From assembly GCF_035084215.1 (NCBI RefSeq), contig NC_090366.1:3472001-3536000 (forward strand): DNA of 64,000 nucleotides. The letters are read 5' to 3'. This stretch comes from Heptranchias perlo (Eukaryota). Both the position numbers and the translations under genes were made by a program. Below the pieces are notes generated by a model. It did not search any database. It saw nothing but the letters and a program-made list of their open reading frames with translations, and had not been told where the DNA came from. This document shows positions 1 to 64,000 of this stretch, piece after piece; the first letter of the stretch is position 1, and each line of letters starts with the position of its first letter.

Positions 1-450
1 TCTTACCGATTTGAATGTTTGAGTTCAGTCGCTGCTAAAGCTCAGAAGTCTTGAGTACAGACGTTAAATTATGAGGAATATTATTGGAGAAGAGAGAGGC
101 TTTGAGGCAGAGAGAGAAGAACGCCTTTGCAATGGAAGAGATCAAGTATACCATTCATAATATGCAATGAACTGAAACTCCTGCAGGTAAGCTCCGAGAA
201 ACAATTCCTGATTCTTCGGGGCCATGAAAAAAAAACACTTCACAAATTGTGTCCAACCCCCTGGAAAAACCAGGCTGAAAGATGACTGGAAAGCTTCATG
301 CTGGGTGGGTCAACCCGCAAAAAACAACGAGCTAGGTAGGAAAAAAGTGGAGTTCAACTGCCGAATGACTCTGGCTGCTTTGTTTAGAAAGATGGGGACC
401 TCTTATCCCCAACTTGAAGAAATAGCGACAGATTAATTGTGTGTGACATA
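1..450 (+). mobile_element. C-terminal part of the same hAT relic (duplication unit 1)
   Basis: Paralogous to 24190-24640; TSYPQLEEIATD motif. Confidence 0.58.
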
Positions 451-471
451 ATTGCGACCTACATGATGTCA

Positions 472-855
472 TAAGAACATAAGAAATAGTAGCAGAAGGA
501 GGCCATACCACCCCTCGAGCCTGCTCCACCTTTCAATGAGATCATGGCTGATCTGCGACCTCAACTCCACTTTCCCGCCCGACCCCCATATCCCTGGATT
601 CCCCTAGAATCCAAGCATCTATCCAACTCAGCCTTGAATGTATTTAACGACAGAGCATCCACAGCCCTATGGGGTAGTGGATTCCAAAGGTTGACAACAG
701 TCTGCGTGAAGAAATTCCACCTTCTCTCAGTCTTGAATGGCCGACCCCTTGTCCTGCGACTCTGCTCCCTTGTTCTAGATTCTCTAGCCAGGGGAAACAA
801 TCTCACAGCATCCACTCTGTCAAGCCCCCTAAATATCTTACATGTTTCAATGAGA
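472..855 (-). mobile_element. CR1/HER1-type LINE 3' fragment (shared with 24661-25043)
   Basis: TAAGAACA tail; ORF2 C-terminus FFTQTVVNLWNPLP. Confidence 0.85.
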
Positions 856-1059
856 CATCAGCGACAGATTACTTGTGTGTGACATCGTCGTGACGTACAT
901 GATGTCATCACGGGCAGATTACTTGTGTGTGAAATCGTTGTGATCTACAAATCCGGGGCTCCTATCCCTCCCAACCAAAAACAGGTTTGCCCAACACATT
1001 TCCCTCTGGACAGTGCCCAGTTAAGGTGAAGTTACGTGATGTTTACCCATCAGTTCGCT

Positions 1060-1440
1060 TGGTGTGTTTGTTCGCCTGTGGAATTCAAAGTACAGGCCTT
1101 TTGCGTTGAATTAACTGATCTCAAGCCAGGAAGGCAGTAGTCATGTTACACTTAGAACCAGCACCCTTGGGTTAGGGAGGAGATATATCAGTCAGCATAA
1201 CTACTCCTGACTGACACTGATGCTTGTGTGTGGGCGTTAATTTGGCTTCAACTGTAATGCCACTCTGAGTCGACTGGCTTGCCAAAAGTAATTCTTTATG
1301 GGTTCCTTAAGAAGGAAGGCCAATTGGGCAATATACCTCAGGGCAGCTTGCATAAGTAAATTCGCTTTCCACCAAGAGCCAAAATCCTCCAGAAAAGAAG
1401 AAAGCGAGGAGAAGATTGAAAAGAAAACGTAAAAAACAAA
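1060..1440 (+). mobile_element. Degenerate tRNA-derived SINE (paralog at ~25240-25620; related fragment ~51795-51985)
   Basis: gttgaattaactgatctc..cccttgggttagggagg..purine-rich tail motif series recurs at several positions in the window. Confidence 0.5.
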
Positions 1441-1479
1441 TGTTCACAGATCACCTGGACATTGAACCTAAGAGGAAAT

Positions 1480-1566
1480 TGTAAACAATTTTACAACACC
1501 AAGTTATAGTCCAGCAATTTTATTTTAAATTCACAAGCTTTCGGAGATTTCCTCCTTCCTCAGGCA
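1480..1566 (-). mobile_element. Penelope-type terminal fragment with hammerhead-like core
   Basis: Absent from unit 2 (25661-25680); minus strand reads CTGAGGA-AGGAG..CTCC-GAAAGCTT; same family as 5129-5338. Confidence 0.6.
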
Positions 1567-1659
1567 AATGGTCAAGGCTGTGGGCAATATTCCTAAGGAC
1601 TCCATAAATCCCCGAGCTCTAGCGAGCTGATAAATGGAAAACAGTGAATATTCAAGAAG

Positions 1660-3282
1660 TTAAAGAGAGTAGCAAATTGAAAGAATAAGCATACAATTCC
1701 GCAAAGGTTAGTGGCAGGTCAGAAGATTGGTCAGAATATAAAAACAGCACAGAATGACGAAAAGGATAAAAAGGAGGGAGAAATTAGAGTAGGAGAGAAA
1801 GCTAGCTAGAAATATAAAAACACGTAGTAAGAGATTCTACAGGTATTTAAAAAGGAAAAGAGTAACTAAAGTGAGCGTATGTCCTCTACAGCGTGAGTCT
1901 GGGGAATTAGTAATGGAGAAAAATGAAATGGCGGATGAATTGAACAGATGTTTTGCGTCCGTCTTCACTGTAGGTGACACAAATAACGTGCCAGAAATAA
2001 TTGTGAATCATGAGGTGAAAGGGAGGGAGGAGCTTAAAACACTTCAAATCACCAGAGTAAGGGCCTTGAAAACATATTAGAACTCAAAGCTGAAAAGTCC
2101 CCATGTTCTGATGGACTTCATCCTAGGGTCTTAAAAGAAGTGGCTGCAGAGATTGTAGATACAATGCAATTAATTTTCCAAAATTCCCTAGATTCTGGAA
2201 GGGTCCCATCAGATTGGAAAATAGCGAATGTAACTCCTCTATTCAAGCAAGGAGGTCGAAAAAAAGCAGGAAATTACACGCCAGTAGCTTAACATCTGTC
2301 ATAGGAAAAGGCTAGAATCTCGTATTAAGGAGGTTATAGCAGGGCACTTAGAAAATCTCAATGCAATCAGGCAGTCAACACGGCTTTGTGAAAGGGAAAT
2401 CGTGTTTGACTAATTTATTAGAGTTCTTTGAGGAAGTAACAAGCAACTTTGGTACAGCGGATTATGTGGATGTGGTGTACTTGGATTTCCAGAAGGCTTT
2501 TAACAAGATGCCACATCAAAGGCTACTGCACAAAATAAAAGCTCATGTTATAGGGGGCAACATATTAGCATGGTAATAGGATTGGTTAGCGAACAGGAAA
2601 CAGAGAGTAGGCATAAATAGGTTATTTTCAAGTTGGCAAGATGTAACGAGTATAGTGCCACAGGGATCATTGCTTATACATCAATCATTTACAATCTATA
2701 TCAATGACGTGACTGAAGGGACCGAATGTGTGGTTGCTAAATTTGCTGATGACACAAAGATAGGTAGGAAAGTAAGTTGTGAAGAGGACATAAGGAATGT
2801 GTAATGGGGGTTATCTTATGAGAAAAGGTTGAACAAGCTGGGCCTGTATACACGGGAGTTTAGAAGAATGAGAGGTCATCTTACTGAAACATATACGATC
2901 CAGAGGGGACTAGAAGGGGTAGGTGCTGAGGGACATTTCCTTTGTGGGAGAGTCCTGAACTAGGGGCCACAGTTTAAAAATGAGGCGTCTCCCATTTAAG
3001 ACGGAAATGAGGAGATTTTGTATTCTCTCAGAGGCTCGTGAGTCTGTGGAACTCCCTTCTCCAGAGAGCGGTGACGATAGGTCATTGAATATTTTTATGG
3101 CTGAGTTAGATAGATTCCTGATTAACAAGGAAGTCAAAGGTCATAGTAGGTAGTCGGGAAAGTAGGGTAGACGTCACAATCAGATCAGCCATGAACTTAT
3201 TAAATGGCAGAGCAGGCTCGAGGGGCCGAATGGCCTATTCTTGCTCTTAATTCGTAAGTTCGTATGTTCGTACGTATGTTCG
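1660..3282 (+). mobile_element. CR1 LINE, 5'-truncated, internally deleted near 2805
   Basis: RT motifs QHGFVKGKSCLTNLLEFFE, YLDFQKAF, FADD; 3' hairpin and (TTCGTATG)-like tail; absent from unit 2. Confidence 0.92.
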
Positions 3283-3607
3283 AAGCAGTGAGACACGAAT
3301 CAGAGAGGCCGTCAATATTCATCTGAAAAAGCAAAAAGGGTAGTCTCATGGATTCAAAAGCAGTAGTTCATGCCTCATGAACCTACTGGAATTATTTGAG
3401 GAGATAAACTGAAGCAGTGGATGCGGGAAGTCCAGGGAAAGTAATTGACAGATGTTGTGTTTGACTTTAATAAGAAGTTGTATTGTATTAACAGCAAATT
3501 ATTTCCTTCTGCAGTTGTCTGCTGTTGCTATTCGATCACGACAAGCATCGCAGACAAGCCTGATTTAGTGCTACACCAACATCCATGCTCATGCAATCAC
3601 TGGCAAA

Positions 3608-3850
3608 AGCCACTGGAATAAGGAATTCAGGAGAAACTTCTTTACCCAGAGGGTACTTGCTATGACATTGAGTGGTTGAGGGGAATAGCACAGATGTATT
3701 TAAGGGAAAGCTAGATAGGTACATGAGGGAGAAAGGAATGGAAGAATATGCTGAAAGGATGAGATGAAGTAGGGTGGGAGGAGGCTCGTGTGGAGCATGA
3801 ACACCGGCTGAATGGCCTGTTTGTGTGCTGTAAATTCTATGTAATTTGAT
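3608..3850 (+). mobile_element. CR1 3' fragment (shared with ~26110-26350)
   Basis: aggagaaacttctttacccagaggg..gaatggcctgtt..ttctatgtaa. Confidence 0.7.
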
Positions 3851-4034
3851 GTAAAAGAATAGTTTGGTTCTGTTCCCCCATCAGTCTAATTCCAGGTGCT
3901 CCCAGTTGAAGCTGGTCGGGAATGCTTGAGATGCACCAGGTAGCCAGGATTTCGTCACACTGATCAATTTGGCAGAAATTGTACATTGAATTAATATCAG
4001 CAATACATTTTTCATTGGCATTTAACACGAAAAC

Positions 4035-4200
4035 TTAGACTTTGCCGGTAATGCAAAACGGGCGATAGCGAATCTGCAGCCCATTTTGCAACACGCACAA
4101 TATTTTCCGCATGAACTTTTGGAAAATGGGAATATGGCGGGAGGTAACACGGAGTTCGATTCGCTATCGCCTATTTTGTGCCAAGGCTGAAGATCAATTT
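4035..4200. mobile_element. Palindromic MITE-like element (paralog ~26530-26700)
   Basis: Inverted repeat ggcgatagcgaatc / gattcgctatcgcc; missing from the third promoter copy (~32600-32680). Confidence 0.5.
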
Positions 4201-5032
4201 CACGCTCTGAAGTCGATTTCACACGTCCCAGACCTAGCACCAAAATGAGAAAAATAAACTGCAGCAAATGTGATAAAATGTTCATGAATTTGAGCAAATT
4301 TATACAGCTGGGAAGCGTGTGTAGGTCGTTCAGTCACTTAGAAGAATGGATGTTGCCGCGCTGTAAAACTGTTTACTGAATGTACTTAGAGATTGCACGG
4401 AATCCACACGTCTAAAGAATGCAGCAACAAAACTAATTGCAGTTCGACGACACCAACGTATATTTCCTGCAAAAGTTCTAAATATGTGTGTAAATTGCGT
4501 CAGAGGCGTCTGCAAGCGTGGGCAGCGTCCTCTGGTCACAGACTCCAGTATATTGTGTTTGAGAAACAAACTGTGTGTTTGTCAGAGAGAGAGATGCTGT
4601 TTTTGTGTTAATGTTTCTATAGAAACTATTGGCGATATCATAGCATCATATTAAACAACGCTTGGTTTCACATTGCATATGTAAATATGCGAGCAGTCGT
4701 CGTCATGAAGACTTGTTGTGGTGCACAAGCTGAGAGAGTAAGCATCCTTCCCATGCATCCTTGTTCACAAAATGGATTATATCTACGTATTTTCCAACGG
4801 CGTTTGCATTGTCGATAAAATCCTCAAATCCAATTTAGACGTTCCAGACCTAAGAGCAAAATGAGAAAAATACAATGCAGCAAATTAAGCACAGTATTTA
4901 TTAATTTCAGTAAATTTGCAGAACTGGAGTCTGAATATAAATAGTTAAGTTATTTGGAAGAATGGCTGTGAACCACAGGGCCAAGTGACTTACAAACAAA
5001 CATCTCCTATTGCACGACTATTTAAAGAAGGT

Positions 5033-5044
5033 GAGGAAACCACA
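5033..5044 (+). promoter_or_regulatory. Candidate composite ETS(PU.1)/RUNX site GAGGAAACCACA
   Basis: Invariant in all three promoter copies (5033, 27504, 32894) despite flanking divergence. Confidence 0.5.
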
Positions 5045-5128
5045 CGTCTACAAACTGCAGCAACAATACTGACGGCAGTTGCACGTCTCCAACATACATC
5101 TCGTCTGAGCTGCCAAAAGATAAATATG

Positions 5129-5338
5129 ATGTGGAAATGCCGGTGATTGACTGGGGTGTACAAATGTAAGGAATCTTACAACAACAGGTTATAGTCCAAC
5201 AGTTATATTTGAAAATCACAAGCTTTCGGAGGCTTTCTCCTTCGTCAGGTGTGTGACGAAGGAGAAAGCCTCCGAAAGCTTGTGATTTTCAAATAAAACT
5301 GTTGGACGATAACCTGGTGTTGTAAGATTCATTACAAG
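5129..5338. mobile_element. Penelope-derived palindromic insertion with 11-bp TSD
   Basis: ~83-bp inverted arms (5165-5336) around a 6-nt loop; flanked by AGATAAATATG at 5118-5128 and 5339-5349; absent at 27590. Confidence 0.8.
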
Positions 5339-5796
5339 AGATAAATATGTGTGAAATGTGAGTCAGAGGCATCTGCAAGTTGGGGCAGAGCTCTTGTGCA
5401 TCAGGTTCCAATACATTATGTTCATAAATAACTGCACATTTGGTGTGTGGGTGTGTGTCAGACAGAGAGAGAGGGTGACTCTGTTTCTGTGTTAAGGTTT
5501 CTTTAGCAGATGTTAGATATACCATGAGAGCATATTCCGCAACAGTCGGTCACACACACTGCATACCTAAGACGTGCTAGCAGCCGACATCACCAATATC
5601 TGGTGGAGTTTCACAAGTTCAGTGAGTAAGCACTCTTCCGATAGATTTGATGAGAATACCTCACCTCCGTGGAAGTCCGATGGGATAGTGAAGAATTCTA
5701 ACAAATGACAGGGATGAATAATGCTTAAATCTGATTGGTCTTTGTTGTGAAATAGGTTTTCCATGTTGACAGTGAAACCGGGAACAGTTTCCAGCT

Positions 5797-5839
5797 ATGA
5801 GGAGTTGCGTGTTTCTCTCTCTCATGAAATTGACAGACG
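5797..5839 (+). pseudogene. Copy 1 leader exon (MRSCVFLSLMKLTD)
   Basis: ATG plus 43 nt plus GTAAAT donor; paralogous to 33425. Confidence 0.75.
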
Positions 5840-6436
5840 GTAAATATATTTTAATAATAAATTCTGCAAAAAATGTTTCATATGTTGTGGGAACAGTACA
5901 GGGCAATTCTTTCTGCCAATGTTACGTGGCTGTTCATTTTAAATCCAGTGAAACAATTTCAATGGTTGTTTAGCGCATGCTTTATAGATGCTTTATTGCG
6001 TTTTATTTGCTGTTCAAATTATTTTTACTGTCTATTTTAATCCACGTTTCATATTATTTTAATTTATGCTTAATAAGTACTTTAATGGTCAATGGATGTG
6101 TAATATATAGCTTCGTTAATATTAAATATGCATTTATAACAATCTTATAGAACATTCACTTTCTGTTTTATGCATATCTATTCCGTGTTAATATCACTAT
6201 TACATTTGTATATTAGTCTTTCATAACACTGCTATCAAATAGGTATAATTATGGACATTTACATCAGCGTTTTGATCAGTATATTTTACTTGATCTTTAA
6301 AGGACATTTGAAATATTTGAATTGCTATGGTGATGGGCGATTATTTGTCAACGAACAAATACTTTAATAGATATTTTAGATATTACAATGGGTTTTGATT
6401 GGATACTTAAAAGATTGCTAATGTTATTTCTTTCAG

Positions 6437-6817
6437 TTGTTTGTTGTGATGAATGCACTGTGGTGATGCCAGATATTGTGTCGACAGTGTCGGGTTCATG
6501 TGCACAGATCCCGTGTACGTTTCATCATTCAGTCTCTGCCCCCAAGCCAAAGGGGAAGTGGTTCAAGAGCAGCCGTGATCCTCGTGGCATTGGGGACACC
6601 CTTATCTATCATTAGGTAAATCCATGTGGGCAGCCTTATAACTATGGTGGGAGAGCGGAGTTGAAGGACAACCTTACGCAAGGACAATGCTCCCTTTTGA
6701 TAAAGAATATCAGGAAGCGTGATGAGGGCACATATCACTTCAGCGTGCAAGTCCGCTGGGGCTGGCTTGTTAATAGATATACCACTGGCCGTTCTGAAAT
6801 CATCCTCTCTGTTTCAG
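6437..6817 (+). pseudogene. Copy 1 V-set exon with premature stop and dead donor
   Basis: GSCAQIPCTF..GQCSLLIKNI..DEGTYHFSV; TAG at 6613 where copy 2 has TCG. Confidence 0.9.
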
Positions 6818-8236
6818 TTGAGTTTTTCCTTTGTTTCTTTTCGACATTTTATTCCAGTGCTTAAGTGTGAATCAACCAACGTGTGAAGTGGACACATTTT
6901 GTGATGTCGCCGGCCGAACTCAAAGGGTAGTTGCAACACTGGTGAGGAGATACGGATAAGCAGTGCAATGGTTCATATCCTAAGGACAGAAATATATGGA
7001 AATGACAGCAGTAAAACAGGCCGTACAGCCCAACCAGTCCGTGTTGCTGTTTATTCTCCACATGACCAGCACTCCTAATCGCCTCCGCCTGGCCTGTTCC
7101 CATATCCCTTTATTGCCATTCCCTTTAACCAACTTATTGTTAAGTGTTCACATAATGATAGAATTTCAACTTGTTGGCCGAAACGTAAAACTGGCGGTGC
7201 GGGTCGTCCGCATAATATAGAAACCAACAGATCTAATTGTTCATTGAAATAAAAGGATATGTAAATCGGGCGGATGCTGGAATGGGCGCCTGATGTGGGA
7301 CCCCAGTTTTGACCCCGGCGGCAAGTTCAGGTTCAGTCTGTTTCGATCTCCTCTGTCCATTTGCTTCATAGGTTTAAACACTTCTGTGTAAACCTGTTTT
7401 GTCCTGATGAGTTCTGCCACAATTTTATAAGGCATACCTCATATGTGTGCTTCTTCATACCAGGCAGAATCCAAGCGAATCCGCCCTTTAGCCTTCCTCT
7501 AGAGCAAAAACCAAAACTCGCTTTCTTATTCCAACTGAGAACTAACTATGGTTCTCTTTCAGAGCTCCATCACATCTCGATTTTTATTTTGTACATATTC
7601 TCAGCACATGGTATTTAATTAGATCCGAATGGATAAGTACATTTTAGAGTAATGTTAAAAATGTGTTCACGCTGCCTCAGTTATTTGTTGATTCTGATGT
7701 CATGTCGCCGAAATGATATTCCTACGGAAAGCTTAATGCGTTTTACACGAGAGTAAACTGCTGCGGTTCTCCGACATAGGACTATGTTGCCACTCGTTTA
7801 CCTGGCCTGTCCATTCTTGAGCATCATTTTTCTGTACTGAAGTTCGTTTGCAACAGAATCTGGGAACACTCTGATCTGCATTAGTCACAATCACACTTGT
7901 TGCTTATATCTAAACATCTAACGTTGATTCTAACTTCTGCCTGCAAGACTGGTTCACTGGACTGCAGCTATTAGATCCATTATATTAATAATATACGAGA
8001 TAAAACGACTGATGGTTATTTAAGTGAGGCCATATATTATCATTTGAGGCAGCAAACTATTTTATAACTGCGAGGAGTAATTCAGAGTAGCGAATCAACT
8101 TGCGACACATAAAAGACAAAATGCGATTTATTGTTTTAACTCTTTGTCAGATTTAGATGGAAGTGCTGCTTCAGGCCACTCCCCGGTTTTAAGATTGAAA
8201 TTACCCAAATACGCCTGTTTGCTCATGTTCTTACAG

Positions 8237-8548
8237 ACAAGCCACATATTCCAGGTTATGGGGAACTGACTTCTGGAAAAGCAGCAGGACTGAGCTGTTC
8301 AATCACTCACAGCTGCCCATATGACAAACTGCAACTGAGGTGGATTGATTACAATGGGTCCCTTCCTCTTCCATGGGACACTAAAGATGGACCAGAAATT
8401 GTTAATGAACGTTCCGGTACTTGGAGAGTTTCATCGGCGCTCACGTTCACTCCATCATCCGCTTTTCGTGAGAGAAGTCCAGAATGCTCAATTTTACTAC
8501 AAGGCTCCCCAATTTCTTCTCCACAAATTCTTACCTTGCAGCTCAAAT
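8237..8548 (+). pseudogene. Copy 1 C2 domain 2 exon
   Basis: Open 312-nt exon LSCSITHSCPYDKLQLRW, flanked by AG and GT. Confidence 0.9.
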
Positions 8549-9172
8549 GTAAATGTCTGCTCTGAAGTTAATATCCCTCAACTGTCGGCCGACTGGTTCA
8601 ACAATTTTCCTTCCACCATCAGCAATTTATTACAGGTTTAGGACAGCATCAAAGAATGTACCGAGAAACCTCCGTCTCTATGCCGTGAGAGCTCACTTGG
8701 ATAATAAGTGAATCGGAGTGGCTCTCAGCCAATTCTTGTCAGTCAGATTATTTTGTGAATATTCACATCGATGAATTAATGTTGGTGGCTCCAAGAGTTT
8801 GGTTTATGCCATTGTTAATTGCTATTCTGAGATCTACCAGTAAGGTTCTGAGTTCAGTCAGTCATGAAGGGATACAAAAATGCCAAGGCGAGTGAGTATC
8901 TGAAGCTGGTTTCAGCTATGACAGCAGATATCAGCTCTGGTTGGGCTTCAGAATTCACCTGAATGATGCATCATTGTTAAAGTACGTACGCCACAAGGAG
9001 ACATAATTCGAAGAGGGAGGTAAATTCTCGAAGATAAATATTTTTGTTGTAACATTAAATTCTGGGGCAGTAAAATAAGAAGTTTGCAATTTAGACGCGG
9101 CCTCTTACCCAACATAATGATTTAATTATAATCTATATCATGCTTCACGTTTTGCATTATTGCCTGTTTCAG

Positions 9173-9430
9173 ATGGACTGGAAAACCCAACCGTCAATTC
9201 CTCTACAGTAGCGGTGGAAGGCAGCTCATTATTATTATACTGCACGGCATGCGGAAAACCAGCTGTCAGTTTAAGATGGGTGAAAAATGGTGAAGAGATC
9301 AGGACATCTTCCACCAATGAACTAAAGCGGAAATTCCACAACATTAGTTTTGAAGATGACGGTGAATATTGGTGTGTGGCTGAAAATAAGCTGGGCACCG
9401 CAAACAGCTCCACACGGATTTCTGTACAAT
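9173..9430 (+). pseudogene. Copy 1 Ig domain 3 exon
   Basis: Open 258-nt exon with EDDGEYWCVAEN, flanked by AG and GT. Confidence 0.9.
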
Positions 9431-10049
9431 GTAAGTGTGCATGCATTTCTCAATTAGATATAAGCCTTTCAGTTCACAAACTCTCGATTAAAACCCACGT
9501 TTCTCTTTACCGCTTGCACTAACGCGCCAATGTAATATGAGCTTGGTATTGTGTCATCCCTTCCTTTTGGACATAGTGCAAAGCAACCTCGATATTTCCA
9601 ATAATGGAAACAAACCTGGCCAACTCGTTGAGGGTGACAGTTGTAGAATGTGCACAATTTGACATAAATGCAGCAGGAAGTACCCTCCTGATTGGGACAG
9701 AAGTGCATTTACTGGGAGCTTTACTCTAACTCTAACAGTTTATGAATAATACTGGCATTCTAAAATAAACAAGCCTCCATTTCTTAGAACCGACTTCCCT
9801 CATTTTGCTGAGCAGGAATTCGCCAAAAAATATCGAATAAATGTGGTGGTAACTTACGCTCTGTTACTGGATTACTGTTCAGTTAACAATGTAATATTCA
9901 GGGACACCATCCTTTGAACTGTTGCCCTGTTAGCTGGTTATCGAGAAGTATCACGTCAGGCCAGCACAATGGAAGGTGTTTAATGCAGTATTTATGCACC
10001 ACAAATGTTTGACATAATCATTTCACACTGAAGTCTCTGTTTTTTTTAG

Positions 10050-10343
10050 ATTAACCCACAATTGTATCAGGCCCGACCTGCAACAGCTCTCAGAATTGGA
10101 CTGATTGTAACTGCAGTGTCACAGCCAATCCACCAGCAAACATTACATGGAACGTCAATGGAAGTATCATCACTGAGAACAGGTCAGACGTGGAATTCAT
10201 CTCGTGGGCTGTGAATAGTTACCTGGTGCAGAGCTCCCTGACACTGGCACACCCAACTCGAATTGGAACTGGAATTCAAATTTCATGTGTTGCAGCAAAC
10301 GTGCACGGTGATTGTGTCAGCAAATACCAGCTCCACTTTGAGG
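10050..10343 (+). pseudogene. Copy 1 Ig domain 4 exon with nonsense codon
   Basis: AAA>TAA in the first full codon of the exon (10052-10054); the rest is colinear with 37580-37873. Confidence 0.88.
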
Positions 10344-10392
10344 GTACATGTTGAATTTACCTGTAATTTGAATGCAGTTAGAGAGTTGGTCC

Positions 10393-10553
10393 AACATAAG
10401 AATATAAGAACATGAAAAATAAGAGCAGGATTAGGCTATTCGGCCCCTCGAGCCTGCTCCGCCATTCAATCAGATCATGGCTGATCTTCGACCTCAACTC
10501 CACTTTCCAGCCCCATCCCCATATCCCTTGATTCCACTAGAGTCCTATAATCT
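10393..10553 (-). mobile_element. CR1 3' tail in copy 1 intron 5
   Basis: aacataagaa tail and gcctgctccgccattcaat hairpin. Confidence 0.8.
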
Positions 10554-10746
10554 CTGCTGGTCATCATTAGCCCGTCATTAACTCTTTGGATCAGCAGGAT
10601 GTGGCGAATATAATCCCTAATTTTTGATTAGCTTTATGATCCGAACATGAAGGAAATTTCTTCCTCATACTCACATATGTGTTTCCAAGATTGGTGTATT
10701 GGCCCCAATGCACTAATGAAAATTAATGTATTTTCCGACATTTTAG

Positions 10747-10846
10747 GAATATTCTTATTCTCCTGGACAAACATCTTCAAAATAGGAGGAGGAGCCTGTT
10801 GCCTAATTATTGTAATTGCAGTCGTTGTCACAGTGAAGATACAAAG
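10747..10846 (+). pseudogene. Copy 1 transmembrane exon
   Basis: GIFLFSWTNIFKIGGGACCLIIVIAVVVTVKIQR, with AG and GT flanks. Confidence 0.85.
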
Positions 10847-12391
10847 GTATGTATGTTTCTTAACTGCATAGACTGGAGAATAAATTAGACAACTTTAAAG
10901 GGTACCCTGCGTCAGAAAGACTATGTATCAGAAACTCGTTTAAATCATCACTCACTGAGGATAGTGATCATCTGTCTGAATTGGAGCAGTGTGTTGAAAG
11001 TAGGAGCGTCAATCGTTCCCTGAACAGCCTCTCGTCTCCCAGCATCAAACACAGAGTAATATTAGTGGCTGCTTGATTCCGGCTTCCTGTACATTCTTCC
11101 TGTTACAAGATTGGTGCTTTGTTTCGTTATGTTTAACCTGGTCATTTTTGGACTTCAGTCTCTCGGTCTGCTCGCGTGGCTGATCGCTCGAGCCCTATGT
11201 CCCAGGTAGTGTTTTCCCCTCCTCTGTAATCTGGGTAAAGTTTGTCGCCTGCCCAAGCAATGGACAGGCGACAATAGAATCGCCGTCAGTTTCCGTCAGG
11301 CGATGCTAATATTGGGCCGCCCCGCGCAAGCCTCCTTGTCATGGGAAGATCTCACGATAAAATCACACTAGAATTTTACTTAGACTTCACTGATCATGTA
11401 ATTTCATTGGTCAGTTAAAAAACAAACAAATAGTATAAGGAACGTGACACATTTTTACAGGAATTGTTAAGGTTGCTTGGCTCCAGGAGTAGAAAATTAT
11501 ATTCATGAATGGGGTGCGACTGATGTGGTAAGTTATGCCAGAAATGCATTATGCAGCGGTCTTTAACTTATTCTTAGCCGTAACATAAGTTATTTTGTCG
11601 GTCTCGCTCTCTTTGAAAGATCCACTCAAACTCCCTGCTTTTAAATCGTCATGCTGATATTTAGCTTCAAAGAGGTGTCCGGCTCCAATTGACTTCAAAT
11701 AACCATGTGTTCGGTAAACCATGAGTTGCCAATCAAAGTTACCCTTGCACAAATCAGACAGAATGTTTGTATTTAAAATGAATGATATAGCTCCAACGAT
11801 AGGTGGAGGCCGATAACAACCAATGATCGGCAACAATCTTTGTAAAATGAGATTGTGTGAATTGTTCAAGCTTTTAACCCCTCGTGTACCATGACATAAT
11901 TAAAAAGCCAAGTACGTCCCAAATAATACCAAAGTGCATTTTTCAGAGATACTATAGAAGGATCTCAGAACGATTGATGAGGAATATTGATCGATTCCGC
12001 GATTCAAACTCCAATGGGTTGGAACCATCTACATGATAATAGAGAGGAACGTGTTTGCAGATTGAAACTCGACCTGATATTTAACAAGGTGCTGCATATT
12101 TGAATACACCTCCTCTGTATCTTATTTAGCACAATCAATCTTCACCCAGTGCAGACAGCACAACGTCATTAATGACCTTCATCCATCAAGAAAAGTTCTC
12201 TTTTGAAATGTGCTCAGGTGGATAGTTACATGAAATGATTTGAGACCTGATCTGTGCTCATCAGGAAACCGAAACGACACAAGCCTCTCATGACCAATTG
12301 AGTTCCTTCATCGTACAGGCACAGCATAGTTTACGTAAATTTATTCCAATTAATTACGCGAATTGCATCATTGGTATTTATTATTATTTAG

Positions 12392-12479
12392 GAAGAAACA
12401 AAGTGAAGCTGTGTGTGCCTCGGAAACGGATGATAATTCGGTGACCTACGCTGTGGTACAGAACGCACTGAACGCTATG
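12392..12479 (+). pseudogene. Copy 1 cytoplasmic exon 7 (VTYAVV), donor lost
   Basis: Colinear with 40330-40417; GT replaced by TT. Confidence 0.82.
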
Positions 12480-12929
12480 TTAAATGACGCCACGCTGGAC
12501 TGACATTTGTAGGAGTTTAATTGTGTTTTCAGCCAGCAAGTGACACAAAGCAAGCAAAACCCAACAGATAAAAGGAAGTTTCAGAAACTTAGTGGCCGGT
12601 GTTTTTGAGGGAGTAACAACGTCTTCACGCCGCTAAGAGTGAAACATTCCTCCAGACTCTGTACGCAGTGACCAAGTGAATGGGATTTGGGAGAGTTTCT
12701 CACGTTGGCATTTCTGATCAAACCAAACTCATTTCATAGAATGAGTTTCTTATCTCACAGACAGAGTCCAGAAGATACTTTACCACCACCCCTTTGACAT
12801 TAGGTCTCATGGTTTACATTTTCAACAAGTTCACAGGGTTCAACAATATTTACAGGTGTCAGGACGCAGAGGGGATAATACATTGCAGATACTCAGAATT
12901 ATTTGCAATTTCCGAACTGCATCTTGGTG

Positions 12930-14240
12930 TCGATGTGGCTCAGTTGTCCCTCACCTTTGAGTCAGAAAGTTGTGCTTTGTTCTAACACTCGAATATATAA
13001 TCTAGGTTGAAACTTCAGTGCAGTACTAAGGGAGTGTTACCATGTCAGTGTAGGATTTAAAGCCCAACTTTCAGGATGATATTTTAATCCAATCCAAGGA
13101 CTGGTTCGTGAAAACAAGACCACCACGGTACTGGTATTCTGGTTAAAGGCAAAACAGATATATTCACCACATCACAATTAGTACGAAGAAAGTGATACTT
13201 AACAAAGAGAAATAGACACAGTCTGTTCCTTGAAACCTTGGAAGTATCCCTCCAAGTGACTGCGGCACGGTCTCTCTCTCTCTCTCTCTCTCTCCCTTGC
13301 TGTGTTCTGTTGACTGAAGAGTTCTCTTCTTCCTCGCCAGAATCTTGCGCGCCTTCCTCAGCCTTTGAGGTCTCTTCTTATACCCTTTTTCTGTCCATGT
13401 GGCAGTTCACTATCACATCCACATCATTAATCATGATTACCATTAATCATGTCTCTCACCCTTAAGAAGTTACATTCCCAGCAACTCCTTGTACCATCTG
13501 TGCCTTTTTGTTACAGACTTAACATACTTTATTTTAGAGTTTGCATTTCCAGGCTTCACAGGAACCGCTGTACAAACACATTTGTATTCACGAGCTTGCT
13601 GGGGCTCGAGATAGAGAGGCCTGAGCCTGGGTGATTCCTTGATTTATTTCACCTTCAGTTCCCTTATATACATGCCTTTTGGACATTATGTTATTAAGGT
13701 AAATCCTCCCTCAGCAGCTGTGATTTTCCCCAAGGTCTGTTAATTCCCACTTCAATACTGTCTTAGAGTTCTGTTAGTTTTAATTGCAAACTTGACTTTA
13801 ATAACAATGATACACCCTTCTCGGCCCACCAGCAATTTATTATTGAATACACGTTACATAGTTCATACTATATTAATACGCAGTACAATTTTCATTTATA
13901 GTTACATAGATTCATAATACATTTCATTCTACTTCTGCTATTGATTGTAATTATTCTATATTATATCAGTTATTGGGCTAATTCCTACATCAGTGGTTCA
14001 ATTTTTTGGATGTGACTTTAAACCAAGGCCCGGTTTGCTGCTGCTTGTGAAGGTAAACGATCTCATGGGACTATTGTAGGAACAGAAGAAAACACTTGCA
14101 GTGCCCATGCAAAAATGTTTCCCTCAATGGACACCATCTAAAACAGATTAATTCGCCATTTGTCTGAATTACTGTGGCTGCATTCTTCTGCACAGTGACG
14201 ACACTTCAAATTTATTCATTTCATGGCAATGCCTACGTCT
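12930..14240 (+). mobile_element. Degenerate SacSINE1-like DeuSINE split by a solo LTR
   Basis: Head gtggctcagttg..gagtcagaa..cagtgcagtact resumes at ~13990 (ggatgtgactttaaaccaaggccc); same family as 60571-61013. Confidence 0.65.
13049..13989 (-). mobile_element. Solo LTR (941 bp), 4-bp TSD TCAG
   Basis: TGTAGGA..TCCTACA terminal inverted repeat; TCAG at 13045-13048 and 13990-13993; minus-strand TATAAG near 13380. Confidence 0.8.
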
Positions 14241-14244
14241 TATC

Positions 14245-14895
14245 AATCATAGAATCATACAGCACACGAGGAGCCAATCAGTTCATTGTACCGGTGCCGG
14301 ACATTTGAAAGACCTACCCACATAGTTTCACATCCCCCTGCTCTTGCCCATCGCCCTGCAAATTTTCTCTTTTTCAAGTATTTAAAAAATTCCAATTTGA
14401 TATTTTCAATTGAATGTGCTTCTCCCATGCTTTCATGCAGTGCATTACAGATCATAACAACTCGCTGCTTTAAAAAAATCCCCTTAACTCCCTTTTAGTT
14501 CTTTTAACGAATTATCGTAATTCTGTGTCCTCTGGTTACCGACCACCCTACCAGTTGAAACAGTTTTTCCTTATTTACTCCATCAAACCCCTTCATAATT
14601 TCGAACACCTCTCTCAAATCTCACCTTAACTTTCCTGGCTTTATGGAGAACAATTCGAGCTTCTCTAGTCTCTCCGCATAACTGAAGACCCACATCCCTG
14701 CTATAATTCTGATACATCTCCTCTGCACCCTTTGCAAGGCGTTGACATCCTTCCTAAATTGTGGTGACAGAATTGGGCACAATACTCCAGCAGGGGCCTA
14801 ACCGGTAATTTCATTACTTTGATACTCTATGCCTCTATTTATTAAGCCCAGGATCCCGTATGTTTTTGACATCCTCATCAACTTATCCTGATATA
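14245..14895 (-). mobile_element. CR1 3' fragment (shared with ~42836-43530)
   Basis: atcatagaatcatacagcac tail; decayed ORF2 C-terminus. Confidence 0.8.
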
Positions 14896-15078
14896 CAATT
14901 GTAAGTTCTTTCATTCTTGCATGAACACATCAAAACGCTCAACTCATTGATCAGGGCCAATAGAAAACACCCAGAGATACGACAACGTAAATTGCTCTGG
15001 AAAGGACAGCACACTCCAATTTCGCTCAGTTCATATGCGCAGTAGCGCCATATCTAAGACAAATGCCTTTCGTTCCAG

Positions 15079-15246
15079 AGCGACATTCAGTATACCGACG
15101 CTGGTCTTGACGCTTTGATATCGACCAAACCAGCTCAGATGGAAAAGTTTCTGTACGCAACTATAGACATCTCTAACTTCCGCAAACAAGAAGGATATAT
15201 CCAAAATGAGGAGACCCGCGAATACGCAACAATAAAACATAATTAA
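15079..15246 (+). pseudogene. Copy 1 terminal exon (FLYATI, REYATI)
   Basis: ttccag acceptor; open to TAA; colinear with 43714-43881. Confidence 0.82.
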
Positions 15247-15401
15247 CAGGAGATACTCTGTCAGGCAGATGTTCTCGAGGCCGGCAATACCTTAACACAC
15301 CTGATGTTAAGGCCTGTAAAAATGGACATCTTTCAGAAACTATTTGGAAATGTGACCACTGCCCTTTGTTGGACTATTTTGATTCACAATCACGAGTTAG
15401 T

Positions 15402-16155
15402 TATAGAGTCATAGAGTCATAGAGTTATAAAGCACGGATAGAGGCCCTTCGGCCCATCGTGTCCACGCCGGCCATCAAGCCCTGTCTACTCTAATCCCAT
15501 ATTCCAGCATTTGGTCCGTAGCCTTGTATGCTATGGCATTTCAAGTGCTCATCCAAATGCTTCTTGAATGTTGTGAGGGTTCCTGCCTCCAAAACCCTTT
15601 CAGGCAGTGAGTTCCAGACACCAACCACCCTCTGGGTGAAAAAGTTCTTTCTCAAATCCCCTCTAAACCTCCCGCCTTTCACCTTGAATCTATGTCCCCT
15701 TGTTATAGAACCCTCAACGAAGGGAAAAAGCTCCTTAGTATCCATCCTATCTGTGCCCCTCATAATTTTGTACACCTCAATCATGTCCCCCCTCAGCCTC
15801 CTCTGCTCCAAGGAAAACAAACCCAATCTTCCCAGTCTCTCTTCATAGCTGAAGCGCTCCAGCCCTGGTAACATCCTGGTGAATCTCCTCTGCACCCTCT
15901 CCAAAGCGATCACATCCTTCCTGTAGTGTGGCGACCAGAACTGCACACAGTACTCCAGCTGTGGCCTAACCAGTGTTTTATACAGCTCGATCATAACCTC
16001 CTTGCTCTTACATTCTATGCCTCGGCTAATAAAGGCAAGTATCCCATATGCCTTCTTTACCACCTTATATTCCTGTTCCGCCGCCTTCAGGGATCTGTGA
16101 ACTTGCACACCAAGCTCCCTCTGACCCTTTGTCTTGCTCAGGGTCCTCCCATTCA
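15402..16155 (-). mobile_element. Young CR1 3' fragment in copy 1 3' UTR
   Basis: (ATAGAGTC)n tail; open frame RPQLEYCVQFWSP..FFTQRVVGVWNSLP; absent in unit 2. Confidence 0.92.
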
Positions 16156-16491
16156 TACAGTTGAAATACAATAAGTGTGATAAGTTCGTCAATGCAACTT
16201 TTCAACATTGTTTTCTCTATTCTGTGTGAAAAACTGTTTTCCAAACCAATTCCAATATCCTCATTGTCTGTTGATGTGCTGAAAAGAATTCGCCGACAGT
16301 ATGAAGCCTCACGGTCGTTGACTGGGTTGCAAAACAAATTGCAAAATCACACTGTAAAGTGGCTTTTTTACGCTGCCAGGCGTGAAAGCTTCAATTTAAT
16401 GTTGATGGCATAAACCTATTTACTCGATTAAGCTCCTTGCACCCTCTCATACATGTGCGTCATGCTCCAAAATTTAATCGCGCCTCTGAGA

Positions 16492-16735
16492 TTCATAGAA
16501 TCGTACACCACAGGAGGCGATTCGACCCAACGTGTCTGTGCTTGTTCTTTGAAAGTGCTATCCAATTAGTTCAACGCCCCTGCTCTTCCAGCATAACCCT
16601 GCAAATGTTTCCCTTTCAAGTACATATCCAATTCGCTTATCCAATTTACCATTGAATCTACTTCCACAACCGTTTCAGGCAATGCATCCCAAATCATAAC
16701 AACTTCAACGGTAAAAGTTAAATCTCATCGCCCTG
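16492..16735 (-). mobile_element. CR1 3' tail (paralog of 44712-45025)
   Basis: tcatagaatcgtacaccacaggaggc tail; homology of the two units ends here. Confidence 0.7.
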
Positions 16736-17390
16736 TGGTGGGAGCGGGGTAGGGGCGAGTCCTTGTGGGGCGAGTGGGGACGTTGTCTATTAGGGAGGTT
16801 GTTTCGCTGCTGATGGAAAGGCGTCTCCTTTGTGTGGGAAGGCAGGGTTCATGTGGCGGGAGGAGATGGTCTGTTTGGGGGGAGGCACGTTTCCATGTGG
16901 AAAGAAGGGGAGGGTCTATGTGTGTGTGGGGGAGGGGGCGAATGGCAGGGGTAGGTCTGAGGTGGTGGGGCGTTTCAATGTGATTGTAGGGTCGGGTCCG
17001 TGTGTTGGACAGGGAAGGATCTGTGTGAGAGAACGGGCGGCTCGTAGGGTTGGAATGGCGATTGCGTGTCGGGGGAATGAGGGCTTCTTGTGGGGGATGG
17101 GTGGCTCCGCGTTGAGGTGGTGGTGGTGGGAGTCGCGGGCACGTGTGGAGGGGTGGGAGTGATCTGATTGTGAGGGAGGTGTGGCTTGTCCGTGAAGATG
17201 GACTGGTCCTTGCGGGGCGACGTGGGTGTACGTGTGGAGGGACGCGAGTATCCGTGTGTTGGGGGAGGGAATTGGCCTTTCCCTGTGGGGGAGGGGCGGG
17301 TGTCTGTGTGTGGGGAGGGGTGCGGCTCAGTGAGGGGGAGGGCGGGTCCGTTTGTGGAACGGTAGATTAGTTGTGCGGGGGAGAGGTAAT
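16736..17390 (+). repeat. G-rich low-complexity tract
   Basis: Repeated tgtgtggggagggg-type G runs. Confidence 0.8.
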
Positions 17391-17629
17391 TTTCTGCGGG
17401 ATTTTGTTAAGTGGTCTTCAGGGAGTGACATCGCGCCCTCCCTTTCCAACGTATCCTTCCCCCAAAAGTTAGAGCCCTTCCACGGTCAGTTCGTGGAAGG
17501 GAAGCAAGCACGGCACATTGCTGCGCAGCCCTTATTGCAGATAGGGACATTGCTGTTCCGCAATGCAATGTGGGTACGTGGCACTTCCATTATTGTTAAT
17601 TTTTTGAAGCGCACTGGGCAGGAATTTCC

Positions 17630-18615
17630 AAGGCCCCTTGCCTGTGCTGTGAGCTCATCTCACCGACCATGGTACTGCGATCCACACAGAGCTGGGAGGC
17701 GTAGGCTCCCGTGCCACCCCTTTGCTGAGTTTATTGGACTGACATAATGTGATACTGAGCCCTTCACAGATGAGAGAGTAGGCATCCATCCACGGCCTCT
17801 GCTGTTACCTCACCTCACCCGGCGTTGCATTGAGCACCACACGGAACTGGGAGAATCCTGGTTCCATCCCCAGTCTGTGCTTAGTTCCTGCAACTGACCC
17901 GGTGTTGCAAAGTACATCGCACAGAGAAGGAATTGCCCAGGCTCCATCTCTGGCCTGTGCTGTTTGCCCGCCTCACCCGGCATGGTCTGAAACACCACGC
18001 AGAGCTGGAAGGCAATAGGTTCCAATCCTGTCCTATGTTGTGTTAGTTGACCCAGTCAGTGCGGCAGTGCGCAGCACACAGAACAGAAAGGGCTTCGGTT
18101 CCAGCCCGGCCTATACTGAGTTAGCTGATCTCACTCACTATGGAACTGAGCTGCACACAGAGCGCAAGGGTCCGAGCTCCATCCCCTGCCTGATCTCTCA
18201 CGTGATCTCACTCCGTGTGTTACTGAGCCCCAAAGAGAGCAGGAAGGAATCAGGCTGCATTAACGTTGGCAGATCTCAGCCTTCTTGTTCTGAGCCGCAC
18301 ACACAGAGATGGATGGGCCCAGGCTCCATTCTTGGCCTGTGCTCACTTGGCTGATCACAGCGACTGTGCTACTGAGGCCCACACAGAGTAGAAAGGGCCT
18401 TGGTTCCATCCTCAGCCTGTGCTAAGGAATCTGATCTCAACCGGTGAGGTATTGATCTCCAAACACAGAGCAAGAAGGGCCCAGGCTTCCATCCAGACCT
18501 GTCCTGAGGGAACTGATCTCACCCATTATGGCAGTGAGCTCCACATGGAGCTGAAAATGCTCAGGTGTCATCCCGGCCCAATGCTCAGGTAGCTGATCTT
18601 ACCCGGTGTTGTATA
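17630..18615 (+). repeat. Degenerate ~78-bp minisatellite, about 12 units, SINE-head derived
   Basis: Recurring gtgctgagttagctgatctcacc..ggtactgag..cacacagag..gaagggccc..ggttccatccc. Confidence 0.8.
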
Positions 18616-18889
18616 CACCGAGTGTTTCGCTCTCTCATTCTCTCTGTCTACCCTGTGTCTTTTGGACTATTACCTATTTTATACGCACTCTCTGTATACT
18701 CTGTATCTTTTGTGTTTTTCCTGCAAGTTCAGGTTTTCATTCAGTATCTAATTGATGGCAAGTTTTGGTTATATTTTATGCCCTGTACCCTCTGGGTAAG
18801 TTCTGGAACTTTTAACTTCCCGTTAGACTCTGCATCTGTTGCCCTTTTCCTATCATTCCAGATTTATCTTCATATGTTTTGTTACTTTA

Positions 18890-19687
18890 TCTCGAACTTT
18901 ATCCCTCTCTGTCACACCACCTCCATTTCTATCTCCCTCTCTGGTACGCTCTCTATCTACAGCTCCATCTCTCTCCATCTATCCCTCATTCCCTCTCTGT
19001 TAGTCTCTCTCCACCTCTATCTCCCTGTCTGTTGCTCTCTCTTTATCGATGTCTCCCTCTCTCTGTTACTTTCTCCCCATCTGTATAAGCTCTCTCTCTG
19101 TTAATCTAGCCCCATCTCTATCTCCCTCTATCGGTTAGTTTCTCCCCATCTGTTTCCCCCTCTCTCTGTTAATCTGTCTCAATCTCTTTCTCCCCCTCTC
19201 TCTGTTACGCTCTCTCCATCTCTTTCTATCCTTGTCTCTCTGTTACCCTCTCCATCTCTATATTATCGTCTGTTACTTGCTCTCCTTCTCCTTGCCTCCC
19301 CCTCTCTACAAACCTATCTCTCCCTTTCGCTCAATTACTCTCTCTCCACATCTTTATCTCTATCACTCGCTGCCTCTCCATTACTCTGTCCAACTCTATC
19401 TCTCCCTTTCCGGTCATTATTCTTCCTCTCTCTTTTTCTCTCCCACTCTCTGTTACTCTTATCACCACTACCATCTCTCTTTCTTGCTGATGCTCTCTCT
19501 CCACCTATCTCTTCCTCTGTGCTGATCTCCGTCCATTTCTACCAATCCCTCCCTCTCTGTTACTCTCGCTCCATCTATCCCTCCCACTGTATTCGCTACT
19601 TTCTCCGTCTCTATCTCCTACCCCCTCTGTTACTCTTATCTCCATCTCTATTTCCCTCTTTCTCCCTGTTACTCTCTCTCCGTCTAT

Positions 19688-19722
<35 letters not shown>

Positions 19723-20475
19723 ACTTTTATCTCCATCTATATCTCCTCCTCTTTCTGTTAATTTGTATTCATCCCTTTCTCTCACTTCCTCTCTGTTACT
19801 CTCTCCATCTGTACATTTTCATCTGTTACTTGCTCTCCTTTTCCATGTCTCCACCTCTCCATCTCTGTATCTAACACTCCCTCTCTCTCCATTAATCTGT
19901 TCAACTCTATCTCTAACTCTTCCGCTCTATTTAAATCCCCCTCTCTCTGTTACCCTCTGTCCATCTCTATCAATCACTGACTCTCTGTTATTCTCTCTCT
20001 ATCTTTATCGTCCTCCGTTATTCTCTCGCCATCTATCTCCCTCTGTTACTCCCTCTCCATCTATCCCCCTCTCTGTTATGCACCCTCCATTTCCATCTCT
20101 CACCCACTCTCTATTATTCTCTCCCTCTTTATCTTCCCCTCTGTTATTTTCTCTCTCTATCTTAACCTACATTTGTTACTTGCTCCAACTATCGCTCCAT
20201 TTCTCACTTTCCCGCTTACTCCACATCTCCCTTCCTCACTCTATATTGCTCTCACCATCTCAACATTACTCTCACTCTTAATCTCTCTCCATTTTATATC
20301 CCTCTGTCTATTTTACTGTCAATCCATCTCTATTTCTCTCTCTCCACCTCTATCTCCGTCTCTCACTTGCTCTTTTTCTGTTTCAATCACCGTCTCTGTT
20401 GCTTTCTCTGTATCTATACCTCCCTCTTTTTCTGTTACTCTCTTCCGACCTCCATCACCGCCTTACTCTGTTGCT
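18890..20475 (+). repeat. Polypyrimidine low-complexity tract
   Basis: Degenerate ctctctgttactctctccatctctatctc repeats over ~1.6 kb. Confidence 0.9.
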
Positions 20476-23109
20476 TGGTATTAGTTGCTGGAGGAATGTC
20501 GACCAAAGTACAGGGAGCATTCCACCATAGTGCTCTGCGAACATATAAGCGCAACTGGCCGAGATCAACGACCTCAGTACAAGGTGGAATTAAACCATGA
20601 CCTTTCCCGCTCTGACGAGCTCACGAACAATGCTTTAATAAACTTTGATTGTGTCTTTAATCATTGAAATGTATCTACTTGAATTGAAAATAAGATGAAT
20701 GCAAAAATCTGTTCCAATTTGAACAAGTCACTAAATAACATCAGTAATTGTGTTCCCTAATTATCTCACTTGAACTTCCTTCAAGTGTATGTTAGGGATC
20801 CTTTGATTGTTGCACCAAACAAGGGGATAAGTTTTGGCGATAGTGTGAAACGAAACTTATCGGATCCGCTGCCCGTCATAAACCTTTCCCAATTTTTCTT
20901 TCCATTAACTTCATATCGTTAGTTGCCTCCAGTCACTTGAACAAACAGATTGAGATACTAGTTTATGGTGGGGTGCTTTTCTTCACAATGGAATAAAAAA
21001 ATTATATCACATGTTAGGGAATTCCGAGAATCGTTTCCTCGTTTATCCTGGTTTCTTCATCTCACCCAGGGTGGATGGGGGGTTATTATTATTGCCCAGT
21101 TTTCTCACAAAAGAGGGGCAAAAATTCAGCCAGATTTCTTATTCTTGATTTGTATTCATTGCGATCTGCAGCAAATTGCGTGCCTGCGTGTATTTGTTTG
21201 TATATGTTGTTTGGCAGCACAGACCTCTCAGTGAAACGTGCCTCCAAATCGGCACACTTTGTGTTGGTTGGAACTTGAATATTGGCTATTTGAGCTATAC
21301 ATAGTGGACAATCGGTGGCTATGGAATCATTGTCCAACAATAATTAATGCTTTAATCATCGCATAGAAGGGAACAGCATTGGATATAAAGCTGCACTTTG
21401 ACATGATACCATGGAAGGCACCATCTAATTTCTTCATCAAACCCTCGAAGTTAATTCATTAGGACGGTTTGTGTATACATCTTTTCAAATACCAGACATC
21501 GTCTTGTAGATATAATAATATTTTAGCTCATTTGCAAAGGCTATATGTGTGATTGTTCATGTGGCGCCTTGCATTTCAATGTATATGGACTTAAATAAAA
21601 AGGCAAAGGTGAAGGTCGATTTCAGAAAACAGCCAGGCAGAATTAATTATTGGCTTATTCATAGGTTTGAAGGCTGAAGAGCATACATTTCCAAGTCGTC
21701 TTTATTATAATACATCCATGCTGTTAAAGCATGTACATTTCCTAATAAAATTACTGAAAAATGTATTATTATACAGATTACAGTTGGCTGTCACTGAGTT
21801 CACACTATCCTTCGCCCCAACACACCTGAGTTAAATAGTGTTAGTTGTGACTTGGTATAATTCGAGGCTAAGGTTGTCTCCAAGGTGCATGTGTGGTGGG
21901 GGTGGGGGTAGGGGTGGGGGTGGGGATGGTGTTGCTGTTGTACACATGATATAAACCGGCACAGACTCAATGGGCCAAATGACCGGGTATTTCTGCTTCA
22001 AAGTTCTGTGATAAGAAAATTAACTTGCTTGATTATATAAGACAACTGGATGAAGTCTGAACATTTTCTAACATCACCTCTGCTTTAATTACAGATTCAG
22101 GTACCAAAAGATGGATTGAATTAAATCTGCACCACACTGCTCACTGTCGGCGACCAGTATAGTTTATATGGCAGTGGATGTCGACCAGAAAATGTCTCGA
22201 TTATATCACAATTGACTGAAATACCTGCAAACAGGTGGGGTGAGTGCGGCTGTCAGTACATACAACCCCAGTATCGTCGCAACACGAATGTTGCAATCAC
22301 AAGCAACAATGTCCTTCTGATAGCAGAGTGACAGGAGTGAGACGACGTTCCTCTGCTTGATAACTGTAATGATCTATTTTATGAGGCATGAACGCTTTTC
22401 GTTTGTGTTGCAAGATCGGATATCCAATTGCGATGTGATCACATCATAAACAGAAATCGATTCGGCCTGAGCACGTTGAGCAATGTATTTTAATTATACA
22501 CATGGCATAGGAGAACTGTACCCATTAGATACTGCTTTTTGCATGGGTTTCTATGTTTGCCTTATCGGGATAGTGACTACTCAACTTTTTGTTTGTGTAA
22601 TCAGCGAATTCGGACACCAGAAATAAAGACGCTCACATAGAAGATTAACTCAACAGAATTCAATTGCAGTACTGTAAAGATCAAGTGTGCATTGCCTGAC
22701 TTAGAGAATACATGTGTTGTGGTGGAGCTCCTCTTACCCAAAGACTGTTCTAAATACAAAGGCAGGGTCACTTATTTCCAGAGCTAACTTTTGTTCATGA
22801 ATGGTTGTCTCTGCTCAGGGACACCCTGGAGCCATTCTCGCATCCCTTTGATATGTCAAGTCAGTTTTGAGCATGACTGACCATGAAAAGGACCCATTCT
22901 TCAGTACATTTTCATCATGCATTTCACATTCTGAAGTGCAGAACGTAGATTAATATTATTTTGCTCATCATCGAGAATTGGTGAGCACAATGAGAGTGGG
23001 AGATGTCGAAACGGATCCACCAGATTAATAGGTTGCACGTAGTTGATCATTTCAAATCACAACATATCACACCACATTATATTATCACATCACACATCAC
23101 ATCACATTG

Positions 23110-23670
23110 AATCATCGAATGATAGAATCATATAATCTTACAGCGCATTAGGAGCCCATTCGACCCACAGTGCCTGTGACGAATCTTTGAAAGAGCTATC
23201 CAGTTAGTCCCATTCCCCTGCTATTTCCCCATAGTCATGCAATTTTCTCCCCTTCAATTATTTATTCAATTTCCTTTTGAAAGTTACGATTCAAGTACAT
23301 TGCAGATTATAATAACCCGCTGCATTAAAATACATTCTCATCATCTCACTTCTGGCTCTTTTGCCAATTGCGTTACTTCTGTGTTCTCTGATTTCGGACT
23401 CTACTGCCAGTAGAAAGAGTTTCTCCTTATTTACTCGAGGAGAACCCCCTCATAATTTTGAACAACACTATTAAAACTCCCCTTAACCACTTTTGCTCTA
23501 AGGAGAACAAGTCCAGCTTCTCTAGTCTACCTACATAACCGAAGTCACTTACCCGTGATACCACTCTTGTGAATCTCCGCTGCACCCTCTTCAAGGGCTT
23601 GAAACCCATAAGAAACTGTGTCGCCCAGATTTGGACACAATACTCCAGCTGAGGCCAGGCCATTGATTTA
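23110..23670 (-). mobile_element. CR1 3' fragment inserted in a (CACAT)n tract
   Basis: PQLEYCVQIW..LKRVQRRFTR; CACAT repeats on both sides. Confidence 0.82.
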
Positions 23671-23699
23671 TCACGTCACATCACATTTAGTTAAATAGC

Positions 23700-24650
23700 T
23701 ATCTCGCGCTCCTTGTCAGCTCCCTAACTGTTGAAATTGAATGGAAAGTAAAAACCAAATAAACTCATAATGCCCAGAAACACCTACAAATGAGCAGACT
23801 GAAGGGTTTGCAGAGCAGATTGCAACAGCTGTTGCGATGATTTAATCGGAATACGGAATGCAGCACCAACAGGGCAGTAAATAGCATCAACCTGACAAGT
23901 TGTTGGTGCACGAATTTTCCGTGAAAAAGAGCCTTGCCTGTTGGTGCTGGTGACAACGGCTTCAACACTAAAACAGAGCATATTGAAGCTTCGAGTGATG
24001 CAGAGAGGTAACCATGTTAGCGATGTGAGTTACAGTCGTTTGTTAATGGAAATTAAAGGACTTGTGTTGCATGCGTGCTTTGGCAGGTCAGTTATCTCAG
24101 TGTGGCAGTTGGACGGTACAATGGAACGCAAGAAAAAGTTATTAGAATTACTTACTTCCTCACAGCAAATTTTGCAAAATCGTGGCTATTCTTACAAAGG
24201 TGAATGTTTGGGTCCAGTCGCTGCTATCGCTCGGGAGCCTTGAGTACAGATGTTAGATTATGAGAAATATTACCGGAGAAGAGAGAGGCTTTGAGGTCGA
24301 GAGAGAAGAACGGCTTTGCAATTAAAGAGATCAACTATACCATTCATATTATCCAATGAACTGAACCTCCTGCAGTTAGATTAAGAGAAAGAATTCCTGA
24401 TTTTTAGAGGCCATGAAAAAAAACACTTCACAAATAATGTCCAACCCCCTTGAAAAGCCAGGCTGAGCGATGACTGGAAAGCTCCAGCCTGGAGGCGGTC
24501 AACACGCAAAATACAACGAGTTAGGTAAGAAAAAGGTGGAGTTCAACTGCCCAATGACCCTGGCGACTTTGTTTAGAAAGATGGGGACCTCTTATCCCCA
24601 ATTTGAAGAAATAGCGACAGATTACTTGTGTGTGATATCATTGCGACCTA
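23700..24650 (+). mobile_element. Decayed hAT-superfamily transposase
   Basis: With frameshifts and stops, hAT motifs appear in order: SLTVEIEW (TxDxW), LQSRL, TGQ*IAST, GDNGFN (TDNxxN), HACFG (CxxH region), YPQFEEIATDYLCV (C-terminal dimerisation motif YPxLxxxAxxYL). Confidence 0.6.
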
Positions 24651-27600
24651 AATAATGTCATAAGAACATAAGAAATAGGGGCAGAAGTGGGCCATCCGGA
24701 CCCTCGAGCCTGCTCCACCATCCAATCAGATCATGGCTGATCTGCGACCTCAACAGCACTTTCCAACCTGATCCCCATATCCCTTGATTTCCCCTAGAGT
24801 CCAAAAATCGATCCATCTCAGCCTTGAATATACCCAATGACTCAGAATCCACAGCCCCCTCTGGTAGAATTCCAAAGATTCGCAACCCTCTGCGTGAAGA
24901 AAGTCCAACTCATCTCAGTCTTGAATGGCCGTCCTCTTATCCTGCGACAAAGACCCCGTTGTTCCAGATTCTATAGCAAGGGGATACAATCTCTCAGCAT
25001 CTACCCTGTCAAGGCCATTCATTACCTCATATATTTCAATGAGTCATCAGCGATAGATTACTTGTGTGTGACATCGTCGTGACCTACATGATGTCATCAC
25101 CGGCAGATTACTTGTGTGTGACATCGTTGTGATCTACAAATCCGGGGCTCTTATCCCTCCCAACCAAAAACAGGTTTGCCCAACACATTTCCCTGTGGAC
25201 AGTGCCGAGTAAAGGTGAAGTAATCTGATGCTTCTCCAACAGTTCGCTTGGTATGTTTGTTCGCCTGTGGAATTCAATGTACAGGTCAGTTTTGTGTTTA
25301 GTTAACTGATCTCAAGCCAGGAAGGCAGTAGGCATGTTACAGTTAGAACTATCACCCCTGGGTTTGGGAGGGGAAATATCAGTCGGCATACCTTCGCCTG
25401 ACTGCCACAGATGCTTGTTTGTGAGCGTTAAGTTGGCTTCAACTGTAATGCCCCTCTTGGTAGAATAGCTTGCCAAAACTCATTCTTTATGTGCTCCCTC
25501 AGAAGCAAGACCAATTGGGCAATGTAGCTCGGGGCAGCTGGGATCATTGAACCCGTGTCCCACCAAGAGTCAAAACCTTCAGTAGAAGAAGGTTTCGGAG
25601 AGAAAATTGGAAAGAAAACGAAAAAACAACTGTTTACAGAGCACCTGGACCTGGAGCCCTAGAGGGAATGATCAAGGGTCTTGGCAATATTCTTAGGGAC
25701 TCCATGAATCCACGCGCTCTCGCTGGCTGATAACTGGATGATAGTGAATATTCAAGGAGCAGTGAGGCATGAATCAGAGAATAACAGACCAGTTCATCAA
25801 ACATCACTTGCGGAGGAAACGCTCGAAATCATTTTATGGGAGGCCATCAATATTTATCTTAAAAGCAGTAGGTCAATCCTCATGAATCTACTGGAATTAT
25901 TTGAGGAGGTAGACTGAAGCAATGGATATTGGAAGTCCAGGGAAAGTAATTGATATTTTTTGTGTCATTTTTTTAAAAAAGGGGTTGAATTAATCGCAAA
26001 TCATTTCCTTCTGTCAATTGTCTGCTGTTGCTATTGGACCACAACAAGCATCAGAGACAAGCCTAATTTTGTCCTCCACCAACATACATAAACATGCACT
26101 TTCTGGCAAAAGTCACCGTAATAAGGAATTCGGGTGAAACTTCATTACCCAGAGGGGACTTGCTATCACTTGCAGTGGTTGAGGGGAATAGCATAGATGT
26201 ATTTAAGGGAATGCTGGATAGGTACATGAGGGAGAAAGGAATAGAAGGACATTCTGATATGGTGAGATGAAGTAGGGTGGGAGGAGGCTCGAGTGGAGCA
26301 TGATCACCAGCCGAATGGTTTGTTTCTGTGCTGGAAATTCTATGTCATTTGATGCAAAATAAATAGTTTGGTCCTGTTCCCCCATCAGTTTATTTCCAGG
26401 GTCCCCCAGTTGAAGGAATGGTTGAGATGCACCAGATAGCCAGGATTTCGTCACGCTGATCAATTTGGCAATACTTATTCTTTCAATTAATATTATCCAT
26501 ACATTTTTCATCAGCATTTAATACTAAAACTGAGACTTTGCCGATAATGCAAAATGGGCGATAGCGAATCTGCAGAACGTTTTGCAACACGCCCAATTAT
26601 TTTCTCGTTGAACTTTTGGAAAATGGGAATATGGCTGGAGGCAACACGGAGTTCGATTCGCTATCGCCTATTTTGTGCCAAGGCTGAAGATCAATTTCAC
26701 GCCTTGAAGTCGATTTCACACGTCCCAGACCCAGCACTAAAATGAGCAAAAGTAACTGCAGCAAATGGGATGCAATGTTCATGAATTTGAGCAATTTATA
26801 CAGTTCGGAAGGGAGTGTAGGTATTTAAGCCACTTAGAAGAATGGATGTTGCCTTACTGTAAAACTGTTTACGGAATCAACAAGTCCACAGAATGTAGCA
26901 ACAAAACTAATTGCAGTTAGACGATGCCAACGTTAATTTACTGCAAAAGAGCTAAATATGTGTGAAAGTTGAGTCAGAGGCATCTGCAAGCGTCGGCAGA
27001 GTATTCTTGCCACAGGCTTCACTGTATTATGTTGCAGAAACAAACTGTGTGTTTGTCTGAGAGAGATGTTGTTTCTGTGTTGTGGATTCGATAGAAACTA
27101 TTGGCTATATCATAGCATCATATCAGGAAACAGTCGTTTCAGAGTGCATATGTAAATATGCGAGCCGTCATCGTCACGAAGACTTGGTGGGGTACACAAG
27201 CTGAGAGAGTAAGCATCCTTCCCATTCATCCTTGTCCACTCAATGAATTACATCGACGTATTTTCCAACGGCGTTTGCATTTTCGACAAAAAACTCAAAT
27301 CCATTTTAGAAATTCCAGGCCTAAGCGCAAAATGACAAAAATGGAATGCAGCAAATTGAGCACAGTATTTATTAATTTCAGTAAATTTGCAGAACTGGAG
27401 TCTGCATCTGAATAGTTAAGTTATTTGGAAGAATGGCTGTGAACCACAGGGCCAAGCGGCTTACTGACAAACATCTCCTATTCCACGACTATTTAACGAA
27501 GGTGAGGAAACCACACGTCTACAATCTGCAGCAGCAATACTAACGACAGTTACACGTCTCCACCATACATCTCGTATGAGCTGCAAAAAGCTAAATGTGT

Positions 27601-28040
27601 GAAATGTGAGTCAGAGGCGTCTGCAAGCGGGGGCAGAGCTCTCTGGTAGCAGGATCCAATACATTACGTTCACAAATAACTGTACATTTGGTGTGTGTGT
27701 GTGTGTTTAACAGAGAGGGAGATTCTGTATCTGTGTTAAGGATCCTATGGAAAATGTTAGATATACCATGAAAGCACATTCCGTATCAGTCGGTCACAAG
27801 CAGTGCATGGCTGGGATGTGCTTGCAGCCGACCTCACCAGTATTTGGTGGAGTTTCACAAGTTGAGTAAGTAAGCGCTGTCCCGATGGATTGTTGGGAAC
27901 ACCTCACCTCCGCCGGAGTCCGATGGGATTCGTGAAGAATTCTAACAAATGACCGGGAAGAATAATGCAGAAACCTGATTGCTCTTTGTTGTGAAATAGC
28001 TTTTGCATGTTGACAGTGAAACCGGGAACAGTTTCCAGCC

Positions 28041-28083
28041 ATGAAGAGTTGCGTGTTTCTCTCTCTCATGACATCGACAGACG
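28041..28083 (+). other. Orphan or alternative Siglec leader exon (MKSCVFLSLMTSTD)
   Basis: gccATG plus 43 nt plus GTAAAT. Followed by ~450 bp of copy-1-like intron 1 that stops at ~28530 with no V exon. Confidence 0.75.
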
Positions 28084-28664
28084 GTAAATAATTGTTACTA
28101 ATGATTTCTGCAAAAAATGGTTGATATGTTTTCGGAAGAGTGCTGGACAATTCTTTCTGCCAATGCTACGTGGCTATTGATTGTAAATTTAGTGAAACAA
28201 TTTCATGGGAGTTTAGCGCATGCTTTATAGATGCTTCATTGCGTTTTAATTCCTATTCAAATGGTATTTATTGGCATTACAAATTATTTTGAATGTCTGT
28301 TTTAATCTACGTTTAATATTAGGTCAATTTATATTTAATAAGCAATCTAATGTTCAATGGATGTGTAATGTATCGTATCGTTAATATTAAATATATATTT
28401 ATAACATTCTTATTGGGCATTCACTTTCTGTTTTGCGCATATGCATTCTGTGTTAATATGAAAATTGCATTTCTATATTACCGTTTCTTAAGATTGCTGT
28501 CAAGTAGGTATATCTATGGGCATTTAAATCAGGAAGAAGTCAACAGCGACGATGGTATCTCCAGAACAGATCAAATAGCAGCGATCAACAGTGCCATATG
28601 CAGACCATCAAAGGTCGAGGCGACTGGGGCTGGATTAATTGTTTCAGTATGTTGGTTAGTGATA

Positions 28665-28747
28665 TAAAAACAGAAAAGGCTTGAAACACTCAGCCGGCCA
28701 GGCAGCATCTGTGGAGAGAGAAACAGAGTTAACCTTTCATCAGAACA
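28665..28747. mobile_element. Short Penelope-type repeat fragment (related piece at 48069-48110)
   Basis: aaaacagaaaa..gcagcatctgtggagagagaaacagagttaac..tttcatcagaa; the 48069 piece reads CTGATGA..GAAACGTTA on the minus strand. Confidence 0.5.
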
Positions 28748-29214
28748 GTTAGTGTTTAATGCGTCGACTTAAGTGCTCAATATTCTCATTATAAAGATTA
28801 CATATTAGAGTTCTCATGGATTATAAATCGCCAATCACATTAGGCCCATTTGTTTATTCAATCGATCAAAAACAGCGTTTATCAAATAAGGCACTAACTA
28901 CTTTCGGGGAGCAAAAGCTCTTGAGGTTGTCTGTCGAGGCAATAGTGCAAGGAGATTTCCTTTGCTTAGTTTCCGCACTGGAAATAAACGAAACAGAGGC
29001 AATATTCATTATGTATTTGGAACGCATTTACAGGGTGTTTCCACAGGAATATATACACCTTCGTGATTGTATAAAAACACATATTCTGCAACTCACTCAG
29101 CAGAAACATACGAATCCTGAGCCAATAATAACAGCACATCTGCTCACATTCCATTCCCTGGTCCATATTTTATTGAGTTCAGACGTGTTTTAACTCCATT
29201 CTCATTATTCCTGT

Positions 29215-31033
29215 TACAGAGTGACGATGAACTTACAGTCAGAAACTGGAGAATTTATAATGGAGAACAGGGAAATGGCAGAGCAATTAAACAAATACTT
29301 TGGTTCTGTCGTCACGGAAGAGGACACAAATAACTTTCCAGAAATGCTAGGGAACCAAAGGACGAGTGAGAAGCAGGAATTAAAGGAAATTAGTATTCGT
29401 AAAAAAAATAGTGCTGGAAAAATTAATGGGACTGAAAGCCCATAAATCTCCACGACCTTATAATCTGCATCCCAGAGTACTCAAAGAGGTAGCCATGGAA
29501 ATAGAGGATGCATTAGTTGTCATATTCCAAAATTCTATAGATTATGGAATAGTTCCTGCAGATTGGAGGGTGGCAATTTTTAACCCCACTATTTAAAAAA
29601 GGAGGGAGAGAGAAAATAGGGAACTACAGACCGGTTAGCCTAACATCAGTAGTCGGGAAAATGCTGGAGTCTTTTTTAAGGGACGTGATAGCAGGACACT
29701 CAGAAAATATCAACGGGATTAGACAAAGTCAACATGGATTTATGAAAGGGAAATCATGTTTGACAAACCTACTGGAGTTTTTTGAGGATATAATTGGTAG
29801 AACAGATAAGGGACATAAGGGAGAGGTTTATTTGGATTTTCAGAAGGCCTTTGATTAGGTCCCACATCAGAGGTTATTGTGCAAAATTAAAGCACATGGG
29901 ATTGGTGGTAATATGCTGGCATGGATTGAAAATTAGTTAACGACCGGAAACAGAGAGAAGGAATAAATGGGTCTTTTTTCGGGGTGGCAGGCAGTGACTA
30001 GTGGGGTCCTGCAGGGATCAGTGATTTGGCCCCAGCCAGTCACAATATATATCAATGATTTGGATGAGGGAACCAAATGTAATATTTCCAAGTTTGCTGA
30101 CGACAAAAAACCAGGTGGGATCGTGAGTTGTGAGGAAGATGCAAAGAGGCTTCGAGGCGATTTCGTCAAGTTGAGTGAGTGGGCAAATACATGGCAGATG
30201 CAGTATAATGTGGATAAATGTGAAGTTATCCACTTCGGAAGGAAAAACAGAAAGGCAGAGTATTATTTAAATGGTGATAGATTGGGGAATGTTGATATAC
30301 AAAGGGATCTGGGCGTCCTTGTACATCAGTCACTGAAAGCAAACATGCAGGTGCAGCAAGCAGTTAGGAAGGCAAATGGTATGTTGGCCTTCATTGCAAG
30401 AGCATTTGAGTATAGGAGCAAGGATGTCTTACTGCAGTTATACGCGGCCTTGGTGAGACCACACCTGTCGTATTGTGTGCAGTTTTGGTCTCCTTACCTA
30501 AGAAAGGATACAGTTGCCATAGAGGGAGTGCAGCGAAAGTTTACCAGACTGATGCATGAGATGGCAGGGCTGTCATATGAGGAGAGATTGGGTTGACTTG
30601 GCCTGTATCCACTCGAGTTTGGAAGAATGAGAGGGGATCTCATTGGAACATACACAATTCTGACAAGGCTGGACAGACTGGATGCAGGGAGGATGTTTCC
30701 CCTGGCTGGGGAGTCCAGAACGATGGGTCACAGTCTCATGATACTGGGTCGGACATTTCGGACTGAGATGAGGAGAAATAGTCTTCACTCAGAGGGTGTG
30801 ATGAACCTGTGGAATTCTCTACCACAGAAGGTGGTGGAGGCAATTCACTGAATATATTTAAGATGGAGCTCGATAGATTTCTAGAAACAAAAGGCATCAA
30901 GGGGTATGGGGAGAGAGCGGGAATATGGCATTGAGATAAAAGATCAGCCATGATCATATTGATTGGCGGAGCAGGCTCGAAGTGCCGAATGGCCTACTCC
31001 TGCTCCTATTTGCTATGTTTCTATGTTTCTATG
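29215..31033 (+). mobile_element. CR1 LINE, 5'-truncated
   Basis: RT motifs (QHGFMKGKSCLTNLLEFFE, KFADD) with frameshifts; (TATGTTTC)n tail. Confidence 0.93.
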
Positions 31034-31289
31034 ATATACAGAAGTGGAACTGCAGTTTATTCTCACCACCAAAACCAGTTGAGACTGAAGGATTCGGTAG
31101 ACAACTGAAAGTTTATCAACTCTAGGAAAGGTGAATGATATATCCACTACGAGGAAACGTGATCATGAAGCAATCAAATTGGGATGTTTTGATACAACTC
31201 CGCCTCCTTCGAATGTTACAAAGATGCCTTTGAGAATGGACATGTTCAGAGAGTGTTTGGTATCTTCACTTCTCTTAGCTGGAAGATTT

Positions 31290-32247
31290 AATTATAATAA
31301 AGCCCATAGGATCCAATGGAAAGTGGGAAGTTGTATCCAAAATTGGCAGGATGCAAAGGTTAATGTTCGACTGGTGTTTTTGTAACTGGAAGGCTGTTCT
31401 CAGTGGGATTCCACAGGATTCAGTACTGGGTCTCTGGCTTCATGTGGTATATATCAATGATTTAGACTTAAATGTAGGGGGGCATGATTAAGAAGTTTGC
31501 AGATGATACCAAAAATGGCCGTGTTTTTGATAGTGAGGAAAATAGATGCAGACTGCAGGAAGATATCAACAGACTGGTCAGGTGGGCAGAAAAGTGACAA
31601 ATGGAATTCAATCGGGAGAAGTGTGAGGTAATGCATTTGGGGAGGGCAAATATGGCAAGGGAATACACAATAAATGGGAGGATACTGAGAAGTGTAGAAG
31701 AACAGAGGGACCACGGAGTGCATATCCACAGATCCCTGAAGGTAGCAGGACAGGCAGATAAGGTGGTTAAGAAGGCATATGGGATACTTTCCTTTATTAG
31801 GCGAGGCATAGAATATAAGAACAGGGAGGTAATGCTAGGGTTGTTTCATTTGGAGCAGAGGGGAGATTTAATTGAAGATCATAAAATTGTGAGGGGCCTA
31901 GAGGGACTGGATAGGAAGGATATATTTCCCTCAACAGAGTCGTCAATAACCAAGGGCATAGATTTAAAGTAATTTGTGAAGGATTACAGGGTAATTAAGG
32001 AGACATTGTTTCATCCAGAGGGTGGTGGGGGTCTGGAACTCACTGCCAGAAATGATGTTAGAGGCTGTTTATCGCATTTGAAAAGTAGTTGGATGAACAC
32101 TCGAAGTGCAGTAACCTACAGGGCTACGGACCAAGAGCTGGAAAGTGGGATTTGGCTGGATAGCTCTTATACGGTCGGCGCAGACACGGTGGGCCGATTG
32201 GGCTCCTTCTGTGCCGTCAATTTCATTGATTCTATGATTTCTATGAT
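31290..32247 (+). mobile_element. CR1 LINE fragment, second subfamily
   Basis: KFADD, MEFNREKCEVMHLG; (TTCTATGA)n tail. Confidence 0.88.
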
Positions 32248-33424
32248 GAAGGGTTTGCAATTTGCTCTCGCCAGTGTTGCACTACCGACCAACAGCAAGA
32301 TCAACCGGTGTCGAATATTCACTTTAACTGATTGGAAACCGGGCGTGAGAGCCCAGCCCACCTTTATCCATCCCGCTGGATTTTCGTATCTTTTAATTTC
32401 AATAAATGAATAAATTGACCACTGACGACGGCAAATTTGTTCGTTAAGATCCGGGCCTCCAATCCTCGATTGCAAGAAATAGTTCGGGTCAATCCCCCCC
32501 GTCAAGTTCATCCACATATTCCCAGTTGAAGTTGGCGAGGAATTGTTGAGAAGTACCATATAACCAGGAATTTAACACACTGATCAGTTTGGCAGGACCT
32601 GTTGTTTCTATCAATCGTATCTATGTATTTTCTAACTGCATTTGCGTTTACAACACAAACCTGAAATCAATTTTACAGTTCCGAGAATTCATACCGAAAT
32701 TTGAAAAAAAAACACTGCAGCAATTGGGGTAGAATTTTGGTTAATTTTAGCAAATTTAGAGAGCTTGCGTGTGAACAGAAAGTGGAAAATCAATGAGAAG
32801 AAAGGTTGTTTACCACAGCGTCAATCGATTTACTGAAAACAGCTCCTATCTCTGACGTCACAGATACAGATTGGGGCACGAACTGAAGCAGGCGAGGAAA
32901 CCACACGACTGCAGATTGCAGCAAAATAACGAACAACGGTTACACGTCACCAACATTCACCTCGTACTGGCTGTAAAAATGCTAATTGTTTGTGAACATT
33001 GAGTCAGATGCGTTTGCAAGCGGGGCAGAGTACTCTTGTTACAGATTCCAATATATGATGTTCATAATTAACTGTACATTTGCTGTATGTGTGTTTGAGA
33101 GGAAGAGAGATACGCTCGTTCTGTTTTAAGTATTCTTTAGCAACTATTAGATATACCAAAGCAACACCTTCATTCACTGTCGGCCACGTACAGCACATGG
33201 CTAAGATCTGCCAGCAGCCCACCTCACCAACGAAGCTGAGTGAGTATGTATGCACTGTTTGTACAGATCGGTTGATACCGAATACTTGACCTCCCCGATA
33301 GTCTGATGATGATTAGCAATGGAATCCAATATGTGACTGGCAAGAATAATGCAGAATCGTGATTAGTTTTTGTTGTGAAATAGGTTCTTCATTCTGACAG
33401 TGAAGTCGGGAACAGGTTTCAGCT

Positions 33425-33467
33425 ATGAGGAGTTGCGTATTTCTTTCTCTCATGACATTGACAGAAG
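33425..33467 (+). CDS. Siglec-like copy 2 exon 1 (signal peptide MRSCVFLSLMTLTE)
   Basis: gctATG start; 43-nt exon ending at phase-1 donor g|GTAATT; paralogous to leaders at 5797 and 28041. Confidence 0.75.
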
Positions 33468-36400
33468 GTAATTTTCTTCAAATTTTGCTAATTGCTACAA
33501 AAGGTGATTTAGCTCTTGTGGGGAGAGAATAGAACACTCCTTATAGAAATGATTTTCGGTTATTGATTTTAAAACAAGTGAAATTGGAATTTCATGACTG
33601 TTTGACGCGTTATTTATCGGTGTTTAACTACTATTCAAAAGTCTTTAAATATTGGGCATTCCAAATTATATTTAACGAGTATTTTAATTCATATTTAATG
33701 AGTAATTCAAAGGAGAATCAATGGGTGTTGAATGCATATCTAAGTCAATTTTAAGGAAATTCACTTTCATTTTAATGAATATGTATTCTGTTTCTGATGC
33801 GTACTATATATGTATATTATTGGTACATAAACGCCCTATGAAATAAGCGCTAATATGAGTATTTCAATAGCTCATTTGATTGATATTTAATTAGTATTTT
33901 ACGTTATTAGGAAAAGGCTTTAAATGATATTTAAATTGCTACTTTGATGGGGGATTACTTGTGAATTTATAAATAATTTAATAAATCTTTACGATATTTC
34001 AATTGACTTTGAATGAATACCTAAAGTGGGTCAAATGTTTATTTTTCTCTCAGTTGTTTGTAATATTCAATGGTCTGTGGTGATTCCAAAAAGAGTTTCG
34101 GCAGTGTTGGATTCGTGTGCACTGATCCCGTGTACGTTTGGTCAACCAGTCCATAACGCCAGGCCAAAGGGGAGGTGGATAAAGACGGGCTCTGGTCATT
34201 GTAACCCCGGGGATTCAGTTGTCTACAGTTCGAGAGATCCACACGGGCAGCGTTATAATTATGATGATAGAACTGAGCTCAGGGGCGACCTTGCGAAAAG
34301 TCAATGCTCCATATTGATCAACAACACCAGAAAGAGTGATGAGGGTACTTACTGCTTCATCGTGGAAATCCCCGGGGGCTTGCAAAGTAGTACATATAGC
34401 ACTGGTGGTTCTCAAGCCCTTCTTTCAATTTCTGGTGAGTTTTTCTTTCCTTATATTTTTGTTCAGTGAGAAGCAACCTATGTGCAAACTGGACCCATTT
34501 TGTGGTGTGCCCGGCCGAAATCAAAGGGAGGTAGGGATGAGAGACACAGTGGTTCATATCCTAAACACAGAAATGTACAGAAATTACAGCAGTGAACCAG
34601 GCCGTTCGGCCCAACCAATCCCTGTTGCTCTTTAACTTCACTTGAGCAACACTCCTAATTCCATGTTCCTGGCCTGTTCCCAACTCCTTTTATTCCCATT
34701 TCACTTCAACCATCTTTTCTTTAAATTTCAAATGAGGGTAGATTTTCAGCTTGTTCACTGAACGTAAAACTGGATTTTTTTTGTCGTCCCCGTAAGAAGG
34801 AAATCAACAGATCTTCATGACCATTGAAATAAAAGGAAATGAAAATCTGGCGGTTGCTGCAATGGACGCCTGGTCTGGAACGCCAGTTTCCATTCGGGCG
34901 CCCAACTTGAAAATCTATCCCAGTTTGTTTCTATTCTCCTGTCCCTTTGCTTCATAAGTTTAAATACCTCTATCAAAGATTTATTGACATTGAATTGTAT
35001 CTGCCTCTTATTTCAACATTCTCCATTATTCCCTTGCAACTCCGTTTAGTTCTTGGAGTTACTTACTGTGTTGAACGTTCAACTTTGGCCTGAGTGTTAA
35101 AATGCCGGCATCGGATGACCCTCTAATTAAACACCCATATTCCTTTCCGTGGAATCCAATGGAAAATAACATCGGGTGGAATGTGTTATCCGCGGAGAAT
35201 CCGATTCTACCCCTTATTCTTCATTTTCAAACATTAAAGTTACATCCTGGATCTGCTATCAATTAACCTCACGAAATTTGGACATCACTCCCTCTATCGC
35301 TAAAACCAAATTATCGATGGTCTGTCCATTTCTTGAGCGTCATCTTTCTCGTTTAAGTTCATTTGCAACAGAATCTGCGTTCCCTCTGACCTGCATTAGT
35401 CACCATCAGAATTGTTGGTTATATTTAAAGATCTAACGTTGATTTTGCGTTTAGCTGCAAGGCTGTTTCATTGGACTTTCGGTTTCCGATCCATAGTATG
35501 AATAACATGGGCGATTCAACGACAGGTGGTTAATTAAGTGAGGCCATATATTGCCGGCTGAGGCATTAAACTACCTTATAAGTTCAAGGAGTAATTCAGG
35601 ATAGCGAACTTACCAGCAACACATAACAGAAAAAGCAGAAGAAAATGTGATTTTTAAATTCTTTGTCAGATTTAGTTGGAAGTGCTGCTTCAGGCCACTC
35701 GCTCGTTTTAAGATTGAAATGATCGTCATACGCCCGTTTGCTCCTTTCCTTGCAGACAGGCCAGAAATTTCAGTTGATGGGGAATTGACTTCTGGAAAAA
35801 TAGCTCGACTGACCTGTTCGATCATCCACAGCTGCCCATATGACAAACTGCAACTGAGGTGGATTGATTACAATGGGTCCCTTCCTCTTCCATGGGATAC
35901 TGAAGATGGGGAAGAAATTGTCAATGAACCCTCCGGTTCTTGGAGAGTATCATCGGTGCTCATCTTCACTCCATCATCTGCTCATGACGGGAAAAAACTA
36001 GGATGCACAATTGTACTTAATGGGTCGCCAAGTTATTCTCCACAAACTCGTACCTTGGAGATTAAATGTAAGTCTCTGCTCTGAAGTAAATAGACGGAAC
36101 CTGTGGTCCAACGGGTTGAAAAGCTGTCCTTCCACCGATAGCAATTTATTAAAGGTTTAGGACCGCATCAAAAAAATACACCGAGAAACCTCCGTCTATG
36201 CCGTGAGAGCTCAAGTCGATAATCAATTAATCTAAATGGCACTCAGCCAATCCTTTAGAGTGAGAATATTTTTTTGGAAGATTAGTCTTGTTAATTCTTA
36301 TCCTAATCTGATCTTGTGAGTTTAGTCGGTCATAAAGGGATACAAAAAAGGCTATGGCGAGTCAGGGTCTGTAGCTGGTCTCTGCTTTGATCCCAGAGCT

Positions 36401-39400
36401 CAGCTATGGTTGGGCCTAAGAATTTGGCCAGAATGGGTTCCCAGTGTCAGCGTACTAAGGTGCCACCAAGGAGACAAAAGAAGAGACAGAACATTTTCCA
36501 AGAAAATCATTTTTAGTGTAAGATTTAAACTTCACGAGATTCAGACACGATCTCTTACCCAGTATAGTGATTTTATTAGGGAGTAATCATGCTTACTCAA
36601 TATTCACGTTTTGCAATACTGCTTGTTTCAGATGGACTGGAAAATCCAACCGTCAATTCCTCTATAGTAGCGGTGGATGGCAGCTCATTATTATTGTACT
36701 GCACGGCATGGGGAAAACCAGCGGTCAGTTTAAGATGGGTGAAAAATGGAGAAGAGATCAGCACATCTTCCACCAGTGAACTAACAAAGACATTCCAAAA
36801 TATTAATTCTGAAGATGATGGTGAATATTGGTGTGTGGCTAAAAATAGCCTAGGCACCGCGAACAGCTCCACACGGATTTCTGTAGAATGTAAGCGTGCA
36901 TGCATTTGTCATTTAGATAGCAGTGTTTCAATTCAGGAACCGTCGACTAGAACCTAAGTTACTCTTTCCTGCTTGAGGTGAAAGCGTCAATGTGAAATGA
37001 GCTTGGGATAGTTACACCCATTCCTCACTTTAATGAGCAGAAATTTGCGAAAACATAACTAATAAAACGGTGCTAACCCAAGATCTGTCACGTGTATTAA
37101 TGTTGAGTTAAAAATGTAATATTCAGAAACACGGTCCTTTGAATTGTCGCCCTGTTAGCTGAACATCAATAGAACGAACGCATCACAAAGCAAGGTGTCA
37201 GAAAAAATATACCTGGTGAAGAATTTGAAATTAATTGACCCTTTAGAACACTGACAGGTGAGACGCGTTGGTGGGTATGTTGTACAGAATTACCAGTCTG
37301 AGATTGCTCCCTCTGAGGAATCCCCCACAACATCTGTCAGGAGTAGTATGTATGGACTGAACATTCATTGGATCCAAAATGAAGTTGTAATAAAGTGCAA
37401 ACTTGTTTTCAGTGAAAACATAATAAGCGACAAACCTGGTGTGGCATCGGCTGCTTCTTATTGAAATACAATCTGCCAGAACCTGTATGGTTAGTTTAAT
37501 AACTGAAATAATTGTATTCAGACAGTGCAACTGTTTGACATAATTATTTCACACTGAAGTCTCTGTTTTTTTTCTGTAGATAAACCCACAATAGTATCAG
37601 GCCCGACCTGCACCAGCTCTGAGAACTGGACTGATTGTAACTGTAGTGTCAGAGCCAATCCACCAGCAAACATTACATGGGGCCTCAATGGGAGAATCAT
37701 CACTGGGAACAGATCAGATGTGAAAGTCAACTCTTGGTCGATGAAGAGTTATCTGGTGCAGAGCTCACTGACACTGACTCACCCAACTGGAACTGGAACT
37801 GGAATTCAAATCTCATGCGTTGCCGCAAACGTGCACGGTGATTGTGTCAGTAAATACCAGCCCCCTTCTGAGGGTAAATGTTCAATCTATCTGTCATTTG
37901 ATTGCTGTAAAGGAGTTGGTGCATCACTGGCCAGTCGCTCACTGAAGGCTTTCAGCGTCAGCAAACACCAGCTCCATTCGGCAGCTTAATATTGAGTCCA
38001 TGTCAAATTACGTAACGAGGTCTTTTCAGCAGTGGCCAATCACCAATTGAAGGCTAAGGTCGGCATTATCCATTTTAAAATTCAGTCTTCTGAAATTTGC
38101 CGCGTTTAAATTTGGCAAGATTAGGTGAAGCTTTCTGTACAGTACAAATAGTCGGTGATCTTGAAAAAACAACTTCTTCTGAATTAAGATCAAACCTTTG
38201 TAAATTACGGTTTCCTCTCACCATCGGATATCAAACTGCAACGTACCCTTTTGTGTATACAAGCTCATTTCAATCTTGTTCAGACTCATCTGCGCATAGA
38301 AGGCCAGTATTTCATAATCTATGAGAAATTGAATCATCTGCATAGATTATTGCTCTTTCAGCTGCATCTCGTGATGTTGGCTGAATTATATTCTGATTAA
38401 ATTATGCCCATTGTTTCTTCCGAGTGTGGGACATACTGAAGGATTTGTCAAGTGCACTCATTTTTTCAAATGTGATTTGTACGCTACAGATACGAAATCA
38501 ATCTTAAATTATTGATTACATACTTATACCAGGACGCCACGCAGGAACAAATTGTTTCTACGCAAGGATCCGCAGGATGGGCCGAATATAATCCCTGATT
38601 TTCCATTAACTGTATGATCCGAACATGATGGAAGCTTTCATCCTCATACTCATGAATGTTTTTCCAGGATTGGTGTTTTAATCCCAATATAATAATGTAT
38701 ATCCATTTTCCAACATTTTAGAAATATTCTCCTGGACAAATATCTTCATAATAGGAGGAGGAGCCGCTGGCCTTGTTATTCTAATTGCAGTCGTGGTCAC
38801 GGTGAGGAGACAAAGGTATGAGTGTTTCTTAATTGCATAAACTGGAGGTTTATTCAGACAAGTATAAAGTGGACCTTGCATCAGAAAGACTATGTAACAG
38901 AAACTCGTTTAATAACCACCCACTAAGAACAGTGAGTCTGAATTGGAGCAGTGTGGGGAGGGGCAATCTTCCCCTGAACAGTATCTCATCTCCCAGCACC
39001 AACCACAGAGTAATATTAGTGGATGCTTGAATCCGGCTCCGTGTACATTCATCCTGTTACATTATTGGAGCTTTGTTTCCTTATGTTTAACTTGGTAATT
39101 TTTGGACTTCAGTCTCTCGTTCTGCTCGCGTGGCTGATCCCTCGAGCACTATATCGCAGGGAGTGCTTTAACCTCCCCTGAAATCTGGGTAAAGTTTGTC
39201 GCATGCTCAAGGAGTGGACATCGAATCGCGGTCTGTTTGTTTCAGCCGCTACGGTTATTGGGCACTCCCGCGCGAGCCTCCTCGTCATGGGAACGTCTCA
39301 GAATAACTTTGTACTCGAATTTTACTTAGGTTTTACTGATGAAGCAAAAATACATTACTTGTATATTATACTATTTGTTTGAAATTGTATAATTACACCA

Positions 39401-42400
39401 GTTGTTAAGTTTGTTTGGCTCCAGGAGTGGAAAATTAAATTTAAATTAGGGTGTAATTGATGTACAAAAGTATGATATCAGAAATTCATTATGTAGCGGT
39501 ACTCATCTTATCCTTACCAATTAATTAAACTATTTGGCCTGGCTAGTTTTCGTTGAAAGCCCCAGAAAAACTCACTGCTTTAAAATGGACAGATTGATAT
39601 TTACCTTCAGAAAGGTTACCGGCTCCAATATTCAAATAAGAATCTATTCGGTTCACCATGAGTTGCCAATCAAAGTTATCCTTCAATAAATCACACAGAA
39701 TGTTTATATGTGAAGTGAATGACGGGGTTTCTCCCATAGGCGGCTCCTGACAACAGCCAATAATTGGGAAACAGTCCTTACGGAATGAGATTTTTTGAAT
39801 TGTGCAATTTCTTATTCGTTCGTTGATCATGGCATAATGGCAGAAGCCAATTCCATGCGAAATAATGTAAAAGTGCTCCTTTCAGAGGCACAGAAGAAGG
39901 ATTTGAGTACGATTAATGAGGAATATTGATTCCTCATGTCAAACTCCAATGGCTTGAAGTCATCCACGTGATAATAGCGAGGAATGTGTTTCCACGTTGG
40001 AACTCTTCCATCTGCTATTTAATAAGGCGTTGCATTTTTAACATGCCCCCTCTGTCCTTTATTTAGCACAATCAAATTTCACCCAGTGCAAATAGCACTA
40101 AGCCATTGTCGAGCTTCATCGACAAAGAAAACGTTCTCTTTAGAAATGTGGTCACGTGGGAATTGAAAATAAATGTTATGAGGCCTAATATGTGCTAATT
40201 AGGAAACGTAAAGGAGACAAATCTTTCCTGAACTACTGACTTCCTTCATCGTACAGGTACAGCATAAATTACGTAAACTTACTTCGGTTAATTATGCAAA
40301 GTGCATCATTTATATTTGAGATTATTCAGGAAGAAACTTGGTGAAGCTGCGTATGTTTCAGAAACGGAAGATGATTCTGTGATTTACGCTGTGGTACAGA
40401 AAACACTAAACGCTGAGGTAAGTGAAGCCACGCTGGAGTTACATTTGTAGGATATTTATTTAGCTGTCAACGAGCAAGTGACACAAAGCAAGCAAAATCC
40501 AACAGATAAATGGAAGTTTCAGAAACTTGGTGGCCGTTGTTTTTGAGCTAATAGTAGCCTCCTCATGCCGCTAAGAGTGAAGCATTTCTACAGACTCTAA
40601 ATGTAGTGACCTAATAAATGGAATTAGGGAACTATTCTCGCATTGGCGTTCCCGATCAAATCAAACTCTTTGTAAAAGAATGAGTTTCCTATGTGATTAC
40701 ACACAGAGACCAGAACAGATAATGCCCCCTCCACTCTAACATTAGGATTCATGTGATAAATGTTCAACATTGAGAAAGATATATGTAAGACCAAAGTAAT
40801 TGGTTGGATAAAAGATAATTTTGCGGGGATGAGAATGGAACAAGGGAAGGTAAGGTGGGAAAAAATGACAGACAAAGAAATAGAACAGCAGTGCGAAATA
40901 TTTAAAATGGTGATCAATAGAGATCAGGAGAAATATATTCCTCCAAAAAACAAGATCAAACGAGCCAATAATCAAATACAATGGATGAATAAAGAGATAA
41001 GGATATAATTGAAATGAAAAACGTCATGTTCCAAGTACATACACAATAAACGAGAGGATGACAAAAGGGAAAACGAAGAGGGTAGGGAGGATACGTGTTA
41101 AAGAATGTAATTAGGGGAGCAAATAGGAACTACGAAATCAAATTAACAAGCAATATAAAAAGAAATAGTAAAGTATTCTCCAGACACATAAATAACAAAT
41201 GAAGAATCAGGATAGGTATAGTGCCAATAATGGATGCACAAGATAATATATGTAATGACAGTGGAATGGCAGAATATTAAGTAGTTTTTATCAGGGGGAC
41301 TAAGAAGAAGGATATGACTTTAGGAGAGGAGAACAAAACAGGTATAAAGGCAATTAAGATAGAAAGGCGGGAGATAATTGATAAATTGATCAAACTTAGA
41401 GAGAATCAGACTCCTCGTCCGGACAGATTGCATCCGTGTATAATAAAATATTTTAGGTAGAAGAAAGCAGAGGCACTATTATATGTATAAAACAATTCAT
41501 TAGTGATGGAATAGTGTCAGAGGACTGGCGGGCAGCTAATGCTTTTCCTGCATTTAAAAAGGGGGATAGAACAAGGCCATGGAACTAATGGCCAGTTAGC
41601 TTAACGTCGGTGGGAGGACAGATAATGGAAACTTTACGCAAAATTTAATCGAAAATCATCGAGAAAACAACAATATAATAAAGAATAGTCAGCACGGATT
41701 TCAGAAGGGAAAATCATGCTTGACCGACCTTACTGAATTTTTTGATTAAGTAACAGAAAGAGTAGAGAAGGTCATGTAGTAGATGTAATATATTTGAATT
41801 TTCAAAAGGTCTTCGATAATGTACCCACTGTAGACTAATGACCAAGATCAGAGCGTGTGAAGTCAGAGGACAGGTGGTAGAATGATTAGCAAGTTGGCTA
41901 CAAAACAGAAAACAGAGGGTAGGGATTAAGGGTAGCTATTCAAAGTGGCAAACGTTGGGAAATGATGATCCACAAGCATCGGGACTGGGATCACTGTTGT
42001 TCCCAATTTGCATCAACGATTTGGACTCGGGAATCGGAAGCATAATTTGAAAATTTGCAGATGACAAGAAATTACGGGTTACAGTTAACACAAGGGAGGA
42101 ATGTGTTAAATCACAAGAATGCATTAATAAACGTCCAGAATGCACGCCTAATTGGCAAACGAATTTCAAAATAGATAAGTGTGAGCTGGTGCGTTTTGTT
42201 ACGAAGAATAAGGAGGCCAAATATTGCTAAGATAGTAAGAGTGTGGATGGGGCAAAGGAATATGGGGGTACAGATACACGAATCAGTAAATGTAGCGCTG
42301 TAGGTTTATAAGGCCATAAAAACGGCACACCAAGCACTGGGGTTCACTTTCAGAGGTACAGAATTGAAAAGCAGATAAGTTATATTAAGCTTGTATCGAA

Positions 42401-43881
42401 CCTTGGCTGGATGACACTTCGAGTACTGTGCATAGTTCTGGTCTCCATATCACAAAAAGGAGGTAGAGGCACTGGGGAAGGTGCAAGAAAGGACTGACAA
42501 GGATGATACCAGAACTGAGAGGATATATTTATCAGGAAAGTCTGAACAGGCTGGGCCTCATTTCTATAGAAAAGGAAAGGTCGAGTGTTGACCAGGTAAA
42601 GGTCTTCAAGATTATGAAAGGGTTTGATAGGGTAAACGTAGAGACAATGTTTCCTCTTGTGGGGGAGTCCAAAACTAGAGATCATAAAAATAAAATAGTC
42701 GCGAATAAATTCAATATGGAAATCAGGCGTAATGTCTTTACCCAAAGAGAGGTAATTCACTAGTTGCTGCATTTTTCTACAACCTGAGACGGCACTTTAA
42801 TAGTTATTCATTGCATGGCAGTGCTTAGGTCTTCATAATCATAGAATCATACAGCACACATAAAGGCCATTCAGCCCATCGTGCCGGTGCCGGATCTTCG
42901 AAAAAGCTCTACAATTAGTCTCACTACCCCTGTACCTCCATCGCCACCCCACCATCTCTTGCACTTCCCCTATAGCACAGCAATATTTCTCCTTTCCAAC
43001 CATATATCCAATTACCATTTGTAAGTTACAATTCAATCTGCCTCCACCACGCTTTCATACAGTGCTTTCTCGATCACAACAACTCGCTGCGTAAAAACAA
43101 ATTCTCTTCAACTCCACTCTAGTTCTTTTTGTCAATTATCTTAAATGTGTGTCCTTTGGTTACCGACTCACCGACAGGAAAACAGTTTCTTCTTAGTTAA
43201 AAACCTTTCATAACTTTGAAGAAATCTATAAAGTCCACGCTTAACCTTCTCTGCTGTCAGGAGACCAATCCCAGCGTCTCTAGTCTCTACATATAAATGA
43301 AGACTCTCATCCCTGGCATAATTCGGGTACATCTCCTCTGCACCCTCTCCAAGGCTTTGACAACCTTCCAAAATGTGGTGCTCAGAACTGTACACAATAC
43401 TCCTGCTGGAGCCTCACGCATGATTTGTCGAGGGTTCGCATTACTCCGCTGCATCTGCCCTGTATGCCACTGTTGATAAAGCCCAGCATCTCGCATTTTT
43501 TTTAACGTCCTTATCAGCTTGTCCTGCTATGTAATTGCAAGTTCTTTCTTACATGCATGAAGACTTCACTGATCAACTCATGGATCGGGTGCAATAGAAT
43601 ACTACCAGAGATGCCATAATATGATTTGCTCTGGAAAAGACAACACAGTTCCATTTACGTTCAATTCATGTCCGTAGTAACTCCATATCTAACACAAATG
43701 CCTTTCGTTACAGAACGGTGTTCGGATTACAGCCCCTGGCCTTGGCATCACGAAATCAACCAAACCAGATCAGAATGAAGGGGTTCTGTACACATCTATC
43801 AATATCTCAAACTTCCGCAAACAGGAACGACCGATCCAAAATGAGGACACCTGCGAATATGCAAAAATAAAACATTGTTAA
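33425..43881 (+). CDS. Intact Siglec-like (MAG/CD22/CD33-related) inhibitory receptor, 545 aa; V-set + 3 C2-type Ig domains, TM, ITIM tail; lacks the essential Arg
   Basis: Hand-spliced join(33425..33467,34054..34434,35756..36067,36632..36889,37580..37873,38722..38815,40330..40417,43714..43881) = 1638 nt. All introns are GT-AG, phases 1,1,1,1,1,2,0, with no internal stops. Siglec Cys signature: SCALIPCTF ... QCSILI in V; CSIIHSCP in domain 2; MAG-like CxxxxxxxxCxC last domain. Tyr motifs VIYAVV, VLYTSI, CEYAKI. Confidence 0.88.
34054..34434 (+). CDS. Siglec-like copy 2 exon 2 (V-set Ig domain)
   Basis: tttttctctcag acceptor and g|GTGAGT donor; QWSVVIP..DSCALIPCTF..GRW..RTELRGDLAKSQCSILI..DEGTYCFIVEI. 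Confidence 0.92.
35756..36067 (+). CDS. Siglec-like copy 2 exon 3 (C2-set domain 2)
   Basis: ttgcag acceptor and t|GTAAGT donor; LTCSIIHSCP..LRW..SSVLIFTPSSAHDGKKLGC, typical Siglec domain 2. Confidence 0.92.
36632..36889 (+). CDS. Siglec-like copy 2 exon 4 (Ig domain 3)
   Basis: tttcag acceptor and t|GTAAGC donor; LYCTAWGKPAVSLRW..EDDGEYWCVAKN. Confidence 0.92.
37580..37873 (+). CDS. Siglec-like copy 2 exon 5 (membrane-proximal Ig domain 4)
   Basis: ctgtag acceptor and g|GTAAAT donor; GPTCTSSENWTDCNCSVRANPPANITW..ISCVAANVHG resembles the last domain of MAG/CD33-related Siglecs. Confidence 0.9.
38722..38815 (+). CDS. Siglec-like copy 2 exon 6 (transmembrane)
   Basis: ttttag acceptor and ag|GTATGA donor; IFIIGGGAAGLVILIAVVVTV followed by basic stop-transfer RRQR. 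Confidence 0.88.
40330..40417 (+). CDS. Siglec-like copy 2 exon 7 (cytoplasmic, ITIM VIYAVV)
   Basis: ttcag acceptor in phase 2 matching the TM exon; gag|GTAAGT donor; conserved in copy 1 (VTYAVV). Confidence 0.85.
40745..42765 (+). mobile_element. Old CR1 LINE in copy 2 intron 7
   Basis: Decayed RT (cagcacggatttcagaagggaaaatcatgcttgac; tttgcagatgac); absent in copy 1. Confidence 0.88.
42836..43530 (-). mobile_element. CR1 3' fragment
   Basis: Paralog of 14245-14895; ALERVQRRCTRIMPG. Confidence 0.8.
43714..43881 (+). CDS. Siglec-like copy 2 exon 8 (cytoplasmic, ITIM VLYTSI + distal CEYAKI, stop)
   Basis: cctttcgttacag acceptor in phase 0; open to TAA; same length and frame as the paralogous exon 15079-15246. 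Confidence 0.85.
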   Translation, partial: NGVRITAPGLGITKSTKPDQNEGVLYTSINISNFRKQERPIQNEDTCEYAKIKHC

Positions 43882-44475
43882 CAGGAGTTACGTTGACAGG
43901 ACAAATGGTTTGGCGACCGGCAATACCTTAAAACAACTGATATAAAACAGACAACTTTGCGTTGCAATAAGGACTGTCAAAATGGACACCTTTCAGAAAA
44001 TATAAGGAAATGCAACCACTGCTCTTTTTTGGAATATTCTGATTTTCAATCACAAAGTAGATATAATTTAAAACAAACATACACAATAGGAGGGAATGTA
44101 ACTTCTCAACATTTTTCTGTGTTCTGTTAAAATAATTATGCTCCAAACCATTTCTAAAATTGTCATTGACTATTATTCTGCTTGAAACCATTCCCCGACA
44201 GTATGAACCCTCACCACATGGGATTAGGTTGCAAAAAAAATTGCAATAAAACACAAGGAATATATCTTTGCTTCCTGCTGCGCCTGATTTAAACAAATTT
44301 AAACATAGGCTCCGAGCAAGCGTAAATGCAGGAAACTGGATTGTAAGGCACTGCAACTTGCTGGTGGAGCAATGATTATGGGCGTAGATGATTTCTGTCG
44401 AGAGGTCCACAGATAAATGTAAAAGAAAATTGATTTGGAATTATTTGATTTATGTCCTGTTTTTGCGTGCATCTG

Positions 44476-44547
44476 GGTGCACATTCGTCGTGGTTCGTAC
44501 TCTGCGTTGTGGTCGCAGTAGCCACGATTCGAATCCGAGTCATTGCA
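44476..44547 (+). pseudogene. tRNA-His(GUG) pseudogene
   Basis: gtggttcgtactctgcgttGTGgtcgcagtagccacgattcgaatccgagtcattgca closely follows vertebrate tRNA-His; 5' acceptor and D arms decayed. Confidence 0.8.
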
Positions 44548-45031
44548 CAGTTTCCTTTACCGCTTTTGCCCACTGCTACATAAGCCAATAGAAAGCAGCA
44601 AGAGATCAATCTTTATTACCTGAAAAAAATAATTTTGTTGATGGTGAAAGCCAGTTCACTCATTTGACATCCTTGCATCCTCTATGCTCCAAAATTCAAT
44701 CCCGCCTCTTAGAATCATAGATTCATACAGCACAGAAGGAGGCCCAATTGGTCCATCGTGTCTGTGTCGGCACTTTGAAAGAGCTATCCAATTATTCCCA
44801 CCCCGCTGCTCTTTCCCTATGGTCCTGCACATTTTTCCTTTTCAAGCTTTTGTCCAATTCCTCTTTTAAAGTTATTATTGAAACTGTTTTCACCACCCTT
44901 TAAGGTATTGCACTCCAGATCTTAACAACTCACTATATTAAAAACAATTATCTCCATATCCCTCTTCTATTTTTTGCCAATTCTCTTAAATCTGTGTTCT
45001 CTGGTTGCCTACCCTACTTACAGTGTAAGCA

Positions 45032-47723
45032 TGTAAGAACATAAGAACATAAGAACATAAGAAATTGGAGCAGGAGTAGGCCAATCGGCCCCTCGAGCCT
45101 GCTCCGCCATTCAATAAGATCATGGCTGATCTGATCCCAACCACAAATCTAAAGAACACAAGAAGTCGGAGCAGGACCCGGCCACATAGCCCCTGGGCCC
45201 TCTCCGCCACCCACAGGGCATTGACCGATCCGAACTCAGCTTCATGTCCAATTTCCTGCCCGCTCCCCATAACCCCTAATTCCCTTTACTTCTAGGAAAC
45301 TGTCTATTTCTGTTTTAAATTTATCTAATGATGTAGCTTCCACAGCTTCCTGGGGCAGCAAATTCCACAGACCTACCACCCTCTGAGTGAAGAAGTTTCT
45401 CCTCATCTCAGTTTTGAAAGAGCAGCCCCTTATTCTAAGATTATGCCCCCTAGTTCTAGTTTCACCCATCTTTGGGAACATCCTTACTGCATCCACCCGA
45501 TCAAGACCCTTCACAATCTTATATGTTTCAATAAGATCGCCTCTCATTCTTCTGAACTCCAATGAGTAGAGTCCCAATCTACTCAACCTCTCCTCATATG
45601 TCCGCCCCCTCATCCCCGGGATTAACCGAGTGAACCTTCTGTGTACTGCCTCGAGAGCAAGTATGTCTTTTCTTAAGTATGGAGACCAAAACTGTGTGCA
45701 GTATTCCAGGTGCGGTCTCACCAATACCTTATATAACTGCAGCAATACCTCCTTGTTTTTATATTCTATCCCCCTAGCAATAAAAGCCAACATTCCGTTG
45801 GCTTTCTTGATCACCTGCTGCACCTGCATACCAACTTTTTGATTTTCTTGCACTAGGACCCCCAGATCCCTTTGTGCTGCAGTACTTTCCAGTCTCTCGC
45901 CATTAAGAAAATAACTTGCTCTCTGATTTTTCCTGCCAAAGTGCATAACCTCACATTTTCCAATATTATATTGCATCTGCCAAATCTCCGCCCACTCACC
46001 CAGCCTGTCTATATCCCCTTGCAGGTTTTTTATGTCCTCCTCACTCTCTACTTTCCCTCCCATCTTTGTATCATCTGCAAATTTTGATATGTTGCACTCG
46101 GTCCCCTCCTCCAAATCGTTAATATAGATTGTAAAGAGTTGGGGACCCAGCACCGACCCCTGTGGAACACCACTGGTTACTGGTTGCCAGTCCGAAAATG
46201 AACCATTTTCCCCAACTCTCTGCTTCCTGTTTGATAACCAATCCTCCACCCATGCCAGAATATTACCCCCAATCCCGTGATTTTTTATCTTAAGTAATAA
46301 TCTTTTATGTGGCACCTTGTCGAATGCCTTCTGGAAGTCTAAATACACTACGTCCACTGGTTCCCCTTTATCCACCCTATACGTTATATCCTCGAAGAAC
46401 TCAAGCAAATTTGTCAGACATGACTTCCCCTTCATAAAGCCATGCTGACTTTGTCCTATTAAATTATGCTTATCTAAATGTTCCGTTACTGTCTCCTTAA
46501 TAATAGACTCCAAAATTTTACCCACCACAGATGTTAAGCTAACTGGCCTATAATTTCCAGCCTTCTGCCTACTACCCTTTTTAAATAACGGTGTTACATT
46601 AGCAGTTTTCCAATCTGTCGGGACCTCTCCTGAGTCCAGGGAATTTTGGAAAACTATCACCAAAGCATCCACAATCCCTACTGCCACTTCCCTCAAGACC
46701 CTAGGATGGAAGCCATCAGGTCCAGGGGATTTATCCGCCTTGAGTCCCATTATTTTACTGAGTACCATCTCCTGAGTGATTTTAATCGTATTTAGCTCCT
46801 CCCCCCCGAGAGTCCCCCGTTTGTCCAGTGTTGGGATATTCTTAGTGTCCTCTACTGTAAAGACTGAAACAAAATATTTGTTCAGCATTTTTGCCATCTC
46901 CATGTTTCCCACCATTAATTTCCCGGTCTCATCCTCTAAGGGACCTATGTTTGCCTTAGCCACCCTTTTTCTTTTTATATAACTATAGAAACTCTTGCTA
47001 TCTGTTTTTATATTTTTTGCTAATTTCTTTTCATAATCTAACTTCCCTTTCTTAATCAATCCTTTAGTTACTTTAAGCTAATGGCTTAAAACAAACATAC
47101 ACAATAGGAGGGCAAAAGTTCAGCATCTCCTTGAGGACAAGGACAATTCACACGGCAGAACATCAGGGAGACTATAGAATAGATAACATTAACGACAGAA
47201 GGTGGTTTACAGCTAAACAAAAGATGTGGTTGATATGAAACCGACATTGTTGGGGCCGTGCAAGGCCGAATAAGGGGGTTGTACTCAGCTGAGAAGTACG
47301 CATTCCTCAGAGGAACATAACAGCTTGTAAACAGAGATGGAGGTCGCAATCATTAGCTCCATTCGGTGAAACAGCTTATCTTGAGTTGCCATCATTGAGT
47401 CAACGCGGTGGGAGGACTTATGACCATTCGGTGCTTACGTAAAGATAGGGCATGCTCCCACCCAGAAAGTGAGAGTTCACAAGAGGGTACGGTTGGAAGT
47501 CCATCGGGTTGTATTGATTGCTTGTCATTTGATGTAATCTGTCGACAGTTGAATTATAACTATAATACCGTTGAATATAATGTTGATGCTGTCGTGCAAC
47601 TCTGTTGTAAGTCAATCTGCTAAACTTGTTATTTTATGATCACTCCGGCTGGAATCTATCAGGAGTTATTGTTGATGGATTAACAAACCATGGTTGCGAC
47701 AGTAACGGAGAAATCCGCTAACA
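45032..47723 (+). mobile_element. Solo LTR (~650 bp, body 47074-47723), 5-bp TSD AAGCA, interrupted by a young CR1
   Basis: Reconstructed ends TGTAAGC..GCTAACA; AAGCA at 45027-45031 and 47724-47728. Confidence 0.7.
45034..47073 (-). mobile_element. Very young 5'-truncated CR1 LINE with uninterrupted RT frame
   Basis: 605-aa open frame 45242-47059 with NYRPVSLTS, QHGF, LDFQKAFD, GVPQGSVLGP, FADD; (TAAGAACA)n tail; TAAG at both ends. Confidence 0.96.
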
Positions 47724-48133
47724 AAGCAGTTTCTCTTTAACTACTCCATCAAAACCCCTCATTATTGTCATCAACTCCATTAAATCTCGCCTTTGCCTTC
47801 TCTGCTCTTAGGAGAACAATTCCAGCTTCTTCAGTCTCTCCCTGTAACTAAAGCCCCTGTTTCCATTCTGGTAAATTCCTCTTCACCCTTTCCAAGGTCA
47901 TCGGCCCATCGCAATACTCCAGCTGAGGGCTAACTAATGATTTATAAAAGTTTGCCGTAACTTGGAAATGAGAGCAACCCGGTTTATAACGAATTATTCT
48001 TTTGGAATTTTGTGATACAAGGGATATGCTAACTGAACAACTGCGTTTTATTTGCATGGCAGTTTGCTAAACAGAGTTAACGTTTCAGGTCGATTACGTT
48101 TCATCAGAAGTGGCAATGCAAGTGCAACCGTGC

Positions 48134-48204
48134 GGCAGCGTGGCTAAGCGGTCTTTTAGACTTCAGACTCTGCAATCGTGTCAGTTCAAATCTCACGGCT
48201 GCCA
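48134..48204 (+). pseudogene. tRNA-Leu (probably UAG) pseudogene
   Basis: ggcagcgtggctaagcggtct..tttagacttcagactct..gttcaaatctcacggctgcca matches the tRNA-Leu layout, with an ~11-nt deletion before the anticodon. Confidence 0.65.
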
Positions 48205-48315
48205 AAAATTCTGGTACTGGTTATTTTGGCCTCTTCGCCAAATCTCTTTCTTTTCTAAGCGCTGCCAAGCACAGCATGTTGTTGGTCGAAAGCTCTGCCG
48301 CATCCGATGTGTGGC

Positions 48316-48351
48316 GCCGTGATCATGCAGTGGTTATTACTTTGCGTTGTG
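48316..48351 (+). pseudogene. tRNA-His 5' half, truncated by an L2 fragment
   Basis: gccgtgatcatgcagtggttattactttgcgttgtg vs consensus gccgtgatcgtatagtggttagtactctgcgttgtg. Confidence 0.65.
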
Positions 48352-48354
48352 TTG

Positions 48355-48890
48355 GTCTTTTCTGGCGGGCCTCCAATCTTCCACCCTCAGTCAGCTTCAG
48401 CTAATCGAAAGCTCTGTTGTCCGTATGCTAATTCGCACTGTTCTTTTTAACCATCATTCCTGTGCTCGATGACCTCTATTGGCTCCCGGTCCAGCAACAA
48501 GTCAAATGTATATTATCGTTCCTTGTGTTCAAATGACCTCACCACTCCCTACCTCTGTAACCTGCTCCGGCCCTATAACTCTCTGGGATCTCGGCGCTCC
48601 TCCAATTCTGGCTTCTTGTGTATACCTATTTCCTTCGCAACTCCATTGGTGGCCGTGCCTTCAGCTGTCTAGGTTCTAAGCTGTGGAATTCCCTCCCTAA
48701 ACCTTTCCTTTCCAGCCCTCTCTCCTCCTTTAAAACGCACCTTGAAACCTACCTGTTTCTCCAAACTTTTGGTCACCTGTCCAAATATCTCTTTATGTGA
48801 CTTCATATCAAATTTTGTTTGGTAACGTTCCCAACGAGCCTTGGGAAGTTTTACTCCGTTATAATTGCTGTAGGTATCTAAGTTATTGAT
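48355..48890 (+). mobile_element. L2 LINE 3' fragment
   Basis: GGRAFSCLGSKLWNSLP..FKTHLETYLF, the L2 ORF2 C-terminus; ttgggaagttttac..aagttattg tail. Confidence 0.8.
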
Positions 48891-49869
48891 GTCGGAAATA
48901 TCGTGGAAAGATATCGTCTCGGTTAGTGAAGGTAGCTCATGTAATACTAACCTGCTGCCACCCTATGGCGCTATAGTAATGAACCCTACCCCTCACACAT
49001 TCCTAACATTCTGATATCAAACGGTAAGCATAACCTCTTGTGGCCGAGAAAACCAGTGAAATTACAACAAGTAGTAAAACGACATGTAAATCCAGTTCCC
49101 AAAGAGTTTCAAAAAACAATGAATAATCTCACCCACGATTTGACGCTTGCCCAGCTCTCTTCGACTAGCAGTTCAACTGTCAGCTACAAATCTGACATTC
49201 TGATGACTGCCCTTCATTTATTGCTGGAAAGTGTATAGGGGCGAAATCTAAATGCATCTCAGTTGTTGTAATCACTTCCCAACAAAGGCCCAATCGAAAA
49301 CCCTTTGGACAGGCACTTCCTGAGGTGACGCATTAAGAATGGTCTGCTGGGTGAGGTACTATGGAAACACATTTCAACAAGAAGATCAGTCTTCAGGAAA
49401 GGAAAGGCAGAATTGGAAAAGGTGTGTACCAAAGGCAGGGACCTGTGGTGAATGCATTCATGTGCAAGAAGTTTCCTTTAAGGCTACTAGTATATCACAA
49501 TGTCACTTTATGGGTAATATTTGGACGTACATTAAATACAGAATGTAATCAATGACCATTGATAGAGCGTACAATTAATACGCTTTGATAACCAATAACC
49601 CGGTTCAGAATCACAAGGTGAGAACGACCAGCAGATCCCCTACATCCATGGCCACCAGGTAGTGAGTGAGGAATTTGGGAAGACAGCACTTTAATCAGGA
49701 CAGGACCACAGTCGCCATTATGTCAATTGCAAGAAAGCGGAAAATTACTGACTAGACTCCCAGTAGAAAGCATCAGTTCGGTAGGATTTTGTCCGGAATT
49801 CAATGTTTCATTCCTGCATCTGTGGACGGAAATTAATCCATCCGCCGACACGGTCGCTTTCTGGTGACT

Positions 49870-50360
49870 GAAAAGAGTTAATTTTAACCGAACTCGCCGG
49901 GCGGGAAACCCACGGTATCGAGTGGAAGGCCGATTTTACACCAAGCCCAATATACCTCTCCATTCATTTCAATGGAGAGTAAAATTGGGGGTAAGGGAAG
50001 GGGGAAGTAAAACCATCGTTGCACCCGATTCCGTCGGTTTTCCGATGGACTGGTGAGGTTAGTTTCAAAATAAAACTAAGTAATAATTAAAATGTGTATG
50101 AAAAAGACAAAGACAATCACCGTAGGTTATTGGTAAATGTAAAATACTATTTAGAATGGAACATATGCGGCGAGGGTGGGCACACGAAGCGAAACTAATT
50201 AAAATAGAGGTGGAACCGTAAAATGAGTGAAAACACGATTTCTGGATACTCCGCCTGGAGCGTGCCATTGAAATCATTAGCAATGAAAATCGGTCAGTTT
50301 TTAGAACGATCGGCGATCTGCAACGCCAGTTTTACTCCGGCTGGCAATTTGGAAAATTAC
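49870..50360. mobile_element. Old palindromic MITE-like repeats
   Basis: Inverted segments such as ctctccatt..aatggagag and ttttac..gtaaaa; the second piece resembles the element at 7160-7330 in reverse. Confidence 0.4.
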
Positions 50361-50649
50361 TCCCTTGTGGCAAGTTTTCCAAACACTACTTTAGAGAGGA
50401 TGAAAAAGGATATGGAGATGGTGCAGAGGAAATTCACTCAGATAATATCGGGGATGAGAAGCTTTAGTTGTTAAAGCCGACAGGAGAAACTGGAGGTCAT
50501 TACATTAAAATGGGTGAGTTTATGATGAGATCTGATAGAAGTGGCCACAAATGTGAGCGGTTTCTAGAAGTTAAAGAGGGGGAACATTTTTCAACTGGCG
50601 GCAGAGCGGGTTAAGTGCAGGGCAAAAAATTAAAATCATCACCAAAGAA

Positions 50650-51420
50650 ATTCGTTCATAGGATGTGGGCGTCGCTGGCGAGGCCGGCATTTATTGTCCA
50701 TCCTTAATTGCCCTTGATAAGTTGGTGGTGAGCCGCCTTCTTGAACCGCTGCAGCCCTTGTGGTGACGGTTCTTGCACAGTGCTGTTAGGAAGGGAGTTC
50801 CTGAATTTTGACCCAGCGACGATGAAGGAACGGCGATATATTTCAAAGTCGGGATGGTGTGTGACTTGGAGGGGAACGTGCAGATGGTTGGGCCTAGGAC
50901 ACTGCCCTGAGGAACTCGTGCAGCAATGTCCTGTGGCCGAAATGATTGGCCTCCAACAACCACCAACATCTTCCTTTGTGCTCGGTATGACTCCAGCCAC
51001 TGGAGAGTTATCCCTCTGATTCCCATTGACTTCAATTTTACTGGGGCTCCTTGGTGCCACACTCGGTCAAATGCTGCCTCGATGTCAAGGGCAGTCACCC
51101 TCACCTCACCTCTGGAATTCAGCTCTTTTGTCCATGTTTGGACCAAGGCTGTAATGAGGTCTGGAGCCGAGTGGTCCTGGCGGAACCCAAACTGAGCATC
51201 GGTGAGCAGGTTATTGGTGAGTAAGTTCCGCTTGATAGCACTGTCGACGAACCTTCCATCACTTTGCTGATGATTGAGAATAGACTGATGGGGCGATAAT
51301 TGGCCGGATTGGATTTGTCCTGCTTTTTGTGGACAGGACACACCTGGGCAATTTTCCACATTGTCGGGTAGATGCCAGTGTTTTAGCTGTACTGGAACAG
51401 CTTGGCTAGAAGCGCAGCTA
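50650..51420 (-). mobile_element. Non-LTR retrotransposon of a distinct CR1/L2-group family, internally deleted
   Basis: NYRPISL, QFGFR, ALDIEAAFDRVWH, VPQGSVLGPTI joined directly to the 3' end; tail gccagcgacgcccacatcctatgaacgaat. Confidence 0.85.
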
Positions 51421-52387
51421 GTATAACTTAGCAGAGGACGGGGCGGAAGCAGAATTCATAATAACTTTTAATTGAAGTGGACACGTGTTCCAAAAAGAGA
51501 AAAATACGTGGGGAAATGGTGAGCGAGCAAAAAAGAAGCGGGCCGAATGTCTCCTTGCTGTGTTGTAAAGCAGCAACATTCCATAATTTTCAAACGAAGC
51601 TCTATTCTAGTCACTGTACTCAGGTCGATTGAGATTGTTTCTAAATAGTGTTGCCTCATAATCCGAAACATCTATCTGAATATGCCGTGTACACCTAACA
51701 CAGACCGCACTGTTCTGAAATAAAGCTTTGTTTGGATGTCACTAGTTGCAGTCTATGTCTCTATACTGATCTGACATTATTATATTGCTCCATTCATGGC
51801 CTGTGCTAAATTCGCAGGGAAGGTGGTGGGTGGGCGGTGGGGTCGAGATGCTACCATTGGCCTCAACACCCCTGTGTGAGGGAAGGGAATATCGACCAAG
51901 ATCTGGGATGAATGGCCACTTGGTTGGCGTACCGGTGGACTAGAACCTTACCCGGTCAAACAAACAAATCTTTGAAGAGAAGAGGCGACACGATGCTTAT
52001 GTTTGAAACCAGCTTAAGGTCCAGGAGATAAACACATTTTTAAAAAGGCGTAAAGCATTCAAGGTAGATGGGTTGATTGTGGACCAGTAAATCCCTTCCT
52101 TCTTCAGCAGAACTCAGCAGCAAAACTTCTGGGAGAAAAGAAACGGGTGCTGAAGGTAGGACTTCAGGAGGAAACAAAAAGCAGGCGCCAGTCCTGAAAA
52201 ACACCTGTGTGTAGGTATAGTCTTCAGCAGAAATGTTATGTTGGTGCTATGGGCTTGGAATCAATAAATAAATCAGAATTGTGAATCCGCTTAATGGTAT
52301 CATAGATATAGGTTATTAAAAACTCAACGACTTATTTGAGTACCAGCCCCGTGGGGACAAGGGAATGTCTTTGTGAAATGAAATATA

Positions 52388-52650
52388 CCAACAACAACAA
52401 CTTGCATTTATATAGCGACTTTAAAGTAGTAAAACTTCCCAAGGCGCTTCACAGGAGCGATTATCAAACAAAATTTGACGCATAAGGAGATATTAGGTCA
52501 GGTGACGAAAAGCTCGGTCAAATAGGTAGGCTTGAAGGCGCGTCTTAAAGGAGGGGAGATTGGCCGAGAGGTTTAGGGAGGGAATTCCAGAGCTTAGGGC
52601 CTAGGCAGCTGAAGGCACGGCCGCCAATGGTGGAGCGATTAAAATCGGCA
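52388..52650 (-). mobile_element. L2 LINE 3' end
   Basis: (CAA)n cttgcatttatatagcg tail; reverse complement of the 48600-48890 family. Confidence 0.8.
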
Positions 52651-53924
52651 CAGTTACGGGGTAGGTTGCATTTTAGATTGCAATCCCTAAAACAATCTTC
52701 TACGTTAACATGCGACGCCCTGACTCACAACTCCCACATATTAAACTGCTTGGCAGCACTTGAGCTCTGAATATTTGAAATGAGCAGCTGTGGTTAGTTC
52801 TGTAGCCGCTTCCTCCAGACATGTGGCTTTATCACCTTCGGGGCATAACACGATTTGAAATGTCAAAGGCACAAAAGGGTTTATCAGTAAACAGTTCCAC
52901 ACGGGTACACGGTCATTTTTCGAAGTGACCTCAACTGTTTTTTTTCACACTCCAGAGATATGAAATCTGCTGAAATTAACTCATTTCCATCCCAGCTGCT
53001 TCAATAAATCATTTATGATTTTTCTGATGTCACTGCTAGATCTAGGACATGTGTCTGGAGCTTTTAGATTCGAGATGCTGCAGGAAAGAGTAAGGGTAAT
53101 TTTAGCTACAGGAACAAATCCCTTCAAATTGAATACTGTGAACAAATCCTGGACACAATCTTGAAACGCAATCAAATACTGCCCAACTTCAACTGGGCGC
53201 ATTTCGGATTAGATTAAGAAGCAGAATCAGGTCAGGCTAATTGGAAGATAAGAGTTCCGTATTACTGCTGCCATAGACTTAAGGTTAGTGATCAATCGAT
53301 GCCTCTCATTATCGACCACAGTAAAGCACATCGGATATGCCTTGTGCAGATTGCATAACCCAATTCTCCGTTTTCTGTTTCACAATTCTAAGCCTGAAAT
53401 CCGTTCTACTTTCATGAGAAAATCCCTTATTTTCTGGCTCGCCTCTCTGTTGTCCCGACGCGCGACAGTCAGGCGAAACAAATCAGGGCGCTTGGAAATC
53501 CCCGGCACCCAAAGCCATGTAGAAAAACAGACAAAGAAATTACAGGTCATTCGCTATCTTCAGCGGACAAGATATTAGTAAACATTTTGGGTAATTCGAT
53601 CATCAGAATTGAAAGCAACCATTTTAGTAAAGTGAGACAAAGGAGATCTTGACGAGACAACGCAGTCTCACATTACGGAATGGGAACTAATCGCTTGCTC
53701 GAAATCTATTGGGAATAATAAAATTTCATCGGGGAGTGAATGGAAATACAATACTAAACTGAGGAATGTGTAAGTGTTTCAGCGGGTGAAAATTGTCCAC
53801 TCGAAACACTTGATGTGGAGCTCTGAATGTGCCTTCGAGAGCGTACACCCACTAGATGAACATGCAATGCCAATTTCCAAGAAATATCTATGGGTTCAGG
53901 AATTCAGGAAAGGTAATGCTAACT

Positions 53925-54210
53925 TCTCGGGAGTAACCATGTACTTATCGAGCTTCCTCTTAAATGCATCTATGCTATTCTCCTCAACCACTTCTGTGGT
54001 AGCAAGTTCCACTCTCAAGCCACTCTCTGGGTAAAGAAGTTTCTCCTGAATTCAATATTGAATTTACAAGTGACTCTCTGATATTTATGTCCCTAGTTTT
54101 GGACAACCTCACCAGCGAAAATATCTTCTATACAACTACACTATCAAACACATCCATAATTTTAGAGGCATATATGAGGTCACCTCTCAGCTTTCGCTTT
54201 TCTATGGAAA
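53925..54210 (-). mobile_element. CR1 3' fragment
   Basis: ctctctgggtaaagaagtttctcctgaattc, reverse of the 3620-3720 family. Confidence 0.7.
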
Positions 54211-54308
54211 AGATAGAGAGTGTGCTAGAGTGAGTGAGCGTGAGAAAGAGTGAGTCTGAGAGGGAGAGTGTGGAAGAGAGTGCGACAGAGAGAGAGAGAG
54301 AGGCAACA

Positions 54309-57300
54309 GGGATGTGTGTTCACATCAAGGGCCCACTATGGATTTACTGACTAGTTTAGGGATGTGTGTTCAGATCCAGGCCTGAGTTTGGTTTTACTGA
54401 ATAGTTTAGGGATGTGTGTTCAGATCCAGGCCTAAGCTTGGTTTTACTGAATAGTTATGGGATGTGTATTCATATCCTGGCATCAGTTTGTTTTTACTGA
54501 CTAAATTAGGAATGTGTGTTCAGATCCAGGCCCCAGTTTATTTATATTGTCTAGTTCAGGGATATGTGTTTAGATCCAGGCCAGAGTTTGGTTTTACTGA
54601 ATAGTAATGGGATCTGTGTTCCGATCCAGGCACCAGTTTGGTTTTACTGACTAGTTTAGGAATGTATTTCAGAGTGAGTTCGCAGTTTGATTCATCTGAC
54701 AATTTAGTTATGTGTGTTCCAATCAAGGATGCAGTTTGTTTTTATAAATAGCATACAGCTGTAAGTTCTGATTGAGGCTTTAATTTCGTTTTATTGACTG
54801 GTATAGGGATGTGTGTTCAGATCCAGGCCCCAGTTTGGCTTTACTGACTAGTATAGGGACGTGTGTTCAGTGTGAGTCCTCGTTTTGGTTTTATTGACTA
54901 GTTTAGGGATGTGTGTTGAGATCCAGGGCCCATTTCTGTGTTACTGAATAATTTAGTAATGTGTGTTCATATCCAGGTCCCCAGTTTGGTTTTATTGACT
55001 TATTAAAGTTTTGCTTTGCAGCCTAATTTAGGGAGGTGCTTTCAGATATGTGGCCAGTTTGTTTTTGCTGATTAGTTTGGAGATGTGTGTTCAGATCCAG
55101 GGCCGAGTTCGGTGTTACTGACTAGTTTAGTGATGTCTGTTCAGATCGAGGGCTTAGTTTGTTTTATTGACTAGTTTAGGGACATTTGCTCAGATTCATG
55201 CCCAAGTTAGATATTACCAATTGGCTTAGATGTGTTCTCAGATCTAGGGCTCAATTTGGTTTTACTGAGAACTTTAGGGATTTGTGTTCAGATCCGGCGC
55301 CCAGTTTGGTTTTACTGTGTAGTTAAGGGAGGTGTGTTCAAATCGACAGCACAGTTTTGCTTTCCTGGCTAGTGTAGGGATGTGCTTCCAGATGCATGAC
55401 TCAGTTTGGTTTAACTGACTAGTTTGGGGATGTATTTTCAGATCCAGTTCCCTGTCACTGACTAGTTTAGTGATGTCTGATCGGATCGTGGGCCGAGTTA
55501 GGTTTTATTGACTAATTTAGGGACATTTGTTCAGATTCCTGCCCAAGTTAGGTTTTACTAACTGGTTCAGAGATGTGTTCTCAGAACCAGGGCTCAGTTT
55601 GGTTTCACTGAATAGTTTAGGGATGTATGTTCGGATCAAGTGCCTAGTTTGCTTTTACTGACGAGATTAGGGATGTGTGTTCAGGTCCAGCGGCCAGTTT
55701 GGTTTTAATGACTAGTCTTGAGATGTGTGCCCAGATCCAGGCCCAGATTGATATTACTAATTGATTTAAGGATATGTGCTCTGTTCCAGGGCCCAGTTTG
55801 GTCGTACTGACTATTTTCGTGATGTGTGTTCAGATCCAGGAAACAGTTTGGTTTTACTGTCTAGTTTAGGGGTTTGTGTTCCGATCCAGTGCCCATTTTG
55901 GTTTCACTGAGTAGTTTTGAGACGTGTGTTCATATGCAGGCCCCAGTTTGCTTTTAATAATTGGTTTAGGGATGTATGCTCTGACCCATGTTCCAGTTTG
56001 GTTTTACTGACTAGTTTAGGGATGTGTATTCAGATCCAGGCACCCATGTTTGGTTTTACTTACAAATTTAGGGAGGTGTGTTCAGGGCCAGGCCCCCAGT
56101 TTGGTTTTACTGACAAACATGTTCAGATCCGGGGACCAGTTCAGCGTTACTGACTGGTTTAGTGATGTCTCTTCAGTATAAAATGTCGAGTTTGGTTTTA
56201 CTGACCAGCTTAGAGATGTTTTTTTCATATCCAGGGCCCAATTTGTTTTTACTGACTAGTTTAGGGATGTGTATTCAGAACCAGGGCCTTGTTTGGTTTT
56301 ACTGTCAAGTTTAGGGATGTGTGTCCAGATCCATGCCCCAGTTTGGTTTTATTTACTGGTTTATGGATGTGTGTTCAAATCCAGGGCCCAGTTTGGTTTT
56401 ACTGACAACTTTAGATATATGTGTTCAGATCCAGAGTCCAGTTTTGTTTCATTGACTAGTAAAGGGAGATCTGTTCAAATCCATAGCACAGTTTTGTTTT
56501 GCTGATTAGTTTATAAATATGCTCTCAGATCCAGGTTCCAGGTTGGTCTTGCTTATTGATTTGGGAATGTTTGTTCAGACACATGGCACAGTCTGGTTTT
56601 GCTGACTAATTTAATTATGTGCGTTCAGTTCGATGGCCCATTCTGGATTTACTGATTAGTTTAGAGGAGTGCGTTTAGATCGTGGGCCCAGTTCGGTGTC
56701 ACTGACTGCTTTAGTGACATAAATTCAATTCGATGGCCATGTTTGATTTTCCTGACTAGATTAGGGATGTGTGTTCAGATCTAGGGTTCAGTTTGCTTTT
56801 ACTGACTAGATTAGAGATGAGCTTTCTGATCCAGTGCCGGTTTAGGTTTCACTGAATCGTTTAGGGATGTCTGCTCGGATCCAGGGCCGAGTTTGGTTTT
56901 ACTGACTAGTTTGGGGTTGTGTGTTCATATCGGGAGCCCATTTGGGTTTTACTGACTAGTTGAGTATGTGTGTTCAGATTCAGGACTCAGTTTGGCTTTA
57001 CTGACGAGTTAAGGGATGTGTGTTCAAATCCACTACACAGCTTTGTTTTGTTGACTAGTTTAGGATTGTATGTTTAGATCCAGGCCACAGTTTCGTTCAA
57101 CTGACTAGATTAGGGTTATGTATGTAAGTCTGAGATAGATAGATTTTTGGCAACCAAAGGTTTTAAGGGATATTGGCCAAAGGCGGGTATATGGAGTTAG
57201 ATCACAGATCAGCCATGATCTTATCAAATGGCGGAGCAGGCACGACGGGCTGAATGGCCTAGTCCTGTTTCTATGTTCCTATTTTCCTATATGTTCCTAT

Positions 57301-60300
57301 TCAGATCGAGGGCCCAGTTTGGTTTTGCTAACTAATTTGGTGATGGGTGTTTTGTTCCACGGCCCAGTTTGGTTTTATTAACTAATTAAGGGAATGTTGT
57401 TCTGCTCCAGGGCTCAACATAGTTTTCGTGGCTAGATGAGAGCTGTGTTCGAAGATCGAGTGCCCAGTTTGGTTTCACTGACCTCTTTGGGGATGTGTGA
57501 TCAGATCCAAGGTCCAGTGTGGTTTTACTGACTAGTTTAGAGATGTATGCTTAGAACCAGGGTCCAGTTTCGTTCTGCTGAAGAATTTAGTGATATGTGT
57601 TCAGATCGAGGGCTCAGTTTGGTTTCACTGACTACTTCAGCGAATGTTGTTCATTTCCAGGGCCCAGTGTGGTGCTATTGACTAGTTTAGGGATGTGTCT
57701 TCAGATCAAGGCTACAGTTTGGTTTTGGTGACTAGTTTAGGGATGTGTGTTCGGAACCAGGGCCATGTTTGGATTTACTGATTAGTTTAAGGATGTGTGT
57801 ACAAATCCCGGCCCCCAGATTGGTGTCACTGGCTAATTTAATGATGTGTATTCAGATCGAGGCCACCAGTTTGGTTTTACTGACTAGTTTAGGTATGTTT
57901 GTTCAGATCCAGGGCCCAGATCGTCATTACTGACTAATTTACTGATGTGTTTTCAGAACAAGGGCCCAGTTTGATTTTACTGATTAGATTAGGGATGTGT
58001 GTTCAGATCCAGGGCCCAATGTTTGGTATAACTTACTAGTTTGGGAGGTGTGTTTAGGCCCAGGCCCCCAGTTTGGTTTTACTGACAAGTGTGTTCAGAT
58101 CGAGGGACCAGTTCGGTGTTACTGACTAGTTTAGTGATGTCTGTTCAAATAAAATGTCGAATTGGTTTTACTGACTGTCTTAGAGATGATTGTTCAGATC
58201 CAGGGCCGAGTTTGGTTTTATTGACTAGTAAAGGGAGATCTGTTGAAACCCACAGCACAGTTTTGTTTTGCTGATTAGTTTAGAAATGTGCTCTCAGATC
58301 CAGGTCCCAGGTTGGTCTTGCTTACTAGTTTGGGAATGTGTGTTCAGACTCATGGCACAGTTCGGTTTTGCTGACTGATTTAAGTATGTGTGTTCAGTTC
58401 GAGGGCCCAGTCTGTAGTTACTGATTAGTTTAGTGATGGGTGTTGTGATCGAGGGTCCAGTTCAGTGTCACTGACTAGTTTAGTGACTTAAGTTCAGTTC
58501 GATGGCCATGTTTGATGTTCCTGACTAGTTTATGGATGTCTGTTGAGATCCAGGGCCCAGTTTGGTTTTACTGAGAAGTTAAGGGAGGTGTTTTCAAATA
58601 GACAGCACAGATTTGATTTCCTGACTAGTGTAGGGATGTGCTTCCAGATGCATGACTCAGTTTGGTTTAACTGACTAGTTTAGGGATGTGTTTTCAGATC
58701 CAGTTCACAGTTACTGACTAGTTTACTGACGTCTGATCAGATCGTGGGCCTCGTTAGGTTTTATTGACTAGTTTAGGGACATGTGTTCAGATTCCGGCCC
58801 CAGTTAGGTTTTACTAATTGGTTTCGGGATGTGTTCTCAGATCCAGGGCCCAGTTTGGTTTCATTGACTGGTTTAGGGATTTTTTTTCAGATCGATGGCC
58901 CAGTTTGGCTTTACTGACTAGTATGGGGATGTGTGTTCAAAATGAGTCTACAGTTTTGTTTTATTGACTCGTTTAGGGATCTGTGTTCGGATCAAGGGTC
59001 TAGTTTGCTTTTACTGACTAGATTAGAGATGTGTGTTCATGTTCAGGGCCCAGTTTGGCTTTACTGACTATTTTGCGGATCTGTGTTCATATCCTGGGCC
59101 CTTTTCCGTTTTACAGACTAATTTAGTAATATGTTTTCAATTAGAAGGCCCTGTTTGGTTTTCCTAACTAGATTAGGGATGTGTGTTCAGCTCCAGGAAA
59201 CAGTTTGGTTTTACTGTCTAGTTTAGGTGTTTGTGTTCAGATCCAGGGCACAGCTAAGTTTTACTGACTTGTTTTACATGTTTGTTCTGATCCAGTGCCC
59301 ATTTTGGTTTTACTGAGTAGTTTTGAGATGTGTGTTCATATGCAGGCCCCAGTTTGCTTTTAATAATTGGTTTAGGGATGTCTGCTCTGACCCATGTTCC
59401 AGTTTGGTTTTACTGACTAGTTTAGGGATGTGTGTTCAGGTCCATGGCCCAGTTTGGTTTTACTGACTAGTATGGGGATGTGTGTTCAAAATGAGTCTAC
59501 AGTTTTGTTTTCTTGATTAGTTTAAGGATGTGTTTTTGGATCAAGGGCCATTTTGCTTTTCCTGGTTAGATTAGAGATGTGTATTCATGTCCAGGGGCCA
59601 GTTTGGTTTTAATGACTAGTCTTGAGATGTGTGTCCAGATCCAGGCTCAGTTTGGTTTTACTGACTAATTTAGGGATGTGTGTTCAGATCCAGGGCCAAG
59701 TTTGGTGTTACTGACTAGGTTAAGGATGTGTGTTCAATTCCACGACACAGTTCTGTATTGCTGACTAGTTCAGTGATGTTTGTTCAAATACAGGGTCCAC
59801 GTCGTTCTAACTGACTAATTTCCGAACGTTTTTTCAGAACGAGGGCCCAGTTTGATTTTACTAACTAGTTTAGGAATGTTTGTTCAGATCTCGGCCACAG
59901 TTTGGTTTTACTGACCAGTTCAGGGATATGCGTTGAAATTCTGAGCCCAGTTTGGTGTCTACTGAATAATTTAGGGAAATGTTTTCAGATCCAGGACCCA
60001 GTTTGGTTCTACTGAATAATTTAGGGAAATGTGTTCAGATCGATGGCCCAGTTTTGTTTTACTGACTAATTTGGCGAAGTTCCAGTTCGATCCAATTTGG
60101 CAGGTTACGTGATATGTCGTCAGCCCTGGGCTCAGTTTGGTTTAACACAGAAAGTTCATATGTTGCAGACTCAATGTCGCGCCACTGCTCACATTGGGAC
60201 CGAGTCAATGTCTCACCCACTGTTCTCAATTCAGTGTGGCTACACCGAGATGGGTTTATTTGCACCCTGTACCAGTACAGCTCGAGAGCAGAGGTGTGAA

Positions 60301-60425
60301 GAGCTCAGTTTTATTTAGAACCCAAGTAGTTTCGGTTTCTTTAGCCCACAGCCCCCTGCTATCTATGACGTTCGTAGGTGTGAATCATTCTGACCAGTTT
60401 AGGGATGTGTGTTTTGATCCAGGCC
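54309..60425 (+). repeat. ~50-bp satellite array, more than 100 units
   Basis: Consensus gggatgtgtgttcagatccagggcccagtttggttttactgactagttta; preceded by a GA-rich microsatellite (54210-54305). Confidence 0.95.
57120..57299 (+). mobile_element. CR1 3' tail inserted in the satellite
   Basis: agatcagccatgatctt..ggcggagcagg..(TATGTTCC)n. Confidence 0.85.
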
Positions 60426-60570
60426 CCATTGTGTGCTGTATCGTGAAAGTTCCTGTTGTGTTTGCAGCTGTATGTTTAAACTGTAAGGCAAAGTGAGAGG
60501 TCAGAACGTCCATGTTAATAATGTATCTACATAACTAATAAATCCTGTTAATAACAAACGCAATATTAAG

Positions 60571-61013
60571 GTGTCAGCTGTGGCTCAGTGGGTAGCACTA
60601 CCACCTCTGAGTCAGAAATTCATGAGATCAAGTCTCATTCCAGAGACTTGAGTACAAAATCTAGGCTGGCGATTCACAGATGAAGGAGCCGTCTTTCAGA
60701 TGATGCGTTAAACCCAGGCCCCGTCTGCCCGAACAATTGGACGTAAGAGTTCCTGTGCCATTGTTTCCAAGAAAATCAATTGAGCTCTCCCTGATTTCCT
60801 AATCTTTGTTTATACCTCAACCAACATCACCAAAATAGATTATCTGGTTATTATCTCATTGTTGTTCGGGGAATTTGCTGTGCACAGATTGGCTGCAGCC
60901 TTTGCTACGTTACAACCGTGACTGCACTTCAAAAGTACTCCACTGGCTGTAAAGCGCTTTGGGACGTCCTGAGACCGTGAACGGCGCTGTATAAATGCAA
61001 AGTCTTTCTTTTC
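60571..61013 (+). mobile_element. SacSINE1-like DeuSINE, near full length
   Basis: tRNA-like head gtggctcagtgggtagcac..ctctgagtcagaa; core gatgatgcgttaaacccaggccccgtctgcc; L2-type tail gggacgtcctgag..tataaatgcaa(g)tctttct. Confidence 0.8.
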
Positions 61014-61496
61014 TCCGCATTCTCTCTGACATTAGGGTAAATGTTGTTGTCGGTGTTATTATTAACAAACATTCAAAGCCTTTATCCCAAATTTCTCCTC
61101 TCCAGTATTTTTTAAAAACTGTACAAACCTATTGGAAATAAACGAATCAAAAGGTCTATGTTCTCTTTCACATGCTGACCGACCGGCGGTGCATTTTAGC
61201 ATTTTTGCCTTATTTTATGAATGGATTGTCTGTGCTGGGATTGTGATATTTTATCAAACAGAGATCAAAGGCATATTTGGTTCTTTTATCACTGTAAGCA
61301 GTGAAAACAGACCCACACTCACACAGAATATATTCCACCACCCACCTTTAACATTCAGTTACAACCGACTGGGCCATTAGGTCACACATTCCAGCACACA
61401 GTGGACTCGAATTATATTAAAACCACTAATGCGGTGTATTTCTGAAATTGGCAAAACGTTGCACGTAAGGGTGGTTAAGATGCCTTGGGTAGTAAA

Positions 61497-61808
61497 AGAA
61501 CATAACAGATAGGAGCAGGAGCAGGCCATTTGGCCCATCGAGCCTGCTCCGCCATTCAGTGAAATCATGGCTGATCTGATTCTGGCCTCAACTCCACTTT
61601 CCCGCCTGTTCCCCTTATCCTTTGACTCCCTTGCTGATCATTTTTTTTTCTAACACGGCCTTGAATATATTCAATGACTCAACCTCCGCCGCTCTTTGGG
61701 GCAAAGAATTCCAAGAGTTCACAACCCTCTGAGAGAAGAAATTTCTCCTCATCTCCGTCTTAAATGGACGATCCTTTATTCTGAGAACATGCCTCCTAGT
61801 TCTAGAAC
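61497..61808 (-). mobile_element. CR1 3' fragment
   Basis: agaacataacagataggagcagg tail and hairpin. Confidence 0.82.
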
Positions 61809-62317
61809 TAGCGTATGGAATAGTAACAGGTATCAGTCACATCCAGCAGCCTCACTGTGTTCACATTAAGTTCGTAGTACCACCTCCCACTTTAACTTTT
61901 CCTTTCCCAAGATGGCAAAACAGTGAAACACTTCGATACTCTCCTCTCCCATCTTCCCTTCCCTTCTACAGATATTTAACCCTCTCGTTTGTCCTAATTT
62001 AGCGATTTGAGTTGTCTCTGCTTCATTCCTACTTTTCGCCCCTTCCACATCCTTTCGCCCACATCCCATGAACGAATAAAAAAAACTGGGTTTCTCTACG
62101 AAAATAAAAATTCTGCTTACCTGCCACACAATGACTTATTCCATTTTCACTGGTTCATTTATTTATCACCGTCACTTTCTCAATTTGTATCTTCAATTTT
62201 CCTGTGTATTGTGGCTTCTCTTTACTCTCTTTCTCTCTAGCTCTGCTCCTCCCCTTTTCACTCTCTCGTCCTATCTCTCTCCGCTTAGTAACTGCGAGTT
62301 GAGCAATTACGGATGAA

Positions 62318-64000
62318 ACATAAGAAACATAAGAAATAGGAGCAGGAGTAGCCTACATTGCTCCTCGAGCCTGCTCCGCCATTCAATCAGATCATGGCTG
62401 ATCTTCGACCTCAACTCCACTTTCCCGCCCGATCCCCATAACATTCGGCCATCCCTTGATTCGCTTAGAGTCAAAAATCTATCAATCTCGGTCTTGAATA
62501 TACTCAACGACTGAGCATCCACAGCCCTCTGGGGTAAAGAATCCCAAATATTGACAACCTTATGATTGAAGAAATTCCTCCTCATCTCAGTCCTAAATAG
62601 CAGACCGCTTTATCCTAAGACTGTGTCCCCCAGTTCTAGACTCTCCAGGTAGGGGAAACATCCTCTCAGCATCTACGCTGTCAGGCCCTCTTGTTATCTT
62701 ATATGTTTCAATGAGATCACCTCTCATTCTTCTAAACTCCAGAGAGTATAGGCCAATTCTACTCAAACTTTCCTCATAGGAAAACCCCCTCATCCCAGGA
62801 ATCAATCCAGTGAACCTTCATTGCACCGCCTCAAAGGCAAGTACATCCTTCCTTAGGTATGGAGACCAATATTGCTCACACTCTCGTTGTGGTCTCACCA
62901 AAGCCCTATACAATGTCAGCAAGAATTCCTTACTCTTAAACATCAATCCCCTTGCAATAAAGGCTAACATACCATTTGCCTTCCTAATTGCTTGCTTTAC
63001 CTGCATATTAACTTTCTGTGCTTCATGTACAAGGGAACCAAAATCCCTCTGAACACCAACATTTAATAGTTTCTCACCTTTTTTTTTAAATACGTTTTTC
63101 GATTTTTCCTACCAAAGTGAATATCCTCACATTTCCCCACATTTTACTCCATATGCCACCTTCTTGCCCACTCAGTTAACCTGTCTATATCCCTTTTCCG
63201 ACTCTTTGTGTCCTCCTCACAGCTTATTTTCCCACCTAGCTTTGCATCGTCTGCAAACTTGGATACAATACGCTCGGTCTCTTCATCTATGTCATTAAAA
63301 TAGATTGTAAATAGTGAGCCACCAGCACCAATCCCTACGGCAACCAACGAGAAACAACCTGCCAAATGACCTGTTTATCCTACCCTCTGATTTCTGTCCG
63401 TTAACCAATCCTTAATCCAAGCTAATATGTCATCCCCAATCCCATGTGCCCCAATATTGTGTAACACCCTATTATATGGAACCTTATCGAATGCCTTTTG
63501 AAAACCAAAATATGCTACATCCACTGATTCCCTCTTATCTGCCCTGCTCGTTACATCCTCAAAAACACTAACAGATTTGTCAAACACGATTTTCCTTTCA
63601 TAAGACCATGTTAACTCTGCCTAATCATATTATGATTTTCTAAGTGCCCTGTTACTGCGTCCTTAATAATAGATTCTAGCATTTCCCTTACTCCTGATGT
63701 GATGCTAACTGGTCTATATTTCCCTGTTGTCTCTCTTTCTCCTTTCTTGAATAGCGGGGTTACATTTGCTATCTTCCAATCCACGGGGACCGTCCTAAAC
63801 GCCACAGAATTCTGGAAGATCAAAACCAATACATCCTCTATCTCTGCAGCCACCTCTTTTAAAACCTTAGGGCGCAGACTATCAGGTCCAGGGGATTTGT
63901 CGGCTTTTGGACCCATTCATTTTTCCAAAAATTTTCTTTAATAATCTGAATTACTTTAAGTTCCTCACTCTCATTAGACCTTTGGTTCCACATTATTTCC
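62318..64000 (-). mobile_element. CR1 LINE (runs off the window end)
   Basis: RT fragments YRPVSITS, FQKAFDKVP, KFADD; (AAACATAAG)n tail. Confidence 0.93.

Follow-up and report, generated by a model that had tools for sequence, protein, structure and literature searches.

The gene at 33425..43881 on the plus strand of the analysed window (64,000 nucleotides of Heptranchias perlo contig NC_090366.1) raises the question of what a Siglec-family receptor does once the residue that reads sialic acid is gone. Siglecs use an essential F-strand arginine for sialic acid binding, to the point that the arginine is taken as defining them, and this gene encodes isoleucine in its place. The reading favored here, to which a probability of roughly 0.6 is assigned, is that the locus encodes a Siglec-family receptor, intact, spliced and bearing two ITIMs, from an old subfamily of sharks and rays, in which the arginine was replaced, mostly by isoleucine, and the V domain probably uses the face left vacant to bind another ligand that changes fast.

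The initial annotation described an intact four-domain, ITIM-bearing, Siglec-like gene of eight exons, and this description stands. The exons have GT-AG borders (Table 1) and encode a 545-aa receptor, identical to an NCBI protein, with a V and three C2-type Ig domains, a transmembrane segment and two ITIMs. Contigs from four runs of one sample join six of the seven exon-exon junctions across GT-AG, while at the seventh (38815 to 40330) the contigs carry only loose ends of 12-15 letters. None of the runs is recorded as RNA; they were treated as RNA-type because their contigs join exons and the introns of the paralog are uncovered. A single contig spans 34234-35855 over the V-D2 junction with 0 mismatches and includes the Ile117 codon, which is therefore present in a spliced transcript. 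A lack of transcripts would have counted against the annotation; spliced, RNA-type contigs were found instead. The ITIM consensus occurs at aa 478-483 and 514-519, followed by a third tyrosine at 539 and, downstream of exon 8, an AATAAA at 44245. Judged by these predicted features, the ITIMs and an uncharged transmembrane segment, the product is an inhibitory-type receptor.

Table 1. Coordinates of the receptor gene, its key V-domain residues and related copies in the window.
Feature	Position	Strand	Description
Exon 1	33425..33467	+	Start codon, signal peptide, aa 1-14; joined to exon 2 by an RNA-type contig
Exon 2	34054..34434	+	Siglec-type V-set, aa 15-141; Pfam V-set and Ig_CD22 above cut-off
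Exon 2 residues	Trp21 34071, Cys36 34116, Cys41 34131, Arg55 34173	+	
Exon 2 residues	Cys64 34200, Arg87 34269, Cys99 34305, Cys115 34353	+	
ATC (Ile117) at the sialic-acid-binding arginine site	34359..34361	+	Within DEGTYCFIVEI; from alignments and spliced contig
Exon 3	35756..36067	+	Ig domain 2, aligned to MAG domain 2; Cys168 at 35833, predicted partner of Cys36
Exon 4	36632..36889	+	Ig domain 3 (I/C2 type); its 258 nt can be skipped in frame; missing from several relatives
Exon 5	37580..37873	+	Membrane-proximal Ig domain, homolog of MAG domain 5, with CxC motif
Exon 6	38722..38815	+	Transmembrane segment without charge, about aa 437-457
Exon 7	40330..40417	+	Cytoplasmic tail, first ITIM (Tyr480, 40385)
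Exon 8	43714..43881	+	Second ITIM (Tyr516, 43789), distal Tyr539 motif, stop
Paralog, pseudogene	5797..15240	+	Same 8-exon plan; Ser (AGC) at arginine site, 6742-6744
Orphan exon 1 copy	28041..28082	+	No V exon found behind it

Gap-free local alignments place Ile117 in the column of the F-strand-motif arginine of sialoadhesin (Arg97) and CD33, and an alignment to MAG places it at the arginine position there as well, in agreement with the earlier assignment of the ATC codon. Given the known role of that arginine, canonical sialic-acid binding is probably absent in the 545-aa receptor. The Siglec cysteine pattern was also recovered: Cys36, Cys41, Cys99 and Cys168 align with MAG and CD33, the first three are among the eight columns conserved at ≥90% across 80 aligned relatives, and the predicted pairs are Cys41/Cys99 (B-E) and Cys36/Cys168 (V to domain 2). 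The canonical F-strand cysteine is absent, with Phe116 at that position. The V domain has two additional cysteines, unmentioned in the initial annotation: Cys64 in the CC' loop and Cys115 on the F strand, a pair gained in this gene and in the intact paralog closest to it. A further disulfide is predicted between them, which would hold the CC' loop next to the former pocket. Cys115, two residues before the arginine site, aligns with the non-canonical F-strand cysteine of TIM proteins, whose extra disulfides, as an excerpt of PMC12862622 describes, move the CC' loop closer to the FG loop. The resemblance to the IgV domains of TIM-1 and TIM-3, in which a CC'-loop cysteine is likewise a possible partner, is a local analogy only. 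TIM proteins have the canonical Ig disulfide, four additional non-canonical cysteines, a metal site and a mucin stalk, whereas this receptor has the Siglec B-E disulfide pattern and a C2 stalk, and membership of the TIM family was rejected.

Within the Siglecs, the V domain finds its best PDB matches in sialoadhesin and CD33, with further matches to Siglec-5/8/10, and the sequence and fold are nearest to MAG, then CD22. An AF2 model from the aligned run (mean pLDDT 79.9) gave a Foldseek E of 3e-30, and model comparison gave a VIA Z of 23.1 with an rmsd of 4.3 over 308 residues. By its sequence the predicted protein is structurally a Siglec, with an N-terminal V-set, C2-type Ig domains, a single transmembrane segment and the family cysteine pattern; the F-strand arginine of a functional lectin is replaced by Ile117 and occurs in 0/20 rows of its clade. 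The alignment with MAG (Siglec-4; PDB 5lf5, 5lfr), which shares the cysteine pattern, takes in domains 1-3 and the membrane-proximal domain with its CxC motif, but the shark receptor is about 25% identical, lacks one stalk domain and the canonical arginine, and differs in its longer FG loop, two ITIMs and multi-copy family. The initial annotation set a V+3C2 receptor with an ITIM tail apart from MAG, CD22, Siglec-1 and Siglec-15, but the layout is not unusual, being MAG minus one stalk domain; human Siglec-5 likewise has four Ig domains, and relatives range between 2 domains and 4 or more. Orthology to MAG was rejected on the four Ig domains and on a V domain that falls outside the MAG branch and inside an elasmobranch group at 100/98. 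A search of the Heptranchias perlo genome for a MAG ortholog gave 51 candidates, none exceeding 39% identity, which is not taken as absence. The CD33-related Siglecs are similar in being clustered, in their rapid turnover and in their inhibitory tail, with an ITIM and distal tyrosine motif in the last exon, and differ in that the arginine is absent throughout the shark-ray clade.

That clade comprises 20 of the 50 rows in a V-domain tree built with the arginine column removed and without mammalian CD33-related sequences (ultrafast bootstrap 96, SH-aLRT 91). All 20 V domains, from 11 species of sharks and rays, lack the arginine, with Ile in 12, Ser in 5 and Phe, Leu and Thr in one each; 10 of the 12 rows that come from 10 further species carry Ile. 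Two rays lie within the clade, and by the tree the loss probably occurred before sharks and rays split. The initial annotation had regarded the loss as a subfamily trait because two copies in the window lack the arginine. The trait is borne out by the phylogeny, and orthologs that all keep the arginine, which would have spoken against it, were not what the clade contained; the original argument fails, as the second copy, being a pseudogene, is no proof by itself. That paralog was correctly assigned a serine but is not intact, with a TAG at 6613-6615 in the V domain and a V-exon donor that reads TT, such that the splice donor is lost. No junction contigs were seen for it in the four runs, though missing cover is not counted as silence. 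The proposed shark-lineage expansion survives as an arginine-less, ITIM-bearing subfamily that is older and wider than suggested, and the retained N-terminal tryptophan holds for the 545-aa gene and not for the subfamily, with this second pocket residue kept in 2/20 clade rows and cysteine at the position in 10/20. ITIMs are retained in 10 of the 13 annotated clade proteins checked, and no partner with a mid-membrane charge was seen among 22 proteins. Among the literature matches listed, from coverage that leaves subscription journals outside, no title or abstract concerned arginine-less shark Siglecs.

One indication that the vacated surface may have another use comes from its rate of change. 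Between the 545-aa gene and the intact paralog L003, amino-acid divergence on the former ligand face is about four times the synonymous level (pN 31/86 = 0.36 vs pS 7.5/87 = 0.087, p = 1.8e-5), and the excess persists without the FG loop (20/61, p = 3.6e-4), noting that the face was defined from strand geometry after the alignment had been seen and that the pairs share ancestry. The remainder of the V domain diverges at 0.09, with pN about equal to pS, and three introns at 0.11-0.13. The inward-facing residues of the C strand show 0 changes in three pairs. The stalk domains are under purifying selection (pooled dN/dS 0.50-0.58), with two of the four stalk intervals including zero, and whole-V dN/dS is not significantly above 1, with dN-dS intervals that include zero. 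Gene conversion can bias pS, as in L001/L006, where it is 0.10 on the face and 0.33 elsewhere. Among the arginine-bearing sister genes, the FG loop has diversified at p < 0.05 in 3/5 pairs, the whole face in 2/5 and the face without the FG loop in 0/5.

This pattern bears on whether the gene is redundant, has lost its binding residue and is turning into a pseudogene. Such decay is suggested by the six of nine clade copies in the Heptranchias perlo genome that carry a stop or frameshift, and by the near-neutral V domain outside the face, but arginine-bearing neighbors are damaged about as often, and change concentrated on one face above the synonymous rate is not predicted by decay. With the frame, splice sites and ITIMs intact, the transcript spliced and the arginine loss common to 11 species, the clade largely refutes decay, which is highly improbable, and the annotation's dismissal of it for this gene was upheld. 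Rapid change on the face could also mean escape, with no ligand there. The arginine may have been dropped to evade sialylated pathogens, leaving a brake that signals tonically or by crowding and whose face changes only to shed microbial binders; the many pseudogenes also suit escape. There is primate precedent in PMC6288428, in which human Siglec-XII (R122C) signals yet cannot bind sialic acid and chimpanzee and other great-ape Siglec-5 and -14 have the arginine mutated, with the signaling tail intact. Arginine-less Siglecs as such are thus already known. The primate losses are recent and confined to single lineages, with common null alleles of Siglec-XII, whereas the shark-ray loss marks a whole clade. 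The isoleucine held in most rows from other species, and a V core intact across sharks and rays that a useless domain would not need, make this explanation distinctly doubtful.

A further explanation, unlikely but less so than a brake without a ligand, is that the pocket has shifted and an anionic glycan, sialylated or sulfated, is still bound, either through Arg55 on the C strand, which we take from Ig geometry to adjoin Ile117, or through a secondary site as in Siglec-6. A second arginine near the pocket had been named in the initial annotation as evidence against its proposal, and Arg55 is a candidate for that residue. A basic residue, Arg or Lys, occupies position 55 in 12/20 clade rows compared to 1/36 arginine-bearing rows, the D-strand Arg87 is nearly invariant, and the pocket aromatics Trp21 and Tyr129 are kept in the 545-aa receptor, although a longer and variable FG loop makes the G-strand register unsure. 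According to PMC10122656, Siglec-6 binds sialylated glycolipids without the canonical arginine by way of a conserved arginine, which may be equivalent to Arg87. Against a shifted pocket, position 55 lies within the fast-changing set, is Trp in the closest intact paralog and hydrophobic or Gln in seven other clade rows, and a basic residue there does not co-vary with arginine loss in independent pairs (sign test p = 1, from only 5 pairs).

Under the favored reading of a new ligand on the vacated face, the V domain would bind a non-sialic-acid partner, most likely a protein or non-sialylated structure, and the face would have been reshaped in an arms race, either by following a ligand that varies or by evading microbes that turn the brake to their own use. 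An excerpt of PMC2722167 describes a comparable encounter, in which a bacterial protein binds the V domain of Siglec-5 and not the chimpanzee form. Expression would be expected on leukocytes. Based on known Siglec signaling, ligand binding would cluster the receptor, leading to phosphorylation of Tyr480 and Tyr516 and recruitment of SHP-1/SHP-2 to brake the immune response. A broader scenario, put at slightly below even odds, is that before the shark-ray split one Siglec lineage left sialic acid and gave rise to variable inhibitory receptors, in which the old lectin face, under positive selection, reads something other than a glycan, for instance a polymorphic self marker or a pathogen protein, in the manner of KIR or CEACAM, beside a second, independent arginine-less lineage of sharks and rays that carries Tyr.

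To our knowledge, the known losses of the essential Siglec arginine are recent primate accidents. On the same chromosome lie at least 36 Siglec-type V exons and numerous ITIM tails, which bears on whether the ancestor of jawed vertebrates already had expanded clusters of inhibitory Siglecs; teleost-based literature says that fish lack such clusters, and a 2020 paper on teleost data describes fish genomes without inhibitory CD33-related Siglecs (PMC7226832). The presence of arginine-bearing and arginine-less sister genes in one genome makes the ligand question directly testable. If true, an arginine loss maintained in both sharks and rays together with a diversifying face would represent a long-lived second use of the Siglec fold.

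The eight exons of this gene (listed below) encode 545 amino acids without an internal stop. The product is identical to NCBI XP_067831324.1 (P0001), whose source name is Siglec-13-like protein, Heptranchias perlo; the gene is already annotated at NCBI, but under an automatic name only. The protein consists of a signal peptide, a V-set domain (Pfam V-set, 42.9 bits; Ig_CD22, 31.2 bits), three more Ig domains and an uncharged membrane segment, with ITIM consensus at 478–483 and 514–519 and a distal Tyr539. Contigs from four runs of one sample, presumed to be RNA, connect exons across GT-AG at six of the seven junctions, and short loose ends of contigs alone reach the seventh. A 301-base contig spans the Ile codon and the V to domain 2 junction with zero mismatches. 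The later exons closely resemble those of paralogs, so that their junction contigs may derive from paralogs. Another presumed-RNA contig joins 38815 to 40257, 73 bases ahead of the usual start of exon 7; with this alternative acceptor the reading frame shifts, and the protein stops at 489 aa and lacks the normal ITIMs.

Exons of the Arg-less Siglec-like gene, in window positions
Feature	Position	Strand	Introns
Exon 1	33425-33467	+	GT-AG
Exon 2	34054-34434	+	GT-AG
Exon 3	35756-36067	+	GT-AG
Exon 4	36632-36889	+	GT-AG
Exon 5	37580-37873	+	GT-AG
Exon 6	38722-38815	+	GT-AG
Exon 7	40330-40417	+	GT-AG
Exon 8	43714-43881	+	GT-AG

Gap-free alignments with sialoadhesin, CD33 and MAG place Ile117 (ATC, 34359–34361) opposite the Arg of the F-strand motif, and strand 112–120 is predicted well in the AlphaFold model (80-row alignment, mean pLDDT 79.9). 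The top structural matches of the model are MAG and CD22 (Z 23.1, rmsd 4.3, 308 aligned). Residues 20–334 align with MAG domains 1–3 and residues 250–418 with domains 4–5, the ectodomain being that of MAG less one stalk domain; domain number varies in the group, and relatives are missing domain 2, domain 3 or the two together. Descent and fold make the protein a Siglec; it is as a lectin that it falls short, at the Arg. A fish MAG-like V domain searched against the genome found no V exon above 39% identity among 51 candidates, and true MAG may be absent from the assembly or missed by the search.

Of 54 candidates in the V-exon search of the genome, 36 matched; all 36 lie on contig C45, and eight have internal stops. 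Arg occupies the site in 17 of the 30 loci retrieved. Two gene blocks on C45, at 3.42–3.65 Mb (C45:3420000-3650000; Arg-less genes +, then Arg-bearing −) and 10.24–10.47 Mb (C45:10240000-10470000; Arg-bearing +, then Arg-less −), are mirrored in order and orientation and look like an inverted duplication on a large scale. The mammalian CD33-related Siglec cluster reportedly has the same origin, by inverse duplication, going by the title of a 2009 paper by Cao. A third Siglec-like block lies at 13.1–14.0 Mb, with loci L026 and L027 at C45:13642012-13697794 and a sialoadhesin-like V exon at C45:13744327, and two further Siglec-like V exons occur on contig C14 near 64.3 Mb. At C45:10331537-10342593 (−) there is a Siglec-like gene with six Ig domains and Thr at the Arg site; the 1547-aa NCBI model P0002 merges it, a 7-transmembrane receptor and the L003 gene, probably an annotation artefact.

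Nine genes of this genome make up the Arg-less group. Exons are open throughout in three (this gene, with Ile; L003, its closest intact paralog, with Phe; L006, with Ser), and a stop or frameshift interrupts the other six (L002, L004, L005, L007, L008 and L015), as Arg-bearing neighbours often do. Skipping of exon 4 could rescue L004 and L005, and P0007, the NCBI model of L005, skips it. The initial annotation correctly read Ser at the Arg site of the in-window paralog and took that gene as support for a subfamily-wide loss. The paralog is unable to carry this argument, as it has a TAG at 6613–6615, a lost V-exon donor and no junction contigs in the four runs presumed to be RNA. Its intron holds a short repeat (10432–10535), probably a SINE, on which contigs pile up very deeply in each of the four runs. 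Elsewhere in the window, an orphan exon 1 (28041–28082) has no V exon behind it, and its ~1 kb upstream resembles the promoter region of this gene. At 45245–47077 (−), an open frame of 611 codons encodes a reverse transcriptase domain and belongs to a LINE-type retrotransposon with many broken copies in the window, one inside intron 7.

The age of the loss was approached through relatives in other elasmobranchs, for which protein searches supplied a pool of 314 V-domain matches. A quick tree used 67 rows, excluding near-duplicates, most unnamed rows and the frameshifted L015, and 50 of these entered a bootstrapped tree; the Arg column was removed in both. One branch of 20 rows has support of 96/91 in the 50-row tree. 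Eight rows are from Heptranchias perlo and twelve from ten other species: Heterodontus (three), Scyliorhinus canicula, S. torazame, Carcharodon, Cetorhinus, Chiloscyllium, Stegostoma and Pristiophorus (one each) and the rays Narcine and Hypanus (one each, one of the two being a long branch). Arg is found in none of the 20 (Ile 12, Ser 5, Phe 1, Leu 1, Thr 1). As rays fall inside the clade, the loss likely predates the split of sharks and rays, some 270–300 million years ago. Among the nearest rows outside, only 11 of 17 have Arg, which implies more scattered losses there. L026 and the sawfish protein P0129 share Tyr at the site (branch support 100/99) and represent a second, separate old loss.

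Selection was assessed by Nei–Gojobori counts, which are not likelihood-based, in four pairs including intact genes; the pairs are non-independent and paralog conversion distorts synonymous rates. Pooled dN/dS of the stalk domains is 0.50–0.58 in the four pairs (two of four intervals exclude zero) and that of the whole V is 1.0–1.8, with intervals that include zero. Strand geometry was then used to separate the 43 positions of the former ligand face from the remainder of the V domain, a partition drawn after the alignment had been seen. Between this gene and L003, non-synonymous change on the face (31/86) exceeds synonymous change in V (7.5/87; p = 1.8e-5), also with the FG loop excluded (20/61; p = 3.6e-4); the rest of V has 16.5/191 non-synonymous, and introns differ at 0.11–0.13. 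The excess recurs in L004/L006 (p = 2e-4) and L005/L008 (p = 0.005) and is marginal in L001/L002 (p = 0.051). Five Arg-bearing sister pairs were compared likewise: with the FG loop left out, their face never rises above the synonymous rate (p 0.11–0.94), and the FG loop itself does so in three of them.

The other pocket residue, Trp21, is kept in 2 of the 20 clade rows, so that the pocket has been taken apart to a greater extent than this gene alone would suggest, and the Trp21 of this gene may be regained. Cys replaces this A-strand Trp (34071–34073 and clade orthologs) in 10 of the 20, apparently unpaired, and could join chains into dimers. Position 55, directly before the C-strand Trp and, by general Ig geometry, presumably the cross-strand neighbour of 117, carries a basic residue in 12 of the 20 clade rows vs 1 of 36 Arg-bearing rows; independent pairs lend no support to compensation for the Arg loss by a basic residue there. 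Of the 67 rows, this gene and L003 alone have both Cys64 and Cys115, and a disulfide between the two is predicted. In alignment, the counterpart of Cys115 in TIM proteins is their non-canonical F-strand Cys; a passage of PMC12862622 describes how extra disulfides in these proteins pull the CC' loop toward the FG loop.

What emerges is a receptor, intact and spliced, that carries ITIM motifs, lacks the canonical Arg and is diversifying on its former ligand face. By analogy with Siglec biology, it would be displayed on leukocytes, clustering would lead to phosphorylation of Tyr480 and Tyr516, and SHP-1/2 would then be recruited to the tail. The face is predicted, with a probability of about 0.6, to bind a ligand other than canonical sialic acid; as a precedent, the Siglec-5 V domain is described in passages of PMC2722167 as bound by a bacterial protein. 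Simple decay is very improbable, since the neutral rate is exceeded on one face, which is not expected of neutral decay. A shifted pocket for an anionic glycan is doubtful, with position 55 as its main opening; Siglec-6, according to passages of PMC10122656, binds sialylated glycolipids without its canonical Arg. A brake blind to any ligand and changing under escape selection seems rather improbable.

Among known Siglecs, human Siglec-XII and chimpanzee Siglec-5 and -14 appear in excerpts of PMC6288428 as Arg mutants without sialic acid binding. A passage of PMC7226832 holds that inhibitory CD33-related Siglecs are absent from fish genomes, part of PMC13324755 gives the family definition, and the portions of PMC8455134 and PMC13262535 consulted touch on Siglecs in passing only. 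Among the papers listed by our literature search, with subscription journals and supplements outside its reach, none was on Arg-less shark Siglecs. Loss of the Arg in itself has known precedents; the case described here is real, old and testable.
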